Source: a plasmid. From it: 64,000 bases of DNA. The DNA is taken from the sequence record NZ_CP014128.2; one strand, 5' to 3'. Positions within the stretch are counted from its first letter, which is position 1; each line of letters opens with the position of its first letter. The position numbers and the translations under genes were made by a program. This document shows, one piece after another, positions 1-64,000 of the stretch. The notes under the pieces were generated by a model. The model did no database searches. It worked only from the letters and a program-made list of their open reading frames with translations, and was not told the DNA's origin.

Positions 1-214
1 TGTCGGACAGGACAGGCGGGCTGAAATCACGGCTTCTCCTGCTGAAGATACAACGTGCGTTCAGACCTGCTATCCAGGTCATGAATACTGGAGACGTGAA
101 ATAGCGTAAAAGTATTTTATGGCAGAGACAGATGAGGAGCGGATATCGTCTTGGATTCACTCGGGGGAGATGCCATTCCATGGCGTAAAACGTCCCAAAG
201 CGCTTTATTCAGAA

Positions 215-391
215 TTACTTAGAAGGACGTCGACTAATCTTGCCTCCTTTCCGACCGGCTTCCCTGGCTTTTTCATGATCGTTTTTGAAATTGCCTCCAC
301 TGACCTTGCCTCCTGCACTGCCAGCTTCACTCGCACGTTCCGGATCGTTGGCAAAATTACCGGCACCACCTCTGTATTTCTGTTGTGTCAT
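215..391 (-). CDS. KGG-repeat general stress protein (YciG/YmdF-like), 58 aa. It is not in the ORF track because it is under 60 aa.
   Basis: My own translation of the minus strand gives MTQQKYRGGAGNFANDPERASEAGSAGGKVSGGNFKNDHEKAREAGRKGGKISRRPSK. It has repeated GGxxF/KGG motifs typical of the YciG/Con-10 family, and a GAGG RBS 6 nt upstream of the ATG. Confidence 0.6.
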   Translation of the reverse strand: MTQQKYRGGAGNFANDPERASEAGSAGGKVSGGNFKNDHEKAREAGRKGGKISRRPSK

Positions 392-1187
392 AGGAAGACC
401 TCATATCAATGTTCCATTAGATAAAAAGGACTAGCTAGTCACACTAGCAAGCATAGTCGCCCGCTTCGTTTATGCAAATGCCCAGAGTAAAAGCCTTTAT
501 AAGGCAGAGATTAAACTTCGGCTGCCTGTTCGCCACCGCAGGACAAAGACTGATGAACTACGCTTAAAAGTCTGACGAAAAAGGAGAATGCTATGCGCGA
601 CGCGACGTTAATCGACACGCTCGAGTTTGGTTCTGACCAGCAGAAGCCACTCGGCCAGCTTCTTTATCTTCGTCACTGCGTAACGTTTGCTTAGAAGAAA
701 GACGTTCATTATGAGCGAGATATTCAGGCATGAGGCGCAGTGCATCAGAAGACGTTACACCCATTTTTCGAGCGCAGCATAGGATTGTGTTTTCAGGTCA
801 TCATCGATTCGAATGTTAATTGTGCCCACAGTGAGCGCCCTTTGTATTTACATTCAACATTACAATTATCGTATTGGTGAGTCTGCATCACAAACAGTAA
901 GCAACCCCTCACCAGTTGAGCTTTACATCTGCCCGCCAGAATCCTGTCCCGGCTTATTTTATGCTACTAAAAGTAACAACTTCATTCATTAAACCAACCG
1001 CAGCAATCACTAAAGGTTTTCCCGCTAGTGGCGATAATTCAATTGCGATGAGCGCGCCAATCAATGATGAATCCGGCACTCAGCGACGAGTTCTGAACGC
1101 GAATGGACCTGCATTTAGCCCTCCTTCTACACACCAGAAAGCGCGAATTTAAGCGCAAATTACTCCTGTAAAAGTGAAAATAATAAT

Positions 1188-3161
1188 ATGTCGATCATTA
1201 AGACGATCAAAAGATGCCTGCCTGTTGTCCGTCTTAGGCGTAGCAGCCAGCCAGCGAATGGCACCTGGGATTGTCGTGCGTTGCCAGATTCACTCTCCTC
1301 CATTGGTTTAAGCGCGCGCGCGGGCGGCATTCTGATGACATTTGTTCCGCCTGAAGCCGATTTTCAGCGGGTCAGCCAGGCCTGGCAGCGCTTTAACACT
1401 CCCGATCTGACGGTACTGACGCTTTCATCCAATGGGGCGCTGAGCAGCAGCCGATCGCAAAGCACCTACTGTGATGGCAATGGCCCGGAAGGAAGCTATC
1501 TCTGGCTGCCCGACACGCTGATCGCCAGCCATGAAACGCACATTGTCGATCTGCATGTTGCCGATACGCAGACCGCCAGCCAGCGTATCACCGCCATCCA
1601 GCAGGAGCTGATGCGGTTGCAGGTGCGGATGCCACTGTCGGCCGATCGGACTTTCGCCATGATTTACTGCGACGGCCTGTCGGCGTCAGAAGGCTTTCTG
1701 ATGCAGGCCTGGTATAACAGCGGGCGCTTTCCCTGCCTGGCGATTGGCGGTTCAGCCGGTGGCAAAATTACCTTTGATGGCACCTGGATTGGTGCGGGTG
1801 GCAGGGTGCTGCAGGGCAAGGCCGTCATCGTGTTCTGCCAAATAGCAGCAGGAAAATCCTTTGCACCGTTCAAAAGCCAGAACTTCACGCCACGCGAGCA
1901 GAGCTGGCTGATTGCTGAAGCCGATCCAATTGCGCGTACGGTCACCTCGGTGTTTAACCGCCAGGGACAGCAGCAGTCGTTTGTGGCGTCGCTGTGTGAG
2001 CATCTTAACTGCACCGAGGCGCAGCTGACCGAACGCCTGAAGGGGCTGACCTTCGGTGTCAAAGTCGGCGGCGAATACTTTATTCGCTCGATCGCCAAAA
2101 TTGAACCGGGTGGCGTACAGTTTTTCTGTGACCTTGAGTTTGGCGATCGGCTGTTCCTGATGGAAGAAAAAGACTTTAAACAGGCGACACAGCAGGATTG
2201 GCAGGCTTTTACCGCCCGGCACGGCAAACCCGCGGCGATTCTGATGAACGACTGTATCCTGCGTCGTGTCGGTAATGCCGATAAGCTGCACAATGCTCAT
2301 TTCTTCAAAGGGATTGCCGCCGCCGGTTTTTCCAGCTTTGGTGAAATCCTGGGCGTGCCTATCAACCAGACGCTTTCTGCACTGGTGTTTTTCAATCATG
2401 ACGTCAAAGCGATGAGCCAGTTCCCGGTGGAGTATGCCGGCTATGCGGCCCACTACGCGCAGCGCGCGTTACGCCGCTGGGAAGCGCTGAACACGATTCA
2501 GACGCGGGTGCTGGATCGGGTGATCAACTATCAGCAGGCGCTGACGCCGCTGATGGAGGCACTACCGGTACTTGAAACGGCGACGCACAGCCAGGGCGAA
2601 ACGCTGAGCCTTGCAGAAAGCAGTATCCGTAACATCAGCAACATCGCCACTGAGAGTCAGCAGGCGCAGGGCCGGCTGGATGAAGGACTGGACGATCTGG
2701 AAAAAATCTCGAATGGCATTAATGAGATTACACATGGCATCAGCAATATTGCTTTCCAGACCAACATCCTGGCGTTGAATGCCGCCGTCGAAGCAGCACG
2801 CGCAGGCGAAGCTGGCCGCGGCTTTGCGGTGGTCGCGGGTGAAGTTCGTCGTCTGGCACATTCGTCTAAAGAGCAGGCTGAAGCCACGGCGAGTAACATT
2901 GGCGAGGCGGTCACCACTATCTCACGTATCCGCCTGGTGGCCAGTGACTCGGCGCAGACGGCTGCACAGATGGCGGAGCGCAGTATCAGCGCGGCCGATA
3001 CGCTGGCGGCCATGAATCAGCAAACCCGACATGAACGCGCCGACATTGCGAAGCATCTCGGCAGCCTGCGTGAACTGACGCAGGGAATGGATGCGATGCA
3101 GGAAGCGGTCGTGCAGCTCAAAGTGTTACAAACGCTTTCCGGGGCGCAGGTTAAAGGCTGA
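1188..3161 (+). CDS. Methyl-accepting chemotaxis protein-like signal transducer, with an N-terminal cytoplasmic sensor region and no obvious TM segments. An alternative start is at 1335.
   Basis: The C-terminal region contains the conserved MCP signalling motif [38 protein letters not shown]. The roughly 400 aa N-terminal region lacks hydrophobic TM stretches. It could be FIST-type, but I cannot verify that. Confidence 0.75.
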
Positions 3162-3265
3162 TTTATAAGCATAAAAGACAAAAAAGTGCGGTGTAAGCGT
3201 AACGGCCAGGCAAGGCAGGCTTTCAGTTGTTACACTTGTCGGTGATTAACCACGCAGAGGTACTA

Positions 3266-4282
3266 ATGAAAATCAAAAGTTATGCAGCCATGCAGGCTGG
3301 CCAGGCCCTTGAACTCTATGAGTACGATGCCGCCGAACTGGCAGCCGAAGAAGTCGAAGTCCAGGTCGAATATTGTGGCGTCTGCCACTCAGATCTGTCG
3401 ATGATCGATAACGAGTGGGGCATCTCTCAGTTCCCGGTGATTGCAGGACATGAAGTGATTGGCCGCGTCTCTGCCCTTGGCGAAGCGGCTAAAAGCAAAG
3501 GTCTCTCAATCGGCCAGCGTGTAGGAATCGGCTGGACAGCTAAAAGCTGTCAGCACTGCGATGCCTGTATCAACGGCGAGCAGGTTAACTGTCAGCAGGG
3601 CAGCATCCCGACCATCATGAATAAGGGTGGTTTTGCCGAGAAGTTGCGCGCCGACTGGCAATGGGTTATCCCGCTGCCGGAAAAACTGGATGCGGCCAGC
3701 GCCGGTCCGCTGCTGTGCGGCGGTATTACCGTATTCAAACCGCTGCTGATGAGCAACATCACGGCGACCAGCCGTGTTGGCGTGATTGGTATCGGCGGCC
3801 TGGGCCATATCGCGCTCAAACTCCTGCACGCGATGGGTGCCGAAGTCGTGGCCTTCAGTTCAACGCCGGATAAGAAGCAGTCGATTCTGGATATGGGTGC
3901 GGATGAAGTGGTTAACAGCCGTGATCCTGAAGCCCTGAAGCAGCAGGCGGGTCGTTTTGATCTGATCCTGAGCACCGTGGCAGTCGACCTGGACTGGAAA
4001 CCTTATTTCGCCGCGCTGGCGCCTCAGGGTAAATTCCATACCGTGGGTGCCGTGATGAAGCCAATTGAAGTCAGCGCGTTTGATCTGATCCTGGGCGACA
4101 AAGCGGTAACCGGTTCGTCAACCGGCTCACCAGGCCAGCTGCGCTCGCTGCTGCGACTCGCTTCGCGTGCAGATATTGCGCCACAGGTTGAGTTCTTCCC
4201 GATGTCAGAAATCAATAAAGCGCTGGATCACGTCCGCGCCGGTAAAGCCAATTACCGTGTAGTTCTGAAAGCCGATTTCTGA
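3266..4282 (+). CDS. Zinc-dependent NADP alcohol/aldehyde reductase (YahK/cinnamyl-ADH-like)
   Basis: GHEVIGRV and C-x-x-C structural-zinc motifs ([15 protein letters not shown]), a GIGGLGH Rossmann motif, and a GAGG RBS before the ATG at 3266. Confidence 0.8.
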
Positions 4283-4300
4283 TGCGAACCTGAAATGAAC

Positions 4301-4330
4301 ATGCCGCAGCATGCTGCGGCTTTTTTTTGT
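4301..4330 (+). terminator. Rho-independent terminator after the ADH gene
   Basis: GC hairpin gccgcagcatgctgcggc followed by T9. Confidence 0.65.
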
Positions 4331-4563
4331 CTTCATGTTGTCAGACCCTGATCCTGATAATTCGTTTCACACTCAGATCATGCTCTATCTTTCATCACGC
4401 TCAGACTCCAGTCAGCGATACATTTAAAAGTGGCCCGAATGCATCGATCACTGTCCTGTCAGCCTGTCAGCCTGTCACGTGCAGGTCAGAAAGTGCCGTA
4501 AAGTGAACTTATCGCAGCCTGTAAGCCTGGCTGATGTCAAAGAGACCCTTTACGGAGCACAAA

Positions 4564-5343
4564 ATGAAGCTGACCCAGATTCGTAATGCCACACTGTTGC
4601 TGGAGTATGCAGGCAGCAAATTCCTGATCGATCCGATGCTGGCAGATAAAGAAGCGTGGCCAGGCTTTGCCGGTAATGCCCGTCCCCATCTACGCAATCC
4701 CATGACTGAACTGCCTGTCCCGGTTGAGGCGCTGCTGGCAGTCGATGCAGTTATTATCACGCACACGCATATGGATCACTGGGACGAGGCCGCGCAGCAG
4801 CTCATACCAAAGACGATGGTGATCTACAGCCAGAATGAACGTGATGCAGCGCAAATTCGTTCGCAGGGTTTTGCATATGTTCGGGTGCTGCAGGATGAAA
4901 ATCCGTTTGTTGACGGCCTGACGATCCACAAAACGGAGGGTCAGCATGGCAGCAATGCGTTATATGCCGACAAAGTCATGGGCGATATGCTGGGTGATGC
5001 CTGTGGTCTGGTGTTTACCCATCCGTCAGAAAAAACGCTCTATATTGCCGGTGATACCGTCTGGGTTAAGCCTTATGTCAGAACGCTGCAACGTTTTCAG
5101 CCGCAGGTCGTTGTAATCAATGCCGGCAATGCGACTAACGATCTCTATGGCCCGATAATCATGGGAAAAGAGGATACGCTGCACACACTCCATATTCTGC
5201 CTGAAGCGACACTGGTAACTTCGCACATGGAGGCGATCAACCATTGTCTGCTGACACGTACTGAACTGCGTGCTTACACCCTGGAACAGGGTATTGCTGA
5301 CCGGGTACTGATCCCGGAAGATGGTGAAGCAATGACATTCTGA
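4564..5343 (+). CDS. MBL-fold metallo-hydrolase
   Basis: HxHxDH motif (ITHTHMDHWD), and a GGAG RBS before MKLTQ. Confidence 0.75.
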   Translation: MKLTQIRNATLLLEYAGSKFLIDPMLADKEAWPGFAGNARPHLRNPMTELPVPVEALLAVDAVIITHTHMDHWDEAAQQLIPKTMVIYSQNERDAAQIRSQGFAYVRVLQDENPFVDGLTIHKTEGQHGSNALYADKVMGDMLGDACGLVFTHPSEKTLYIAGDTVWVKPYVRTLQRFQPQVVVINAGNATNDLYGPIIMGKEDTLHTLHILPEATLVTSHMEAINHCLLTRTELRAYTLEQGIADRVLIPEDGEAMTF

Positions 5344-5414
5344 GCATCGTCGTCCTGAACCGGCACAGCTACGCGGTAAGGGCTAAATCATGCGTTTCAT
5401 AAAAAGGGGATAAG

Positions 5415-6407
5415 ATGACTGCTCTGAACGTCGCGGTGCTGGCAACGGCCGGTTTTAGTCCGTTTCATTTTTCAGTTCCCTGCATTCTGTTCGGCTCTGC
5501 TCTCCCGCAGCAGGGTCTGTTTCAGATTGATATCTGCGCAGAAAAAAAAGGCCCGGTGATCTCAGATATGGGGCTGTCAATCATGGTGGCAAACGGGCTC
5601 GGCCTGCTCGATCGGGCCGATATCATTATTGTGCCATACTGGCATAATCCGGCTGAAAAACCGTCGCAGGCGCTGCTGGATAAGCTGGTAGCTGCCTGGC
5701 AGCGTGGCGCAGAGGTGGTCGGACTTTGTCTGGGGACTTACGTACTGGCTTATGCAGGCCTGCTTGATCAGCATCGTGCTGCTACTCACTGGGAATTTGA
5801 GCGCGATTTCAGCGAACGCTTTCCACAGGTTCACCTCGACAGCAATGCCCTTTATACCCGTGACGATCATCTGATCACCTCTGCCGGCACCGCGGCGGGT
5901 ATCGACTGCTGTCTGGACATCATTCGTCAGCACTATGGCAGCGCTGTAGCGAATCGGGTCGCCAGGCGTATGGTGGTGCCGCCTTACCGTGAAGGTGGGC
6001 AGGCGCAGTTTATTGAGCGGCCGGTTCCGGAAACGACCCGCGACGGCAGGATCAATGCGCTGCTGGCCTCCCTGCGAGAGACTATCCATCAGCCGCAGGA
6101 TCTCGACACCCTGTCACAGTCGCTTGGTATGAGCAGGCGAACGCTGACGCGCCATTTTCACAAGGCGACGGGCATGTCACTGAGTGAGTGGCTGACGGCT
6201 GAGCGTCTGCAGCATAGCCAGCAGTTACTCGAAACCACCGGTATCAGCATTGAAAGCGTGGCAGCAAGGGCAGGTTTTGATTCGCCCGTTTCATTCCGGC
6301 AGCGTTTCAAATCGCGGTTTGGCGTCTCTCCCAGCGAGTGGCGCCGGACGTTTCGTGGTCCACAGAAGGTGGTTAATGATGCGAAAATGGCAAAAGATAA
6401 CGCATGA
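5415..6407 (+). CDS. GlxA-family transcriptional regulator (DJ-1/PfpI domain plus AraC-type HTH)
   Basis: N-terminal class-I glutamine amidotransferase-like/DJ-1 fold (VAVLATAGFSPFHF...GLCLGTYVLAYAGLL), and a C-terminal AraC HTH (RTLTRHFHKATGMSLSEWLTAERLQHSQQLL). Confidence 0.8.
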   Translation: MTALNVAVLATAGFSPFHFSVPCILFGSALPQQGLFQIDICAEKKGPVISDMGLSIMVANGLGLLDRADIIIVPYWHNPAEKPSQALLDKLVAAWQRGAEVVGLCLGTYVLAYAGLLDQHRAATHWEFERDFSERFPQVHLDSNALYTRDDHLITSAGTAAGIDCCLDIIRQHYGSAVANRVARRMVVPPYREGGQAQFIERPVPETTRDGRINALLASLRETIHQPQDLDTLSQSLGMSRRTLTRHFHKATGMSLSEWLTAERLQHSQQLLETTGISIESVAARAGFDSPVSFRQRFKSRFGVSPSEWRRTFRGPQKVVNDAKMAKDNA

Positions 6408-6497
6408 TCACGTCGGGATGACTATCGGTATTTCGGGGTTTCAATGCCGGAATAGTGCCACACGATAGCGGTCACTATTCCGGCAGGAATGTTGCGA

Positions 6498-6899
6498 TCA
6501 AAGCAGGAAATCATTCAGCGACTGACCATTTTCAATCGCCGCTTTAATGACGGAGGGAGTACGGCCCTGACCCGTCCAGTCACGAACCTGACCGTTTTCA
6601 TCGGTGTAACGGTATTTCGCCGGACGTTTCGCGCGTATTTTTTTACCGGATACCGCGAGAGCATCGCTATTCACCAGTTCCGCCGGATTGATCCCTTCCT
6701 CCATCAACAGTTCATGATAGAAAGCCAGTTTCTCCGCTTTTTCACGGGCTTCTGCTGCCCGCGCGTTTTCCTCATCACGACGCTCATTTACCACGGTCTC
6801 TAATTTCTGGCGCAACTCTTCGAGCATATCCAGGGCCATAATGTGCGCCTCTGCACGAAGCGTGCGGATATTATTCAGGCTGCTCAGGTTCTTAGGCAT
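6498..6899 (-). CDS. H-NS family nucleoid-associated protein (paralog 1, 133 aa)
   Basis: [18 protein letters not shown]... with the C-terminal [12 protein letters not shown]-binding motif, and a GAGGAA RBS. Confidence 0.85.
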   Translation of the reverse strand: MPKNLSSLNNIRTLRAEAHIMALDMLEELRQKLETVVNERRDEENARAAEAREKAEKLAFYHELLMEEGINPAELVNSDALAVSGKKIRAKRPAKYRYTDENGQVRDWTGQGRTPSVIKAAIENGQSLNDFLL

Positions 6900-7173
6900 A
6901 AAATTCCTCAAATATTCAAGTTAATCAATAAAGTGCAAATTATTCAGCCGGTAAGGGTAACATTTACCCGCCTTAAAGTTGAGGCTTGAATGTGGTTTTA
7001 TTCGCTAGTAATTCCGCATTATGAACACTCATTGAGCCAATTAAGAGAGATATTTAAGCGAATTCTGCTGGTTTAATGCCGATTGTCATTATCGAAGCGG
7101 GATTGCGGAATTTGCATTTTTGCTTTTGATTAACTGTGCTTAAATCAATCAACAGGGTTTATTAAGGACAGGC

Positions 7174-8745
7174 ATGAAGTTTCGCCGTAAAAATGATGGT
7201 TCTGCGCCAGAAATTTCGCCGCTGCTGAGAAGCATTATGCTCTCAGGCGTATTGCTCACCGTGGCGATAATTGGATTAAATTTGTGGACGCTGCGAGAAG
7301 ACTGGAATGTAACTGTCGATAAAGCTGAAGATACGGCCGTAAATCTCTCACTGTCGCAGGCGCGGCAGGCTGACGATACGTTTCTGCAAACTGAACTTTC
7401 ATTGCGCGAAGTGCAACGTGAGCTTGAAAAGCAGCTCGCCACTACCGGCGCTGAGGGTAAGGAGCTGAGTCAGACGATGCATCTTTTGCAGAGCCGTCTG
7501 CCGCAACTTCACGGTCTGTTCTACTATGATGAGCGGGGCCGGTGGATAGCGACCTCAATGAGCAGGATACCGCCAGGCGTTGATAATTCCGATCGTGAGT
7601 ATTTCGACTATCATCGTGCAAGCCACCGTAATAACCTGCATATCGGCCCGGTCATTCGCAGCCGCACCACGCACGAACTGGTGATCCCGGTTACGCTTCG
7701 CGTCAACGATGCTTACAACGGTTTTAAGGGTGTTTTGCTCGCCACCATTAAAGTGGACTACTTTCGCCGTTTCTACAGCTACTACGAACTCAGCGAGGGG
7801 GATGTGCTGGTGCTGATGCTGGCAGACAGTACGGTCCTTTACGCCCGGCCGATGCCAGATAGCTACATCGGCAAAAATCTTTCAGTGAGTCCGCTGTTCC
7901 GGAAGATCCTGGCTAATTCGGATAAAGGCAGCGGTCAGTGGACGGCTGCGCTTGATGGTAAAAAGCGCATCTTCGGCTTTGTCCGCTCACAGCGATATCC
8001 GCTGGTGGTAGCCGCGGGCTACGACAAACGTGCGCTGTTTAACCACTGGTTAAAGAGCTGGGTACAGGATCTGATTCTGAGCCTGGTTCTGCTACTTGTT
8101 ATTCTTTTACTGGGTACGTTTGTGCTGCGTCAGGCGCGCCATACACTGCGTTATCAGCGTGAGCTGACACGATTACGCGATGAGCTGACTGAAGCGAATC
8201 GCTCCCTGGAAAATCAGGCACAGAGTGACGGGCTGACAGGGGTTGCTAACCGTCGCCATTTTGACCATATTTTGACAGAAAGCTTGCTGAATACGGAGCT
8301 GAGTAGCCTGCCCGTGTCACTGATTCTGTTTGATATCGACTATTTTAAACGTTACAACGACACTTACGGCCATGTGGCCGGTGACGACTGTCTGAAAAAA
8401 GTAGCCACCGTTTTGAAGCATGCCGCCCGGCGCAAAAACGAACTCACCGCCCGCTATGGCGGTGAAGAGTTTGCTATCATTCTGCCTGAACAACCGCTGT
8501 CCGCTGCGGTGGACCTGGCGGAGTCCATCATCGCAACCGTTAATCAGCTCGCTATTCCGCATATGACCACGGAGCTGTCGCAAAAGCACGTAACTCTGAG
8601 TGCAGGCTGTGCCACGTATCTTGCTAATGACTTACAACAGGAGAAACAGGCGATGATAGAGCGCGCGGATGAGGCCTTGTATCGTGCGAAACGGGCAGGG
8701 CGCAACCGGGTTATGTGTGAAGAGCTTCCGGTTAAGCACGCGTGA
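7174..8745 (+). CDS. Membrane-anchored diguanylate cyclase (periplasmic sensor domain plus GGDEF)
   Basis: Two hydrophobic segments flanking a roughly 270 aa periplasmic region, a coiled-coil linker, and a GGEEF active-site motif (RYGGEEFAIILPE). Confidence 0.8.
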   Translation: MKFRRKNDGSAPEISPLLRSIMLSGVLLTVAIIGLNLWTLREDWNVTVDKAEDTAVNLSLSQARQADDTFLQTELSLREVQRELEKQLATTGAEGKELSQTMHLLQSRLPQLHGLFYYDERGRWIATSMSRIPPGVDNSDREYFDYHRASHRNNLHIGPVIRSRTTHELVIPVTLRVNDAYNGFKGVLLATIKVDYFRRFYSYYELSEGDVLVLMLADSTVLYARPMPDSYIGKNLSVSPLFRKILANSDKGSGQWTAALDGKKRIFGFVRSQRYPLVVAAGYDKRALFNHWLKSWVQDLILSLVLLLVILLLGTFVLRQARHTLRYQRELTRLRDELTEANRSLENQAQSDGLTGVANRRHFDHILTESLLNTELSSLPVSLILFDIDYFKRYNDTYGHVAGDDCLKKVATVLKHAARRKNELTARYGGEEFAIILPEQPLSAAVDLAESIIATVNQLAIPHMTTELSQKHVTLSAGCATYLANDLQQEKQAMIERADEALYRAKRAGRNRVMCEELPVKHA

Positions 8746-8802
8746 TCACATTCTGAACTCCACCTGTGGCACGGTGATCGCTCAACCTCAACAGGGAGCG
8801 AT

Positions 8803-9199
8803 CATGTCAGACGATACCGGTTTCACTCACCTTGCTTGACAGGTACGCTATTGAGTAAAAAGCGTAGATTTTTATCGGCGTTATGCCGGGATGCAGGTCA
8901 TACATCAGCGAGAACCGGGCGTTGCGGACGGGTAGAAAGTCGCATGGCTGTCAGCACTACCCAGACCTTTTGCTGTGGTGCTGGATCAATCTGATAACAG
9001 TGACGATACGCCGCTGGGGCCTTTTGGTCATATTGGCGTAACCTACGGCTGTCGCGAAGAGATAGATGAAAAAGTGGCACTTGCGGGGCGCAAAGGTGTA
9101 TTGCAACGTGATGCGCAGCAATCTGAAATACCCGTTAGTTACTGGGCAATTTTTGGCGATCCTGATGGTAATACGCATGAACTTTCATTTGGTCAGTAG
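8803..9199 (+). pseudogene. Decayed VOC/glyoxalase-family gene. The N-terminus is interrupted by several in-frame stops and only the C-terminal roughly 70 aa frame is open.
   Basis: MSDDTGFTHLA then a stop, and VKSVDFYRRYAGMQVIHQREPGVADG then a stop, in shifting frames. The intact C-terminal part ends ...FGDPDGNTHELSF, which is typical of a VOC C-terminus. Confidence 0.5.
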
Positions 9200-9471
9200 A
9201 ACGTGTTGGAAATCATCACGGCCCGTCAATCCCGGTCTGTTGTGAATAGATAAAATGGCTTAGGTAAGTGAATTAAACCTTTTATCTGCAACGCGATTGC
9301 GCCGAGCATTTCGGTTATTACATTCAGGTTACTATCTGTGCATGATTGTGTATGAAGATGGATAAGCAGCGTATGTACAGGCAGGGGAAGTATGAAATTG
9401 GTGTTTTTTGTCTGTTGCTGATAAAGAACCGCCTGAGCAACGGCAGGCGGTTATCATCCAGGTATCCTGAA

Positions 9472-9873
9472 TTAGATTAGAAAATCGTCCAGCGATTTAC
9501 CTGCATCGATGGCTGATTTAATCGCCGAAGGGGTTCGGCCCTGACCCGTCCACTGCTTAACGTCACCATTTTCGTCAGTGTACTGATATTTAGCCGGACG
9601 TGGTGCGCGTTTTTTTTTCTCTGCTGGCGCAGTCGGGATACCATTTAACAGTTCGTTAGGATCGATGCCTTCCTGCAACAGTAATTCACGATATTTTGCC
9701 AGTTTCTCCGCTTTTTCACGGTTAGCCGCTTCAGAAGCCTGAGCTTCTTCACGTCGCTCACTAACTACAACCGACAGTTTTTCCAGCATTTCTTCCAGGG
9801 CAGCAAGGTCAAGCTCGCGAGCATTTGCGCGGAGGGTACGAATATTATTCAAGCTGTTGAGAGTGTCACTCAT
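9472..9873 (-). CDS. H-NS family nucleoid-associated protein (paralog 2, 133 aa)
   Basis: [20 protein letters not shown]...[13 protein letters not shown], with a very close match to the E. coli H-NS N- and C-termini. Confidence 0.85.
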
Positions 9874-11078
9874 CAAAGTCACCATAGTCATGTTCAGATA
9901 ATAAAAATACAGAGCAGGTTCACGCTGATGCTTTTCGTCGGACCTGCTTTTTTAAAATGCTTACCTTCGAAGAATCATAATACAGAACCAATAGTTCAAC
10001 CTTAACATATTAATCTGTTTCTGATAGAGTTGAAACTCTATTTAACGCATGCTCGTTAAACAAAAGTAAATTTACGCCATTTTTTACTCACTTTTCTCAA
10101 AATGGCAAAACCCGTATCACCTGAAAAACGAGGGATAATTTAGTAGGGCTATGGATTAATCGTGCTGATTTTTCTGCAGTGACAGGGGAGTCGCTTCGCT
10201 ATTTTCATGCTTGTCCTGAGAAAGAGGATAACGACAGCTGCAAAGCTCACACGCAGTTACCGCACAGGCAATGATGCTGTAAGTAATTTCGCTGTAAAGG
10301 CCCTGCTATGAATTATTTCGCTAATTTATTCTCTGAAAAGCTGAATCAGCATCATAGTGGTAAGCTCATGATAATAATTTAGTTTCTCTATAAAGGCCTT
10401 TGTTTTCAGGAACGTCACATAGCGCATAACAACGCTGCAAAAGTCTCTGCCGGTTGGTTTAAATATGCTTGAATTGTGCCATACACTCAAACAACTGGAT
10501 ACGGTTTAAGCAGAATCATCGCCTGCCCGCTGCCATTAGAATGATTACTTATGGTAATAATTACCCTTTGTTCAATCAGTGTCTGCAGCTAATAAACCCA
10601 CGACATACTGTGGATTCAAGCCTGGATGCCATTTTTCTCCAGAATTATTGCTTAAGGCGCATTAAACCCAGCATTGAGTTGCACAACCTCGGCCAGCTTG
10701 ATAAGTGATTTAATAACCACTTCTCATTTCAAGTCCACCACGCAACGTATAGATGAGCTGAGCAATGAATAACCGGCCTGAGGAGTGCGGGTAAGAACGG
10801 TACTGGACTGTTACCTGGTGTAATTAACCCTTTGAATTCTTACTTATACAGGGTTCATTGTCAGGTTTCAGATAGCAACGCAAATTTAGATAGTTGCCAA
10901 TGATAAATTTGCATTATAAATCCGTTCTGGGGGGGTAAGGTCAGGTATCGGTATTACCTGACCTGAACACTGTGAACGTAGATATCGCAAAGATGGGAAG
11001 GAATGACCGCAGGCTAAGCTACACTCAACAACAGATGCGTTAACGTCAGCGCGATGATTACTTCTGCAGAGGTCTGAA

Positions 11079-11264
11079 GTGTTTAAAGGCAATAAAAAGT
11101 CATTACCTGTTCGTTACTGTAAAATTTGTAACAAACCGATGTCATGGCGTAAAAAGTGGGAGAAGTGCTGGAATGAGGTTTTATATTGCTCAGAGCGTTG
11201 CCGGCGTGAGCGTTATGCGCAACATAAAGATGATGCAAAAATAAACGCTGAGCGGAACCAATAA
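11079..11264 (+). CDS. DUF2256-type small zinc-ribbon protein
   Basis: CKICNKPMSWRKKW...VLYCSERCRR pattern: two CxxC pairs and the conserved WRKKW. Confidence 0.5.
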   Translation: MFKGNKKSLPVRYCKICNKPMSWRKKWEKCWNEVLYCSERCRRERYAQHKDDAKINAERNQ

Positions 11265-11308
11265 AACTCACAGGAAAAGTCCAGGTTTTGACTTGGCCTC
11301 ATAGACCG

Positions 11309-20351: not shown

Positions 20352-21070
20352 AAATCCATAGCCTTTCTGCAAGATCTTTACCGATCGATCTGGCGCAGAA
20401 TCGGGTGGAGCAGGGAGTCATCTTTAGCACGCATTTACCGGTCAGGATTGCTGAAGGGCGCAGGCTGTGCTGAGCATGAGATTTGAATCAGAAACCTGAA
20501 TAAACTTTTTCAGCTCCCGCTTAATAAAATGACTCATTCAAACAATGGCAATAGTGAATTTCATCAGCCTGAATTGATAAGACGCGCATTAATAGTTTAT
20601 GAATGATCAAACACGAAGATCGCTTGAAAATAAACCAGAAGAGATCCCAAATGAAATTCACGACCGGCAGCGAATGAACATTAATTATCGTTAGCCTGTA
20701 AGTTAACCAGTTTTTCCCACCATTGTCTTTATCGTCTCAAACAGATAACCTCTCATTCCCACTATCAGGAAACATTTAGAGTCCATATGTCAGAACAAAA
20801 AACTAAATATAAATATTTTAAAGATTTAAATATCAGCCAGAAATCATAATCCGCTATCCTGCACTCCTGAATATGGGAAGCAGTGACACCCTTTTATCCG
20901 CTTTCAATCAAAACGAGACGGACAGTTAATTTACTGACTGAAGCAGATTAATAATGAATCAGATGATATTGGGGTCATTGAGGACTCACTAATTATGCGC
21001 ATTTTTATGTCGGCGTCTGAAGTAACACCTGTAACGCCGGCATTCATCAGGGTAAAAAGAGGATTTTTTC

Positions 21071-21538
21071 ATGAAGAAAAGTTTATTATCGCTGTGTCTT
21101 TTAGGTCTTTCCTGCGCGCCGGCTATTACACTGGCACAACAGCCGGTCACTTGTGTCAAAGCATCTGAGCAGGATGTGGCCAGCCTGTTTGATACCTGGA
21201 ATAATACGCTGGCAACCGGCGATGCTACTAAAGTCTCTGAATTATATGTCAGCGATGCCGTGCTGCTGCCAACTATTTCTAACCATGTGCGCCTGACAGA
21301 CCAGGAACGCATTGACTATTTCAAAGACTTCCTGAAAAAAGGTCCGAGCGGTAAAATTGATTCCCGTACCATCCGGATTGGCTGTAATAAAGCGATTGAT
21401 GCCGGCGTCTATACCTTTACCTTTAAAGATAATACGCACGTCACTGCACGTTATACCTTCACTTACGTCTGGGATGGTAAGGGCTGGAAAATCTCAACCC
21501 ATCACTCTTCAGCTATGCCAGAGCGAGTGAGCAAGTAA
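21071..21538 (+). CDS. Secreted NTF2-fold (SnoaL/DUF4440-like) protein
   Basis: Signal peptide MKKSLLSLCLLGLSCAPAITLA. The size and the C-terminal ...TFTYVWDGKGWKISTHHSS pattern are typical of the SgcJ/EcaC NTF2-like family. Confidence 0.5.
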   Translation: MKKSLLSLCLLGLSCAPAITLAQQPVTCVKASEQDVASLFDTWNNTLATGDATKVSELYVSDAVLLPTISNHVRLTDQERIDYFKDFLKKGPSGKIDSRTIRIGCNKAIDAGVYTFTFKDNTHVTARYTFTYVWDGKGWKISTHHSSAMPERVSK

Positions 21539-21572
21539 TATTCTTTTCACATTAATATCGATTTTTTTGAAA

Positions 21573-21605
21573 TCAGCCTCTGAATATTTCAGGGGCTGAT
21601 TTTTA
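21573..21605 (+). terminator. Rho-independent terminator
   Basis: cagcctctgaa-tat-ttcaggggctg hairpin followed by TTTT. Confidence 0.65.
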
Positions 21606-21818
21606 TGGTCAGGAAATGTTTTTTACTTTTATAGTACCAGCCAGAAACACCTGAAAAATCCAAAGCTATATTATGAATTAGCTTTGCGAATATTGTAATA
21701 ACCACGCTATTTACTTCGTTCTGACCAACTGCCTATTATCGTTTTCAACGTAAATAAATGTGACGCGCTCAATATCAGCCAGTCTGCTTTGACGCCTGTC
21801 TCTTTTTCCGGAAGCGCT

Positions 21819-23030
21819 ATGAAACTCATCTCAGATCCTCCCGAGACTTGCCTGGCGGCCGTCATTACCCGACGCGATCAGGCTATTCAGGCTGCCCATT
21901 TGCTGGCTGAGCAGGCGAAACCTGGCGCCATCGAACGCGATCAGCAACGACTTTACCCCCGAGACCTTCTCGACAAGTTTACCCGGCTCGGGCTGGGCGG
22001 CATCAGTGTTCCACGCCGCTTTGGTGGTGGGGGACTGGATTTTCAGACAGTGGCGGAGGTATTCCGCATCATCTCAGCCAGCGATCCCTCTCTGGGCCAG
22101 ATTCCGCAAAATCACTTTGGTCTGATTCAGTTCATTCTTGGCGAAGGCAATCCGCAACAACAGACAACATTGCTGCAGGCGGTGGTCAGTGGCAAACGGC
22201 TGGGCAATGGGGGCCCCGAGAAGAACACCCGTCATACGCGGGACATTCAGGCACGGCTGGTCAGTGACGGTCTGGAACACCGTCTGACCGGAGAGAAATT
22301 CTATTCTACCGGTGCATTGTTCGCAGACATTCTGGTGACCACCGCTCTGCAGGAGAGTGACCAGCCTGCAATGGCTTTTGTCCCGCTGCCTGCCAACGGC
22401 GTAGAGATTATTGATGACTGGTCAGGCATGGGGCAGCGTACCACGGCCAGCGGCACAGTAAGGCTTGATCGGGTTGCCGTAGATCCTGCATTGCTTATTC
22501 CCTTGCCGCCAGAAGAAAAACCGACCCTGCGCGGTGCTGTCTCGCAGCTGATTCAGGCGGCGATTGATGCCGGTATCGCTCAGGGCGCGCTGGACGATGC
22601 GCTGGAGTTTGTCCGCAGCAGCTCACGACCCTGGGTGGACGCAGGCGTGGAGCGCAACGCTGACGATCCCTACATCCTTGCTGACATCGGTCGTATCAGT
22701 ACTGAACTGAGCGCCGCAAATGCCTTACTGCGCCGGGCCGCAAAGGTGCTTGATTCACTCGATCAGCAGGCACTGACAGCGGAAAACAGCGCAGCCGCCT
22801 CTATTGCGGTAGCGGAAGCCAAAGTGCTGACCACCGACATCGCGCTGCGTGCCAGTGAAAAACTGCTGGAGTGGGGCGGCAGTCGCGCCACGCTCCTGCA
22901 GCATGGGCTGGATCGCCACTGGCGCAATGCGCGCACTCATACGCTGCACGACCCGGTGCGCTGGAAAACACATGCTATCGGCAATTACTACCTTAATGCG
23001 AGTTACCCCGCGCGTCATGCATGGATTTAA
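21819..23030 (+). CDS. SfnB-family sulfur-acquisition oxidoreductase (acyl-CoA dehydrogenase fold), copy 1
   Basis: Acyl-CoA-DH-like architecture with the C-terminal motif LDRHWRNARTHTLHDPVRWK shared by SfnB/DszC-type FMN/FAD-dependent enzymes. It is adjacent to a second copy and to an LLM monooxygenase. Confidence 0.7.
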   Translation: MKLISDPPETCLAAVITRRDQAIQAAHLLAEQAKPGAIERDQQRLYPRDLLDKFTRLGLGGISVPRRFGGGGLDFQTVAEVFRIISASDPSLGQIPQNHFGLIQFILGEGNPQQQTTLLQAVVSGKRLGNGGPEKNTRHTRDIQARLVSDGLEHRLTGEKFYSTGALFADILVTTALQESDQPAMAFVPLPANGVEIIDDWSGMGQRTTASGTVRLDRVAVDPALLIPLPPEEKPTLRGAVSQLIQAAIDAGIAQGALDDALEFVRSSSRPWVDAGVERNADDPYILADIGRISTELSAANALLRRAAKVLDSLDQQALTAENSAAASIAVAEAKVLTTDIALRASEKLLEWGGSRATLLQHGLDRHWRNARTHTLHDPVRWKTHAIGNYYLNASYPARHAWI

Positions 23031-23039
23031 GGAGAAAGA

Positions 23040-24230
23040 ATGAGTCAGGTTCAGCCCAAACAGCACGCTTCCCGTATTCGCAGCGAGCAGCATGCGCTGG
23101 AAGTGGCTGCGCAACTGGCGCAGCAGTTCCGTGAGGGGGCCGCAGCGCGAGATCGTGAACGTATATTGCCGCATTCCGCTCTGCAGACCCTGTTTCAATC
23201 AGGATTAGGGGGGGTTACCGTGCCGCAGGTGTATGGAGGCATTGCCGTATCAACCGCCACACTCGTCTCTGTGATCACGCTGATTAGCGAGGCTGATGCA
23301 GCGATTGGTCAGGTTCCGCAAAACCACTACTACGCGCTGGAAGTGCTGCGCGTTAACGGCAGTGAATCACAAAAACAACGGTTGTATCGGGAAGTCCTGA
23401 CAGGCGTGCATCTGGGCAATGCGCTGGCAGAGTTCTCCTCCCGTGCCGCACATCAGCGGACCACGCAGATTCGGTGCAATATTCTCAACGGCAGCAAGTT
23501 CTACGCTACCGGTGCGCTGTTTGCTGACCGCATTCCCACGGCTGCGCGCGATGAAGAGGATAAAGAGCAACTGGTATTTGTGCCACGTCATCAGGCGGGT
23601 GTGACCGTTATTGATGACTGGAGCGGGTTTGGTCAGCGCACCACAGGCAGCGGCAGCGTCCTCTTCGAAAACGTCACGGTGGATGCTGCAGATGTGGTGC
23701 CGTTTCAGACAGCATTTGAGCGGCCGACGACCGTCGGCCCTTTTGCGCAGATTATGCACGCCGCTATCGATCAGGGAATTGCACGCGCCGCATTTAACGA
23801 CATGCTCGACTTTCTGCGTCAGCGTGCCCGACCCTGGCCCGACAGCGGGGTAACGCGTGCCACTGATGACCCCTTAACGCTCGATCGCACCGGACGTCTG
23901 GCGGCGCGACTGAGCGCCGGTGACGCCCTGTTAGCCGAAGCAGGCGCAGCCATCGACGCCGCGCAACAACAGTCTGACGCCGCGACGGTGGCGCTGGCCT
24001 CGGTGGAGGTGGCCAGAGCGCGTGCCTGGACCACAGAAGTCTCACTGGAAGCGGCTAATTTGCTGTTTGAACTGGGCGGTTCACGCGCCAGCCTGCGTGA
24101 ATATAACTTTGATCGCCACTGGCGTAACGCACGCACCCATACCCTGCACGATCCGGTACGCTGGAAATATCCCGCGATAGGGAATTACCTGCTCAATGGC
24201 GTGCTGCCACCGCGCCGGGGCACGCTATGA
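23040..24230 (+). CDS. SfnB-family sulfur-acquisition oxidoreductase (acyl-CoA dehydrogenase fold), copy 2
   Basis: Paralogous to the preceding gene (same FDRHWRNARTHTLHDPVRWK C-terminus). Its stop overlaps the next start. Confidence 0.7.
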   Translation: MSQVQPKQHASRIRSEQHALEVAAQLAQQFREGAAARDRERILPHSALQTLFQSGLGGVTVPQVYGGIAVSTATLVSVITLISEADAAIGQVPQNHYYALEVLRVNGSESQKQRLYREVLTGVHLGNALAEFSSRAAHQRTTQIRCNILNGSKFYATGALFADRIPTAARDEEDKEQLVFVPRHQAGVTVIDDWSGFGQRTTGSGSVLFENVTVDAADVVPFQTAFERPTTVGPFAQIMHAAIDQGIARAAFNDMLDFLRQRARPWPDSGVTRATDDPLTLDRTGRLAARLSAGDALLAEAGAAIDAAQQQSDAATVALASVEVARARAWTTEVSLEAANLLFELGGSRASLREYNFDRHWRNARTHTLHDPVRWKYPAIGNYLLNGVLPPRRGTL

Positions 24231-25576
24231 CTCAGAAACAGGTTATGCTCAACGCGTTTAATATGAATTGTGTCGGCCATATTCATCACGGCATGTGGAC
24301 GCACCCGGAAGACCGCTCAACCGCGTTCAATACGCTGGCCTACTGGACTGATCTGGCACGGCTGCTGGAACGCGGACTGTTCGACGGACTCTTTATTGCG
24401 GATATTCTGGGCGTCTATGACGTTTATCAGCAGGGTATTACGCTAACGGCCCGTGAGTCGATTCAGCTACCGGTCAACGATCCGCTGATGCTGGTTTCGG
24501 CTATGGCGGGCGTCACGCAGCATCTTGGCTTCGCCGTGACCGCGAATCTCAGTTATGAAGCACCGTTTCCTTTTGCGCGCCGTCTTTCCACACTCGACCA
24601 TCTGACTCAGGGACGGATAGGCTGGAACATTGTCACCGGCTACCTGGATAGCGCCGCCCGTGCCATGGGAAACAAACAGCTGCTGGCACACGATGAGCGC
24701 TATGCACAGGCGGATGAGTTTCTCGATGTCAGTTATCAGCTATGGGAAGGAAGCTGGCAGGATGATGCGCTGGTCGTCGATCGCCCGAATCGTCTCTACG
24801 CAGACGCCACGAAAATTCATCCGGTCAGGCATCAGGGTGAATTTTATCAGGTTGAAGGCTATCACCTCAGCAGCCCGTCACCCCAGCGTACGCCGTTACT
24901 GTTTCAGGCCGGCACCTCTGCACGCGGGATTCAGTTTGCTGCGCGTCATGCCGAGTGCACTTTTGTTAACGCAGCGACACCCACAGCAATGCGCCAGCAG
25001 ACTCAGCGGCTGCGGCAGGCCGCGGTGGAGGCAGGCCGACGTGCAGATGATCTGCGTATCTTTATGGGAGTCGGCGTCATCGTCGCCCCGACAGAGCGTG
25101 AAGCACAGGAGAAACACCGCAGTTATCTTGAATATGCCAGCCCGGAAGCGGGCATTGCCCATTTCTCCAGTTCCATTGGTCTCGATCTGGCCGCCTTTGA
25201 GCTCGACGAACCCATTATCAGCGGGGAGACCCGGGCTATCGAATCGGTCAGTAAAGCCTACAGCGGCTGGACCCGTCGCCGCCTGCTGGAGCAGCATGCG
25301 ATGGGCAGTCGCTATCCACTCATAATCGGTAATCCCGCGCAGGTCGCGGACGCGCTGTTGCACTGGATGGATGAAGGCGACATTGACGGCTTTAATCTGA
25401 CCCGCATTCTGAACCCGCAGAGCTACCGCGACTTTATCGATTTAGTTGTACCTGAACTTCAACAGCGCGGGCGCTATAAAACGGCTTACCAGCCCGGTTC
25501 ATTGCGCCACAAAATTTTCCAGCAGGATCGCCTGCCCGAACGCCACCCGGCGGCACGCTGGCGTCATCCCGCCTGA
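24227..25576 (+). CDS. LLM-class FMNH2-dependent monooxygenase, NtaA/SnaA/DszA family (449 aa)
   Basis: The N-terminal LNAFNMNCVGHIHHGMWTHPEDRS...DLARLLERGLFDGLFIADILGV is the hallmark of the DszA/NtaA subgroup of luciferase-like monooxygenases. Confidence 0.75.
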   Translation: MTQKQVMLNAFNMNCVGHIHHGMWTHPEDRSTAFNTLAYWTDLARLLERGLFDGLFIADILGVYDVYQQGITLTARESIQLPVNDPLMLVSAMAGVTQHLGFAVTANLSYEAPFPFARRLSTLDHLTQGRIGWNIVTGYLDSAARAMGNKQLLAHDERYAQADEFLDVSYQLWEGSWQDDALVVDRPNRLYADATKIHPVRHQGEFYQVEGYHLSSPSPQRTPLLFQAGTSARGIQFAARHAECTFVNAATPTAMRQQTQRLRQAAVEAGRRADDLRIFMGVGVIVAPTEREAQEKHRSYLEYASPEAGIAHFSSSIGLDLAAFELDEPIISGETRAIESVSKAYSGWTRRRLLEQHAMGSRYPLIIGNPAQVADALLHWMDEGDIDGFNLTRILNPQSYRDFIDLVVPELQQRGRYKTAYQPGSLRHKIFQQDRLPERHPAARWRHPA

Positions 25577-25609
25577 CCTCATTGATCTGTTTAACCTCAA
25601 GGAATCACC

Positions 25610-26419
25610 ATGACACGCTCAAAAACACTTCGCGCCGCCCTGGGCGGTCTGCTGCTGACTCTCAGTGCCGCTGCGACCGCAGCGAACTATTCCGGCCCGC
25701 TCAAAGTGGGCACCACCGCCGCGTTTGCCCCGCCGCTGGAGACCGCTGTCGCCGAAGCAAAGAAGCAGGGCCTGGATGTTGAACTGGTCGAATTTACCGA
25801 CTGGACTGCCCCGAATGTCAGCGTGGAAAATGGCGATATCGACGTCAATCTGTTCCAGCACAAGCCTTTTCTGGAGAATGCTAATCAGTCCGGCGGCTTC
25901 CATCTGGTCGCTTATGCGCCGGCCATCATCAATAACATTGGTCTTTATTCCAAAAAACACAGCGAGATTGATCAGGTTCCCGAAGGCGGCACCGTTGCTA
26001 TCGCCAACGATCCAATTAATGGCGCACGCGGATTATTGCTGCTGCAGAAGGCGGGGCTGATTACGCTCAAACCGGGTGTGGGACTGAAAGCAACCGTTGA
26101 TGACATCGTCAGCAACCCTAAAAAGCTGAAAATTATCGAGGTGGAAGCGGTACAGCTTTCGCGCTCGCTGGAAGAGGTCGACCTGGCGCAGGGCTATCCA
26201 CACTATCTGCGTCTGGCAAAAACGATTGATCCCAATAAGGCGCTGCTATTTGACGGACTGGAGCACCCTGAATATGTAATTCAGTTCGTCATCCGTCAGG
26301 ATCATCAGGACGATCCGCGACTGGCTAAGTTTGTTGATATCTATCAGCACTCTCCGGTGGTCCGCGCCAGCCTCGACAATTTCTATGGCAAACTCTATCA
26401 GCCAGGCTGGAGCCAGTAA
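25610..26419 (+). CDS. MetQ/NlpA-family ABC substrate-binding protein
   Basis: Signal peptide plus the LKVGTTA...GDIDVNLFQHKPFLE...GYPHYL pattern of D-methionine-binding lipoprotein homologs. Confidence 0.8.
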   Translation: MTRSKTLRAALGGLLLTLSAAATAANYSGPLKVGTTAAFAPPLETAVAEAKKQGLDVELVEFTDWTAPNVSVENGDIDVNLFQHKPFLENANQSGGFHLVAYAPAIINNIGLYSKKHSEIDQVPEGGTVAIANDPINGARGLLLLQKAGLITLKPGVGLKATVDDIVSNPKKLKIIEVEAVQLSRSLEEVDLAQGYPHYLRLAKTIDPNKALLFDGLEHPEYVIQFVIRQDHQDDPRLAKFVDIYQHSPVVRASLDNFYGKLYQPGWSQ

Positions 26420-26421
26420 TC

Positions 26422-27522
26422 ATGGTCAGCCTGAGCATCCCTGAGACGTCGGCTTCGTCCGATGCCGCTGCACGCCATACCAGCGGTGCTTCACACGTCA
26501 TCATTGAAGCATTAAGTAAGCGCTATCCCGGCCAGTCTGTGGATGCACTTCGCAATATTAATCTCGGCATCCATCGCGGAGAAATATTCGGCATCATTGG
26601 CCGCAGCGGCGCGGGAAAATCGACGCTCATCCGCTGCCTCAATCGTCTGGAAGAACCGACTGCCGGGCGCATTGTGATTGATGGCACCGATATCAGTGCG
26701 CTTAATGCCCGGCAACTGGTCGAATGGCGGCGCAGCACCGGCATGATTTTCCAGCACTTCAATCTGCTGTCGGCCAAAACTGTACGGCAGAATATTGAGC
26801 TACCGCTAAAAGTGGCAGGCGTGCCTGCTGCCGTGCGGGCGCGCAAAGTGGATGAGCTGCTGGCGCTGGTCGGACTGGAGGCGCGGCAACACGCCTGGCC
26901 CGCCCAGCTTTCCGGTGGACAAAAACAGCGCGTCGGTATTGCGCGTGCGCTGGTGCACGATCCGGAACTGCTGCTGTGCGATGAAGCGACATCAGCACTC
27001 GACCCCGAAACGACACGATCTATTCTGGCGCTGCTTAAAAAGATCAATCAGCAACGCCATATTACTATTGTGCTGATTACCCATGAGATGGACGTCGTCC
27101 ATGACCTCTGCCACAACGTTGCGGTAATCGATCAGGGTGAAATCATTGAGCGCGGCCCGGTCTGGCAGGTTTATAGCGACCCGCAGCAGGAGACGACGCG
27201 CCAGCTGCTGAACCCGAATCACCAGGCTCTGCCGGAGTCGGTCGGCACACGGCTGACTGCCCACAGGCAACATCATCAATCCCGTCTGTTGGTGCGGTTA
27301 CGTTACACCGGGCAGGGTGCACAACCCGATATCGGTGCGCTGAGTGCAGAGATCGCGGGCGAAATCACCCTGATTTATAGCGCGATTGAGTGGGTTGACA
27401 GCAAACCTACCGGCCAGTTGTTGCTCCTGCTGGATGCCCGACACGAGGCGCAATCCGTGACAACTCAACTGGCGCACATCGCCGATCGACTGGAGGTATC
27501 AGGTTATGTCACCGGCTATTGA
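26422..27522 (+). CDS. MetN-like ABC transporter ATP-binding protein (with a C-terminal NIL domain)
   Basis: Walker A GRSGAGKST, signature LSGGQKQRVGIARAL, and Walker B LLLCDEATSALD. The roughly 100 aa C-terminal extension is typical of MetN. Confidence 0.85.
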   Translation: MVSLSIPETSASSDAAARHTSGASHVIIEALSKRYPGQSVDALRNINLGIHRGEIFGIIGRSGAGKSTLIRCLNRLEEPTAGRIVIDGTDISALNARQLVEWRRSTGMIFQHFNLLSAKTVRQNIELPLKVAGVPAAVRARKVDELLALVGLEARQHAWPAQLSGGQKQRVGIARALVHDPELLLCDEATSALDPETTRSILALLKKINQQRHITIVLITHEMDVVHDLCHNVAVIDQGEIIERGPVWQVYSDPQQETTRQLLNPNHQALPESVGTRLTAHRQHHQSRLLVRLRYTGQGAQPDIGALSAEIAGEITLIYSAIEWVDSKPTGQLLLLLDARHEAQSVTTQLAHIADRLEVSGYVTGY

Positions 27523-28156
27523 ACGTTTATGGGTCGCCTTTCTGGATACGCTGCTGATGGTAGGCGTCTCCTCTGCGCTCGCGCTCGCGCTGGGTTTACC
27601 CATGGCGGTGATTCTGGTGGTCAGCGGACGCGGCGATCTTTTTCCCAGCCCACTACTTAATCGGGTGCTGGGCTGGGTGGTTAACCTCTTTCGCTCCATC
27701 CCATTTCTGATCCTGATGGTGGCGTTAATTCCCTTTACCCGCTGGATTGTGGGAACCACCTATGGCGTCTGGGCAGCCGTCGTACCGCTCACCCTGGCGG
27801 CCACCCCGTTTTTTGCCCGTATTGCGGAGGTCAGCCTGCGTGAAGTTGATAAAGGGCTGACCGAAGCGGCGCAGGCGATGGGATTTCATCGCTGGCATAT
27901 TATCTGGCATGTGCTGCTGCCGGAAGCGCGGCCTGGCATCGTCAGCGGTTTTACCATCACGCTGGTGACGATGATTAACGCGTCAGCGATGGCCGGCGCC
28001 ATCGGTGCAGGAGGATTGGGGGATCTGGCGTATCGTTATGGTTATCAGCGTTTTGATATGCAGGTGATGGTGACAGTGATTGTGGTGCTGGTTGCGCTGG
28101 TGACACTCCTTCAGCTGTGTGGCGATCGGCTGTCGCGACGACTGAACCACCGCTAA
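27506..28156 (+). CDS. MetI-like ABC transporter permease
   Basis: Five hydrophobic segments. The EAAQAMGF...LPEA motif is characteristic of the MetI family. Confidence 0.85.
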   Translation: MSPAIERLWVAFLDTLLMVGVSSALALALGLPMAVILVVSGRGDLFPSPLLNRVLGWVVNLFRSIPFLILMVALIPFTRWIVGTTYGVWAAVVPLTLAATPFFARIAEVSLREVDKGLTEAAQAMGFHRWHIIWHVLLPEARPGIVSGFTITLVTMINASAMAGAIGAGGLGDLAYRYGYQRFDMQVMVTVIVVLVALVTLLQLCGDRLSRRLNHR

Positions 28157-28162
28157 ACGCGT

Positions 28163-28193
28163 AAGGCCGGGCTCCCCCGGCCTTGCTGTTTTA
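28163..28193. terminator. Terminator hairpin between convergent operons
   Basis: aaggccgggctcccccggcctt followed by gctgtttta. Confidence 0.6.
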
Positions 28194-29408
28194 TGACGCT
28201 TCGCCGTTGCCGATCTGCCAGATAAACGTCGGGTCGTTACCGTTTACCTCCCAGTCACCCACATTGCGGATTTTGTAGATCACCGGGTTATGCGATGATA
28301 CGGTCCGCGCGTTGCGCCAGTGCCGATCCAGCGCCTTGCTGACGCGGGTATCGGACGCGCCCAGCGCATTGAAGAACTCCGTGGCAGCTCGTGTCACTAA
28401 CTCCACCGCGACCACCTGCGCCCGGGCAGACTCCACCTCTGCCTGAACGTTCGCTGCGTGAAGCTCCGCTTCATTAGCACCGCTCAGTTGCAGATCAAAT
28501 GCCTGCTGCAAAGAGTGGGTCGCGCGATCAACAGCGGCTTCAGCGGCCCACGCCCAGCTGCTGAGCTGACCGACCACCTGCAGCACCTGCACATCCTGCT
28601 TAACCTGGGGCGCATTGCCGTGGCTGTAAATCCGTTTACGCTGCGCGACCCCCTGTGACGCATCACGCACTACGGCCCGGCCTATACCCGCCAGCGTGGC
28701 TAATAACACATGCTGATAAAATGCGGTCTGATAGCGAAAGCGCTCACTGAAATCATAAACGTGTGGCTGCTCCACACGGGCATGATGAAAGCGTGTGGTG
28801 CCACTGCCGGTCAGCCGCTGCCCGAAACCATCCCAGTCATCATCACGTTCCACTTCATTCTGATACGTGTTCACCAGCGCGATGACGTCGCGGCCGTTGT
28901 CCGTGCGCTGCGCATAGACATCAATCCAGTCCGCATAGAGCGTGCCGGTGCTGTAAAACTTCTCACCGCTGATCCGCCATTCTCCCGCATCGGGTGAGAC
29001 CTGGGTGTTGACCTCACCCAGCTTAACCGCCCCGATTTCACTCCAGCCACTGCCCACCAGCTCGCCATCCACAAAACGGCGGAACCAGCGCCGCCGATCC
29101 TCACTCTCCGGCTGGTTCAGACGATCTTCGATAAAGGCAAAGTGCGCGCGCAGTGCCTGCGGCAGATTCGAATCTGCTTCGGCCAGCGCGATCAGCAGGG
29201 AAAAGAGCTGCGGCAGCGAGACGCCGAAGCCACCTTCTTCTTTGGGGATGCGCAGGGTGCCAAACCGCGCCTCTTTCAGCCAGCGGATCGGCTCATGCAG
29301 CAGAGTGCGGTTGATTTCACGCGCGGCGGCGCCTTCAGCAATGCGGTTAAAGAGTGGCCGGAACTGTTCGGTCAGCGCGGCAAATTCAGTACGGGTTAAT
29401 TCAGACAT
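28191..29408 (-). CDS. SfnB/DszC-like acyl-CoA-dehydrogenase-fold oxidoreductase, copy 3
   Basis: Same family C-terminus LDRHWRNARTVSSHNPVIYK, and an AGGAGAAG RBS before MSELTRTEF. Confidence 0.7.
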   Translation of the reverse strand: MSELTRTEFAALTEQFRPLFNRIAEGAAAREINRTLLHEPIRWLKEARFGTLRIPKEEGGFGVSLPQLFSLLIALAEADSNLPQALRAHFAFIEDRLNQPESEDRRRWFRRFVDGELVGSGWSEIGAVKLGEVNTQVSPDAGEWRISGEKFYSTGTLYADWIDVYAQRTDNGRDVIALVNTYQNEVERDDDWDGFGQRLTGSGTTRFHHARVEQPHVYDFSERFRYQTAFYQHVLLATLAGIGRAVVRDASQGVAQRKRIYSHGNAPQVKQDVQVLQVVGQLSSWAWAAEAAVDRATHSLQQAFDLQLSGANEAELHAANVQAEVESARAQVVAVELVTRAATEFFNALGASDTRVSKALDRHWRNARTVSSHNPVIYKIRNVGDWEVNGNDPTFIWQIGNGEAS

Positions 29409-30864
29409 GATCTTCTCCTGTTGCAGGTTGTTCATCAATGTCCTGTCGGGTCGGTTCAAACCGGATAATCAACAGGAAAATAATCGGAATAAGGGCGGCG
29501 AGAGAGACGATCCAGAACATGTTGGTGCCATAACGGACCTGCAGAATGGGCAGGATAAATAGCGCCAGTGCACTGCCAATGCCAGAGAGCGAGCGACTGA
29601 AGCCAACACCGGTCGCACGAATGTGGGTCGGATAAGAGAGCGCCGGATAGATCATCAACTGCGCGCCGGGGCCGAACCCTTCGGCAAACAGCCAGAGTCC
29701 CAGCATCAGCACGGCAAACACCACGCCGGCAGTGGCCTGTGGATGACCGATCAGCGCCAGTGAGATCAGCGCGATAAACTGCAGGGCAAAACCCGCAATC
29801 GCCACATGCCTGGAAGAGAACTTCCATGCCAGTCGCATCCCCAGCAGGCCGCCGGTAAAGGCGAACAGCGCGTTCAGCCCCAGTGAGGCGGAGATGGTTT
29901 CAAACACGCCCGCGCCCAGGAACTGCGCCAGGATAGAGGGCAGGAAGAAAGCAATGGCGGTGTACTCAAATGCGATACAGACGTTCATTACTGCGCTGAC
30001 GATCGTGCGTTCGAGGTAAGGCTTCTGAAACAGCACGCGGAAACTCACTTTCGGGGCCGCTTTCACGGTTTCGGTTTTTTCGGGCTGCTCTTCATGCGCA
30101 ATAATGCCGTAGGAGTCGCGCAGGATACGAACTGCACCGCTCAGGTCTCCCTGATTGGCGGCCCACAGCGGTGACTCATTCATGAACTTGCTGCGCACCG
30201 CGATAATCAACAGAGCCGGTACCGCGCCAAACAGCAGCGAGGCGCGCCATAACCAGTCGATGTGTTCAGCTGGCAGCAGGAAATAGAGCGCAAAAATAAT
30301 AAAGAAGCAGGCAGATGACGCGGCATACCACATCGGGCACCAGGCCGCGAGGCGCGACGCTTTATTGCCTTTGCCGGAGAATTTAGAGAACTCCGCCAGG
30401 TAGGCCATGGCAACCGGCAGATCGATCCCGACCCCGACCCCCATCAGAAAACGCGCGCCAATCAATACCCAGACGTTGGGCGCCAGACCGGCAGCTATCG
30501 CAGAGACCACGAAGAACAGCATGTCCGCCATAAACACCGAGTAGCGGCCATATTTGTCGGTGAGCCAGCCGCCGACCAGATTGCCGACGATGGTGCCGAT
30601 CATAATTGAAGAGGTGACCAGTCCGGTCAGCACCGGGGTTAAGCCAAACTCTTTCACCACATCGTCAATACCATAGGAGAGCGTGGTGAGATCGTAGGCG
30701 TCAAGAAATACACCGCCCAGCGCCAGGAACACAATCCAGCGGGCGTAGCTGTTTTTCTCCGTATTACTGTTGATTAGCCGGGCCACATCACTCACCGAAC
30801 GAACCGGCGTGGAGTGAGGCGGCGAGGCGGTCAGGGTGTTGTCAATCTCTAATGTACTCATCAT
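29401..30864 (-). CDS. MFS transporter (12 TM, sugar-porter/metabolite:H+ symporter-like)
   Basis: Twelve hydrophobic segments, the MFS motif GxLxDKYGRYS after TM2, and a GAGGA RBS. It is co-oriented with and immediately upstream of SfnB-like copy 3. Confidence 0.8.
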   Translation of the reverse strand: MMSTLEIDNTLTASPPHSTPVRSVSDVARLINSNTEKNSYARWIVFLALGGVFLDAYDLTTLSYGIDDVVKEFGLTPVLTGLVTSSIMIGTIVGNLVGGWLTDKYGRYSVFMADMLFFVVSAIAAGLAPNVWVLIGARFLMGVGVGIDLPVAMAYLAEFSKFSGKGNKASRLAAWCPMWYAASSACFFIIFALYFLLPAEHIDWLWRASLLFGAVPALLIIAVRSKFMNESPLWAANQGDLSGAVRILRDSYGIIAHEEQPEKTETVKAAPKVSFRVLFQKPYLERTIVSAVMNVCIAFEYTAIAFFLPSILAQFLGAGVFETISASLGLNALFAFTGGLLGMRLAWKFSSRHVAIAGFALQFIALISLALIGHPQATAGVVFAVLMLGLWLFAEGFGPGAQLMIYPALSYPTHIRATGVGFSRSLSGIGSALALFILPILQVRYGTNMFWIVSLAALIPIIFLLIIRFEPTRQDIDEQPATGEDHV

Positions 30865-30977
30865 ATCCTCGTTATTATATTCAGCAGGTAACGAGGTTTT
30901 TATAGGCATTCACGGCTCAGTAAACAACCAACAAATATGGATAACGATTCTATATAATTCAATAAGTTAATCTCATT

Positions 30978-31012
30978 TTTCAGACATGGAAAAGACCGGA
31001 TGAATGCAGTGA
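30978..31012 (-). terminator. Hairpin terminator downstream of the minus-strand transporter operon
   Basis: accggatgaa-tcactgc-attcatccggt followed by a cttttcc T-rich tract on the minus strand. Confidence 0.45.
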
Positions 31013-31045
31013 TTCATCCGGTTTGCGCCCACCTGGGCCTGTTTA

Positions 31046-31921
31046 TTATTCTGCGGAAACCGGCACCAGTACGCCTTTCACCAGCGGATCCTGCGTTTCT
31101 TTCAGCCACTGCTGTAGCCGGGGGTCGGCGAAGGCTTTTTTTAGCCGGACAATATTGTCATCTGCCAGCCAGGGCGTGCCTATAACCAGTTGAGAGGCAA
31201 AGGTGCGCGGGGCTGGCGGGAATAAAATCCCTTTTTCGCGCGGTACTTTTCCGGCATCAAACTGTGAAACATAACCGATGGCTGCATCAACCGAATTCAG
31301 CGCGCGCGGCATGGTCAACAGATCCAGCTCTTTGAAGTTGAAACCATGAGGATTGTCTTTGATGTCTTTGAGTTTTGCGGTACGCGGTTCAATCGCCGGA
31401 TCGAGACCAATCAGGCCGATACGCTGCAGCAGCCATAAGGCCTGCCCCTGGTTAGCACCATCATTAGGCACCACAATTTCCGCACCCTGTGGCAGTTTAC
31501 TGATGGCACGGTAGCGATCTGAGTAGATGCCAAACGCCCACTGGAACAGCGGCAGGGTGGCTGTCAGCGGAAATTTGTTCGCCTCCACCACCTGTTTCAG
31601 CCACCACTGATGCTGATAGACGGTGGCGGCATACTTACCCTCCGCCACCGCGCGGTCGGCCTGCACCGGATCCTGCAATCCTTCGGCCTCCAGTTTAATG
31701 CCGTAGTCGGGCGCTATATGTTGCGCCACAAACTGAATCAGCCGCTCTTCACCGGCCATCGCCGGTTCAAAATGGACTTTCAGCGTGGTGCCAAAAGTGA
31801 CGGTGCGGGCCTTGTGCGCAACCTGATACCAGACCGCAGCGGCAATCAACACCACTACCACCCCAGCCACTACCCACGGCCATTTTTTCTTCTGTCTAAT
31901 TTCAAAGTCGTGATGCGTCAT
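31046..31921 (-). CDS. MetQ/NlpA-family substrate-binding protein (membrane-anchored), second transporter set
   Basis: N-terminal TM anchor, then a periplasmic-binding fold related to MetQ. Confidence 0.75.
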   Translation of the reverse strand: MTHHDFEIRQKKKWPWVVAGVVVVLIAAAVWYQVAHKARTVTFGTTLKVHFEPAMAGEERLIQFVAQHIAPDYGIKLEAEGLQDPVQADRAVAEGKYAATVYQHQWWLKQVVEANKFPLTATLPLFQWAFGIYSDRYRAISKLPQGAEIVVPNDGANQGQALWLLQRIGLIGLDPAIEPRTAKLKDIKDNPHGFNFKELDLLTMPRALNSVDAAIGYVSQFDAGKVPREKGILFPPAPRTFASQLVIGTPWLADDNIVRLKKAFADPRLQQWLKETQDPLVKGVLVPVSAE

Positions 31922-32622
31922 GTTGAATGTTTTCCCTGATAAGGTTGCAGCGCCGAAATCAAACGGTCGCCTAAAAACTGAACCAGCTGAATAGTGACGA
32001 TCAGCACAATAATGGTGGCCACCATGATGTGATTATCAAAACGCTGATAGCCGTAAACCACGGCCAGATAGCCAATTCCCCCGGCTCCGATCGTTCCGGC
32101 GATAGCGGAATACTCAATCATCGAAATAAGATTCAGCACAATGGCTGCCACAATTGTGGGCAGGGCTTCACTGATCTGGGCGCGGGTAATGATTTGCCAC
32201 GTGGAGCCGCCGGAGACCAGGCCCACGGCGGTGACATCAGCGGGCAGTTCACGCAACGCATTGCTGACCAGTCGGGCAAAAAAGGGCGTGCCGGCGATGA
32301 TCATTGGCACCACGGCTGCGGGGATGCCAATGGTGGTGCCGGTCAGCCAGAAGGTAAAAGGGATAATGGCCGCCATCAGCACCAGAAAAGGGAGTGAACG
32401 GCCCATGTTGATAATCCAGCCCAGAATCTGGTGCAGCGTTCTGTGCGGAAACAGCCCCTGCCGCGAGGTGTTAAACAGCACCACCCCCAGCAGGCCACCG
32501 AGTGTCACCACAAACAGCATCACCACAGCCACCATCAGCCAGGTTTCGCCGTAGGCGGGCAGCATCAGCGCCGGGATTTGGTTCCACGGCGTATCCTGAC
32601 TCAGTACGTCAGCAGGTTTCAT
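31918..32622 (-). CDS. MetI-like ABC permease, second set
   Basis: Polytopic, with an EAA-loop-like region. The stop and start overlap the neighbouring genes. Confidence 0.85.
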   Translation of the reverse strand: MKPADVLSQDTPWNQIPALMLPAYGETWLMVAVVMLFVVTLGGLLGVVLFNTSRQGLFPHRTLHQILGWIINMGRSLPFLVLMAAIIPFTFWLTGTTIGIPAAVVPMIIAGTPFFARLVSNALRELPADVTAVGLVSGGSTWQIITRAQISEALPTIVAAIVLNLISMIEYSAIAGTIGAGGIGYLAVVYGYQRFDNHIMVATIIVLIVTIQLVQFLGDRLISALQPYQGKHST

Positions 32623-33659
32623 ACCACCTCCTGCAGGGCCGCACGTTGTTCCAGAATCTCAGCATGAATGCCATAGTGCTGTAGCAGCTCCGTCACCTGC
32701 CGGGGCGTGACGCCAGAATGGGAAAAACGAATGGCCACCCGCATCCGTCCCGCCAGCGCATCGCCAACCTGCTCAACGTGGGCCGCCAGCAGATCCACCT
32801 GCACGGCAAACTGCTGCGTCAGACGGCTGATCCAGTCGATGGCTATCGGGCGGTCGCCGTAGGTGAGTTGCATCAGCAGATCGCCCGACCCAGCGAGCGG
32901 CTGGAGTGGGAACAGCTGCTGACCCAGCGACGAATCGGGCGTGGCCAGCAGCTGACGTAAATGGCCCTGTTGCACCAGCCTGCCGTCTGCAATCTGCGCG
33001 ACGGCGTCGGCTGCGCGCCGCACCACATCCATTTCGTGGGTAATAAAGATGATTGATAGCCCAAACTGATCGCGCAGGGTTTTCAGTAACGTCAGAATGG
33101 CGCGGGTGGCATCCGGATCAAGCCCGGACGTGGCCTCGTCAGCCAGCAACACCGAGGGCTTAAGCGCCAGCGCCCGGGCGATACCCACACGCTGGCGCTG
33201 GCCGCCGGAGAGCTGAGACGGATAAAAGGCCGCCTTGTCACTCAGACCGACGCTCTCCAGTAGCGTGCCAACATGGCGTTTGATCTCCCCGGGCACCACA
33301 CCCAGCCACTCCAGCGGCAGCGCCACATTTTCCCAGGCGGTTTTGCGCTGCAACAGCGCGGATGACTGAAACACCGTGCCTATCGCCCGACGTTTGTGAC
33401 GTAAAGTCTCACCCGTGTAATGTGACAGATCCTCGCCATTGACCCGGATGCTTCCCGATGTTGGTCGCTCCAGCAGACTGATGCACTTTGCCAGCGTCGA
33501 TTTTCCCGCGCCGCTGGGCCCGACGACCGCCGTTATTGAACCGGCAGGAACGCTGAGCGTAATATCTTTCAGCACCTCAACCTGACGATTCTGTGGCCCG
33601 GCGTACGTTTTACTTAGCCCCGTAATCTCAATCATGAGGCCTCCACGCTTTCTGTCCAC
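32619..33659 (-). CDS. MetN-like ABC ATPase, second set
   Basis: Walker A GPSGAGKST, signature LSGGQRQRVGIARAL, Walker B LLADEATSGLD, and a C-terminal NIL-like domain. Confidence 0.85.
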   Translation of the reverse strand: MDRKRGGLMIEITGLSKTYAGPQNRQVEVLKDITLSVPAGSITAVVGPSGAGKSTLAKCISLLERPTSGSIRVNGEDLSHYTGETLRHKRRAIGTVFQSSALLQRKTAWENVALPLEWLGVVPGEIKRHVGTLLESVGLSDKAAFYPSQLSGGQRQRVGIARALALKPSVLLADEATSGLDPDATRAILTLLKTLRDQFGLSIIFITHEMDVVRRAADAVAQIADGRLVQQGHLRQLLATPDSSLGQQLFPLQPLAGSGDLLMQLTYGDRPIAIDWISRLTQQFAVQVDLLAAHVEQVGDALAGRMRVAIRFSHSGVTPRQVTELLQHYGIHAEILEQRAALQEVV

Positions 33660-35041
33660 TGCTCCGCGCTGGCGATACGGCGATAACCAGCCCCCGGATG
33701 CGGCAACGCCAGCCGCGGTCCCTGTCCGAACAACTTTTCACGCAGCGTGCCGGGTTGATAGTCCTGCTTGTAAACGCCGCGCTTTTGCAGTTCCGGCACC
33801 AGCAGGTCCACCACGTCAGTGAAAGTTTCATGCGTCACGGCGTAGGCGAGGTTAAACCCGTCAACGTCAGTTTCTTCAACCCAGCTCTGCAGTTCATCCG
33901 CTACGGTTTCGGCGCTGCCCACCAGCAACGGGCCAAAACCGCCAATGCCCACCCAGTCAGCCAGACCCTGCACCGTCCACTGACGATTGGGATCGGCGGT
34001 GGAGAAGGTCTCAACCGCCGACTGAATGGCGTTGGTATGCAAATGCTTTAATACCTGTTCCGGCTGATACTGCCCGAAATCGATACCGGTCCAGCCCGAG
34101 ATGAGCGCCAGTGCCCCTTCGTAACTGACATAGCTTTTGTACTCCTGCCATCTGGCCTGCGCCGCAAGGTCAGTTTCACCCACAATCACCGTCTGCAGAT
34201 TGAAGATCAGTATGGATCGCGGGTCACGTCCAGCCTCAGCGGCCCTGCGACGAATATCTGCCACAGTTTTCTTCAGCAGTACTTTCGACGGTGCCGCGAC
34301 AAATACGCATTCAGCATGTTCCGCCGCAAACGCCTTGCCGCGGCTGGAGGCACCGGCCTGGTATAGCACTGGCGTGCGCTGCGGTGACGGCTCGCAAAGA
34401 TGAATGCCCGGCACCTGGAAAAACGTTCCCTGATGGTTAATCGGATGGATTTTATTAGGGTCGCTGAATATATGACGTTCACGATCGCGCAGGACAGCGT
34501 CGTCTTCCCAGCTTCCTTCAAGCAGCTTATAGATAACCTGCAGATACTCATCGGCGTAGTCGTAGCGCGCATCGTGGTCGGTCTGGGTCTGCTGGCCAAT
34601 ATTGCGTGCGCCACTTTCCAGGTAGGAGGTGACAATATTCCAGCCAATACGGCCTTTGGTCAGATGATCCAGGGTCGAGATCCGTCGCGCAAACGGGTAG
34701 GGGTGTTCAAACGACAGCGAGGCGGTCAGGCCAAAGCCCAGGTGTTCCGTCACCATGGCCATCGGCGTGATTAACGCCAGCGGATCGTTTACCGGCACCT
34801 GTGTAGCCTGACGGATGGCGGCATGGTTATTACCGTTGAGCACGTCATAGACACCCAGCACGTCAGCAATAAACAGCCCATCAAACTTACCGCGCTCCAG
34901 CAGGCGCGCTAAATCGGTCCAGTACGCCAGATCTTTATACTGCCATGAGCGGTCGCGGGGATGCGCCCACAAACCGGGTGACTGATGACCAACACAGTTC
35001 ATATCGAAAGCATTCAGGCGAATTTCACGTTGCGATGACAT
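33632..35041 (-). CDS. LLM-class FMNH2-dependent monooxygenase, NtaA/DszA family, copy 2 (469 aa from the ATG at 35041)
   Basis: LNAFDMNCVGHQSPGLWAHPRDRS...DLARLLERGKFDGLFIADVLGV, paralogous to the 24227 gene. There is an AGGAG RBS before the internal ATG, so the longer ORF-track start is unlikely. Confidence 0.75.
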   Translation of the reverse strand: MSSQREIRLNAFDMNCVGHQSPGLWAHPRDRSWQYKDLAYWTDLARLLERGKFDGLFIADVLGVYDVLNGNNHAAIRQATQVPVNDPLALITPMAMVTEHLGFGLTASLSFEHPYPFARRISTLDHLTKGRIGWNIVTSYLESGARNIGQQTQTDHDARYDYADEYLQVIYKLLEGSWEDDAVLRDRERHIFSDPNKIHPINHQGTFFQVPGIHLCEPSPQRTPVLYQAGASSRGKAFAAEHAECVFVAAPSKVLLKKTVADIRRRAAEAGRDPRSILIFNLQTVIVGETDLAAQARWQEYKSYVSYEGALALISGWTGIDFGQYQPEQVLKHLHTNAIQSAVETFSTADPNRQWTVQGLADWVGIGGFGPLLVGSAETVADELQSWVEETDVDGFNLAYAVTHETFTDVVDLLVPELQKRGVYKQDYQPGTLREKLFGQGPRLALPHPGAGYRRIASAEQWTESVEAS

Positions 35042-35108
35042 AGCGGCTCCTGAGCGGATGCGGCAATCGCTTGCCGCCCACCTTTTAATGTGTGTTTTAA
35101 GGAATGAT

Positions 35109-36521
35109 TTAGCAGGTGAGTGAGCCGGGACATCGCTCGCTGAGGAGCAGCGGCGGGGCGGCAAGCAGTTGCCGTGCGACGGCCTCTGCATGTTCCGCCA
35201 CCTGCGGTAATCCCATGAGTTCACCAAAGCGGCCCCGCGCGGCAGGCCCGGCGACATAGAGTCCGGGATTCGCTTCACCGTTCACATTCAGCGTCTGTGA
35301 TAGCGCATTCACCTGGATCCCCAGCGCCAGCGGGTCAGGCTGGATAACGCCATCGCCATGGAGCTGACGCAGCAGCGCATTGCTGTTAAGCAGCGCGTTG
35401 TGTGCAGGGCCGGTGGTGACAATGACTTTCTCCACCTCCAGCATGTGCGATTGCACACCGCGCAGGCGCAACGTCAGCCGGAGCGTTGCGCCATCTGATT
35501 CAGCGGCGATAAGACGCGCCGCCAGCAGAGTCAGCTGACCGCTGGTCTGCTGCTGGCTGAGAACCTGACTCACCTGCGGCGCAATCCGGTAGCGATGAAC
35601 ATCCCACCAGGGGCGCAGATGATGCAGAAAGCGCTGCTGCTCGTGCAGCGACAGACTCTGCCAGATGTGCTGACCGTTACGACGAATATCATCCAGCACC
35701 AGTTGCCAGGGCAGATTCAGCGCCGCCGCCTGTTTAACGTCCTGTCGCACCCGCTGTAGCCAGCCGCGCGCGGTGGCGGGTTGCGGCTGACTGTAATCCA
35801 GGGCGTAAGTCTCATTGCTGCCACTCAGGTTGGCACGCGGCAGCTGGCCACGACGGGAGAAGACGGTAATCTTTCCACGGTGCTGCTGGCGATGCAGCGA
35901 CGCCACCACATCGGACATGGTCAGCCCTGAACCGATAATCGCCACCCGATCGTCAGAGGCGACCTGTGTCAGCGCGTCGCGCTGCCAGGGATTGGCAATC
36001 AAAGCCGGATGGCCCTGTAGCGGCCTCAGCAGAGCAGGCAGATCCGGCGGGGGATGACTGATCGCCAGCACTACCTGATCGGCATGAATCTGCTGCCCGG
36101 AGGCCGTGGTCACCACGCCATTCTTAAAGGCAACCGCACTGTCACGCAGATGACTCAGTTTCACCGGTGAGTACTGCTGCTGATGAACAAACTGCGCATT
36201 GACCCAACGTCCGAACTCACCGCGTTGCGGGTAGACGTTGCCGTCATGCCACAGCGCTTCCGGATCGGTCCTGAAGCCGGCAGAGGCGCGATAGTCGCGA
36301 TCGAAAACACCCTCTTCATCACCGGCAAGCTGCATTCTGCCGGCCGGTACATTAATGCGGTGGGCCGGATCGGTGGTGCCGTATGCCACGCCCTGCGCCA
36401 GCTGTGCGCGAGGTTCAATCACCGTCACCTGCAATCCCGCCTGGCCAGCGCGGGCCAGATGGATCGCCAGCGCGGTGCCGGTGAACCCACCGCCGATAAT
36501 GACAATCTGCTGTTGTGACAT
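35109..36521 (-). CDS. FAD/NAD(P)-binding oxidoreductase (YdhS-like family)
   Basis: N-terminal IVIIGGGFTGTALA dinucleotide-binding motif and a second GSG motif mid-protein (RVAIIGSGLTMSD). Confidence 0.6.
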   Translation of the reverse strand: MSQQQIVIIGGGFTGTALAIHLARAGQAGLQVTVIEPRAQLAQGVAYGTTDPAHRINVPAGRMQLAGDEEGVFDRDYRASAGFRTDPEALWHDGNVYPQRGEFGRWVNAQFVHQQQYSPVKLSHLRDSAVAFKNGVVTTASGQQIHADQVVLAISHPPPDLPALLRPLQGHPALIANPWQRDALTQVASDDRVAIIGSGLTMSDVVASLHRQQHRGKITVFSRRGQLPRANLSGSNETYALDYSQPQPATARGWLQRVRQDVKQAAALNLPWQLVLDDIRRNGQHIWQSLSLHEQQRFLHHLRPWWDVHRYRIAPQVSQVLSQQQTSGQLTLLAARLIAAESDGATLRLTLRLRGVQSHMLEVEKVIVTTGPAHNALLNSNALLRQLHGDGVIQPDPLALGIQVNALSQTLNVNGEANPGLYVAGPAARGRFGELMGLPQVAEHAEAVARQLLAAPPLLLSERCPGSLTC

Positions 36522-36547
36522 AAGCGAGCCTTTTTTCTGTTAACTGA

Positions 36548-37720
36548 CTAGCTGGCGCTGGCCTGTTTAGCCGGGCGACGGTCGCCGCCGATGGTTTCAC
36601 CAAACGGACCGGTGTTGACGCTGCGCTGTTTCTTTTCGGCGTTGGCGGCCAGCGGCAACAACGGCATGACCAGCTCCGCAAAGCGGTGTGCCTCTTCAAG
36701 GTGCGGATAGCCGGAGAAGATAAAGTTCTCAATGCCCAGTGCCTGATACTCCCGGATGCGATCGGCAACCTGCTGCGGATTGCCGACCAGCGCAGTTCCT
36801 GCGCCGCCGCGCACCAGGCCGACGCCTGCCCAGAGATTGGGACCAATACGCAGGCTCTCCCGCGACCCCTGATGCAGGGCACTCATCCGCGCCTGACCGG
36901 CGGAGTCCATGCGGGCAAAGATCTTCTGCGCGGCGGCGATAGTTTCTTCATCCAGATGAGAAATCAGTCGATCGGCCGCCGCCCAGGCTTCCTCTTCCGT
37001 TTCACGTACAATGACATGCAAGCGGATGCCATAAGAGAGCGTGCGGCCATTCTCCTGCGCCCGCTGACGAACCACCGCCAGCTTCTCCGCGACCTGTTCA
37101 ACCGGCTCGCCCCACGTCAGATAGGTGTCGATCTGATTCGCCGCAACGTCGATAGCAGCCTCAGATGAGCCACCGAAATAGAGTGGCGGACCGTCTTCCT
37201 GCACCGGCGGGAAGAGGATCTCGGCACCTTCCACGCGAATATGCTCGCCTTCAAAGTCTACCTTCTCGCCTTTCAGCAGACGGGAGTAGACCTCAAGAAA
37301 CTCTTTGGTCACCTGATAGCGTTCTTCATGACTCAGGAAGATGCCGTCACCTTTGTTCTCCACCGGATCACCCCCCGTGACCACGTTGATCAGCAACCGG
37401 CCGCCGGAGAGACGGTCCAGCGTCGCCGCCATCCGCGCCGCCAGGCTGGGCGGTTGCAGGCCGGGACGCACGGCCACTAAATAGCGCAGCTTTTTGGTGA
37501 TCGGTGCCAGTGCCGAGGCGACCAGCCATGAATCCTCGCAGCTTTTACCGGTCGGGATTAACACACCGTAGTAGCCCAGATTATCTGCCGCCAGCGCAAC
37601 CTGCTGTAAATAGGGTAAATCGACTGCTCTCCCGCCTTCGGTGGTACCCAGATAGCGCCCGTCGCCGTGGGTAGGCAGAAACCAGAAGAGGTTGAGGTTT
37701 TCCTGTGTCGCATGACTCAT
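36548..37720 (-). CDS. ssuD: Alkanesulfonate monooxygenase, FMNH2-dependent
   Basis: Nearly collinear with E. coli SsuD. Examples: [81 protein letters not shown], and GYPHLEEA. Confidence 0.9.
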
Positions 37721-37789
37721 TAGCAGATTCCTTTATAACGATATTAAAATTTATCACATAGGGTTAATCCCTTTGGTTATATAGCCTCT

Positions 37790-37806
37790 AGCAGGATGCG
37801 TGCCAG
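37790..37806 (-). promoter_or_regulatory. Candidate sigma54 (-24/-12) promoter for the ssuD operon
   Basis: The minus strand reads cTGGCACgcatcCTGCt (GG-N10-GC spacing, TGGCAC exact), about 70 bp upstream of the ssuD start. A sigma54 activator gene is divergently adjacent. Confidence 0.45.
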
Positions 37807-37994
37807 TGCGATGAAATATTTTTATTATTAAAATTCAGTGATTTATAGTTTTGCTGGCAGACGCTAATCTGCTGCATTCGCAACAGGCATAGTTGTATCC
37901 TGCTGCATTGGCAACAATCTGGCTTGGTTCGCCTCTCGTTTCGGCGTCTGCGGCGCGGTATGGTCATGGTTTTCCCGTTCACCCGGTAAATGAG

Positions 37995-39884
37995 ATGCAG
38001 ATATCCAGCCCTGAGTTAATTGACCCCGCATCGCGCGCCTTCAAAAGCGTGCTGGATCAGCTCGCGCCCACCGATGCGACGGTACTGATCATCGGTGAAA
38101 CCGGCACCGGCAAAGAGGTAATGGCGCGCTATCTGCATCATCACAGTGCCCGCAGCCGGCAGCCTTTTCTGGCGGTTAACTGCGGCGCACTTACCGAGAG
38201 CCTGGCGGAGTCGGAGCTGTTTGGTCATGAGAAAGGCGCCTTTACCGGCGCACAGGACAGGCATCGTGGCTGGTTTGAGGCGGCAGAGGGCGGCACGCTG
38301 CTGCTGGATGAGATTGGTGAGCTAAGCCCGTCGCTGCAGGTGAAGCTGCTACGCGTGCTGCAGGAGCGTGAAATTACCCGCGTCGGATCGTCCAGGCCGG
38401 TAAAAGTCAATGTGCGGGTCATTGCCGCGACCAACCGGGATCTGGCGGTGGCTATCCGTGAACGGCGATTCCGGGAAGACCTCTATTACCGGCTGAATGT
38501 GGCCAGCGTCACACTGCCGCCGCTGCGCCAGCGCTGCGAAGATATTCCGGTGCTGGCCAGTCACTTCCTGCAACTCTATGCGCGCCGTCTTGGTCGTCCT
38601 CAGCTGCGCCTCAGTGATGAAGCCATGACGGTGTTGATGAACTACAGCTGGCCGGGCAACATCCGTGAACTGGAGAACACGCTGCACAATGCCGTGCTGC
38701 TCAGCAAAAACTCACTGGTCACGCCACAGCAGCTGCGGCTAAGCCCTCTTGCGGGGAGCGACCTGCCGCTGGGAGAGGAGGCGCTGGATCAGTTTTTACG
38801 CCAGCAGATGCAGCAGAGTGATACGCCGCTCTATCCCCGGGTAATTGCTGCGCTGGTGAAAAATGCGCTGGAACTCACGCAGGGTAATCAGTTACAGGCG
38901 GCCGCGCTGCTGGGTATCAGCCGACATACATTGCGCACACAGCTGGGGCATCTGGGGGTGATTAAACCGCGCCGCGGTTCAGTGCGTCAGCGCGATGTTT
39001 CTTTTGGTCAGCAGCCTGAGCAGGAGCGGGAACTGCGTATTGGTTATCAGAAATTTGGCAACCTTGGCATTCTGAAAGCGCGCCAGTCGCTGGAACAGCA
39101 GCTGGCCGGGCAGGGTGTCAGCGTCATGTGGAGTGAATTTCCTGCGGGTCCCCAGCTTCTGCATGCACTGAGCAATAAGGAGATTGATTTCGGGACCACT
39201 GGTGAAGTTCCCCCCTTGTTTGCCCAGGCCAGCAACAGTCCGATGGTCTATGTCGCCTGGGAACCAGCCGCTCCGCAAAGCGTGGCGCTGCTGGTGCCGA
39301 ACAGCAGCCCGGTTAAGCAGATTGGCGATCTCAGGGGCAAACGTATTGCCGTGAATCGCGGCTCCAACGTTCACTATCTGTTGTTGCAGATTCTGGATGA
39401 GGCGGGTTTAGCGCTGGATGATGTGCGCATTGTCTATGCCCCGCCTAAATATCCTTTGACGCCCAGCGATCTCAACGCGGTAGATGCCTGGATGATGTGG
39501 GATCCGTTACTCAGCGATGCGGAGAACAGCGGAGAGTTCAGGGTGATTGCAGATGGCACCGGCCGGGTCAATAACCATCAGTTTTACCTGGCTGAGCGCG
39601 GATTTGCGACGCACTCTGGCGATCTGTTACAGGTTTTGCTTAGCGCGCTGGAGCAGACCGGCCGCTACATTGATGCGCATCGGGCTGAAGCTGCCGGGCT
39701 GCTCTCCACGGAACTCGGCATCTCTGCCACCTCACTGATGCACGCCTTAGCCCGGCGCAGCCATCAGACCCAGAGAATGAACCTGGCCATCATCCGGGAA
39801 CAGCAAACCATCGCGGACCGCTTCTATGCGCTGGGGTTATTCAGTCGCGCCATTCGCGTACGCGAGTCGGTCTGGCATCCATAG
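37995..39884 (+). CDS. Sigma54-dependent transcriptional activator (AAA+ plus HTH) fused to a C-terminal SsuA/NMT1-like solute-binding domain
   Basis: The EBP core is present: GETGTGKE Walker A, the GAFTGA sigma54-contact motif, an arginine finger region, and a Fis-type HTH (AAALLGISRHTLRTQL). The protein then continues for roughly 300 aa clearly paralogous to the adjacent SsuA (RIGYQKFGNLGILKAR...WSEFPAGPQLLHAL...DLRGKRIAVNRGSNVHYLL). There is no N-terminal regulatory domain and no signal peptide. Confidence 0.8.
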   Translation: MQISSPELIDPASRAFKSVLDQLAPTDATVLIIGETGTGKEVMARYLHHHSARSRQPFLAVNCGALTESLAESELFGHEKGAFTGAQDRHRGWFEAAEGGTLLLDEIGELSPSLQVKLLRVLQEREITRVGSSRPVKVNVRVIAATNRDLAVAIRERRFREDLYYRLNVASVTLPPLRQRCEDIPVLASHFLQLYARRLGRPQLRLSDEAMTVLMNYSWPGNIRELENTLHNAVLLSKNSLVTPQQLRLSPLAGSDLPLGEEALDQFLRQQMQQSDTPLYPRVIAALVKNALELTQGNQLQAAALLGISRHTLRTQLGHLGVIKPRRGSVRQRDVSFGQQPEQERELRIGYQKFGNLGILKARQSLEQQLAGQGVSVMWSEFPAGPQLLHALSNKEIDFGTTGEVPPLFAQASNSPMVYVAWEPAAPQSVALLVPNSSPVKQIGDLRGKRIAVNRGSNVHYLLLQILDEAGLALDDVRIVYAPPKYPLTPSDLNAVDAWMMWDPLLSDAENSGEFRVIADGTGRVNNHQFYLAERGFATHSGDLLQVLLSALEQTGRYIDAHRAEAAGLLSTELGISATSLMHALARRSHQTQRMNLAIIREQQTIADRFYALGLFSRAIRVRESVWHP

Positions 39885-39979
39885 CGTTTTTTTAGCTAAG
39901 CATCGAACATTTCATCGCTAAGCGCTTCAACCCGCGTTTGTTATGTTGCGCAGACAACAACCAGACTCAGGAATGAGAG

Positions 39980-40927
39980 ATGAAAAAAGTTTTACTTCGC
40001 GCTTTGATTATTGCCGCCCAGGCGGCTTTCGCGTTCAACACCCAGGCAGCAGAGAAACCCGAGACAGTGAACATCGGTTTTCAGAAAGCCAATATCTTTG
40101 CGCTGCTGAAGTATCGCGGCACGCTGGATCAGGAATTTAAAAAGCAGGGTATTGCGGTGCACTGGATTGAGTTCCCGGCCGGGCCGCAGATGCTGGAAGG
40201 CTTAAACATCGGCAGTATCGATCTGGCCGCTACCGGCGACGCGCCACCGACGTTCGCGCAGGCAGCGCAGGCCGATCTGGTTTATCTGGGACACTCGCCA
40301 GCTAACCCTAAAACCGAAGCGATTGTGGTGCCCGCTGACTCCCCGATTAAAAGCGTGGCGGATCTTAAAGGCAAGCGTGTGGCGCTGAATAAAGGCTCTG
40401 ACGTTAATTATCTGCTGGTCACCGCGCTGGAGCAGGCAGGGCTGACCTATAAAGATATTACGCCGGTCTATCTGCCACCTGCGGATGCGCGTGCCGCTTT
40501 CCAGCGCGGCGCGGTGGATGCCTGGGTCATCTGGGATCCCTACTACGCCGAAGTGGAAACTAATGCCCACGCGCGGCTGATTAAAAATGCCGAAGGGCTG
40601 GTGCCGCACTACACCTTCTATCTTGCCAGCCGTAAGTTCGCGGAGCGCTATCCCCACATCGCTTCTGAGGTGGTGGATGAGCTGGGTTCACTGAGTCAGT
40701 GGGCTAATCAAAATCAGGAAGAGGCCGCAAAAATCATGTCCACCTCAACCGGCCTGCCGCAGCCGATCTGGCAGCGCGCGCTGGCAAGGATGCCGTTTGG
40801 CGCAGAGCGGATGACGCCAGAAGTCTTCACCCAGCAGCAGGCGCTGGCAGATACCTTTACCCGGATTGGTCTGTTGCCGGTGAAAGTCGATATCCGCAGC
40901 GCAACCTGGTCGCAGGATATGAAATAA
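39980..40927 (+). CDS. ssuA: Aliphatic sulfonate ABC transporter periplasmic binding protein
   Basis: Signal peptide plus NIGFQKANIFALLKYRGTLDQEFKKQGIAVHWIEFPAGPQMLEGLNIGSIDLAATGDAPP, which is SsuA-like. There is no ssuBC downstream. Confidence 0.85.
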   Translation: MKKVLLRALIIAAQAAFAFNTQAAEKPETVNIGFQKANIFALLKYRGTLDQEFKKQGIAVHWIEFPAGPQMLEGLNIGSIDLAATGDAPPTFAQAAQADLVYLGHSPANPKTEAIVVPADSPIKSVADLKGKRVALNKGSDVNYLLVTALEQAGLTYKDITPVYLPPADARAAFQRGAVDAWVIWDPYYAEVETNAHARLIKNAEGLVPHYTFYLASRKFAERYPHIASEVVDELGSLSQWANQNQEEAAKIMSTSTGLPQPIWQRALARMPFGAERMTPEVFTQQQALADTFTRIGLLPVKVDIRSATWSQDMK

Positions 40928-40970
40928 AGGAAAGGCGGGCGGATGCAGTAGAAAAGATAGGTGCATCCGC

Positions 40971-41276
40971 TTAGTTTGTGCTCCGCAACTGATCGGGCTT
41001 ATAGCGGCTATTCAGCACGCTTAAATCCACTTTTTTTGCTGCGCGGTCAAGGTCATAGGCCGCCTGTATGCGTAGCCACATTTCAGGTGTACTGCCGATC
41101 ACAGCAGATAATCTAATGGCCATTTCTGGGGTGACAGCAGTAGTTCCGGAAACCATTCTGGAAACAGTCGAAGGTGCAATTGCCAAAGCACGAGCCAGTT
41201 CCCTGATCCCGATACCGAGGTCTTCCATGATATCGGAAATAACTTCACCAGCGTGCGGGGGGTTATGCATTTTCAT
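40971..41276 (-). CDS. higA: HigA-family antitoxin (XRE HTH)
   Basis: HTH IRELARALAIAPSTVSRMVSG. It sits downstream of and overlaps (ATGA) a RelE/ParE-fold toxin gene, giving the inverted HigBA order. Confidence 0.8.
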   Translation of the reverse strand: MKMHNPPHAGEVISDIMEDLGIGIRELARALAIAPSTVSRMVSGTTAVTPEMAIRLSAVIGSTPEMWLRIQAAYDLDRAAKKVDLSVLNSRYKPDQLRSTN

Positions 41277-41554
41277 CAGTGATAATCCTCATAATTCAGA
41301 ATCCAGGCATCCCCATCTTTAAACTCAAAAGTAATGCGCCAGTTCCCTGTGACCGTGATCGACCAGATACCTTGTCTGTCACCTTTAAGTGGATGCAGCC
41401 TGTAGCCGCTGAGGTTCATATCCTCAATATTTTCAGCAAGGTCGATAACCCTTAAGCGAGTACGTAACCGTTTTTCATGGGCTGCATTAATTTTTCTGGT
41501 TGAGCCGGTGGTGTAAAACTCTTCAAGCCCCTTGTGTAGCCAGGTTTTGATCAT
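41276..41554 (-). CDS. higB: HigB-type (RelE/ParE superfamily) toxin, 92 aa
   Basis: MIKTWLHKGLEEFY...LSGYRLHPLKGDRQGIWSITVTGNWRITFEF, the typical HigB/plasmid-maintenance killer pattern. It is upstream of its antitoxin. Confidence 0.75.
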   Translation of the reverse strand: MIKTWLHKGLEEFYTTGSTRKINAAHEKRLRTRLRVIDLAENIEDMNLSGYRLHPLKGDRQGIWSITVTGNWRITFEFKDGDAWILNYEDYH

Positions 41555-42114
41555 CCGTGTTTCCCAGTGTTGCCTGATGTGGAACATCATAGCATGTGTT
41601 GCATCTAATGCAACAGAAGGGTTAACAGACAGCAATTTCTTAAAGAAGATGAGCGATACAGATATGACACTGATTTAACAGACTTTACGGGTTGACACTC
41701 TCTCTTCAATACTCACATCTACGCATCCGTTCCTCATTGATATCCCGGCCACATCAGGCAACGACTGCGGAGCTTGAAGGCATGGCTGTAAGAATGGCCG
41801 CCTCATTGATGGATAAAAACAGCTAAGCGAACTCAAAAAACTTTGCGCGCTTCAGCGCAGGAAAAAGCGTGTGGCAGGACGGCGGGGCTGTTACCTCGGC
41901 CGGCAGAGAGAAAACCGGACTTTAGCGAAGCGGTGCCGATATTTCAAAGAGTTACACCATATTTATTTCACCAGACGGCTTCATAAGCTGTTCTACACTT
42001 ACATCTTCAGTCGCGCCATTTGACTGAAAAAGCCGCATCACGAAGAGGGTGGCGACAGCAATGCATCACGCAGTCGCCACCCTCAAAACTGATCATGCAA
42101 GAGAGGTGAACACT

Positions 42115-43248
42115 ATGAAAGCAGTTGTCTATAACGGACCATTTGACGTTTCAGTCAAAGATGTCCCGGATCCGAAAATCGTTCGTCCCACCGATGTGAT
42201 TGTCCGTATTACCACCACCAATATCTGCGGTTCTGACTTACATATGTACGAAGGGCGAACCAGCTTTGAGCAGGGTCGCATCTTCGGCCATGAGAATCTG
42301 GGCCAGGTTGTTGAAATTGGTAGCGGTGTAGAGCGGATTAAAGTCGGTGATTATGTCTGCCTGCCCTTTAATGTCGGCTGCGGCTTCTGTGAAAATTGCG
42401 AGAAAGGGTTAACCGGTTACTGTCTGACGGCCAATCCGGGCACGGCAGGTGCCGCCTATGGCTTTGCGGAGATGGGCGAATGGGAGGGTGGACAGGCGGA
42501 ATTACTTCGTGTTCCCTTCGCTGACTTTAACTGTCTGGTTTTGCCTCCGGATGCGGCAGAAAAGGAGGAAGACTACGTTATGCTGTCCGACATCTTCCCT
42601 ACCGGCTGGCATGCCACTGAGCTGGCAGGCTTGCGCCCTGGCGAGAGTGTTGCCATTTACGGCGCTGGCCCGGTCGGCTTAATGGCGGCGCATTCGGCCA
42701 TGATTAAAGGCGCATCACAGGTCTTTGTGGTCGATACCCATCCGGACAGACTGGCGTTAGCCGAACAGCTTGGCGCAGTGGCGATCAATGGCGTGGGCGA
42801 TGACGCGGTCAATAAAATCCTCGACCTCACCGATGGGCGCGGCACGGATTGCGGTTGCGAATGCGTGGGCTACCAATGCTGCAATAAACATGGCCACGAA
42901 GATAACTCCGCCACGCTGAACAGCCTTGTTGCATCAACTAAAGCCACGGGCGGGATTGGTACGGTAGGCGTTTTTGTTCCTCAGGATCCCGGCGGGGCAA
43001 CCGAACTGGCTAAAGAGGGCAAAGTGCCGTTCGATTTCGGTACGTTCTGGTTTAAAGGTCAGTCAATGAAGACCGGCCAGTGTAACGTGAAAGCCTACAA
43101 CCGCCAGCTCGCAAGGCTTATCCATCAGGGCCGAGCCAATCCGGCGCAGATCATCTCGCATCGTCTTGCACTGGCAGACGCTCCCGAAGGCTATAAGCAT
43201 TTTGACGATCGGGATAATGGCTGGACAAAAGTCATTCTGAAGCCCTGA
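42115..43248 (+). CDS. fdhA: Glutathione-independent formaldehyde dehydrogenase (Zn-ADH family)
   Basis: VSVKDVPDPKI...ITTTNICGSDLHMYEGRT...GHENLGQVVE...NVGCGFCENCEKGLTGYCL, close to Pseudomonas FdhA. There is a GAGAGG RBS. Confidence 0.85.
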   Translation: MKAVVYNGPFDVSVKDVPDPKIVRPTDVIVRITTTNICGSDLHMYEGRTSFEQGRIFGHENLGQVVEIGSGVERIKVGDYVCLPFNVGCGFCENCEKGLTGYCLTANPGTAGAAYGFAEMGEWEGGQAELLRVPFADFNCLVLPPDAAEKEEDYVMLSDIFPTGWHATELAGLRPGESVAIYGAGPVGLMAAHSAMIKGASQVFVVDTHPDRLALAEQLGAVAINGVGDDAVNKILDLTDGRGTDCGCECVGYQCCNKHGHEDNSATLNSLVASTKATGGIGTVGVFVPQDPGGATELAKEGKVPFDFGTFWFKGQSMKTGQCNVKAYNRQLARLIHQGRANPAQIISHRLALADAPEGYKHFDDRDNGWTKVILKP

Positions 43249-43539
43249 GTCGTGACGCACAGGATATAAGCCACATTCAGGCGGAGGTGAGAAGCAGAAT
43301 TAAAAGCCTGTCTGTGGTTCGGTGCTTTCAGGGGGTGTTATGACTCTTATGAGAAAGAGGCGAGGTGAAAGCGTCGGGGTGTTGCAAATTAAATCGAATG
43401 GCTCTTCGCAGAATGACTTAGCGTTTAACTTTTTTGATAAAGAAAACATCAGCTTCAACGGATTCTGAACATGCCATGGCTGATTCGCAGTGCCTCATGC
43501 TGATATTATAAAGCGCTGTCAGATAGCCATGGAGGTGTT

Positions 43540-43792
43540 ATGTCACACATTATTTTATGCGATACCCGTGCCTGCATAAAGGCGCTGAAAAGCGATCCCA
43601 TTGCCATTGTTAAATGCAGGGAAGGGTTATCCGGTCGCAATACTCAACCACAATCATCCTGCATTTTATTGCGTCCCGGCTGAGCTATACGAACTGATAC
43701 CTGATGCCCTTGACGATCAGGAACTGGTTAAGCGGGTCCACGAACGCAGCAACCAGTCTCTGCTTGATATCGATCTGGATCAGCTTTTGTGA
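43540..43792 (+). pseudogene. RelB/StbD (Phd-YefM-type) antitoxin gene with a +1 frameshift in an A-run (near 43612)
   Basis: Frame A gives MSHIILCDTRACIKALKSDPIAIV, and frame B continues NAGKGYPVAILNHNHPAFYCVPAELYELIPDALDDQELVKRVHERSN, which together resemble StbD/RelB. Confidence 0.55.
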
Positions 43793-44075
43793 GTTATAAC
43801 GTCAAATTCAGGAAGAGGCTTTTAAAGAGTGGCAGTAGCTTGACAAATCTCTCCAGCAGCAATTTGCTAAAAGTCTGAAGAAATATTGTGATAATCCCCA
43901 TATCCCCTCGGAAAAACTACGTGGGATTAAAGACTGCTACAAAATAAAAATTCGGGCGTCCAGTTTTAGGCTGGTTTATCAGGTGATCGACGATTAACTG
44001 ATCATTGCGGTAGTGGCTGTCGATAAGCGTGAGCGCAGCAATGTTTATGATCTTGCCAGGGAGAGGATGCGGTAG
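43789..44075 (+). pseudogene. RelE-family toxin gene, inactivated by a -1 frameshift plus in-frame TAG and TAA
   Basis: The GTG start overlaps the antitoxin stop (GTGA). The translation VSYNVKF / EEAFKEWQ-TAG-LDKSLQQQFAKSLKKYCDNPHIPSEKLRGIKDCYKIKIRASSFRLVYQVIDD-TAA-LIIAVVAVDKRERSNVY aligns with E. coli RelE. Confidence 0.65.
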
Positions 44076-44236
44076 TGAGGCAGGATGAATCTGAAGCTAT
44101 TAATATCGCTGAACAACCTTAAAAATTATGCAGTCATGATAAGAACGTTATCATTGACTTGATACATGCCTTTTCATCGCATCAATGAAATAGCCTTAGT
44201 TTGCACTCTGCAAAGGATCAGGCTTGTAACTGCTAC

Positions 44237-44670
44237 TCAGCACGGATAAATCCACTGTTTTAGCCGCCCGGTCAAGGTCATAGGCAGCCTGGATGCGAAG
44301 CCACATCTCTGGGGTACTGCCAAAACAGCGGCTAGTCTGATAGCCATCTCAGGCGTTACAGCGGTGATGCCAGAAACCATTCTTGAGGCTGTCGAGGGTG
44401 CGATAGCCAAAGCACGCGCTAACTCCCTGATTCCGATATCAAGATCTTCCATAATATCGGAGATAATTTCACCTGCGTGTGGGGGTTCTGCATTTTCATC
44501 AGTAATCATCCTCATAGTTTAGAATCCAGGCATCACCTTCTTTAAATTCAAAAGTAATGCGCCAGTTTCCCGTAACGGTATCGACCAGATACCTTGCCTG
44601 TCACCTTTCAGGGGATGCAATCTGTAGCGACTGAGGTTCATATCCTCAATTTTTTCAGCCAGATCTTATT
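44237..44670 (-). pseudogene. Degenerate second copy of the higBA module: frameshifted higA plus a 3-prime fragment of higB
   Basis: Nucleotide similarity to 40971-41440. The HigA-like ORF diverges out of frame after ...MAIRLAAV. Upstream there is only about 150 bp matching the higB 3-prime end. Confidence 0.6.
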
Positions 44671-44820
44671 ATTTAACATAATTAGTATTTTACGCATCTA
44701 TACGCGATGTCATTTAACCAATTAATCTTGTCGAAGATCTCTTTGTATCCTAATACCACTGCGCCTTTCAGAGCACACTCTTTAGAATTGCTACCTATCA
44801 CCAAGTGAATTTACCTATAT

Positions 44821-45402
44821 GTGATTCATTGCTTACAGAGGCTCGTTCAGAATAGCGCAGATGATTTATATGGAGGACAAGCTTCCGTGACACTGACACA
44901 AAAATCCGCTCATCTGGCCTGGTGCGCTCTGGCAGCTCTTGCATTTGCACGTCAGGACGGTACCGTTTCTTCTGCTGCTCAGGAAAATCTCTTTCTCACA
45001 CGCTGGCTGGCAATCGCCCTGAAGCAGCGCCGCTTTTACCGTGAGGTTGCACCTGACATTGAGTGGCGGCTGAAGCAGGGACGCCAGTATGGCGTCAGCG
45101 CAAAGCTTGCAGGCAAGCTCGACTACCTCTGGCGCTCCTGTACCGGCGAGTTATCTCAGCAGAATGACCTGTTCCGGCTGACATATGCCCTGGAAATGGC
45201 AAAAGATATGTGTTGGGCCTACCGGTTGCTTAGCGATCGGGAGTGGTCTGGAAGGCACGCCACTATCCTGAATGCTGGCGTAGACGGAATTTATCTGTCT
45301 CGTACCAATCTGGATGCTGCGTTCGACGATGACGGCCAGCAGCTTATACCGGTAATGGCTACGACTTACCGGGCGCGTTCAGGGACTGAAAACGCTTTTT
45401 AA
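44821..45402 (+). CDS. Hypothetical protein (193 aa, no family recognised). GTG start in the track; the true start is uncertain.
   Basis: Open frame with coding-like codon usage between the TA remnants and the rpn pseudogene. No motif I can name. Confidence 0.35.
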   Translation: MIHCLQRLVQNSADDLYGGQASVTLTQKSAHLAWCALAALAFARQDGTVSSAAQENLFLTRWLAIALKQRRFYREVAPDIEWRLKQGRQYGVSAKLAGKLDYLWRSCTGELSQQNDLFRLTYALEMAKDMCWAYRLLSDREWSGRHATILNAGVDGIYLSRTNLDAAFDDDGQQLIPVMATTYRARSGTENAF

Positions 45403-45819
45403 CCGCTGTGGATGGCAGATTGCTATTCGTGAGTCTTCAGGACTGTATGAGCTGATTGCAGAAAAAACTGATGAAACAATAATTAAGGAAAATTGGCTCA
45501 GCTAATAATGTCTTTAAACTGACCGCAACAGCAATCTTTACTGACTATAGTGAACATCTGTTAAAAGAATGAGTTTTAAAATTGAACTTTAGGTGATGCT
45601 AAAAAGGTTCAGAGCGCTTCGAAACATTTACTGCTAGCGCGCGGGGGAAATTACCAATAAGGAGTTATGGTGAATTTATCCCGATTAAATGATGCCAAAA
45701 GCCCATAACATTAATGAAGTTCAAAAATGGCCCGGGTATCACTGAAAGGCGGGACAGTGAAACAACTGGCAGACTGAGCCTGACGGTTCAATGGCAGACC
45801 AGGAAGAATAGCGAATTAG

Positions 45820-46761
45820 TTAGTGCCGGATTTGTGCCAAATCGTCTTCCGTCAGGCCAGTCATTTTCATGACGGTGCTCCGATCGATACCGTTCTGCAG
45901 CATGGTCCGGGCAACTTCGATTTTGCCTTCGTTTCGACCTTTTTCAATGCCGCGCTGTTCACCCAGCTGGATACCTTGCTCAATACCTTTCTCGATGCCT
46001 TTTTGCTCTAATTGCTGTGCGATGGTCATGAGTGCATCTCCGTGTTGCGGCACACGCTGTGCCAGTTCGCGTACAAAGGCTTCGGCGTCTGACGTGTCGC
46101 CAGCCTGTACAATATAGCGTACCAGCGATATTACTTGTGATGAAGACAGATATCCGGCCAGCAGAATGGGGACAAGCCTGTCGACCAGTTCAGCCAGATC
46201 CCGCTGATGAATATGCTTCTGCAGCAGAGTCAGGGCAGCCATACTGCGATGGTCCGCGATTTCATCATCTGGAATAACCGTAACATCCACCAGGGGAAAT
46301 GAGCTGCCATAGAGGTTTTCCGCCAGCGCTGGGTCATCGAACTCATCAAGCCATCGGGTTGAGTAAGGATAAGGGCTGCGCCTGCCGGTATAGAATAGCA
46401 CCGGTATCACCAGTGGCTGCTGTTTATGGCCTGCCTCAAGGTGCCGCTACATGGCGGCAACAGCATACCGCATAAGCCTGAAAGCCATATGCCGGTCAGG
46501 AGTAGACTGATGCTCGACGAGAACATGTGTATATCCATCGCCTGCAGTGGTCTTAAGGCTGTAGAGGACGTCGCTGAAATATTGGCGGAGGTCGTCTTCA
46601 ACAAATGAGCCGGATTCAAGCTTCAGCGTACTTAGATCACAAATAGCAAGCAGCTTTGCGGGCAGATGGAGTTCCATGAAATCACGGGCGACATCCGGGT
46701 GGGTAAGAAACTGCCGGAACGTAGCATCGTGAGGCGTTGGTGTGCGGTTTTTCTTCTTCAT
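45820..46761 (-). pseudogene. Rpn-family recombination-promoting nuclease (YhgA-like, PDDEXK) gene, interrupted by a single in-frame amber codon
   Basis: N-terminal part [28 protein letters not shown]...[56 protein letters not shown]..., collinear with E. coli RpnA. The TAG sits where Q is expected. Confidence 0.75.
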
Positions 46762-47036
46762 AAGTTCCGGCTCTGAAAATTAATCGACCTAAGTTACCAC
46801 AGGCCCACAACCGTCTATATTGATAGCGGACGAATCTGCTACCCCTGAAAGTTGCCATCGGATTATTTTTGGCGACCAGGGACTCACTGACTCATAGAGC
46901 GATTGCTAATAGTAGCTGTTGCCTGCTCATTCAGGCATCAAAACAGAGCCGTTAACTGAGAGCTTCATAAGTCTTTTTATTCTGAATGAGTACAGGTAAA
47001 AGTCAGTGTCGAAAGAATTCATCTTTCTCTATTTCT

Positions 47037-47456
47037 TCAGGCCACGCTGTGACTGATTATTTGACCGACAAACTCCCGAACTTCAGCAGCCTGTTCAATA
47101 AAACCGCTCACGACGTGGCTGAAAGTGGCTTCATCAAGCTGAAACAGCGACTGCTGGAAACAGAGGCGCACCTTATACTGCTCATCCATTGCCAGCCAGC
47201 AGCCCTGCATTGCGGCCATTTCAAAGTTCAGCTGTAACAACAGTGGATAAAGCGTCAGCGAGCACTGCGGATCGGTTTCGGTTAACTGACAGTGAATCAG
47301 CAGGCTGTCACTCTGTTCCGGCACCTCCAGCACCGCGGCTTCCTGCCCCTGAGCATCGTACAGGGCGCATACCCCGTCCTTCAGATGCAATGGCGTTTTG
47401 CAGCCCGCAGAGAAGTACTGTAAAAATTTCTCCACCTGCCGTTGTGATGCTGTCAT
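47037..47456 (-). CDS. dspF: DspE-specific type III chaperone
   Basis: 139 aa, with MT.SQ..VE.FLQYFSAGCKTP.HLKDGVCALY...AAVLEVP..SDSLL.HC...E.DPQ.S.TLY..LLQLNFEMAAM.GCWLA, matching Erwinia DspB/F. Confidence 0.9.
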   Translation of the reverse strand: MTASQRQVEKFLQYFSAGCKTPLHLKDGVCALYDAQGQEAAVLEVPEQSDSLLIHCQLTETDPQCSLTLYPLLLQLNFEMAAMQGCWLAMDEQYKVRLCFQQSLFQLDEATFSHVVSGFIEQAAEVREFVGQIISHSVA

Positions 47457-47511
47457 CTTCTCGCTCCTTAATTCTCTGTTTAACGGTCTGGCTGGCGACG
47501 ATTAACCGCGG

Positions 47512-50500
47512 TCAGCTTTTCATTTCAAACCCTTCTTTTCTCAGCTCAGAGAGAGCCGATGCCACTTCCGGATTGGCTTTAGCAATGTCACCCTCGAGAG
47601 TGAAGCGCCGGGGTGTGTCCTGGTCCTGACCGTATTTGAAGTTAATGGTGCCGATATTGCGTTCCATACTGACGCCCGCGCTGTTGCTGGCGCCCAGTAA
47701 GAGCGTCGGCGTGTTGAATCCTTCACTTTTGGTAACATTCTGGCTGACGCTGATTGATCGGATGCGCAGGTTATTACGATCCTGGAACAGCAGCCCCAGT
47801 TCCTCGCGCCCTACTTTACCGTCCAGAATGGCTTTTTCCGTCTGATCGCGCAGGCCATCCTTCAGCTCCATCGAGACGCTGGCGCTACTGAACGGCGTGT
47901 TTTGCAACTGTTTGATCAACCCCTTCAGTACCGGATCGTTATCTATCATCGCGCTCAGACGGGTAGCATTAGTGGGTGGCAGGGCCGCGTTAAAATGCTG
48001 CTTCAGCATATCCACAATACCGTTCTCATCCAGCCGGGACAGATTGCTGTAAGAAGTACTGTGCCTGGCCGAGCCCAACCCCATCACGTTGGTTTCAGCA
48101 GCCTGCTGCTGCAGTACCAGCTGTTCCAGGTTGCGTACCGCCTCATATCTGTCGTCACCGATGACCTTATTGCGGGTAAAATGGCGGTGTAACTCGTTCA
48201 GTTGCTTTGAGGGTTCAGGGTTTTCCTGTTTTTTCAGGTCGGCCAGCAGTTTGGTGCTCTCGCTGTCCTTGAAATGTTTGCCTAGCGTGGAGGTCAGCTC
48301 GCTGATATCGTTGCTGGTTACCGGATCGGCCTGCTTCATCTCCACGCTGATCCTTTGGGTGGTGCGGTTATCCATCGCCAGCGACACCGCCACGTTAGTG
48401 GAGGTGAAGGCCGGAAAAGTCCCGACGGACTTAGCCGGCTGTTTGGTGGCATTGTCGGTGACCTTACCATCATGAGTAAAACCGTGGGCGACACCGACAC
48501 TGAAGGTAAGGTTGGCCCCGACGTTAGCCGAGTTAAGGAAAGTCGCACGGTTGTCACTGGCCGCGACCGTGCTGCCAAACTCGCCTTTTTGCGTACTGCG
48601 TTCGCGTCTGGCGGTCATCAGGTTAGCCGAACCGCTTACCCCGGTGGAAATACGGGCGGTTACACCGTCAGGTTTTGCGCCGTCGTTGGTGATGTTAATC
48701 CCGGCACGCAAATCGAAGGCCGCTGAGGTATCGACGTTGAACACCAGTTTGGTGCCCTGCTTCATCTGATGTTCAATCCCTTTTTTCATCAGCTCGGTCG
48801 GCGTCAGCGTGCCGTGCGTCAGGCCATGCAGAAAATCAGGCAGTTCATCTTCGGTCAGTTTGAAGTTAAGACTGTTTTGCAGCGTCCCCTGGACGTTACT
48901 GCTGATGCTGCCGCCGATACGAAAATCCGGGCTGATCTTATGTTTTTTGCTCAGCCAGTCGCTGGCATTTTCGGCGGTGTTTTTTTTGCCGGTCATGTAG
49001 GGCATTAAATCGTGGCCGGTAGCAACAGAGATGGTGCCGGTTGCCCCCCCGTCACGACCAAAGGTGACGTCCAGTCCACCGCTGGTACGGCCAAAGCTCA
49101 GGTTATAAGCACGGTCGAGGGTGATCCCCGCGCCGGGCACGATCGGCACCGGGATTTTGTTTAGCGTCGGTACAAACGCGGTGCTGAGGCCACCGCCGTA
49201 GGCACGGCTGAAACTGATGCTTTCGCCGCCGTCCAGCGACAACAGCGTGTCTTTTAATTTTTTCTCCAACTGGGCGTTGCCCTGGGTGTCCAGCACGGTG
49301 CGGGTGGTCAGGTTGACGCCGTGGTGCTCTTTCTTAAAGGCGTTGATAAAGGCTTTCACCGCATCGTAATTGGCCTCCAGCGGTGCGTTATGGCTGAAGC
49401 CCATGTCGGTAAACTGCTTCACCGGGTTAGCGCCATACTGCTTTTCGCGCAGGGTATCGAACTGCTGACGCAACTGCTTGATCTGGTCGGGATCGGGCTG
49501 ATGTCCTGATACCAGTGCCGCCTTATCCGCCAGCTGATGCAGATCGCCGATGGTAACGGTATCCAGAATCAGCCGCGATTTGGTGAGGGATGTTTCGTCA
49601 TTGGGATCGCGCTGACGCCCCATCGGCACGTCACCTTTCTGGTGACTCATATTTACCCCGGCTTTGACGAAGTGTCTGAGCAGCGCTTGCAGCTTACTTT
49701 GTGGTGACGGCGCGGCAGAGCTGACCGCTTTTTCTAACGCTTTACTGAGGTCACGACCTGAGCGGTTGACGTTAAAGCTTTGAATGACCGCCTTACTGGC
49801 TGAAGGTCTGAACTCTTCGTTAATCTGACCGTTGCTTTTCAATACCCCCTGATGCTGACCCAGTTCAGTGGCCGAGCGGACGGCATTCTGTTCCAACTCT
49901 TCACGGAACCGCTTCATATCATTCAGCAACGCCGCACCGTGTTCACCTAAATCCAGCACTTCCATTTTGCTGTGCAAATCCATTTGTGTGCCGCTGTTAC
50001 GCACGTTGTGCGCTTCCAGCTGCTTAATCAGTGCGCCCTGCATTTCGTAAACCGAGCCCAGACCACGCCGTCCCTGCCAGTTATGCTGTATGTTGTAGGC
50101 CGCATTCTTGATCGGACGCGGCGTCGCCATCGTCGGATTGAAAATATAGGCGCGCACCCGATCGGTAAATTTACTGGTGATTTTGCGGTTTTCCATCCCG
50201 GTCTGCCCGCCCACCTGCGCAGTAAGCTGCATGTTCACGCCGGTTCCGGGGATCAGGCGGCCTTTGAGGCCCTGATTTAAACGGGCAAATACCTGTTCCG
50301 AACCACGCTGGCCTACCTCCAACGGCCCAGACTCTGGCGCGGTATGCGCATGCCACTCCCCTTCTCTCAACTTATGCAGGGTGCCGTCAGCCATCGTGGC
50401 GACCGGCTGGTTGTCATGGTCCATCTCCAGCCGTTGCAGTTCACTTTCGCTGTGCGGCATCGCCAGTTTTTGCCAGTTACCGCCAGCCTCCCCGCTCTGC

Positions 50501-53109
50501 CACTGCTCACGAGGCTGATGGAAAATCTCGCCGTCGTGGTTTACGGCGTAAAGATTCTGGTGATTGTCGACGTGTATATCCTTCAGAGTGCCGGTGATTC
50601 CTTCACGGCTGAGGGTTTGCACTGGTCGCGCCAGTTGCTGGGTGCCAGGCTTGATCTGGAATGAGCGAATGTCGCCTTTTTCCGACAGCGCCAGATATTT
50701 ATTCACCCCAATCACCGCCATCGCCTGAGCTTTATCAGCTTTATCCAGTCCCTGAAGGGCGCTTCCCGGCTCCGGCTTGTTGCGTACATGCGGTAGCGTA
50801 AAGAAGTTATCTTTGCCCTGACTGATGGAGGAGGTGCTCTGGTTAATATCCAGCCGCTTTACCTCACCCTCTTTCAGAATATATGCCGCGCCGTCCAGCC
50901 CTTTTTTCAGCTGCTGACAGTCTGATTCTGCGGCGGTCCAGCCTTTGGTCAGCTGGTCGAAGTAGTGAACCTTCCCTTCCTGAAGCGTCAGGCTGCCTTC
51001 ACGCCCCATATTGAGAATCTGATGCGGCTCCGGGTTAACATTTTGCAGGCCAAGATGACTGTTGATAACCAATGTGTCGCTGAGATTCCAGCCCGCATGG
51101 AACTGATGATCGTCGCCCAACGGGCAGGCGTGTTGCTGTCTGAAGTTATCTTTTACCAGCGCATTCAACTGACCGTGATTGTCAGTGAAAAAGCCTTCAA
51201 TACGGTGGTCATGTCCGAAATGCTGTTTGAGCACCTTTTGTGACATGCTCTGCATCGGCAGCTCGCCCTCTCTGACATTCGATAATACGCCGCTGTAGAG
51301 TTTGCCTTCGCTGTCGGCGGCATACAGCTTGCCATGACTGATACCAATTGATTGCGTTTCCAGATGAGGTTCACCCCGCTTCAGCATCTGCATGGTATCG
51401 GCAAGATGCAGGCTGAACTGAACACGCTCTTCCGGAGAGGTATTGGACGAAGGCATCAGGCACATATGATGCGAGCTGTCTGTATCGGTCAGAATCGCCA
51501 CCTGTCCATGCTCACTGACGGCGAATGATTTGATCTTATCAACGAACTTTTCGGAGGTGTGATTATCCGACAGGTTGTGTAACGACCGACCATCCTGCAC
51601 CGCATAGAGTTTGCCATCGGCCTGACGGGAAAGCTGGCCATGCGAATCGTTGCCGGCGGTCTGCCAGACGCCAATTTCCGGATTGAGAATATGAATCTTA
51701 TCGTCGTGCAGACAAATCGACTCGCCTGCCGGGTGCTGCCAGACGCCGCAGAGCAGGGAGCGGTGAACGTCTCCCGGCTGATTGACATTTAGTTTATTCT
51801 TACCGTCAGTACCGATGCTTATCTGAATTTTACCGTTGTTATTCTCCAGAGTGACTGGCGTATCGCCAACCTGCGCCAGCTTTGTCCTGATATCAGAGGA
51901 CTGGCTGTTATGCAGCACGCTGTAGCCGCTCTCATGACTTTTAATATCAAATAGGCGGCCCTGTTTATCGAGTAGCAGATGCTGACGGCCATCGCTGCTG
52001 GCAGAGTGGGCCAGATAGTGCTGATCTTTTTTCCCCAGCGTTTGTGACAGTAGCGTATTGATCGCCGGAGGATTGCTGGCGGCCAGCTGCAATTTACCGT
52101 TTGCCAGCGTCATACCCAGCGTAACAACAGGAGTGGTACTCAGCTTCGACGGTACCTGAAGGGGCGACGGCTTTATGCTGCTTTCGGTTTCCAGCATGTT
52201 CTCTGCAATCGGTGACAGGGTTGGCTGGAACTTACGGGCTAGTGGCGTTGGTATACCTAACCGTGGCGGCTGCGTGGGGTTTTCCCGCTCACGCGCCATC
52301 ATCTGCTGGTGCATCTGCTGGAACTCTCTGTCGTCATCTTCTTCCGTGATTTCTGACGTGCCGGAAGGCGTGGCGGTGGTGGTCTGATGCACTTCAATTT
52401 GCTGATGGTGGCCATGCCCGTGAGTTTCACCCGAACCGTGCGTTGTTTCAGGACTGCCTGGCGGGGTGGGGGGGAGCTCTTCAATCTCATGGTGACTGAC
52501 GGGAATATTAATCGGCGTATGGCTGCCAGTGGGAGAAGGTTGGTTCATTCTGCTCAGTATGTTCTGCCTCATCTGGCTGAAGTTTTGCAACTGATGATGC
52601 TTAAGGTGCGTCGGCACGCTATCGGTATGGCCTTCTGTTACCCTTTGCCGACCGCTCATATCGTCAGGATTGTGGCGTTTCGCGCCATCGGAACGGGTCA
52701 GGCGAGCGGCTGCTGACGGAGCGGCAGTTTCAGTTTCATTGTCGACCTCATGCTGCGCCAGTAAATCCCCCAGAGTCGGACGTCTGATTCGGCCGATATC
52801 TGCTGCTGCCGAGCTGGAGGTCGCGGTCTGTGCTGAGGGTTTCTCAGATTTTTTAAACCCGAACATGCTTTTCAGGCTGAAAGATTTTTTTTGCTGGCGA
52901 CCGGTACTTTTTCCATCCTGCCCGGTGAGCTGCTGATGGACATGGGGTAACTTTCCACGATTTTTACCATCGGCTGCCAGCGATCCGGCAGCAGCCTGCG
53001 GCGTGCTGCTGCTGCAGCCCTGTTGCAGCGCCGCCCCATTTCCGCTCTTCTTCTGCTCAACGTTCTGTATTACGGCTTTCTGTTCAGTGCCATGCAATCT
53101 CAACTTCAT
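47512..53109 (-). CDS. dspE: AvrE-family type III effector DspA/E (1865 aa from [10 protein letters not shown])
   Basis: Collinear with E. amylovora DspA/E throughout. Examples: the WxxxE-like regions, ...[26 protein letters not shown]..., ...[29 protein letters not shown]...EGFEMKS at the C-terminus, followed by dspF. Confidence 0.95.
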
Positions 53110-53154
53110 AACCTGCCCCCCGTCCCGCATCCCGCGTGAAACATTAATGAAAGT

Positions 53155-53183
53155 TATGTAGCGGGCTAAAGCTAAAGGTTCCC
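53155..53183 (-). promoter_or_regulatory. Putative HrpL-dependent promoter (hrp box) for dspEF with a non-canonical -10
   Basis: The minus strand reads GGAACC-N15-CTACATA. The canonical form is CCACNNA. Confidence 0.45.
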
Positions 53184-53221
53184 GTCAGAGGCCAAAAAAG
53201 TCTGTTTTACGGCACAAAATG

Positions 53222-53249
53222 AGGAACCTCAGAGACCCTCGACCCACTC
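53222..53249 (+). promoter_or_regulatory. HrpL-dependent promoter (hrp box) for hrpW
   Basis: GGAACC-tcagagaccctcgac-CCACTCA, an exact consensus with N15 spacing, about 60 bp upstream of the hrpW ATG. Confidence 0.7.
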
Positions 53250-53309
53250 AAGACAGGCAGCCGACGCTGCATGTACGCGGGAAGTTAACCTTCAATAAGG
53301 GGAAAATCC

Positions 53310-54764
53310 ATGTCAGGTCTGACACTTAGAATTACTATCCCGAACTCGCTAGGGCATTTTCAGCCCGGAGAGAATAACGGGCCTTCTACCGGTAATAACG
53401 CAAACTCCGCTCTGGGCCAGCAGCCCGGTGATCAGCAAACCATTGAACACATGGCTCAGCTGTTGGCGACACTGTTAAAACCACTGATCTCCTCCCAGAG
53501 CGGAGATTCCTCCAGTGATGCTAATGGGATTAGTGCGTTATCCGGCCCAGGCAACTCCGGCGGGGCGTATGGCGTATCTGGCAACAGTCCGCTCTCCGAC
53601 TTAGGTCATGCAAGCGGCCTGACAGGTCAGAACGGCAGTGTCAGCGGCGCATCGCAGGATGACAGCCAGTCAATGCTTAATGATATGAGCAGCAACGGGC
53701 TGGATCAGAGCCTTAGCTCTGACGGTCAGGGCGGCGGTAATATCAGCGACAATCCGTTGCTAAAAGCGTTACTGAAGCTTATAGCGCAGATGATGGACGG
53801 GCTGAACGGTCAGTATGGTCAGCCAGACGGCAGTGACGGTTCATCTTCTTCTGGCGGCGGCACCTCTCTGGCGGATGGCTCGGGTGGTGGGGTAGCTGGC
53901 GGCAGCTCTCCTTTTGGTGGCACCTCACTTGCCGATGGTTCAGGGGGCGGTGCTTCTCTTGGCGGGGGCTCGCTTACCGGCGGTTCCGGCGGCGACGAGT
54001 CCCTCCCCACCTCACCGGTTTTCAGCGGTCATGAGGCGAGTTCGCTGCCTACCGGCACTCCGGCTGTGGGGTCAACCACGCACACGCCGGTTAGCGATCA
54101 CGCCGATCCGCTGGGCAGCGCAGGCACCGGCGCGGCGCAGGATGTGGGTTTCCCCACCGCCAGCGCCAATCCTAACGTGGTGCACGACACCATTGTGGTT
54201 AAAGCCGGCCAGATCTTTGATGGTAAAGGGCAGACCTTCACTGCCGGGAACGAACTGGGCGATGGCGGTCAGTCCGAAAGCCAGAAACCGCTGTTTAAAC
54301 TGGAAGACGGCGCCAGCCTGAAAAATGTGGTGATTGGTAATAACGGTGCAGATGGCATCCACCTCTACGGTGATGCCAAAATCGATAATCTGCATGTCAC
54401 CAATGTGGGTGAGGATGCCATTACCGTGAAGCCCAATAAAGAGGGAAAAAAATCTAATGTTGAAATCAGCAACAGCACCTTCCAGAATGCATCGGATAAA
54501 ATTCTTCAACTGAATGCCGATACTGACCTGACCGTTAACAATGTGAAAGCGAAAGACTTTGGCACTTTCGTCCGCACTAACGGCGGCCGGCAGGGGGATT
54601 GGGATCTGAATCTCAGCCACATCAGTGCGCAGAACGGCAAGTTCTCGTTCGTGAAAAGCGACAGTGAAGGGCTGAAAGTCAATACCAGTGATGTCTCGCT
54701 GGACAACGTTGAAAACCACTACAAGGTTCCGGCATCCGCTAAACTGACAGCGGTAGCGTCATGA
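53310..54764 (+). CDS. hrpW: Harpin HrpW (N-terminal Gly/Ser-rich harpin domain plus C-terminal class-3 pectate-lyase-like domain)
   Basis: N-terminus MSGLTLRI...NSALGQQPGDQQTIEHMAQLLATLLK, and C-terminus ...TIVVKAGQIFDGKGQTFTAGNELGDGGQSESQKPLF.LEDGASLKNV..G..GADGIHLYGDAKIDNLHVTNVGEDAITVKPN, matching Erwinia HrpW. Confidence 0.9.
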   Translation: MSGLTLRITIPNSLGHFQPGENNGPSTGNNANSALGQQPGDQQTIEHMAQLLATLLKPLISSQSGDSSSDANGISALSGPGNSGGAYGVSGNSPLSDLGHASGLTGQNGSVSGASQDDSQSMLNDMSSNGLDQSLSSDGQGGGNISDNPLLKALLKLIAQMMDGLNGQYGQPDGSDGSSSSGGGTSLADGSGGGVAGGSSPFGGTSLADGSGGGASLGGGSLTGGSGGDESLPTSPVFSGHEASSLPTGTPAVGSTTHTPVSDHADPLGSAGTGAAQDVGFPTASANPNVVHDTIVVKAGQIFDGKGQTFTAGNELGDGGQSESQKPLFKLEDGASLKNVVIGNNGADGIHLYGDAKIDNLHVTNVGEDAITVKPNKEGKKSNVEISNSTFQNASDKILQLNADTDLTVNNVKAKDFGTFVRTNGGRQGDWDLNLSHISAQNGKFSFVKSDSEGLKVNTSDVSLDNVENHYKVPASAKLTAVAS

Positions 54765-55090
54765 TGACGCCCCAGCAGCCATGCCCGCTCACCCGTTGGG
54801 TGGACGTGGTGGATAATCAGCAGCGTCTTACTCCGGCGCAGTATCAGGCTTTTCAGCAGGCGATTGCCCAGGTTAAGGAGCGGCTCCACCAGGTGTTGAG
54901 TCGTCCGACACCGCAACGCCAGGGCCGCTTTGAGCTGAGCTCGTTTGTTGACAGTCTGCACACCGATTTCCTGCACGGAGAGCAAGGCTCAGCGACTGAT
55001 GTGAGTCAGACCGCGTGGTGGATCACCCGTTATCTGGCTGACCGACTGCTGGAACTGCAACAGTTGGAACAGGCACGAAGCAGGATGTAG
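54761..55090 (+). CDS. Small ORF translationally coupled to hrpW (ATGA overlap). Its position corresponds to orfC of the Erwinia HEE region, the presumed HrpW chaperone.
   Basis: 109 aa, acidic/helical, with a start overlapping the hrpW stop. There is no recognisable catalytic motif. Confidence 0.5.
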   Translation: MMTPQQPCPLTRWVDVVDNQQRLTPAQYQAFQQAIAQVKERLHQVLSRPTPQRQGRFELSSFVDSLHTDFLHGEQGSATDVSQTAWWITRYLADRLLELQQLEQARSRM

Positions 55091-55231
55091 TGGTGCCAGT
55101 GCGTCGGCCAGAAGCCGACGCACTGGCATTGTTGTGCAATGTGCGGTATTTCCGGGCAAAAAAACGCACCGGGAGTGACCTTGGTGCGTGGGCTAAATGA
55201 GTCGTTGACCTTTCCGGCACGCTGCCTGCCG

Positions 55232-56455
55232 TTATCTTCTGCCTCTTTGCGCAGCAAGGTATTCACCGGCGCGCTCGATCTCCTGAAAGCGAAAGCCTTC
55301 AATCGAGGTGCTATAGGCTTTATCAAAGCGTTGTGCGCGATAGGCCAGATTGCGGTGCAGTAGCGTTTCAGCATGCAGGCCGCCTTTGTCTTTCGAAACG
55401 ATGTCGTTCTCACGAGGTCCACCCTCAATATGAGATTTAGATTGCGCATGTTTAAAAAACTCAGACGGCTTCGGCACATTCTGTTCGCCTGCATGAAGAC
55501 GCGATGTATAGTCGTCATAATGCTTAAAGCTTTTCAGCGCATTATTCAGCGCAAACATCGCACAATCCCATGATGAGGCCTGAATAAAGTTACCTACCAT
55601 CTTCACTCTGGCTCCCTTTAGACCCTGCTCAATTCCCTGTTTTATTGGATCCATCATATTTCCCAGCGCTGACTCGAAACACACGATTGATGGACGATGA
55701 CCCGGGCGTAACTGGATATCAAGTGCAATATGGTGATCTGGCATCCCCTTCGCAGGCGCAAAGACCACGCGCATATTCCCGGGCTGTCTGCTGTTCCAGA
55801 CCTGTTTATTTTGCTCTTTGATGGCCTTATAACATTCATCCGGTCCTTTAAAGACATGCAGATTCAAGTCTGGATGACGGGCATTTTCTGCATCGGCAAT
55901 GAGCGGCATCATCTTTTTATCCAGCCGGGTGAGCAGTACATTTGTACCGGAGTTGTCCTTCACCAGATCGGTAGCCAGTTTGGCGTAATCGTATAAATCT
56001 TTATCCAGTTTCTTAAGCTTCGGCAGGTTAACAGTATCCATCTTCTGCTGGAGTCGTCCCGGTAATCTCTCCGGGTTCTGCGGCAGGGGATCGCTACGCG
56101 ACATTTTTGATGAAGACTGCATCATGTCGTGGAACTGGACCAATTCAGTATTCTCACGACGGCCGCTTTGACGAATCAAGCCCAATGATGAACCGGTCGA
56201 CATACTGCCCTCGCCAGCGGATTGCGCCGAAGAGCTGCTCGCTTCACCACGATGCCTGGTGGTGGCACGAGCGCGATCCGGCGTGCTTTGGGTGGCGCTG
56301 GCATTGTAGCGAACATCAGGGGACATGGCATTTTGACGCTGTAATCGTCCGGCTCTGCCTGCCGGTAATGGTGACGCCTGAGGTGACGCAGTCGGCGTGC
56401 GTTCGGGCTGCTGAGACGGGCTTTTATTGCCCGTTATCGCACGAAAAATATTCAT
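55232..56455 (-). CDS. eop1: YopJ/AvrRxv-family type III effector (Eop1/OrfB-like)
   Basis: Catalytic-triad spacing is typical of YopJ acetyltransferases: H in HHIALDIQL, E 19 aa later in CFESALG, and C in SSWDCAMFALNN. It is downstream of a class-I chaperone gene and has a GGAG RBS. Confidence 0.75.
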   Translation of the reverse strand: MNIFRAITGNKSPSQQPERTPTASPQASPLPAGRAGRLQRQNAMSPDVRYNASATQSTPDRARATTRHRGEASSSSAQSAGEGSMSTGSSLGLIRQSGRRENTELVQFHDMMQSSSKMSRSDPLPQNPERLPGRLQQKMDTVNLPKLKKLDKDLYDYAKLATDLVKDNSGTNVLLTRLDKKMMPLIADAENARHPDLNLHVFKGPDECYKAIKEQNKQVWNSRQPGNMRVVFAPAKGMPDHHIALDIQLRPGHRPSIVCFESALGNMMDPIKQGIEQGLKGARVKMVGNFIQASSWDCAMFALNNALKSFKHYDDYTSRLHAGEQNVPKPSEFFKHAQSKSHIEGGPRENDIVSKDKGGLHAETLLHRNLAYRAQRFDKAYSTSIEGFRFQEIERAGEYLAAQRGRR

Positions 56456-56919
56456 CGAATTTTCTCCGCCATATTCAAAGTTAACCCCTGGTGTGCCAGC
56501 AGACGTGGGGCTGAAGATGGCTCAACCATGCTGTGCAGTAACTTTTTTTGCCATACTTTTGCCACCTCAATCATCTGCACGCAGGCACTGACAAAGCTGG
56601 CTTCCTCCACTGAGGGTAGCGGGAAGCGTTGGAACAACAGCAACTCGTTTTTTTCCTGATCAAGACCAAATGCCGCGCCATCGCTGGTACCGTAGTGAAA
56701 CAGGTTGGCAGCCAGAATATCCGCTAGCAGAATGCTGCCCTGTGCCGCAGAGAGTGAACCCACGTTGAGATAAACAAACAGCCAGCTCTGCTGTTCCATA
56801 TACTCCAGCGTCATCTCAAGCGTGTTCACTTTCAGGCAACAAAGTTGATTGGCATCCAGCGACAGTGACCCCGTATCCAGACGTCTTGCCAGTGCGCCCA
56901 GTAAATCTTGTATTATCAT
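56452..56919 (-). CDS. Type III secretion class-I chaperone (OrfA-like, for Eop1)
   Basis: 155 aa, acidic, CesT/Tir-chaperone-like. Its stop overlaps the eop1 start (ATGA). There is a GGAGG RBS. Confidence 0.6.
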   Translation of the reverse strand: MIIQDLLGALARRLDTGSLSLDANQLCCLKVNTLEMTLEYMEQQSWLFVYLNVGSLSAAQGSILLADILAANLFHYGTSDGAAFGLDQEKNELLLFQRFPLPSVEEASFVSACVQMIEVAKVWQKKLLHSMVEPSSAPRLLAHQGLTLNMAEKIR

Positions 56920-57030
56920 GACAGTCCTCCACGGGTTAGCCTGATGTAATGCCCGAAATCTAAAGGAGCTTTACAGCTGTTAACCCAATAAGGGAGGCGG
57001 GCAGGCAACACCTGTCCGCCCTGCAACAAC

Positions 57031-58281
57031 TTATGCCGCGCTCAGTTTGCCCAGTGCCATATTGTTGATAGCATCGCCGGCCAGCATCGCATCAATACCC
57101 AGCGACGAACCGCCTGTACCGCGTGCCTGAAGGTTGGTGTTGCCGGTATCACCCGCCATAGCACTTTTGATCATGCCTTTAGCCTTGCTGAACTGGTCCA
57201 TACTGGATGGGGTCATACCATCATCATCTGGTTTGCTCAGGGCTTCTGCCCAGGATTTAGTGTCGGTTTTTGCTTCCGAACCTGCGCTCTTCTGATACTG
57301 AGGTTTACCGAAGGTTTCAGGATACTGATCCATAAACTGCCCCACTTCCTTTGCCATCGCCCGGTCGTCTTTGTTGATAAAAGAACGTGTGCTGCTGTCG
57401 CTGTGTGTACCGATGTTGTTCAGTGCTTCGATACCCGCTTTCATGCCAACCCCGGTTCCTACCGCATTACCTAACTGCTGAAAATCAGCCGGGCCGCTCA
57501 GGTTTTGCAGGCCCTTGACGCCAGGGCCATTACCCCCCCCCAGACCGCTACCCTGGCTCTGGCTCAGGCCGTTCCCCATCAGTGCGCTCAGTGCATCGGT
57601 AACGCCTTTGTTATAAGCCTGTTGTTCTTCTTTGCCTGGCTGACTACCCGTGCTGCTGCCCGATAATGAACCATCCTGATCGCCAAACATGCTTTGCATG
57701 ATTTCAGCGAAGATTTTCATTAATTGTTCCATCGGGCTCATGCCCGAACTGGAGTCAGAACCGGAAGTGGAACTGTCGCCATATGACGCTGGATTCAGAC
57801 CCAGCGCCTGGTCGAGCGAAGAACCCAGGTTCGATCCGGTATTACCGCCCAGCGCTGAGCCAGTATTGCCGCCCAGTGCTGAACCCAGCGCCCCCCCCAT
57901 AGTTGCCCCCAAAGGGCCGCCCAGTGCGCCGCCAGCAACGGTGCCTAACCCACCGCCCAACATGCTGCCCAGTTCACCTCCAGCGGCGCTACCCAGCCCC
58001 CCGCCCAAACCGCCACCGAGGCCGCCCAGACCACTACCTGAAGCATTCCCCAGCAGGCTGTTCAGACCGCCGCCCATCATGCTCATCATCATCATGCCGG
58101 TGAGCAAACCTGCCAGCTGATTGATGGTATCATTTTGGCTGCTCCCCCCCAGGCCCAATGACGAATTCGAGCTTAATCCTGCATTTTGCGAGCTTGTACC
58201 CAGCAACCCATTGCTGCCACCCGCACCGCCGATGTTAATTTGCAACGTGGTCGCTCCCAGCGGACTTGTATTCAGACTCAT
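57031..58281 (-). CDS. hrpN: Harpin HrpN
   Basis: [34 protein letters not shown]...[22 protein letters not shown]... through ...[38 protein letters not shown], nearly collinear with E. amylovora HrpN. Confidence 0.95.
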
Positions 58282-58346
58282 ACCATCTTCCTCTGTGAAT
58301 TAATGAAATTACCCTACGGACGAAGCACCTGATGAGTGCCTTACCA

Positions 58347-58374
58347 GGGCTTCTATTGAGTGATTCAATAATGA
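58347..58374 (-). promoter_or_regulatory. HrpL-dependent promoter (hrp box) for hrpN
   Basis: The minus strand reads GGAACC-tccgtcattattgaa-TCACTCA (N15), about 70 bp upstream of the hrpN ATG. Confidence 0.7.
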
Positions 58375-58709
58375 CGGAGGTTCCTCGGCGCTATGAAAAA
58401 TAAGGTATGACGATAAAGGGAAGGCAGCCCGGTTTGAGAGAGGGGGAAATAGTGGTACACAAAAAATGGCCACATCATTAAATAGCAATGACAGGCTTAC
58501 CGAAAACGCCGGGTAATCATCAACCCTATCGTGGTTTGATGATTACAGATGTCCGACATTATCTACTGGCTCAATCCATCACATGTGGTTGCGAAACAAG
58601 CTGACAGAAAGCATGTGCAAAAAGACAGCCATTATGGCTACTGACGTGATACTTGTGACCGGGTGTAACGCGCCCGGTTGCGCACCACACCGGGCTGCCC
58701 GGACAGCGA

Positions 58710-59066
58710 TTAACGGAGTTCTGTCAGCGCAATTCCTGCCAGGCTGAACAACTGCGCGATCTGCTGTTTATCATCTGCTGATTCTTCGCTAATTTGACGC
58801 CAGCAGGAGAGACTCCGCTCAGCGTTCAGACACAGGTAGCAACCGTCATAGCGCTCAGGACGCAGCGCCCGACGGCGCAGCAGACGCTGAAAGAGTCCTG
58901 GAGGCTGGTATGTGGGTTGCAGGTTGAGCATCGCTTCCCGTCCGTGTTCACCGCACAGCACCAGCAGTTCTACCCCCTGCAGCACCGGCCAGCGACAGCT
59001 CTGGCGCAGTTGTAGCAGGCTGAGCAGGGCCGATAACGAACCGACCTGCGGACACGAATTACTCAT
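58710..59066 (-). CDS. hrpV: HrpV, negative regulator of the hrp regulon (last gene of the hrpC operon)
   Basis: Position immediately after hrpT and before hrpN, as in the Erwinia hrpC operon. About 118 aa, with a start overlapping the hrpT stop. Confidence 0.65.
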   Translation of the reverse strand: MSNSCPQVGSLSALLSLLQLRQSCRWPVLQGVELLVLCGEHGREAMLNLQPTYQPPGLFQRLLRRRALRPERYDGCYLCLNAERSLSCWRQISEESADDKQQIAQLFSLAGIALTELR

Positions 59067-59253
59067 TAACAGTGACCTGTGTAAAATCGGCGACGCCATT
59101 GCGTAGCTCTGGCTGCCACCAGATAACCAGCTGATGCGAACCTGACTGTGGACGGCAGCCCACGGAGGTACAGGTCAATCCGTTATCGTGGCGTTTGGCA
59201 CAACCGGTCAGCAGCAGCGCCAGACCCAGCAGGATGAAAGGGGCTTTTTTCAT
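59059..59253 (-). CDS. hrpT: HrpT, small T3SS lipoprotein (secretin pilotin-like)
   Basis: MKKAPFILLGLALLLTGCAK lipobox, 64 aa, directly downstream of hrcC. Confidence 0.8.
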   Translation of the reverse strand: MKKAPFILLGLALLLTGCAKRHDNGLTCTSVGCRPQSGSHQLVIWWQPELRNGVADFTQVTVNE

Positions 59254-59266
59254 TGTTTTTCTCTGC

Positions 59267-61306
59267 TTAGCGGTTGATTAAGGATTCGCGTGATTTAGTC
59301 AACACGCGATTTGGACTCAGCGCCATATAGACCTCTGCCGACTGGCCCGGAGCCAGTGAACTGAGCGGCCATATTGCCACCGCCATTGTTCGTTTACTGG
59401 CACAGTCAGACTCGTCAAAACGCAACGGTTTGTTCGTAATATTGCGCACAACGCCCACGGTTAACTGCACGCTACCGTTTGCCCCGCTGTACCACTGCGA
59501 ACGGGAGTTATCGAACAACAGCCCCGGCACTTTCTGGCAGATCTCACTTAAACGCGACCCGGAAAACTGCGACTGGAAACCAGCAGGCGTCTGGCGTTCG
59601 GCCAGGTCACGCATGGCGTTTTCAATGACGTCGTGCAGATTGACATTGCTGTGGCGGCGCTCGACACGTTCCATTGCATCACTCAACTGCTGGCGGTTAT
59701 CCGCAGTAACATATCGTGTCGGATCGGTCTGATCGCCTATCAGGCGTGGCGTCAGAATAAACAGTCGCTGACGCTGCGAAATTTCATGGCGAGTCGAAGT
59801 AAAGATTTTGCCAATCCATGGAATATCGCCTAACAGCGGAATACGCTGGTTACGATCGCCGCTCTCTTCAACATGGAACCCCCCCAGCACCAGCGCGCGG
59901 TTTTCACTGATAAGCGCCTGGGTGCTGACCGTGCCACGTTTCACGCCGGTGGCCTGACCATCGCTGTTGGTTTCTACGTGACCATCTTCAATATCAATCA
60001 TCAGCTGAATACTGTTGTGCCCATTGCCTCCAACCGCACGCGGCGTGACCTGAAGGCTGGTGCCCGCCGTTACCGGCTGGATGTCAGCCACGCGCTCACC
60101 GGTGGCGGTGATATAGGCGGTCTGGCTGAAATCTATCACCGCTGGCTGGTTTTCCAGCGTCAGTACCGAAGGATTGGCCACAATTGATGCGGTACCTTCC
60201 CCTTCCAGGGCCTGAATATCGGCAAAGAAGCGTTTAAAATCGCTGACAAACAGCGTTCCGCTGCCGGACATCAGCGAGGTGCCGCCAGTAACGCCACCCA
60301 GCGTCGCCTGCCAGTTCGCCTCCAGCCGGTTCAGGGCGGTACGATCGATATCAAGGATCACTGCATCGATTTCCACCAGATTCTGTGGCACGTCGATTTT
60401 GGCGATCAACTGCGCATATTCATCACGACGTTTATCATCGTCACGGATTAACAGCGCATTGTTACGCACGTCTGCTGAGATACGACCGCTGAGATCGTCA
60501 ATGCTGACGCCGCCACCGTCCCGGTCAGACGGACGGCTGGTGCCGTTGGTATGGCTGGAGAGGCGCGCCAGCAATGACTGGGTATTCTGCATCATCGCAT
60601 TGCTGTCAGGCACGCCAAGAGTGCCCTCAATTCCGCTGGCGCTGTTTGGTGCAGCCCGTTTACCGTTCATCAGCTCATTAAGCATCGTGGCAACGCCCGG
60701 GATCACCAGCGTCTGATCGCGGTAATGAATGGTCCTGTCCGCTACTGAGGCATATTTCAGTGGAAAGATCATGACTTTACGCCGATCTTCTTTTTTCTCG
60801 CGCTGCTCACTGAAACGCTTTACCAGCTCAAGATACTGCGGTGGTCCGGTCACTAACACCACACCATCGTCCGGCAGCTCTCCCCAGCCAAACCGCGGAT
60901 CCAGCAGCCCGATACCGTTTAGCGCCTGTTTGATATCTGGTGCGGCATCCGGTGATATTTCCAGCCGTTCAGAGCTCTGCTCGGCCTGGGGACTGACATA
61001 CAGGGTGTTGTTGTAGACGAACCACTGGAATTGATGCTCAAGCGCCAGACGGTCAAGAAATACGCTGGCATTATCGGCTCGGATCTTACCATCGACTTCG
61101 GTATCTTCGACATTCCCCAGTTGCAAATCGACACCATGCCCATTGGCAAAATCCTGAAGCACTGTGGATAGCGGAGTGTGATCGGCAGAATAAGCATAAG
61201 ATTGCTCTTTCCAGTCGGAGGGGATTTGCGCCCCAGCCTGGTGGGTTACGCACAGCATTAATAACGCGCCCAGAAAGAGCCCGCGCGATTTACTTTTATC
61301 AACCAT
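59267..61306 (-). CDS. hrcC: Type III secretion outer-membrane secretin
   Basis: 679 aa from MVDKSKSRGLFLGALLML. It has N-terminal periplasmic domains and a C-terminal secretin domain (...VLGGFHVEESGDRNQRIPLLGDIPWIGKIF...), and an AAGGGGAA RBS. Confidence 0.95.
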   Translation of the reverse strand: MVDKSKSRGLFLGALLMLCVTHQAGAQIPSDWKEQSYAYSADHTPLSTVLQDFANGHGVDLQLGNVEDTEVDGKIRADNASVFLDRLALEHQFQWFVYNNTLYVSPQAEQSSERLEISPDAAPDIKQALNGIGLLDPRFGWGELPDDGVVLVTGPPQYLELVKRFSEQREKKEDRRKVMIFPLKYASVADRTIHYRDQTLVIPGVATMLNELMNGKRAAPNSASGIEGTLGVPDSNAMMQNTQSLLARLSSHTNGTSRPSDRDGGGVSIDDLSGRISADVRNNALLIRDDDKRRDEYAQLIAKIDVPQNLVEIDAVILDIDRTALNRLEANWQATLGGVTGGTSLMSGSGTLFVSDFKRFFADIQALEGEGTASIVANPSVLTLENQPAVIDFSQTAYITATGERVADIQPVTAGTSLQVTPRAVGGNGHNSIQLMIDIEDGHVETNSDGQATGVKRGTVSTQALISENRALVLGGFHVEESGDRNQRIPLLGDIPWIGKIFTSTRHEISQRQRLFILTPRLIGDQTDPTRYVTADNRQQLSDAMERVERRHSNVNLHDVIENAMRDLAERQTPAGFQSQFSGSRLSEICQKVPGLLFDNSRSQWYSGANGSVQLTVGVVRNITNKPLRFDESDCASKRTMAVAIWPLSSLAPGQSAEVYMALSPNRVLTKSRESLINR

Positions 61307-61730
61307 GGTTTCCCCTTGGTAGAAAGGCCAGGCTGTGCAAGGGCACTGCGCCATGGGTTGCTGCTTTATTTCGCTGCTGTTGCAGCATGGATTGCCATGC
61401 ATCACGCTGGTTCAGCAATGATTCCAGCTGTTCACACACCGCATCAGCATGAGTTTCGCGAAGTCGTAACATCAGCAATAAATGATTTTCCTGTGAAGCA
61501 AGGGCTGCCGCATCGCGACCAAAAAAGCGCAGCGCCGGCGCTGACAACTGTAATGCCCGCTCCAGAAATGCCTCATCCAGCGGTGCATTAACCGTCAACC
61601 CGGACAGTGCGAAGAGCTGTCCCCCTCGTTGCTGTAACCAAAGAACGCCGTCATCAACAACTAGCTGCTGGTCTTTTTCAGGATTCTCAAGCCAGCGTTG
61701 CACCCATTGCTGCAATTCAGTTGATCTCAT
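61299..61730 (-). CDS. hrpG: HrpG (hrpC-operon protein, partner of the negative regulator HrpV in Erwinia)
   Basis: About 143 aa, between hrpF and hrcC, as in Erwinia. The start was chosen at MRSTELQQW just after the hrpF stop. The stop overlaps the hrcC start. Confidence 0.6.
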   Translation of the reverse strand: MRSTELQQWVQRWLENPEKDQQLVVDDGVLWLQQRGGQLFALSGLTVNAPLDEAFLERALQLSAPALRFFGRDAAALASQENHLLLMLRLRETHADAVCEQLESLLNQRDAWQSMLQQQRNKAATHGAVPLHSLAFLPRGNHG

Positions 61731-61941
61731 TAATAATGGCTTTTGCCAGCCCATGCTTAACGGTGAGCTCCTGACTGGCTGCCCAGCTGGCGTTGGACAA
61801 CCCCATGCTTGCCTCAAAAAAAGCGAAACTATCCGCCTGACTGTAGCCTTCACTGGCATTCATGGTAGCGTCGTCGAGCTGGTTTTGCGCCCGGTCAAAC
61901 TGGCTATCCAGACGACGTTGCAACGGACTGAGTGATGACAT
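61717..61941 (-). CDS. hrpF: HrpF, small T3SS protein (first gene of the hrpC operon)
   Basis: 74 aa, MSSLSPLQRRLDSQFDRAQNQLDD..., with the size and position of Erwinia HrpF. Confidence 0.7.
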   Translation of the reverse strand: MSSLSPLQRRLDSQFDRAQNQLDDATMNASEGYSQADSFAFFEASMGLSNASWAASQELTVKHGLAKAIINEIN

Positions 61942-61977
61942 AGTTAAACTCTCTTATTGATGAGCGGACCTGTTATT

Positions 61978-62005
61978 TAAGTGGCGTGTTGTGCGTAACG
62001 GTTCC
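61978..62005 (-). promoter_or_regulatory. HrpL-dependent promoter (hrp box) for the hrpF-hrpG-hrcC-hrpT-hrpV operon
   Basis: The minus strand reads GGAACC-gttacgcacaacacg-CCACTTA (N15), about 40 bp upstream of hrpF. Confidence 0.7.
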
Positions 62006-62023
62006 GTGGTAAAGCGAAGATTT

Positions 62024-62623
62024 TTACCGCGATGACGACCCGCTTTCAGAGGGGAGCAACTGGCTTACCGCCTGCTGCCAGTTGAGGTGTAGTTCACCCT
62101 GGGCGGTGATCAGTTTCAGATTATCAACGGCCAACGTTTCATCGGGTTGCAGTTGCCAGCTTAGATGAGTGTGCGTGGCTAACCATTCGGTAATGGGCTG
62201 TTGTTGGGACGGGTGACAGCAGAGGCTGGCTTGCTCTGCCTGCATTTTGTCGCGCAGCAGCTGTCGCAGCAGTGCACTCAGGCGTTGTGGTTCCGGTATC
62301 TCGGTCAGCAATTGTTCCAGGGCCAGCGTCAGCACGTTGTCCATCACCGCCAGCACCTCTGATTCAGTCTGCCGTTGCTGCTGCTGCCAGTGAGCAAACA
62401 GGCGGTCAGCCTGATGCCAGAAATCCTGTTCGGCGCGCGCTTGTGCACGCAGCTTACAGGCTACCGACTCCTCTTCTGCAGCGGTGAGGATCTGTTCTGC
62501 CTGCTGCTGTGCCTGTCGCAGGATATCCTCTCCCTGTTGCTGAACAGTCAGCATTGCCTGTGAAATTACCGGGGCCAGATCGTCAGCGCCATTGAGCAGG
62601 GTTATTTTTTTTTGTGTCAGCAT
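62024..62623 (-). CDS. hrpE: HrpE (FliH/YscL-family T3SS ATPase regulator)
   Basis: 199 aa from MLTQKKITLL. It is Q/E/A-rich helical N-terminally (FliH-like), between hrpD and hrpF. There is an AGGAG RBS. Confidence 0.7.
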   Translation of the reverse strand: MLTQKKITLLNGADDLAPVISQAMLTVQQQGEDILRQAQQQAEQILTAAEEESVACKLRAQARAEQDFWHQADRLFAHWQQQQRQTESEVLAVMDNVLTLALEQLLTEIPEPQRLSALLRQLLRDKMQAEQASLCCHPSQQQPITEWLATHTHLSWQLQPDETLAVDNLKLITAQGELHLNWQQAVSQLLPSESGSSSR

Positions 62624-63207
62624 AGCGGCTCCTGGGACGCATACCATAGAACGGCTTGCCAGAGCGGTAACAGACGTGGTGGAAAAGCGTCTGGCTGGTG
62701 AAGTGATTCAACTCTGCGCGTTTGCTCAGTCGGGAAAGCCAGCCGCAATCGCGACCAGCAGCCCGGGCCGGCGCGTAAACGCAGCAGCCACAGGCCATTA
62801 ATATCACCATCGTTAACCGGTAATTCCTCCGCTTCCGTCAGCCAGAGCCCGGGGCGCATCGCCTGAGCAATACGGCGACACCAGCGCTGTTGCGCCGGTA
62901 GTAGCATTGTCTGCGTAGAATCACGCCAGCACACTTCTGCTGCCAGACGCAGAGCCAGCTGGCGCTGTGCCTCAGTCAGATCAAGCCATGCCAACAGTTC
63001 GCGGTCGGGTGGACTGACCTGGTGGCTCAGTTGCAGTTCCTGAACGATCAGCGGATGGTGTGTCCGGGCCAGCGCCGCGAGACGGACATCATCCAGTTGA
63101 TAAAATCCTGCCTGACGCCAGCTCGCATCGGCGGCCAGCCAGCTGTCGATGCACCACCAGCGCAGCCAGCGCAGACCAGGTTCATCACCTGGAAGCATTT
63201 CACTCAT
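62617..63207 (-). CDS. hrpD: HrpD (T3SS protein of the hrpA operon)
   Basis: Position between hrcJ and hrpE, about 196 aa. The start overlaps the hrcJ stop. Confidence 0.6.
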   Translation of the reverse strand: MSEMLPGDEPGLRWLRWWCIDSWLAADASWRQAGFYQLDDVRLAALARTHHPLIVQELQLSHQVSPPDRELLAWLDLTEAQRQLALRLAAEVCWRDSTQTMLLPAQQRWCRRIAQAMRPGLWLTEAEELPVNDGDINGLWLLRLRAGPGCWSRLRLAFPTEQTRRVESLHQPDAFPPRLLPLWQAVLWYASQEPLC

Positions 63208-63979
63208 TCGGTACGTCCAACCGCGCCTTTTTGCCCTGGCGATAGCGTTTAAGGTATGGCCAGCCAAATATCCCGGTCGCCCCCAGCAGGATTAGCGCAC
63301 CGAACATGCCGCACAGCCAACTTAACTGTAAAGAACGTTCTGGCGTGACCATAAAAGGGCCGAAGGAGACTTCTGGCGGCTTGTCCTGATAAGTTTCCGC
63401 CGGGACAAATACAATCGCCAGGTCTTTGTCCGCCCGTCCTGCCAGTCCGGGCAGGCTGCTGGCCACCATTTTTCTGATACGGGGTTCAATGACATCGGGA
63501 TCGAGGTCGGGACGATATTTAATAAATACCGCGGCACTGGCGGGCTGCACCGGTTCGCCCGGCGCAACCCGCTCTGGCAGAACCACATGCACCCTGGCAA
63601 CAATCACCCCGTCAATTTGACTGAGGGTGGCTTCTACTTCTTGCGAGAGGGCATAAATATAACGTGCCCGCTCTTCCAGAGGCGTAGAGATTACGCCGTT
63701 TTTCTGAAACACTTCACCGAGATTGGTGCGCGCCGGACGTGGCAAACCAGCAGCATCAAGGATGTGAACGGCACGGTTCAATTCAGGGGCATCGACCAGT
63801 ACGGTGATACCGTCTTTGCTGGCGCGTTTTTCTGCCTGAATGTGATAACGCCCCAGCTCCGCCGCCACTTCGTTGGCGTCGTTTTCTGTCAGGCCATGAT
63901 TCAACTCGACCTGATCGTTACAGCCGAGCAACATGACTATCGGCAGTAAGAGCAGTAACTTCAAAGATAATTTAGCCAT
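63200..63979 (-). CDS. hrcJ: T3SS inner-membrane ring lipoprotein (YscJ/PrgK family)
   Basis: MAKLSLKLLLLLPIVMLLGCND lipobox, the YscJ-family periplasmic domain, and a C-terminal TM (LSWLCGMFGALILLGATGIFGW). Confidence 0.9.
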   Translation of the reverse strand: MAKLSLKLLLLLPIVMLLGCNDQVELNHGLTENDANEVAAELGRYHIQAEKRASKDGITVLVDAPELNRAVHILDAAGLPRPARTNLGEVFQKNGVISTPLEERARYIYALSQEVEATLSQIDGVIVARVHVVLPERVAPGEPVQPASAAVFIKYRPDLDPDVIEPRIRKMVASSLPGLAGRADKDLAIVFVPAETYQDKPPEVSFGPFMVTPERSLQLSWLCGMFGALILLGATGIFGWPYLKRYRQGKKARLDVPNE

Positions 63980-64000
63980 AGGGGGGGTTACTGCAAGTTG

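Follow-up and report, generated by a model that had tools for sequence, protein, structure and literature searches.

A plasmid-borne sigma-54 enhancer-binding protein of Pantoea with an SsuA-like domain behind its helix-turn-helix, a candidate ligand-sensing activator of the divergent ssuD operon

The window, that is, the whole 64,000-nucleotide stretch of plasmid DNA analysed here, carries a regulator gene that is divergent from an operon starting with ssuD. The genes and control elements of the locus are listed below in order of position.

31046..33659, minus strand: MetNIQ-like ABC importer (Pfam), with its ATPase at 32619-33659, permease at 31918-32622 and NlpA lipoprotein at 31046-31921
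33632..35041, minus strand: NtaA/DmoA-family FMN-dependent monooxygenase (TIGR03860, 569 bits)
35109..36521, minus strand: FAD/NAD(P)-binding protein, NAD_binding_9 (PF13454, 95 bits)
36548..37720, minus strand: ssuD, which encodes the FMNH2-dependent alkanesulfonate monooxygenase and heads the target operon (TIGR03565)
37790..37805, minus strand: sigma-54 promoter (-24/-12) serving the ssuD operon, TGGCACGCATCCTGCT (GG-N10-GC spacing, conservation)
37833..37845, plus strand: IHF-like candidate site between enhancer and promoter, ATTCAGTGATTTA, two mismatches to WATCAANNNNTTR (fixed offset)
37870..37885, no strand assigned: proximal enhancer (UAS) palindrome TGCTGCATTCGCAACA, centred at about -98 (conservation)
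37901..37916, no strand assigned: distal enhancer (UAS) palindrome TGCTGCATTGGCAACA, centred at about -129 (conservation)
37995..39884, plus strand: regulator gene, encoding AAA+ domain, lid, HTH_8, linker and SsuA-like domain (open reading frame, ATG conservation, orthologue length)
38031..38738, plus strand: sigma-54 interaction AAA+ domain and lid, residues 13-248 (PF00158, PF25601, motifs)
38853..38936, plus strand: Fis-type helix-turn-helix HTH_8, residues 287-314 (PF02954)
38949..39029, plus strand: variable linker of roughly 25 aa, predicted to be disordered, residues ~319-345 (identity, dN/dS, pLDDT)
39030..39881, plus strand: SsuA-family type II solute-binding domain without signal peptide, residues 346-629 (TIGR01728, structure alignments)
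39980..40927, plus strand: orphan periplasmic SsuA paralogue with an apparent N-terminal signal peptide, downstream of the regulator (PRK11553)

The open reading frame of the regulator (37893..39884, plus strand) contains no stop. Because its earliest in-frame ATG lies at 37995 and is kept in 8 genera, the gene was assigned to 37995..39884 and its product to 629 aa, without stop or frameshift; orthologues are 628-639 aa long. The sequence-only reading had begun at 37790, which marks the ssuD promoter and not the gene, and its 630-aa protein holds as a count of codons including the stop. A 97%-identical copy on pPag1 is named sigma-54-dependent Fis family transcriptional regulator in RefSeq (WP_013356551.1).

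Pfam searches (629-aa numbering) matched residues 13-172 to Sigma54_activat (PF00158, 232 bits, profile positions 8-167 of 168), residues 178-248 to AAA_lid_14 (PF25601, 85 bits) and residues 287-314 to HTH_8 (PF02954, 30.9 bits against a cut-off of 22). The AAA+ motifs, Walker A (GETGTGKE, residue 34), GAFTGA (81) and Walker B (LLLDEI, 102), are invariant in the family. Within GAFTGA at residues 81-86, A82, F83, T84, G85 and A86 were invariant and G81 nearly invariant in 50 family members; two distant representatives, P0139 and P0151, have a degenerate motif. Residues N298, Q299, G307, R310 and R314 of the HTH were likewise invariant in 50 sequences. The nearest solved structure to the AAA+/HTH module was ZraR (1ojl, E=1e-85). 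The full-length Sigma54_activat match, the Walker A and B motifs, GAFTGA and the HTH placed after the AAA+ domain together identify a bacterial enhancer-binding protein (EBP). The canonical architecture of groups 1-5, with an N-terminal regulatory, a central AAA+ and, for binding to DNA, a C-terminal domain, is departed from at both ends: the AAA+ domain begins at residue 13 behind the conserved ATG, in agreement with the earlier statement that an N-terminal sensor is missing, and about 310 residues follow the HTH.

Most of these residues form a solute-binding domain. NMT1 was matched at residues 374-500 in Pfam, and the NCBIfam model SsuA_fam (TIGR01728) at residues 347-627, over profile positions 1-285 of 290, with 168 bits against a cut-off of 163.5. 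The domain thus falls narrowly within the SsuA family; the more specific PRK11553 gave 235 bits, below its cut-off of 299. End-to-end alignments were obtained with SsuA of E. coli (2x26) and Xanthomonas citri (3e4r), E=3.6e-55. Identity to the neighbouring SsuA (39980..40927) was 38% over 289 aa by BLASTP (E=5e-73), and this alignment begins at SsuA residue 22, near the end of the apparent signal peptide. The domains proposed in the sequence-only reading (Sigma54_activat, HTH_8 and NMT1/SsuA) were therefore all found in the expected order, and its claim that some 300 aa after the HTH are related to the neighbouring SsuA and carry no signal peptide is borne out. The signal peptide is absent because the binding domain sits after the HTH within a cytoplasmic protein. 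With neither a signal peptide nor adjacent ssuBC, which a secreted component feeding SsuBC would have, the regulator is not a transporter subunit, despite many database names. Much of the family carries the name 'aliphatic sulfonate ABC transporter substrate-binding protein', which is wrong.

The sulfonate contacts of X. citri SsuA are Gln36, Gly68, Gly86, Ser141 and Trp185 (PMC3839906). They correspond to Q352, G385, G403, N458 and W502 of the regulator. Four of the five are identical, among them the Trp stacking on the alkyl chain; the exception is Ser141, where the whole fused family has Asn. In 50 sequences with 42-93% identity to the window protein, Q352, G385, G403 and W502 were invariant and N458 nearly so. 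Given this Asn, the narrow SsuA_fam pass and the PRK11553 failure, the ligand may not be a typical alkanesulfonate. In the closest pair, dN/dS was 0.05 for the binding domain and 0.06 for the AAA+ domain; more distant pairs gave 0.06-0.12 for the binding domain. By this measure, purifying selection acts as strongly on the binding domain as on the ATPase. The linker evolves freely, with 33-48% identity among genera, a dN/dS of 0.7 in the closest pair and a length that varies in the alignment. AlphaFold2 modelling of the regulator (mean pLDDT 84, pTM 0.48) gave pLDDT ~90 for the binding domain and 31-48 for linker residues 325-342, so that well-folded domains joined by a disordered tether are predicted. 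The monomer model showed no confident interdomain contact between binding domain and ATPase, and no structural mechanism can be read from it.

The question raised with the sequence-only reading, whether relatives show two genes separated by a stop, was answered by the best 120 matches: all are single proteins of about 574-696 aa with both domain sets present, and no split genes were seen among them. Pantoea, Erwinia, Serratia, Rouxiella, Tatumella and Paramixta all have full-length orthologues, and the fusion forms about 10 clusters at 50% identity. Distant fused members were found by profile search in Sorangium, Azospirillum, Methylocystaceae and a Rhodospirillales MAG, and also in Methylocystis. 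Independent assemblies numbering in the hundreds, from several orders and phyla, show the fusion in frame and with the same length. On these comparisons, the fusion is genuine and conserved in many bacteria (proteobacterial orders and Myxococcota). The nearest unfused relatives are 330-400 aa long, about 50-54% identical and bear generic names only; no E. coli counterpart was found. The binding domain did not arise by recent copying of the neighbouring ssuA, since the two share only 38% identity, most orthologous loci lack the neighbour and the fusion itself is widespread. An Entotheonellaceae locus (L010) looked like a further distant fusion because query residues 20-457 matched there, and was rejected: a GAF-type NifA-like gene is followed by stop codons and then by a separate PhnD-like binding-protein gene, of a different family.

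The -24/-12 element of the divergent ssuD operon (TGGCACGcatcCTGCT), read on the minus strand from 37805 to 37790, has GG-N10-GC spacing and one mismatch to TGGCAC-N5-TTGCW. The bare pattern is not above chance, with 49 matches at ≤2 mismatches in the window against 49 expected from shuffles; the significance of the element comes from its position, which is conserved in orthologous loci. It is kept in nine loci, including one (L089) whose regulator is only 50% identical and where the GG-N10-GC element is also present. The promoter lies constantly 70-71 nt before the ATG, its GC and TGCCA columns do not vary among 8 genera, and the predicted start site of the operon is near 37779. The -24/-12 promoter that the sequence-only reading had placed before ssuD is thus present and conserved in position. 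A search of the minus strand gave no sigma-70 promoter for ssuD; a lone sigma-70-like match on the plus strand, overlapping the -24 box, was given little weight. The ssuD leader also holds a conserved TATAAC...GTTATA pair. An RNA hairpin formed by this pair was considered and is not supported (MFE -8.1 kcal/mol, z -0.09).

A conserved enhancer and an IHF-like site, absent from the sequence-only reading, accompany the promoter. Two 16-bp palindromes, TGCTGC-N4-GCAGCA, lie 31 bp apart, a distance of three helical turns, and ~100 and ~130 bp upstream, and the pair recurs at 30-32 bp spacing in loci L082-L085, L087, L089 and L090. Promoter and enhancer motifs are invariant, at fixed distances, inside an intergenic region that is otherwise 67% identical. 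The palindrome pattern occurred 7 times in the window against 1.7 expected. For comparison, 80 unrelated EBP loci were taken from a scan of genome contigs with the whole protein; these are generic enhancer-binding proteins picked up via FGHEKGAF, none of them orthologous, and they contained 4 single matches and 0 pairs. A cognate -24/-12 promoter with upstream enhancer sites is hence found at a nearby target and is conserved in 9 loci. The IHF-like candidate site lies 26-27 nt from TGCCA in 8/8 enterobacterial loci with 0-2 mismatches, and is perfect in S. marcescens. The regulator gene itself is preceded by a conserved TAnnnT -10 box and an invariant, non-consensus CTCG at the -35 position. 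Because the palindromes are only about 50-100 bp upstream of this box, autoregulation is likely. The gene context of the Sorangium member differs, in that an FMN reductase gene lies upstream of it and on the same strand, and its surroundings showed no such palindromes; not every family member thus has the enhancer motif.

The first gene of the operon is an equivalog-level SsuD (TIGR03565, 619 bits against a cut-off of 518); in every enterobacterial locus, and in L089 as well, it is transcribed divergently from the regulator. The NAD_binding_9 gene is its constant partner in all 8 orthologous loci, and regulator, ssuD and NAD_binding_9 gene are linked in 8/9 loci examined; no close solved structure was found for the NAD_binding_9 protein. 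The start of the NtaA/DmoA monooxygenase is likely at 35041, judging from the onset of the profile match and a 469-aa orthologue. The MetNIQ-like importer is probably in the same transcription unit, and its genes follow likewise in Tatumella, Paramixta and Rouxiella. The orphan SsuA (PRK11553, 326 bits against a cut-off of 299) was seen at the loci of the window, Rouxiella and P. agglomerans only; in its GSD motif, Asp occupies the position of X. citri Ser141.

We infer, at a probability of roughly 0.6, that the regulator is a one-component, ligand-sensing enhancer-binding protein that activates the plasmid-borne, organosulfur-scavenging ssuD operon, both the identity of the ligand and the sign of control being presumed. 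In the proposed mechanism, dimers would bind both TGCTGC-N4-GCAGCA palindromes via the HTH. An imported alkanesulfonate or closely related organosulfur anion would bind the C-terminal domain and close it, and closure would alter the contacts of the tethered domains with the AAA+ modules or with one another, either relieving inhibition or promoting assembly of the ATPase ring. IHF-assisted looping would carry the ring to the sigma-54 holoenzyme at the -24/-12 element, where ATP hydrolysis by the AAA+ ring would open the promoter, and the operon would be transcribed to give SsuD, the FAD/NAD(P)-binding protein, the NtaA/DmoA monooxygenase and the MetNIQ-like importer. The joint working of enhancer-binding proteins, enhancers and IHF is established (review PMC7175178). 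A bolder proposal, which we hold tentatively and at slightly less than even odds, is a sixth EBP architectural class, not recognised until now, in which a transporter-derived Venus-flytrap domain behind the HTH senses cytoplasmic sulfonate and gates AAA+ ring assembly from the 'wrong' end.

Preferred sulfur sources classically repress sulfur-scavenging genes, which lends some weight to a less probable but serious alternative, in which the protein is still a sigma-54 activator of the ssuD operon and what its C-terminal domain senses is a negative signal or some compound that is not an alkanesulfonate. The ligand would then turn the activator off or be chemically different, with sulfite, sulfate, a sulfinate, a sulfate ester, taurine and a methionine-derived sulfone as candidates. 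The nearly invariant Asn at the Ser141 position and the marginal SsuA_fam score, below the PRK11553 cut-off, are consistent with a different ligand, and the NtaA/DmoA monooxygenase and MetNIQ-like importer of the operon mean that its substrates may not be simple sulfonates. However, the sulfonate-contact positions, Trp included, that are identical to those of structurally characterised SsuA, and the high-scoring true SsuD equivalog at the head of the operon, argue for a sulfonate.

It is improbable that the binding domain has no ligand and is an oligomerisation or stabilising module only, with the activator constitutive and subject to control at the level of its expression alone, by CysB or Cbl for instance. 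The effector domain of LysR-type regulators also serves in oligomerisation and stabilisation, and SfnR has been proposed to be constitutively active, like PspF. The TAnnnT box with its CTCG would fit an activator-dependent promoter of the regulator gene, and in EBPs that lack the N-terminal domain (group 4, PMC7175178) control usually acts in trans or through the level of expression. Nevertheless, invariance of the ligand-contact residues across 42-93% identity is unexpected for a purely structural role. The strong purifying selection on the binding domain fits ligand-binding and structural readings alike.

An artefact, with an SfnR-like activator fused to ssuA through a lost stop, frameshift or misassembly and, separately, a -24/-12 match due to chance, would accord with the chance-level frequency of the bare pattern and the adjacent but separate genes of the Entotheonellaceae contig, but is refuted by the fused relatives, distant ones included, by a binding domain that lacks a signal peptide and starts where mature SsuA starts, by the conservation of promoter and enhancer at fixed distances, and by the Entotheonellaceae pair belonging to another family.

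Classical ssu regulation follows sulfur status via CysB and Cbl, not substrate; a substrate sensor for an ssuD operon would depart from that control, which counts against the ligand-sensing reading. If the bolder proposal of a sixth class is true, desulfonation would be induced by its substrate and depend on sigma-54 in Erwiniaceae, Yersiniaceae, Azospirillum, Methylocystis and myxobacteria, unlike in the CysB/Cbl sulfur-status paradigm. For plant-associated Pantoea, Erwinia and Serratia, the system suggests that an organosulfur-scavenging island on a plasmid may be under substrate-specific control. In textbook EBPs the sensor is N-terminal to the ATPase, and the known controls, such as inhibition of ring assembly and phosphorylation-driven dimer rearrangement, were all described for that layout; a conserved sensor after the HTH poses the testable question of how a distal domain controls the AAA+ ring. 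A compact one-protein sulfonate biosensor, with a two-copy TGCTGC-N4-GCAGCA operator and a tight sigma-54 promoter, would also become available.

Among known systems, SfnR is an EBP that has no N-terminal regulatory domain and stops after the HTH, and its control works by way of CysB-dependent expression. Compared by description, regulator and SfnR both lack the N-terminal domain and both belong to sulfur scavenging by FMNH2-dependent, luciferase-like monooxygenases, one of which the regulator would control here. The regulator differs in about 310 extra residues (linker and SsuA-like domain) and in its target, the ssuD operon and not sfnFG; no SfnR model was among its listed NCBIfam profile matches. 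SfnR, SfnR1 and SfnR2 of Pseudomonas putida and P. aeruginosa are sigma-54 activators of the sfn/msu dimethylsulfone and methanesulfonate genes; PMC8234197 and PMC13352529 cite the papers on them.

Periplasmic SsuA of the SsuABC transporter (E. coli 2X26; X. citri 3E4R, 3KSJ and 3KSX) aligns in its mature form with the C-terminal 284 aa, with the Gln, two Gly and Trp identical, whereas the regulator's domain is cytoplasmic, fused to a transcription factor, without signal peptide or adjacent ssuBC, and has Asn for Ser141.

LysR-type regulators such as CysB and Cbl control the canonical ssu and tau genes. They resemble the regulator in that a DNA-binding domain is followed by a cytoplasmic, type II periplasmic-binding-protein-like effector domain and in their sulfur-scavenging targets; unlike it, they have a wHTH instead of a Fis-type HTH, no AAA+ ATPase, sigma-70 promoters and an effector domain outside the SsuA family.

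Group 4 EBPs (PspF, HrpR/HrpS) share the absence of an N-terminal domain, with AAA+ at the N-terminus and then HTH_8, and PspF also works with enhancer and IHF (PMC7175178). Their control comes in trans from partner proteins (PspA, HrpV), whereas here a sensor-type domain is present in cis after the DNA-binding domain. The literature covered on sigma-54 with SsuA, ssuD or sulfonate and on EBP architectures with periplasmic binding proteins, which includes part of the key EBP literature, did not describe such an arrangement. The placement of the sensor, called unusual in the sequence-only reading, is found in none of the five architecture groups tabulated in PMC7175178, and the architecture is a new variant among known EBP regulators.

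The regulator is encoded within an uninterrupted ORF on the plus strand. Since its first in-frame ATG (37995, just after a purine-rich stretch) is found unchanged in 8/8 aligned intergenic regions and the orthologues among the database matches have 628-639 aa, the protein is assigned a length of 629 aa. ORF calling in the window and Pfam searches gave the following features:

37893..39884, plus strand: uninterrupted ORF
Regulator residues 13-172: Sigma54_activat (232 bits)
Regulator residues 178-248: AAA_lid_14
Regulator residues 287-314: HTH_8 (30.9 bits against a cut-off of 22)
Regulator residues 374-500: NMT1

In NCBIfam, the whole TIGR01728 (SsuA_fam) profile matched residues 347-627 with a narrow pass (168 bits, cut-off 163.5), and the C-terminal domain missed the cut-off of the stricter PRK11553 model (235 vs 299 bits). 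The sequence-only reading had described Sigma54_activat, HTH and SsuA-like domains in one protein, and all the described elements were found by Pfam, NCBIfam and BLASTP. Its claims that GAFTGA is present and an N-terminal sensor is missing also hold, as the AAA+ domain starts at residue 13 and has preserved its Walker A (GETGTGKE, residue 34), GAFTGA (81) and Walker B (LLLDEI, 102) motifs. The proposed paralogy of the part following the HTH to the neighbouring SsuA was likewise confirmed by BLASTP (38% identity over 289 aa, E=5e-73), with the alignment beginning at SsuA residue 22, near the end of a signal-peptide-like stretch.

Whether the protein is a genuine fusion or the product of a stop codon lost between two genes of relatives was decided in favor of fusion. 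All of the 120 best database matches are single proteins of ~574-696 aa with Sigma54_activat and NMT1, 70-94% identical, from Pantoea, Serratia, Erwinia, Rouxiella, Tatumella, Gibbsiella, Paramixta and Kalamiella. Among 50%-identity representatives, which were searched exhaustively, ~10 further clusters have an SsuA-like domain C-terminal to the ATPase and HTH of a single chain. A profile built from these fused clusters extended the family to full-length members in Sorangium, Polyangiaceae, Azospirillum, Methylocystaceae, a Rhodospirillales MAG, Neomegalonema, Brenneria and Chimaeribacter, and cluster look-ups added Methylocystis. Per-domain rates for the closest pair (dS ~0.6) gave a dN/dS of 0.048 for the binding domain vs 0.058 for the AAA+ domain, more distant pairs gave 0.06-0.12 for the binding domain, and the 27-residue linker showed 33-48% identity and a dN/dS of ~0.7, indicating that the binding domain is constrained as much as the ATPase and that the linker is free to vary. 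The single-chain homologues in many genera and the constrained binding domain exclude a fusion by artefact. AlphaFold2, supplied with a 50-sequence alignment, predicted confident domains (binding-domain pLDDT ~90) and a disordered linker (residues 325-342, pLDDT 31-48), with no confident interdomain packing in the model (pTM 0.48).

Members of the fused family are named publicly either 'sigma-54-dependent Fis family transcriptional regulator' or 'aliphatic sulfonate ABC transporter substrate-binding protein', and a large fraction of the ~630-740-aa fused regulators carry the transporter-substrate-binding name at NCBI and JGI. The latter name is wrong because the protein is cytoplasmic and DNA-binding; the C-terminal domain has led to systematic misannotation. 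Two distant fused members, P0139 and P0151, have a degenerate GAFTGA (KTAAPAA, HDTLTRSA) and one an altered Walker A (GEPGTGKE); these proteins may have lost sigma-54 activation and kept the HTH and binding domain.

The C-terminal 284 aa aligned over their full length with the mature SsuA of E. coli (2X26) and of X. citri (3E4R) (E=3.6e-55). In X. citri SsuA bound to MOPS, MES or HEPES, the sulfonate is bound by Gln36, by the backbone NH of Gly68, Gly86 and Ser141 and by the hydroxyl of Ser141, and Trp185 packs against the alkyl part of the ligand (PMC3839906). By HMMER alignment Gln36, Gly68, Gly86, Ser141 and Trp185 correspond to regulator Q352, G385, G403, N458 and W502. Since Q352, G385, G403 and W502 are invariant and N458 nearly so across 50 aligned family sequences (42-93% identical to the window protein), the predicted pocket is conserved, with one family-specific change of Ser to Asn.

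The neighboring gene at 39980..40927 encodes a bona fide SsuA-family binding protein (PRK11553, 326 bits). Among the orthologous loci compared it is present only in those of Pantoea and Rouxiella, so the gene is accessory and the fused domain did not come from it. It is an orphan, ssuBC being absent nearby. Its product has a GSD motif that places Asp at the position of the sulfonate-contacting Ser141 of X. citri SsuA, and its ligand may be atypical.

The regulatory region was compared with orthologous loci of E. amylovora, S. marcescens, S. liquefaciens, Rouxiella, Tatumella, Paramixta and P. agglomerans. At each of these loci the regulator gene and a gene for an SsuD homologue of 386-394 aa point away from each other, separated by a spacer of 272-280 bp (mean column identity 67%). 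The sites recognized in the window are:

37805..37790, minus strand: -24/-12 element of ssuD, TGGCACGCATCCTGCT (pattern match and conservation)
37870-37885 and 37901-37916: enhancer palindromes (spacer alignment)

The bare -24/-12 pattern gave 49 matches in 64 kb at <=2 mismatches vs 49 expected, which is not above chance; TGGCACGCATCCTGCT is convincing as a promoter because it is conserved across loci, not because it matches the pattern. The -24/-12 element with GG-N10-GC spacing that had been proposed for ssuD is indeed conserved: the -12 box GC and -24 box TGCCA are invariant, the strict pattern occurs in 7/8 loci, and the distance from the -12 box C to the ssuD ATG is 70-71 nt throughout. 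In Paramixta the -12 box reads TCGC, with the GG-N10-GC spacing retained. The two 16-bp palindromes (consensus TGCTGCA-NN-TGCAGCA), unnoticed by the sequence-only reading, are spaced 31-32 bp apart, i.e. three helical turns. Their centers precede the -24 GG by 72-73 and 103-105 bp, which corresponds to about -98 and -129 relative to the predicted ssuD start site near 37779. The palindrome pattern is enriched in the window (7 matches vs 1.7 expected), and the two intergenic copies are among its three one-mismatch matches and form the sole adjacent pair. No palindrome pair was found in 80 unrelated enhancer-binding protein loci used as a negative control (single matches, n = 4). Between palindromes and promoter, always 26-27 nt from the -24 box, lies a match to WATCAANNNNTTR with 0-2 mismatches; as the region is AT-rich, this is no more than a candidate IHF site. 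The predicted enhancer, candidate IHF site and -24/-12 element make up a full classical sigma-54 promoter layout (general model, PMC7175178).

Independent support for this predicted promoter and palindrome layout came from a distant metagenome locus (L089), probably of alphaproteobacterial origin, where a 50% identical regulator is divergent from a luciferase-like monooxygenase and NAD_binding_9 pair, with the GG-N10-GC element TGGCACGCCGCGTGC and palindromes TGCTGCcttcGCAGCA and TGCTGCaaagGCAGCA 30 bp apart. The gene of the 707-aa myxobacterial member (Sorangium, L088, CP150327.1) is not beside ssuD; an SsuE-like FMN reductase gene precedes it on the same strand, and no TGCTGC-N4-GCAGCA pair was found nearby in the locus scanned. 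Targets and operator probably differ in this clade.

Two further conserved elements were observed in the spacer. CTCG at the -35 position and TAnnnT (TATGGT, 37959-37964) ~30 nt before the regulator ATG, both invariant and within 37936-37964, likely represent the regulator's own sigma-70 promoter, whose non-consensus -35 would fit activator dependence, perhaps on CysB or Cbl. Autoregulation is suggested by the position of the enhancer palindromes ~50-100 bp upstream of this promoter. An inverted pair, TATAAC ... GTTATA (37734-37739 and 37776-37781), in the ssuD leader and start-site region is invariant in 8/8 aligned spacers; folding of the leader gave no significant RNA hairpin from it (z=-0.09), and a second regulator may recognize it as a DNA site.

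The first operon gene encodes a true SsuD (TIGR03565 equivalog, 619 bits vs cut-off 518). The genes 3' of ssuD on the same strand encode:

FAD/NAD(P)-binding protein, NAD_binding_9 family (the sole partner shared by every orthologous locus)
NtaA/DmoA-family monooxygenase
MetNIQ-like ABC importer
MFS transporter
Acyl-CoA-dehydrogenase-fold protein (RefSeq name in the pPag1 copy only 'monooxygenase')

Structure comparison found no close solved relative of the NAD_binding_9 protein. At 21.8-28.2 kb lies a cluster in the opposite orientation, with two SfnB-family genes, a gene for a luciferase-like monooxygenase and a second MetNIQ-like system. With the ssuD operon it makes up a putative ~16-kb organosulfur-scavenging island (21789-37720), which in total encodes two oxidoreductases of the SfnB family, three luciferase-like monooxygenases in addition to SsuD, two MetNIQ-like ABC importers, one MFS transporter and one more acyl-CoA-dehydrogenase-fold protein. 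Pattern scans of the window revealed no sigma-54 promoter or enhancer palindrome at its other operon starts. The 36.5-41 kb stretch is 97% identical to 160-180-kb pPag1-type plasmids of Pantoea vagans and 88% to P. agglomerans plasmids; C9-1 pPag1 lacks the MetNIQ-like genes found in the window between the NtaA-like monooxygenase and MFS genes. In Serratia and Erwinia the regulator module is on megabase-scale contigs and is taken to be chromosomal.

Elsewhere in the window, two small ORFs (101 and 119 aa) at 40971-41635 on the minus strand resemble a putative HigA/HigB-type antitoxin-toxin pair, and a second antitoxin-like ORF (44237-44515, 92 aa), apparently truncated and diverged, lies 3 kb beyond. 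Both antitoxin-like copies flank a zinc alcohol/formaldehyde dehydrogenase-like gene (42049-43248), suggesting an insertion or rearrangement. A very large ORF of 1872 aa (47512-53130, minus strand) coincides with strongly negative AT skew (-0.13 to -0.18), and low GC at 10000-16000 and 20000-22000 (0.39-0.44 vs 0.52-0.60 elsewhere) suggests foreign insertions in the plasmid.

The regulator combines a complete sigma-54 activator module with a flexibly tethered, conserved SsuA-type pocket in the cytoplasm, alongside a conserved promoter and enhancer. As far as computation goes, the interpretation originally offered, that a co-opted transporter-binding domain may sense a sulfonate-like ligand directly in the cytoplasm, is supported. 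Regulator dimers would sit on both palindromes; binding of a sulfonate-type anion would close the flytrap domain and change its contacts with the ATPase or neighboring subunits; ring assembly and IHF looping onto the sigma-54 holoenzyme would follow, and ATP hydrolysis would open the ssuD promoter. Of the two main alternatives, one is that the ligand is a different organosulfur anion or acts as a negative signal, for which the Ser-to-Asn change, the marginal SsuA_fam score and the mixed gene content of the ssuD operon speak. The other is a purely structural role of the binding domain, with regulation acting through expression of the regulator, as has reportedly been proposed for SfnR.

The fused family is already in databases by automatic annotation, and is uncharacterized and architecturally unusual; no publication on it was found in the literature searched, and earlier mentions may exist. 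By all sequence-level tests the regulator is an enhancer-binding protein, but it fits none of the five architecture groups of a 2020 review, in which sensors are N-terminal and the protein ends with the DNA-binding domain (PMC7175178). SfnR, compared by description, likewise has no N-terminal domain and serves sulfur scavenging, and the regulator differs from it in the extra C-terminal domain and the ssuD target. That domain is SsuA-family by sequence and fold; unlike the transporter subunit, it has neither secretion nor an SsuBC partnership. The order of HTH followed by a type II binding-protein fold is shared with LysR regulators, whereas in the regulator this arrangement sits on an AAA+ activator.
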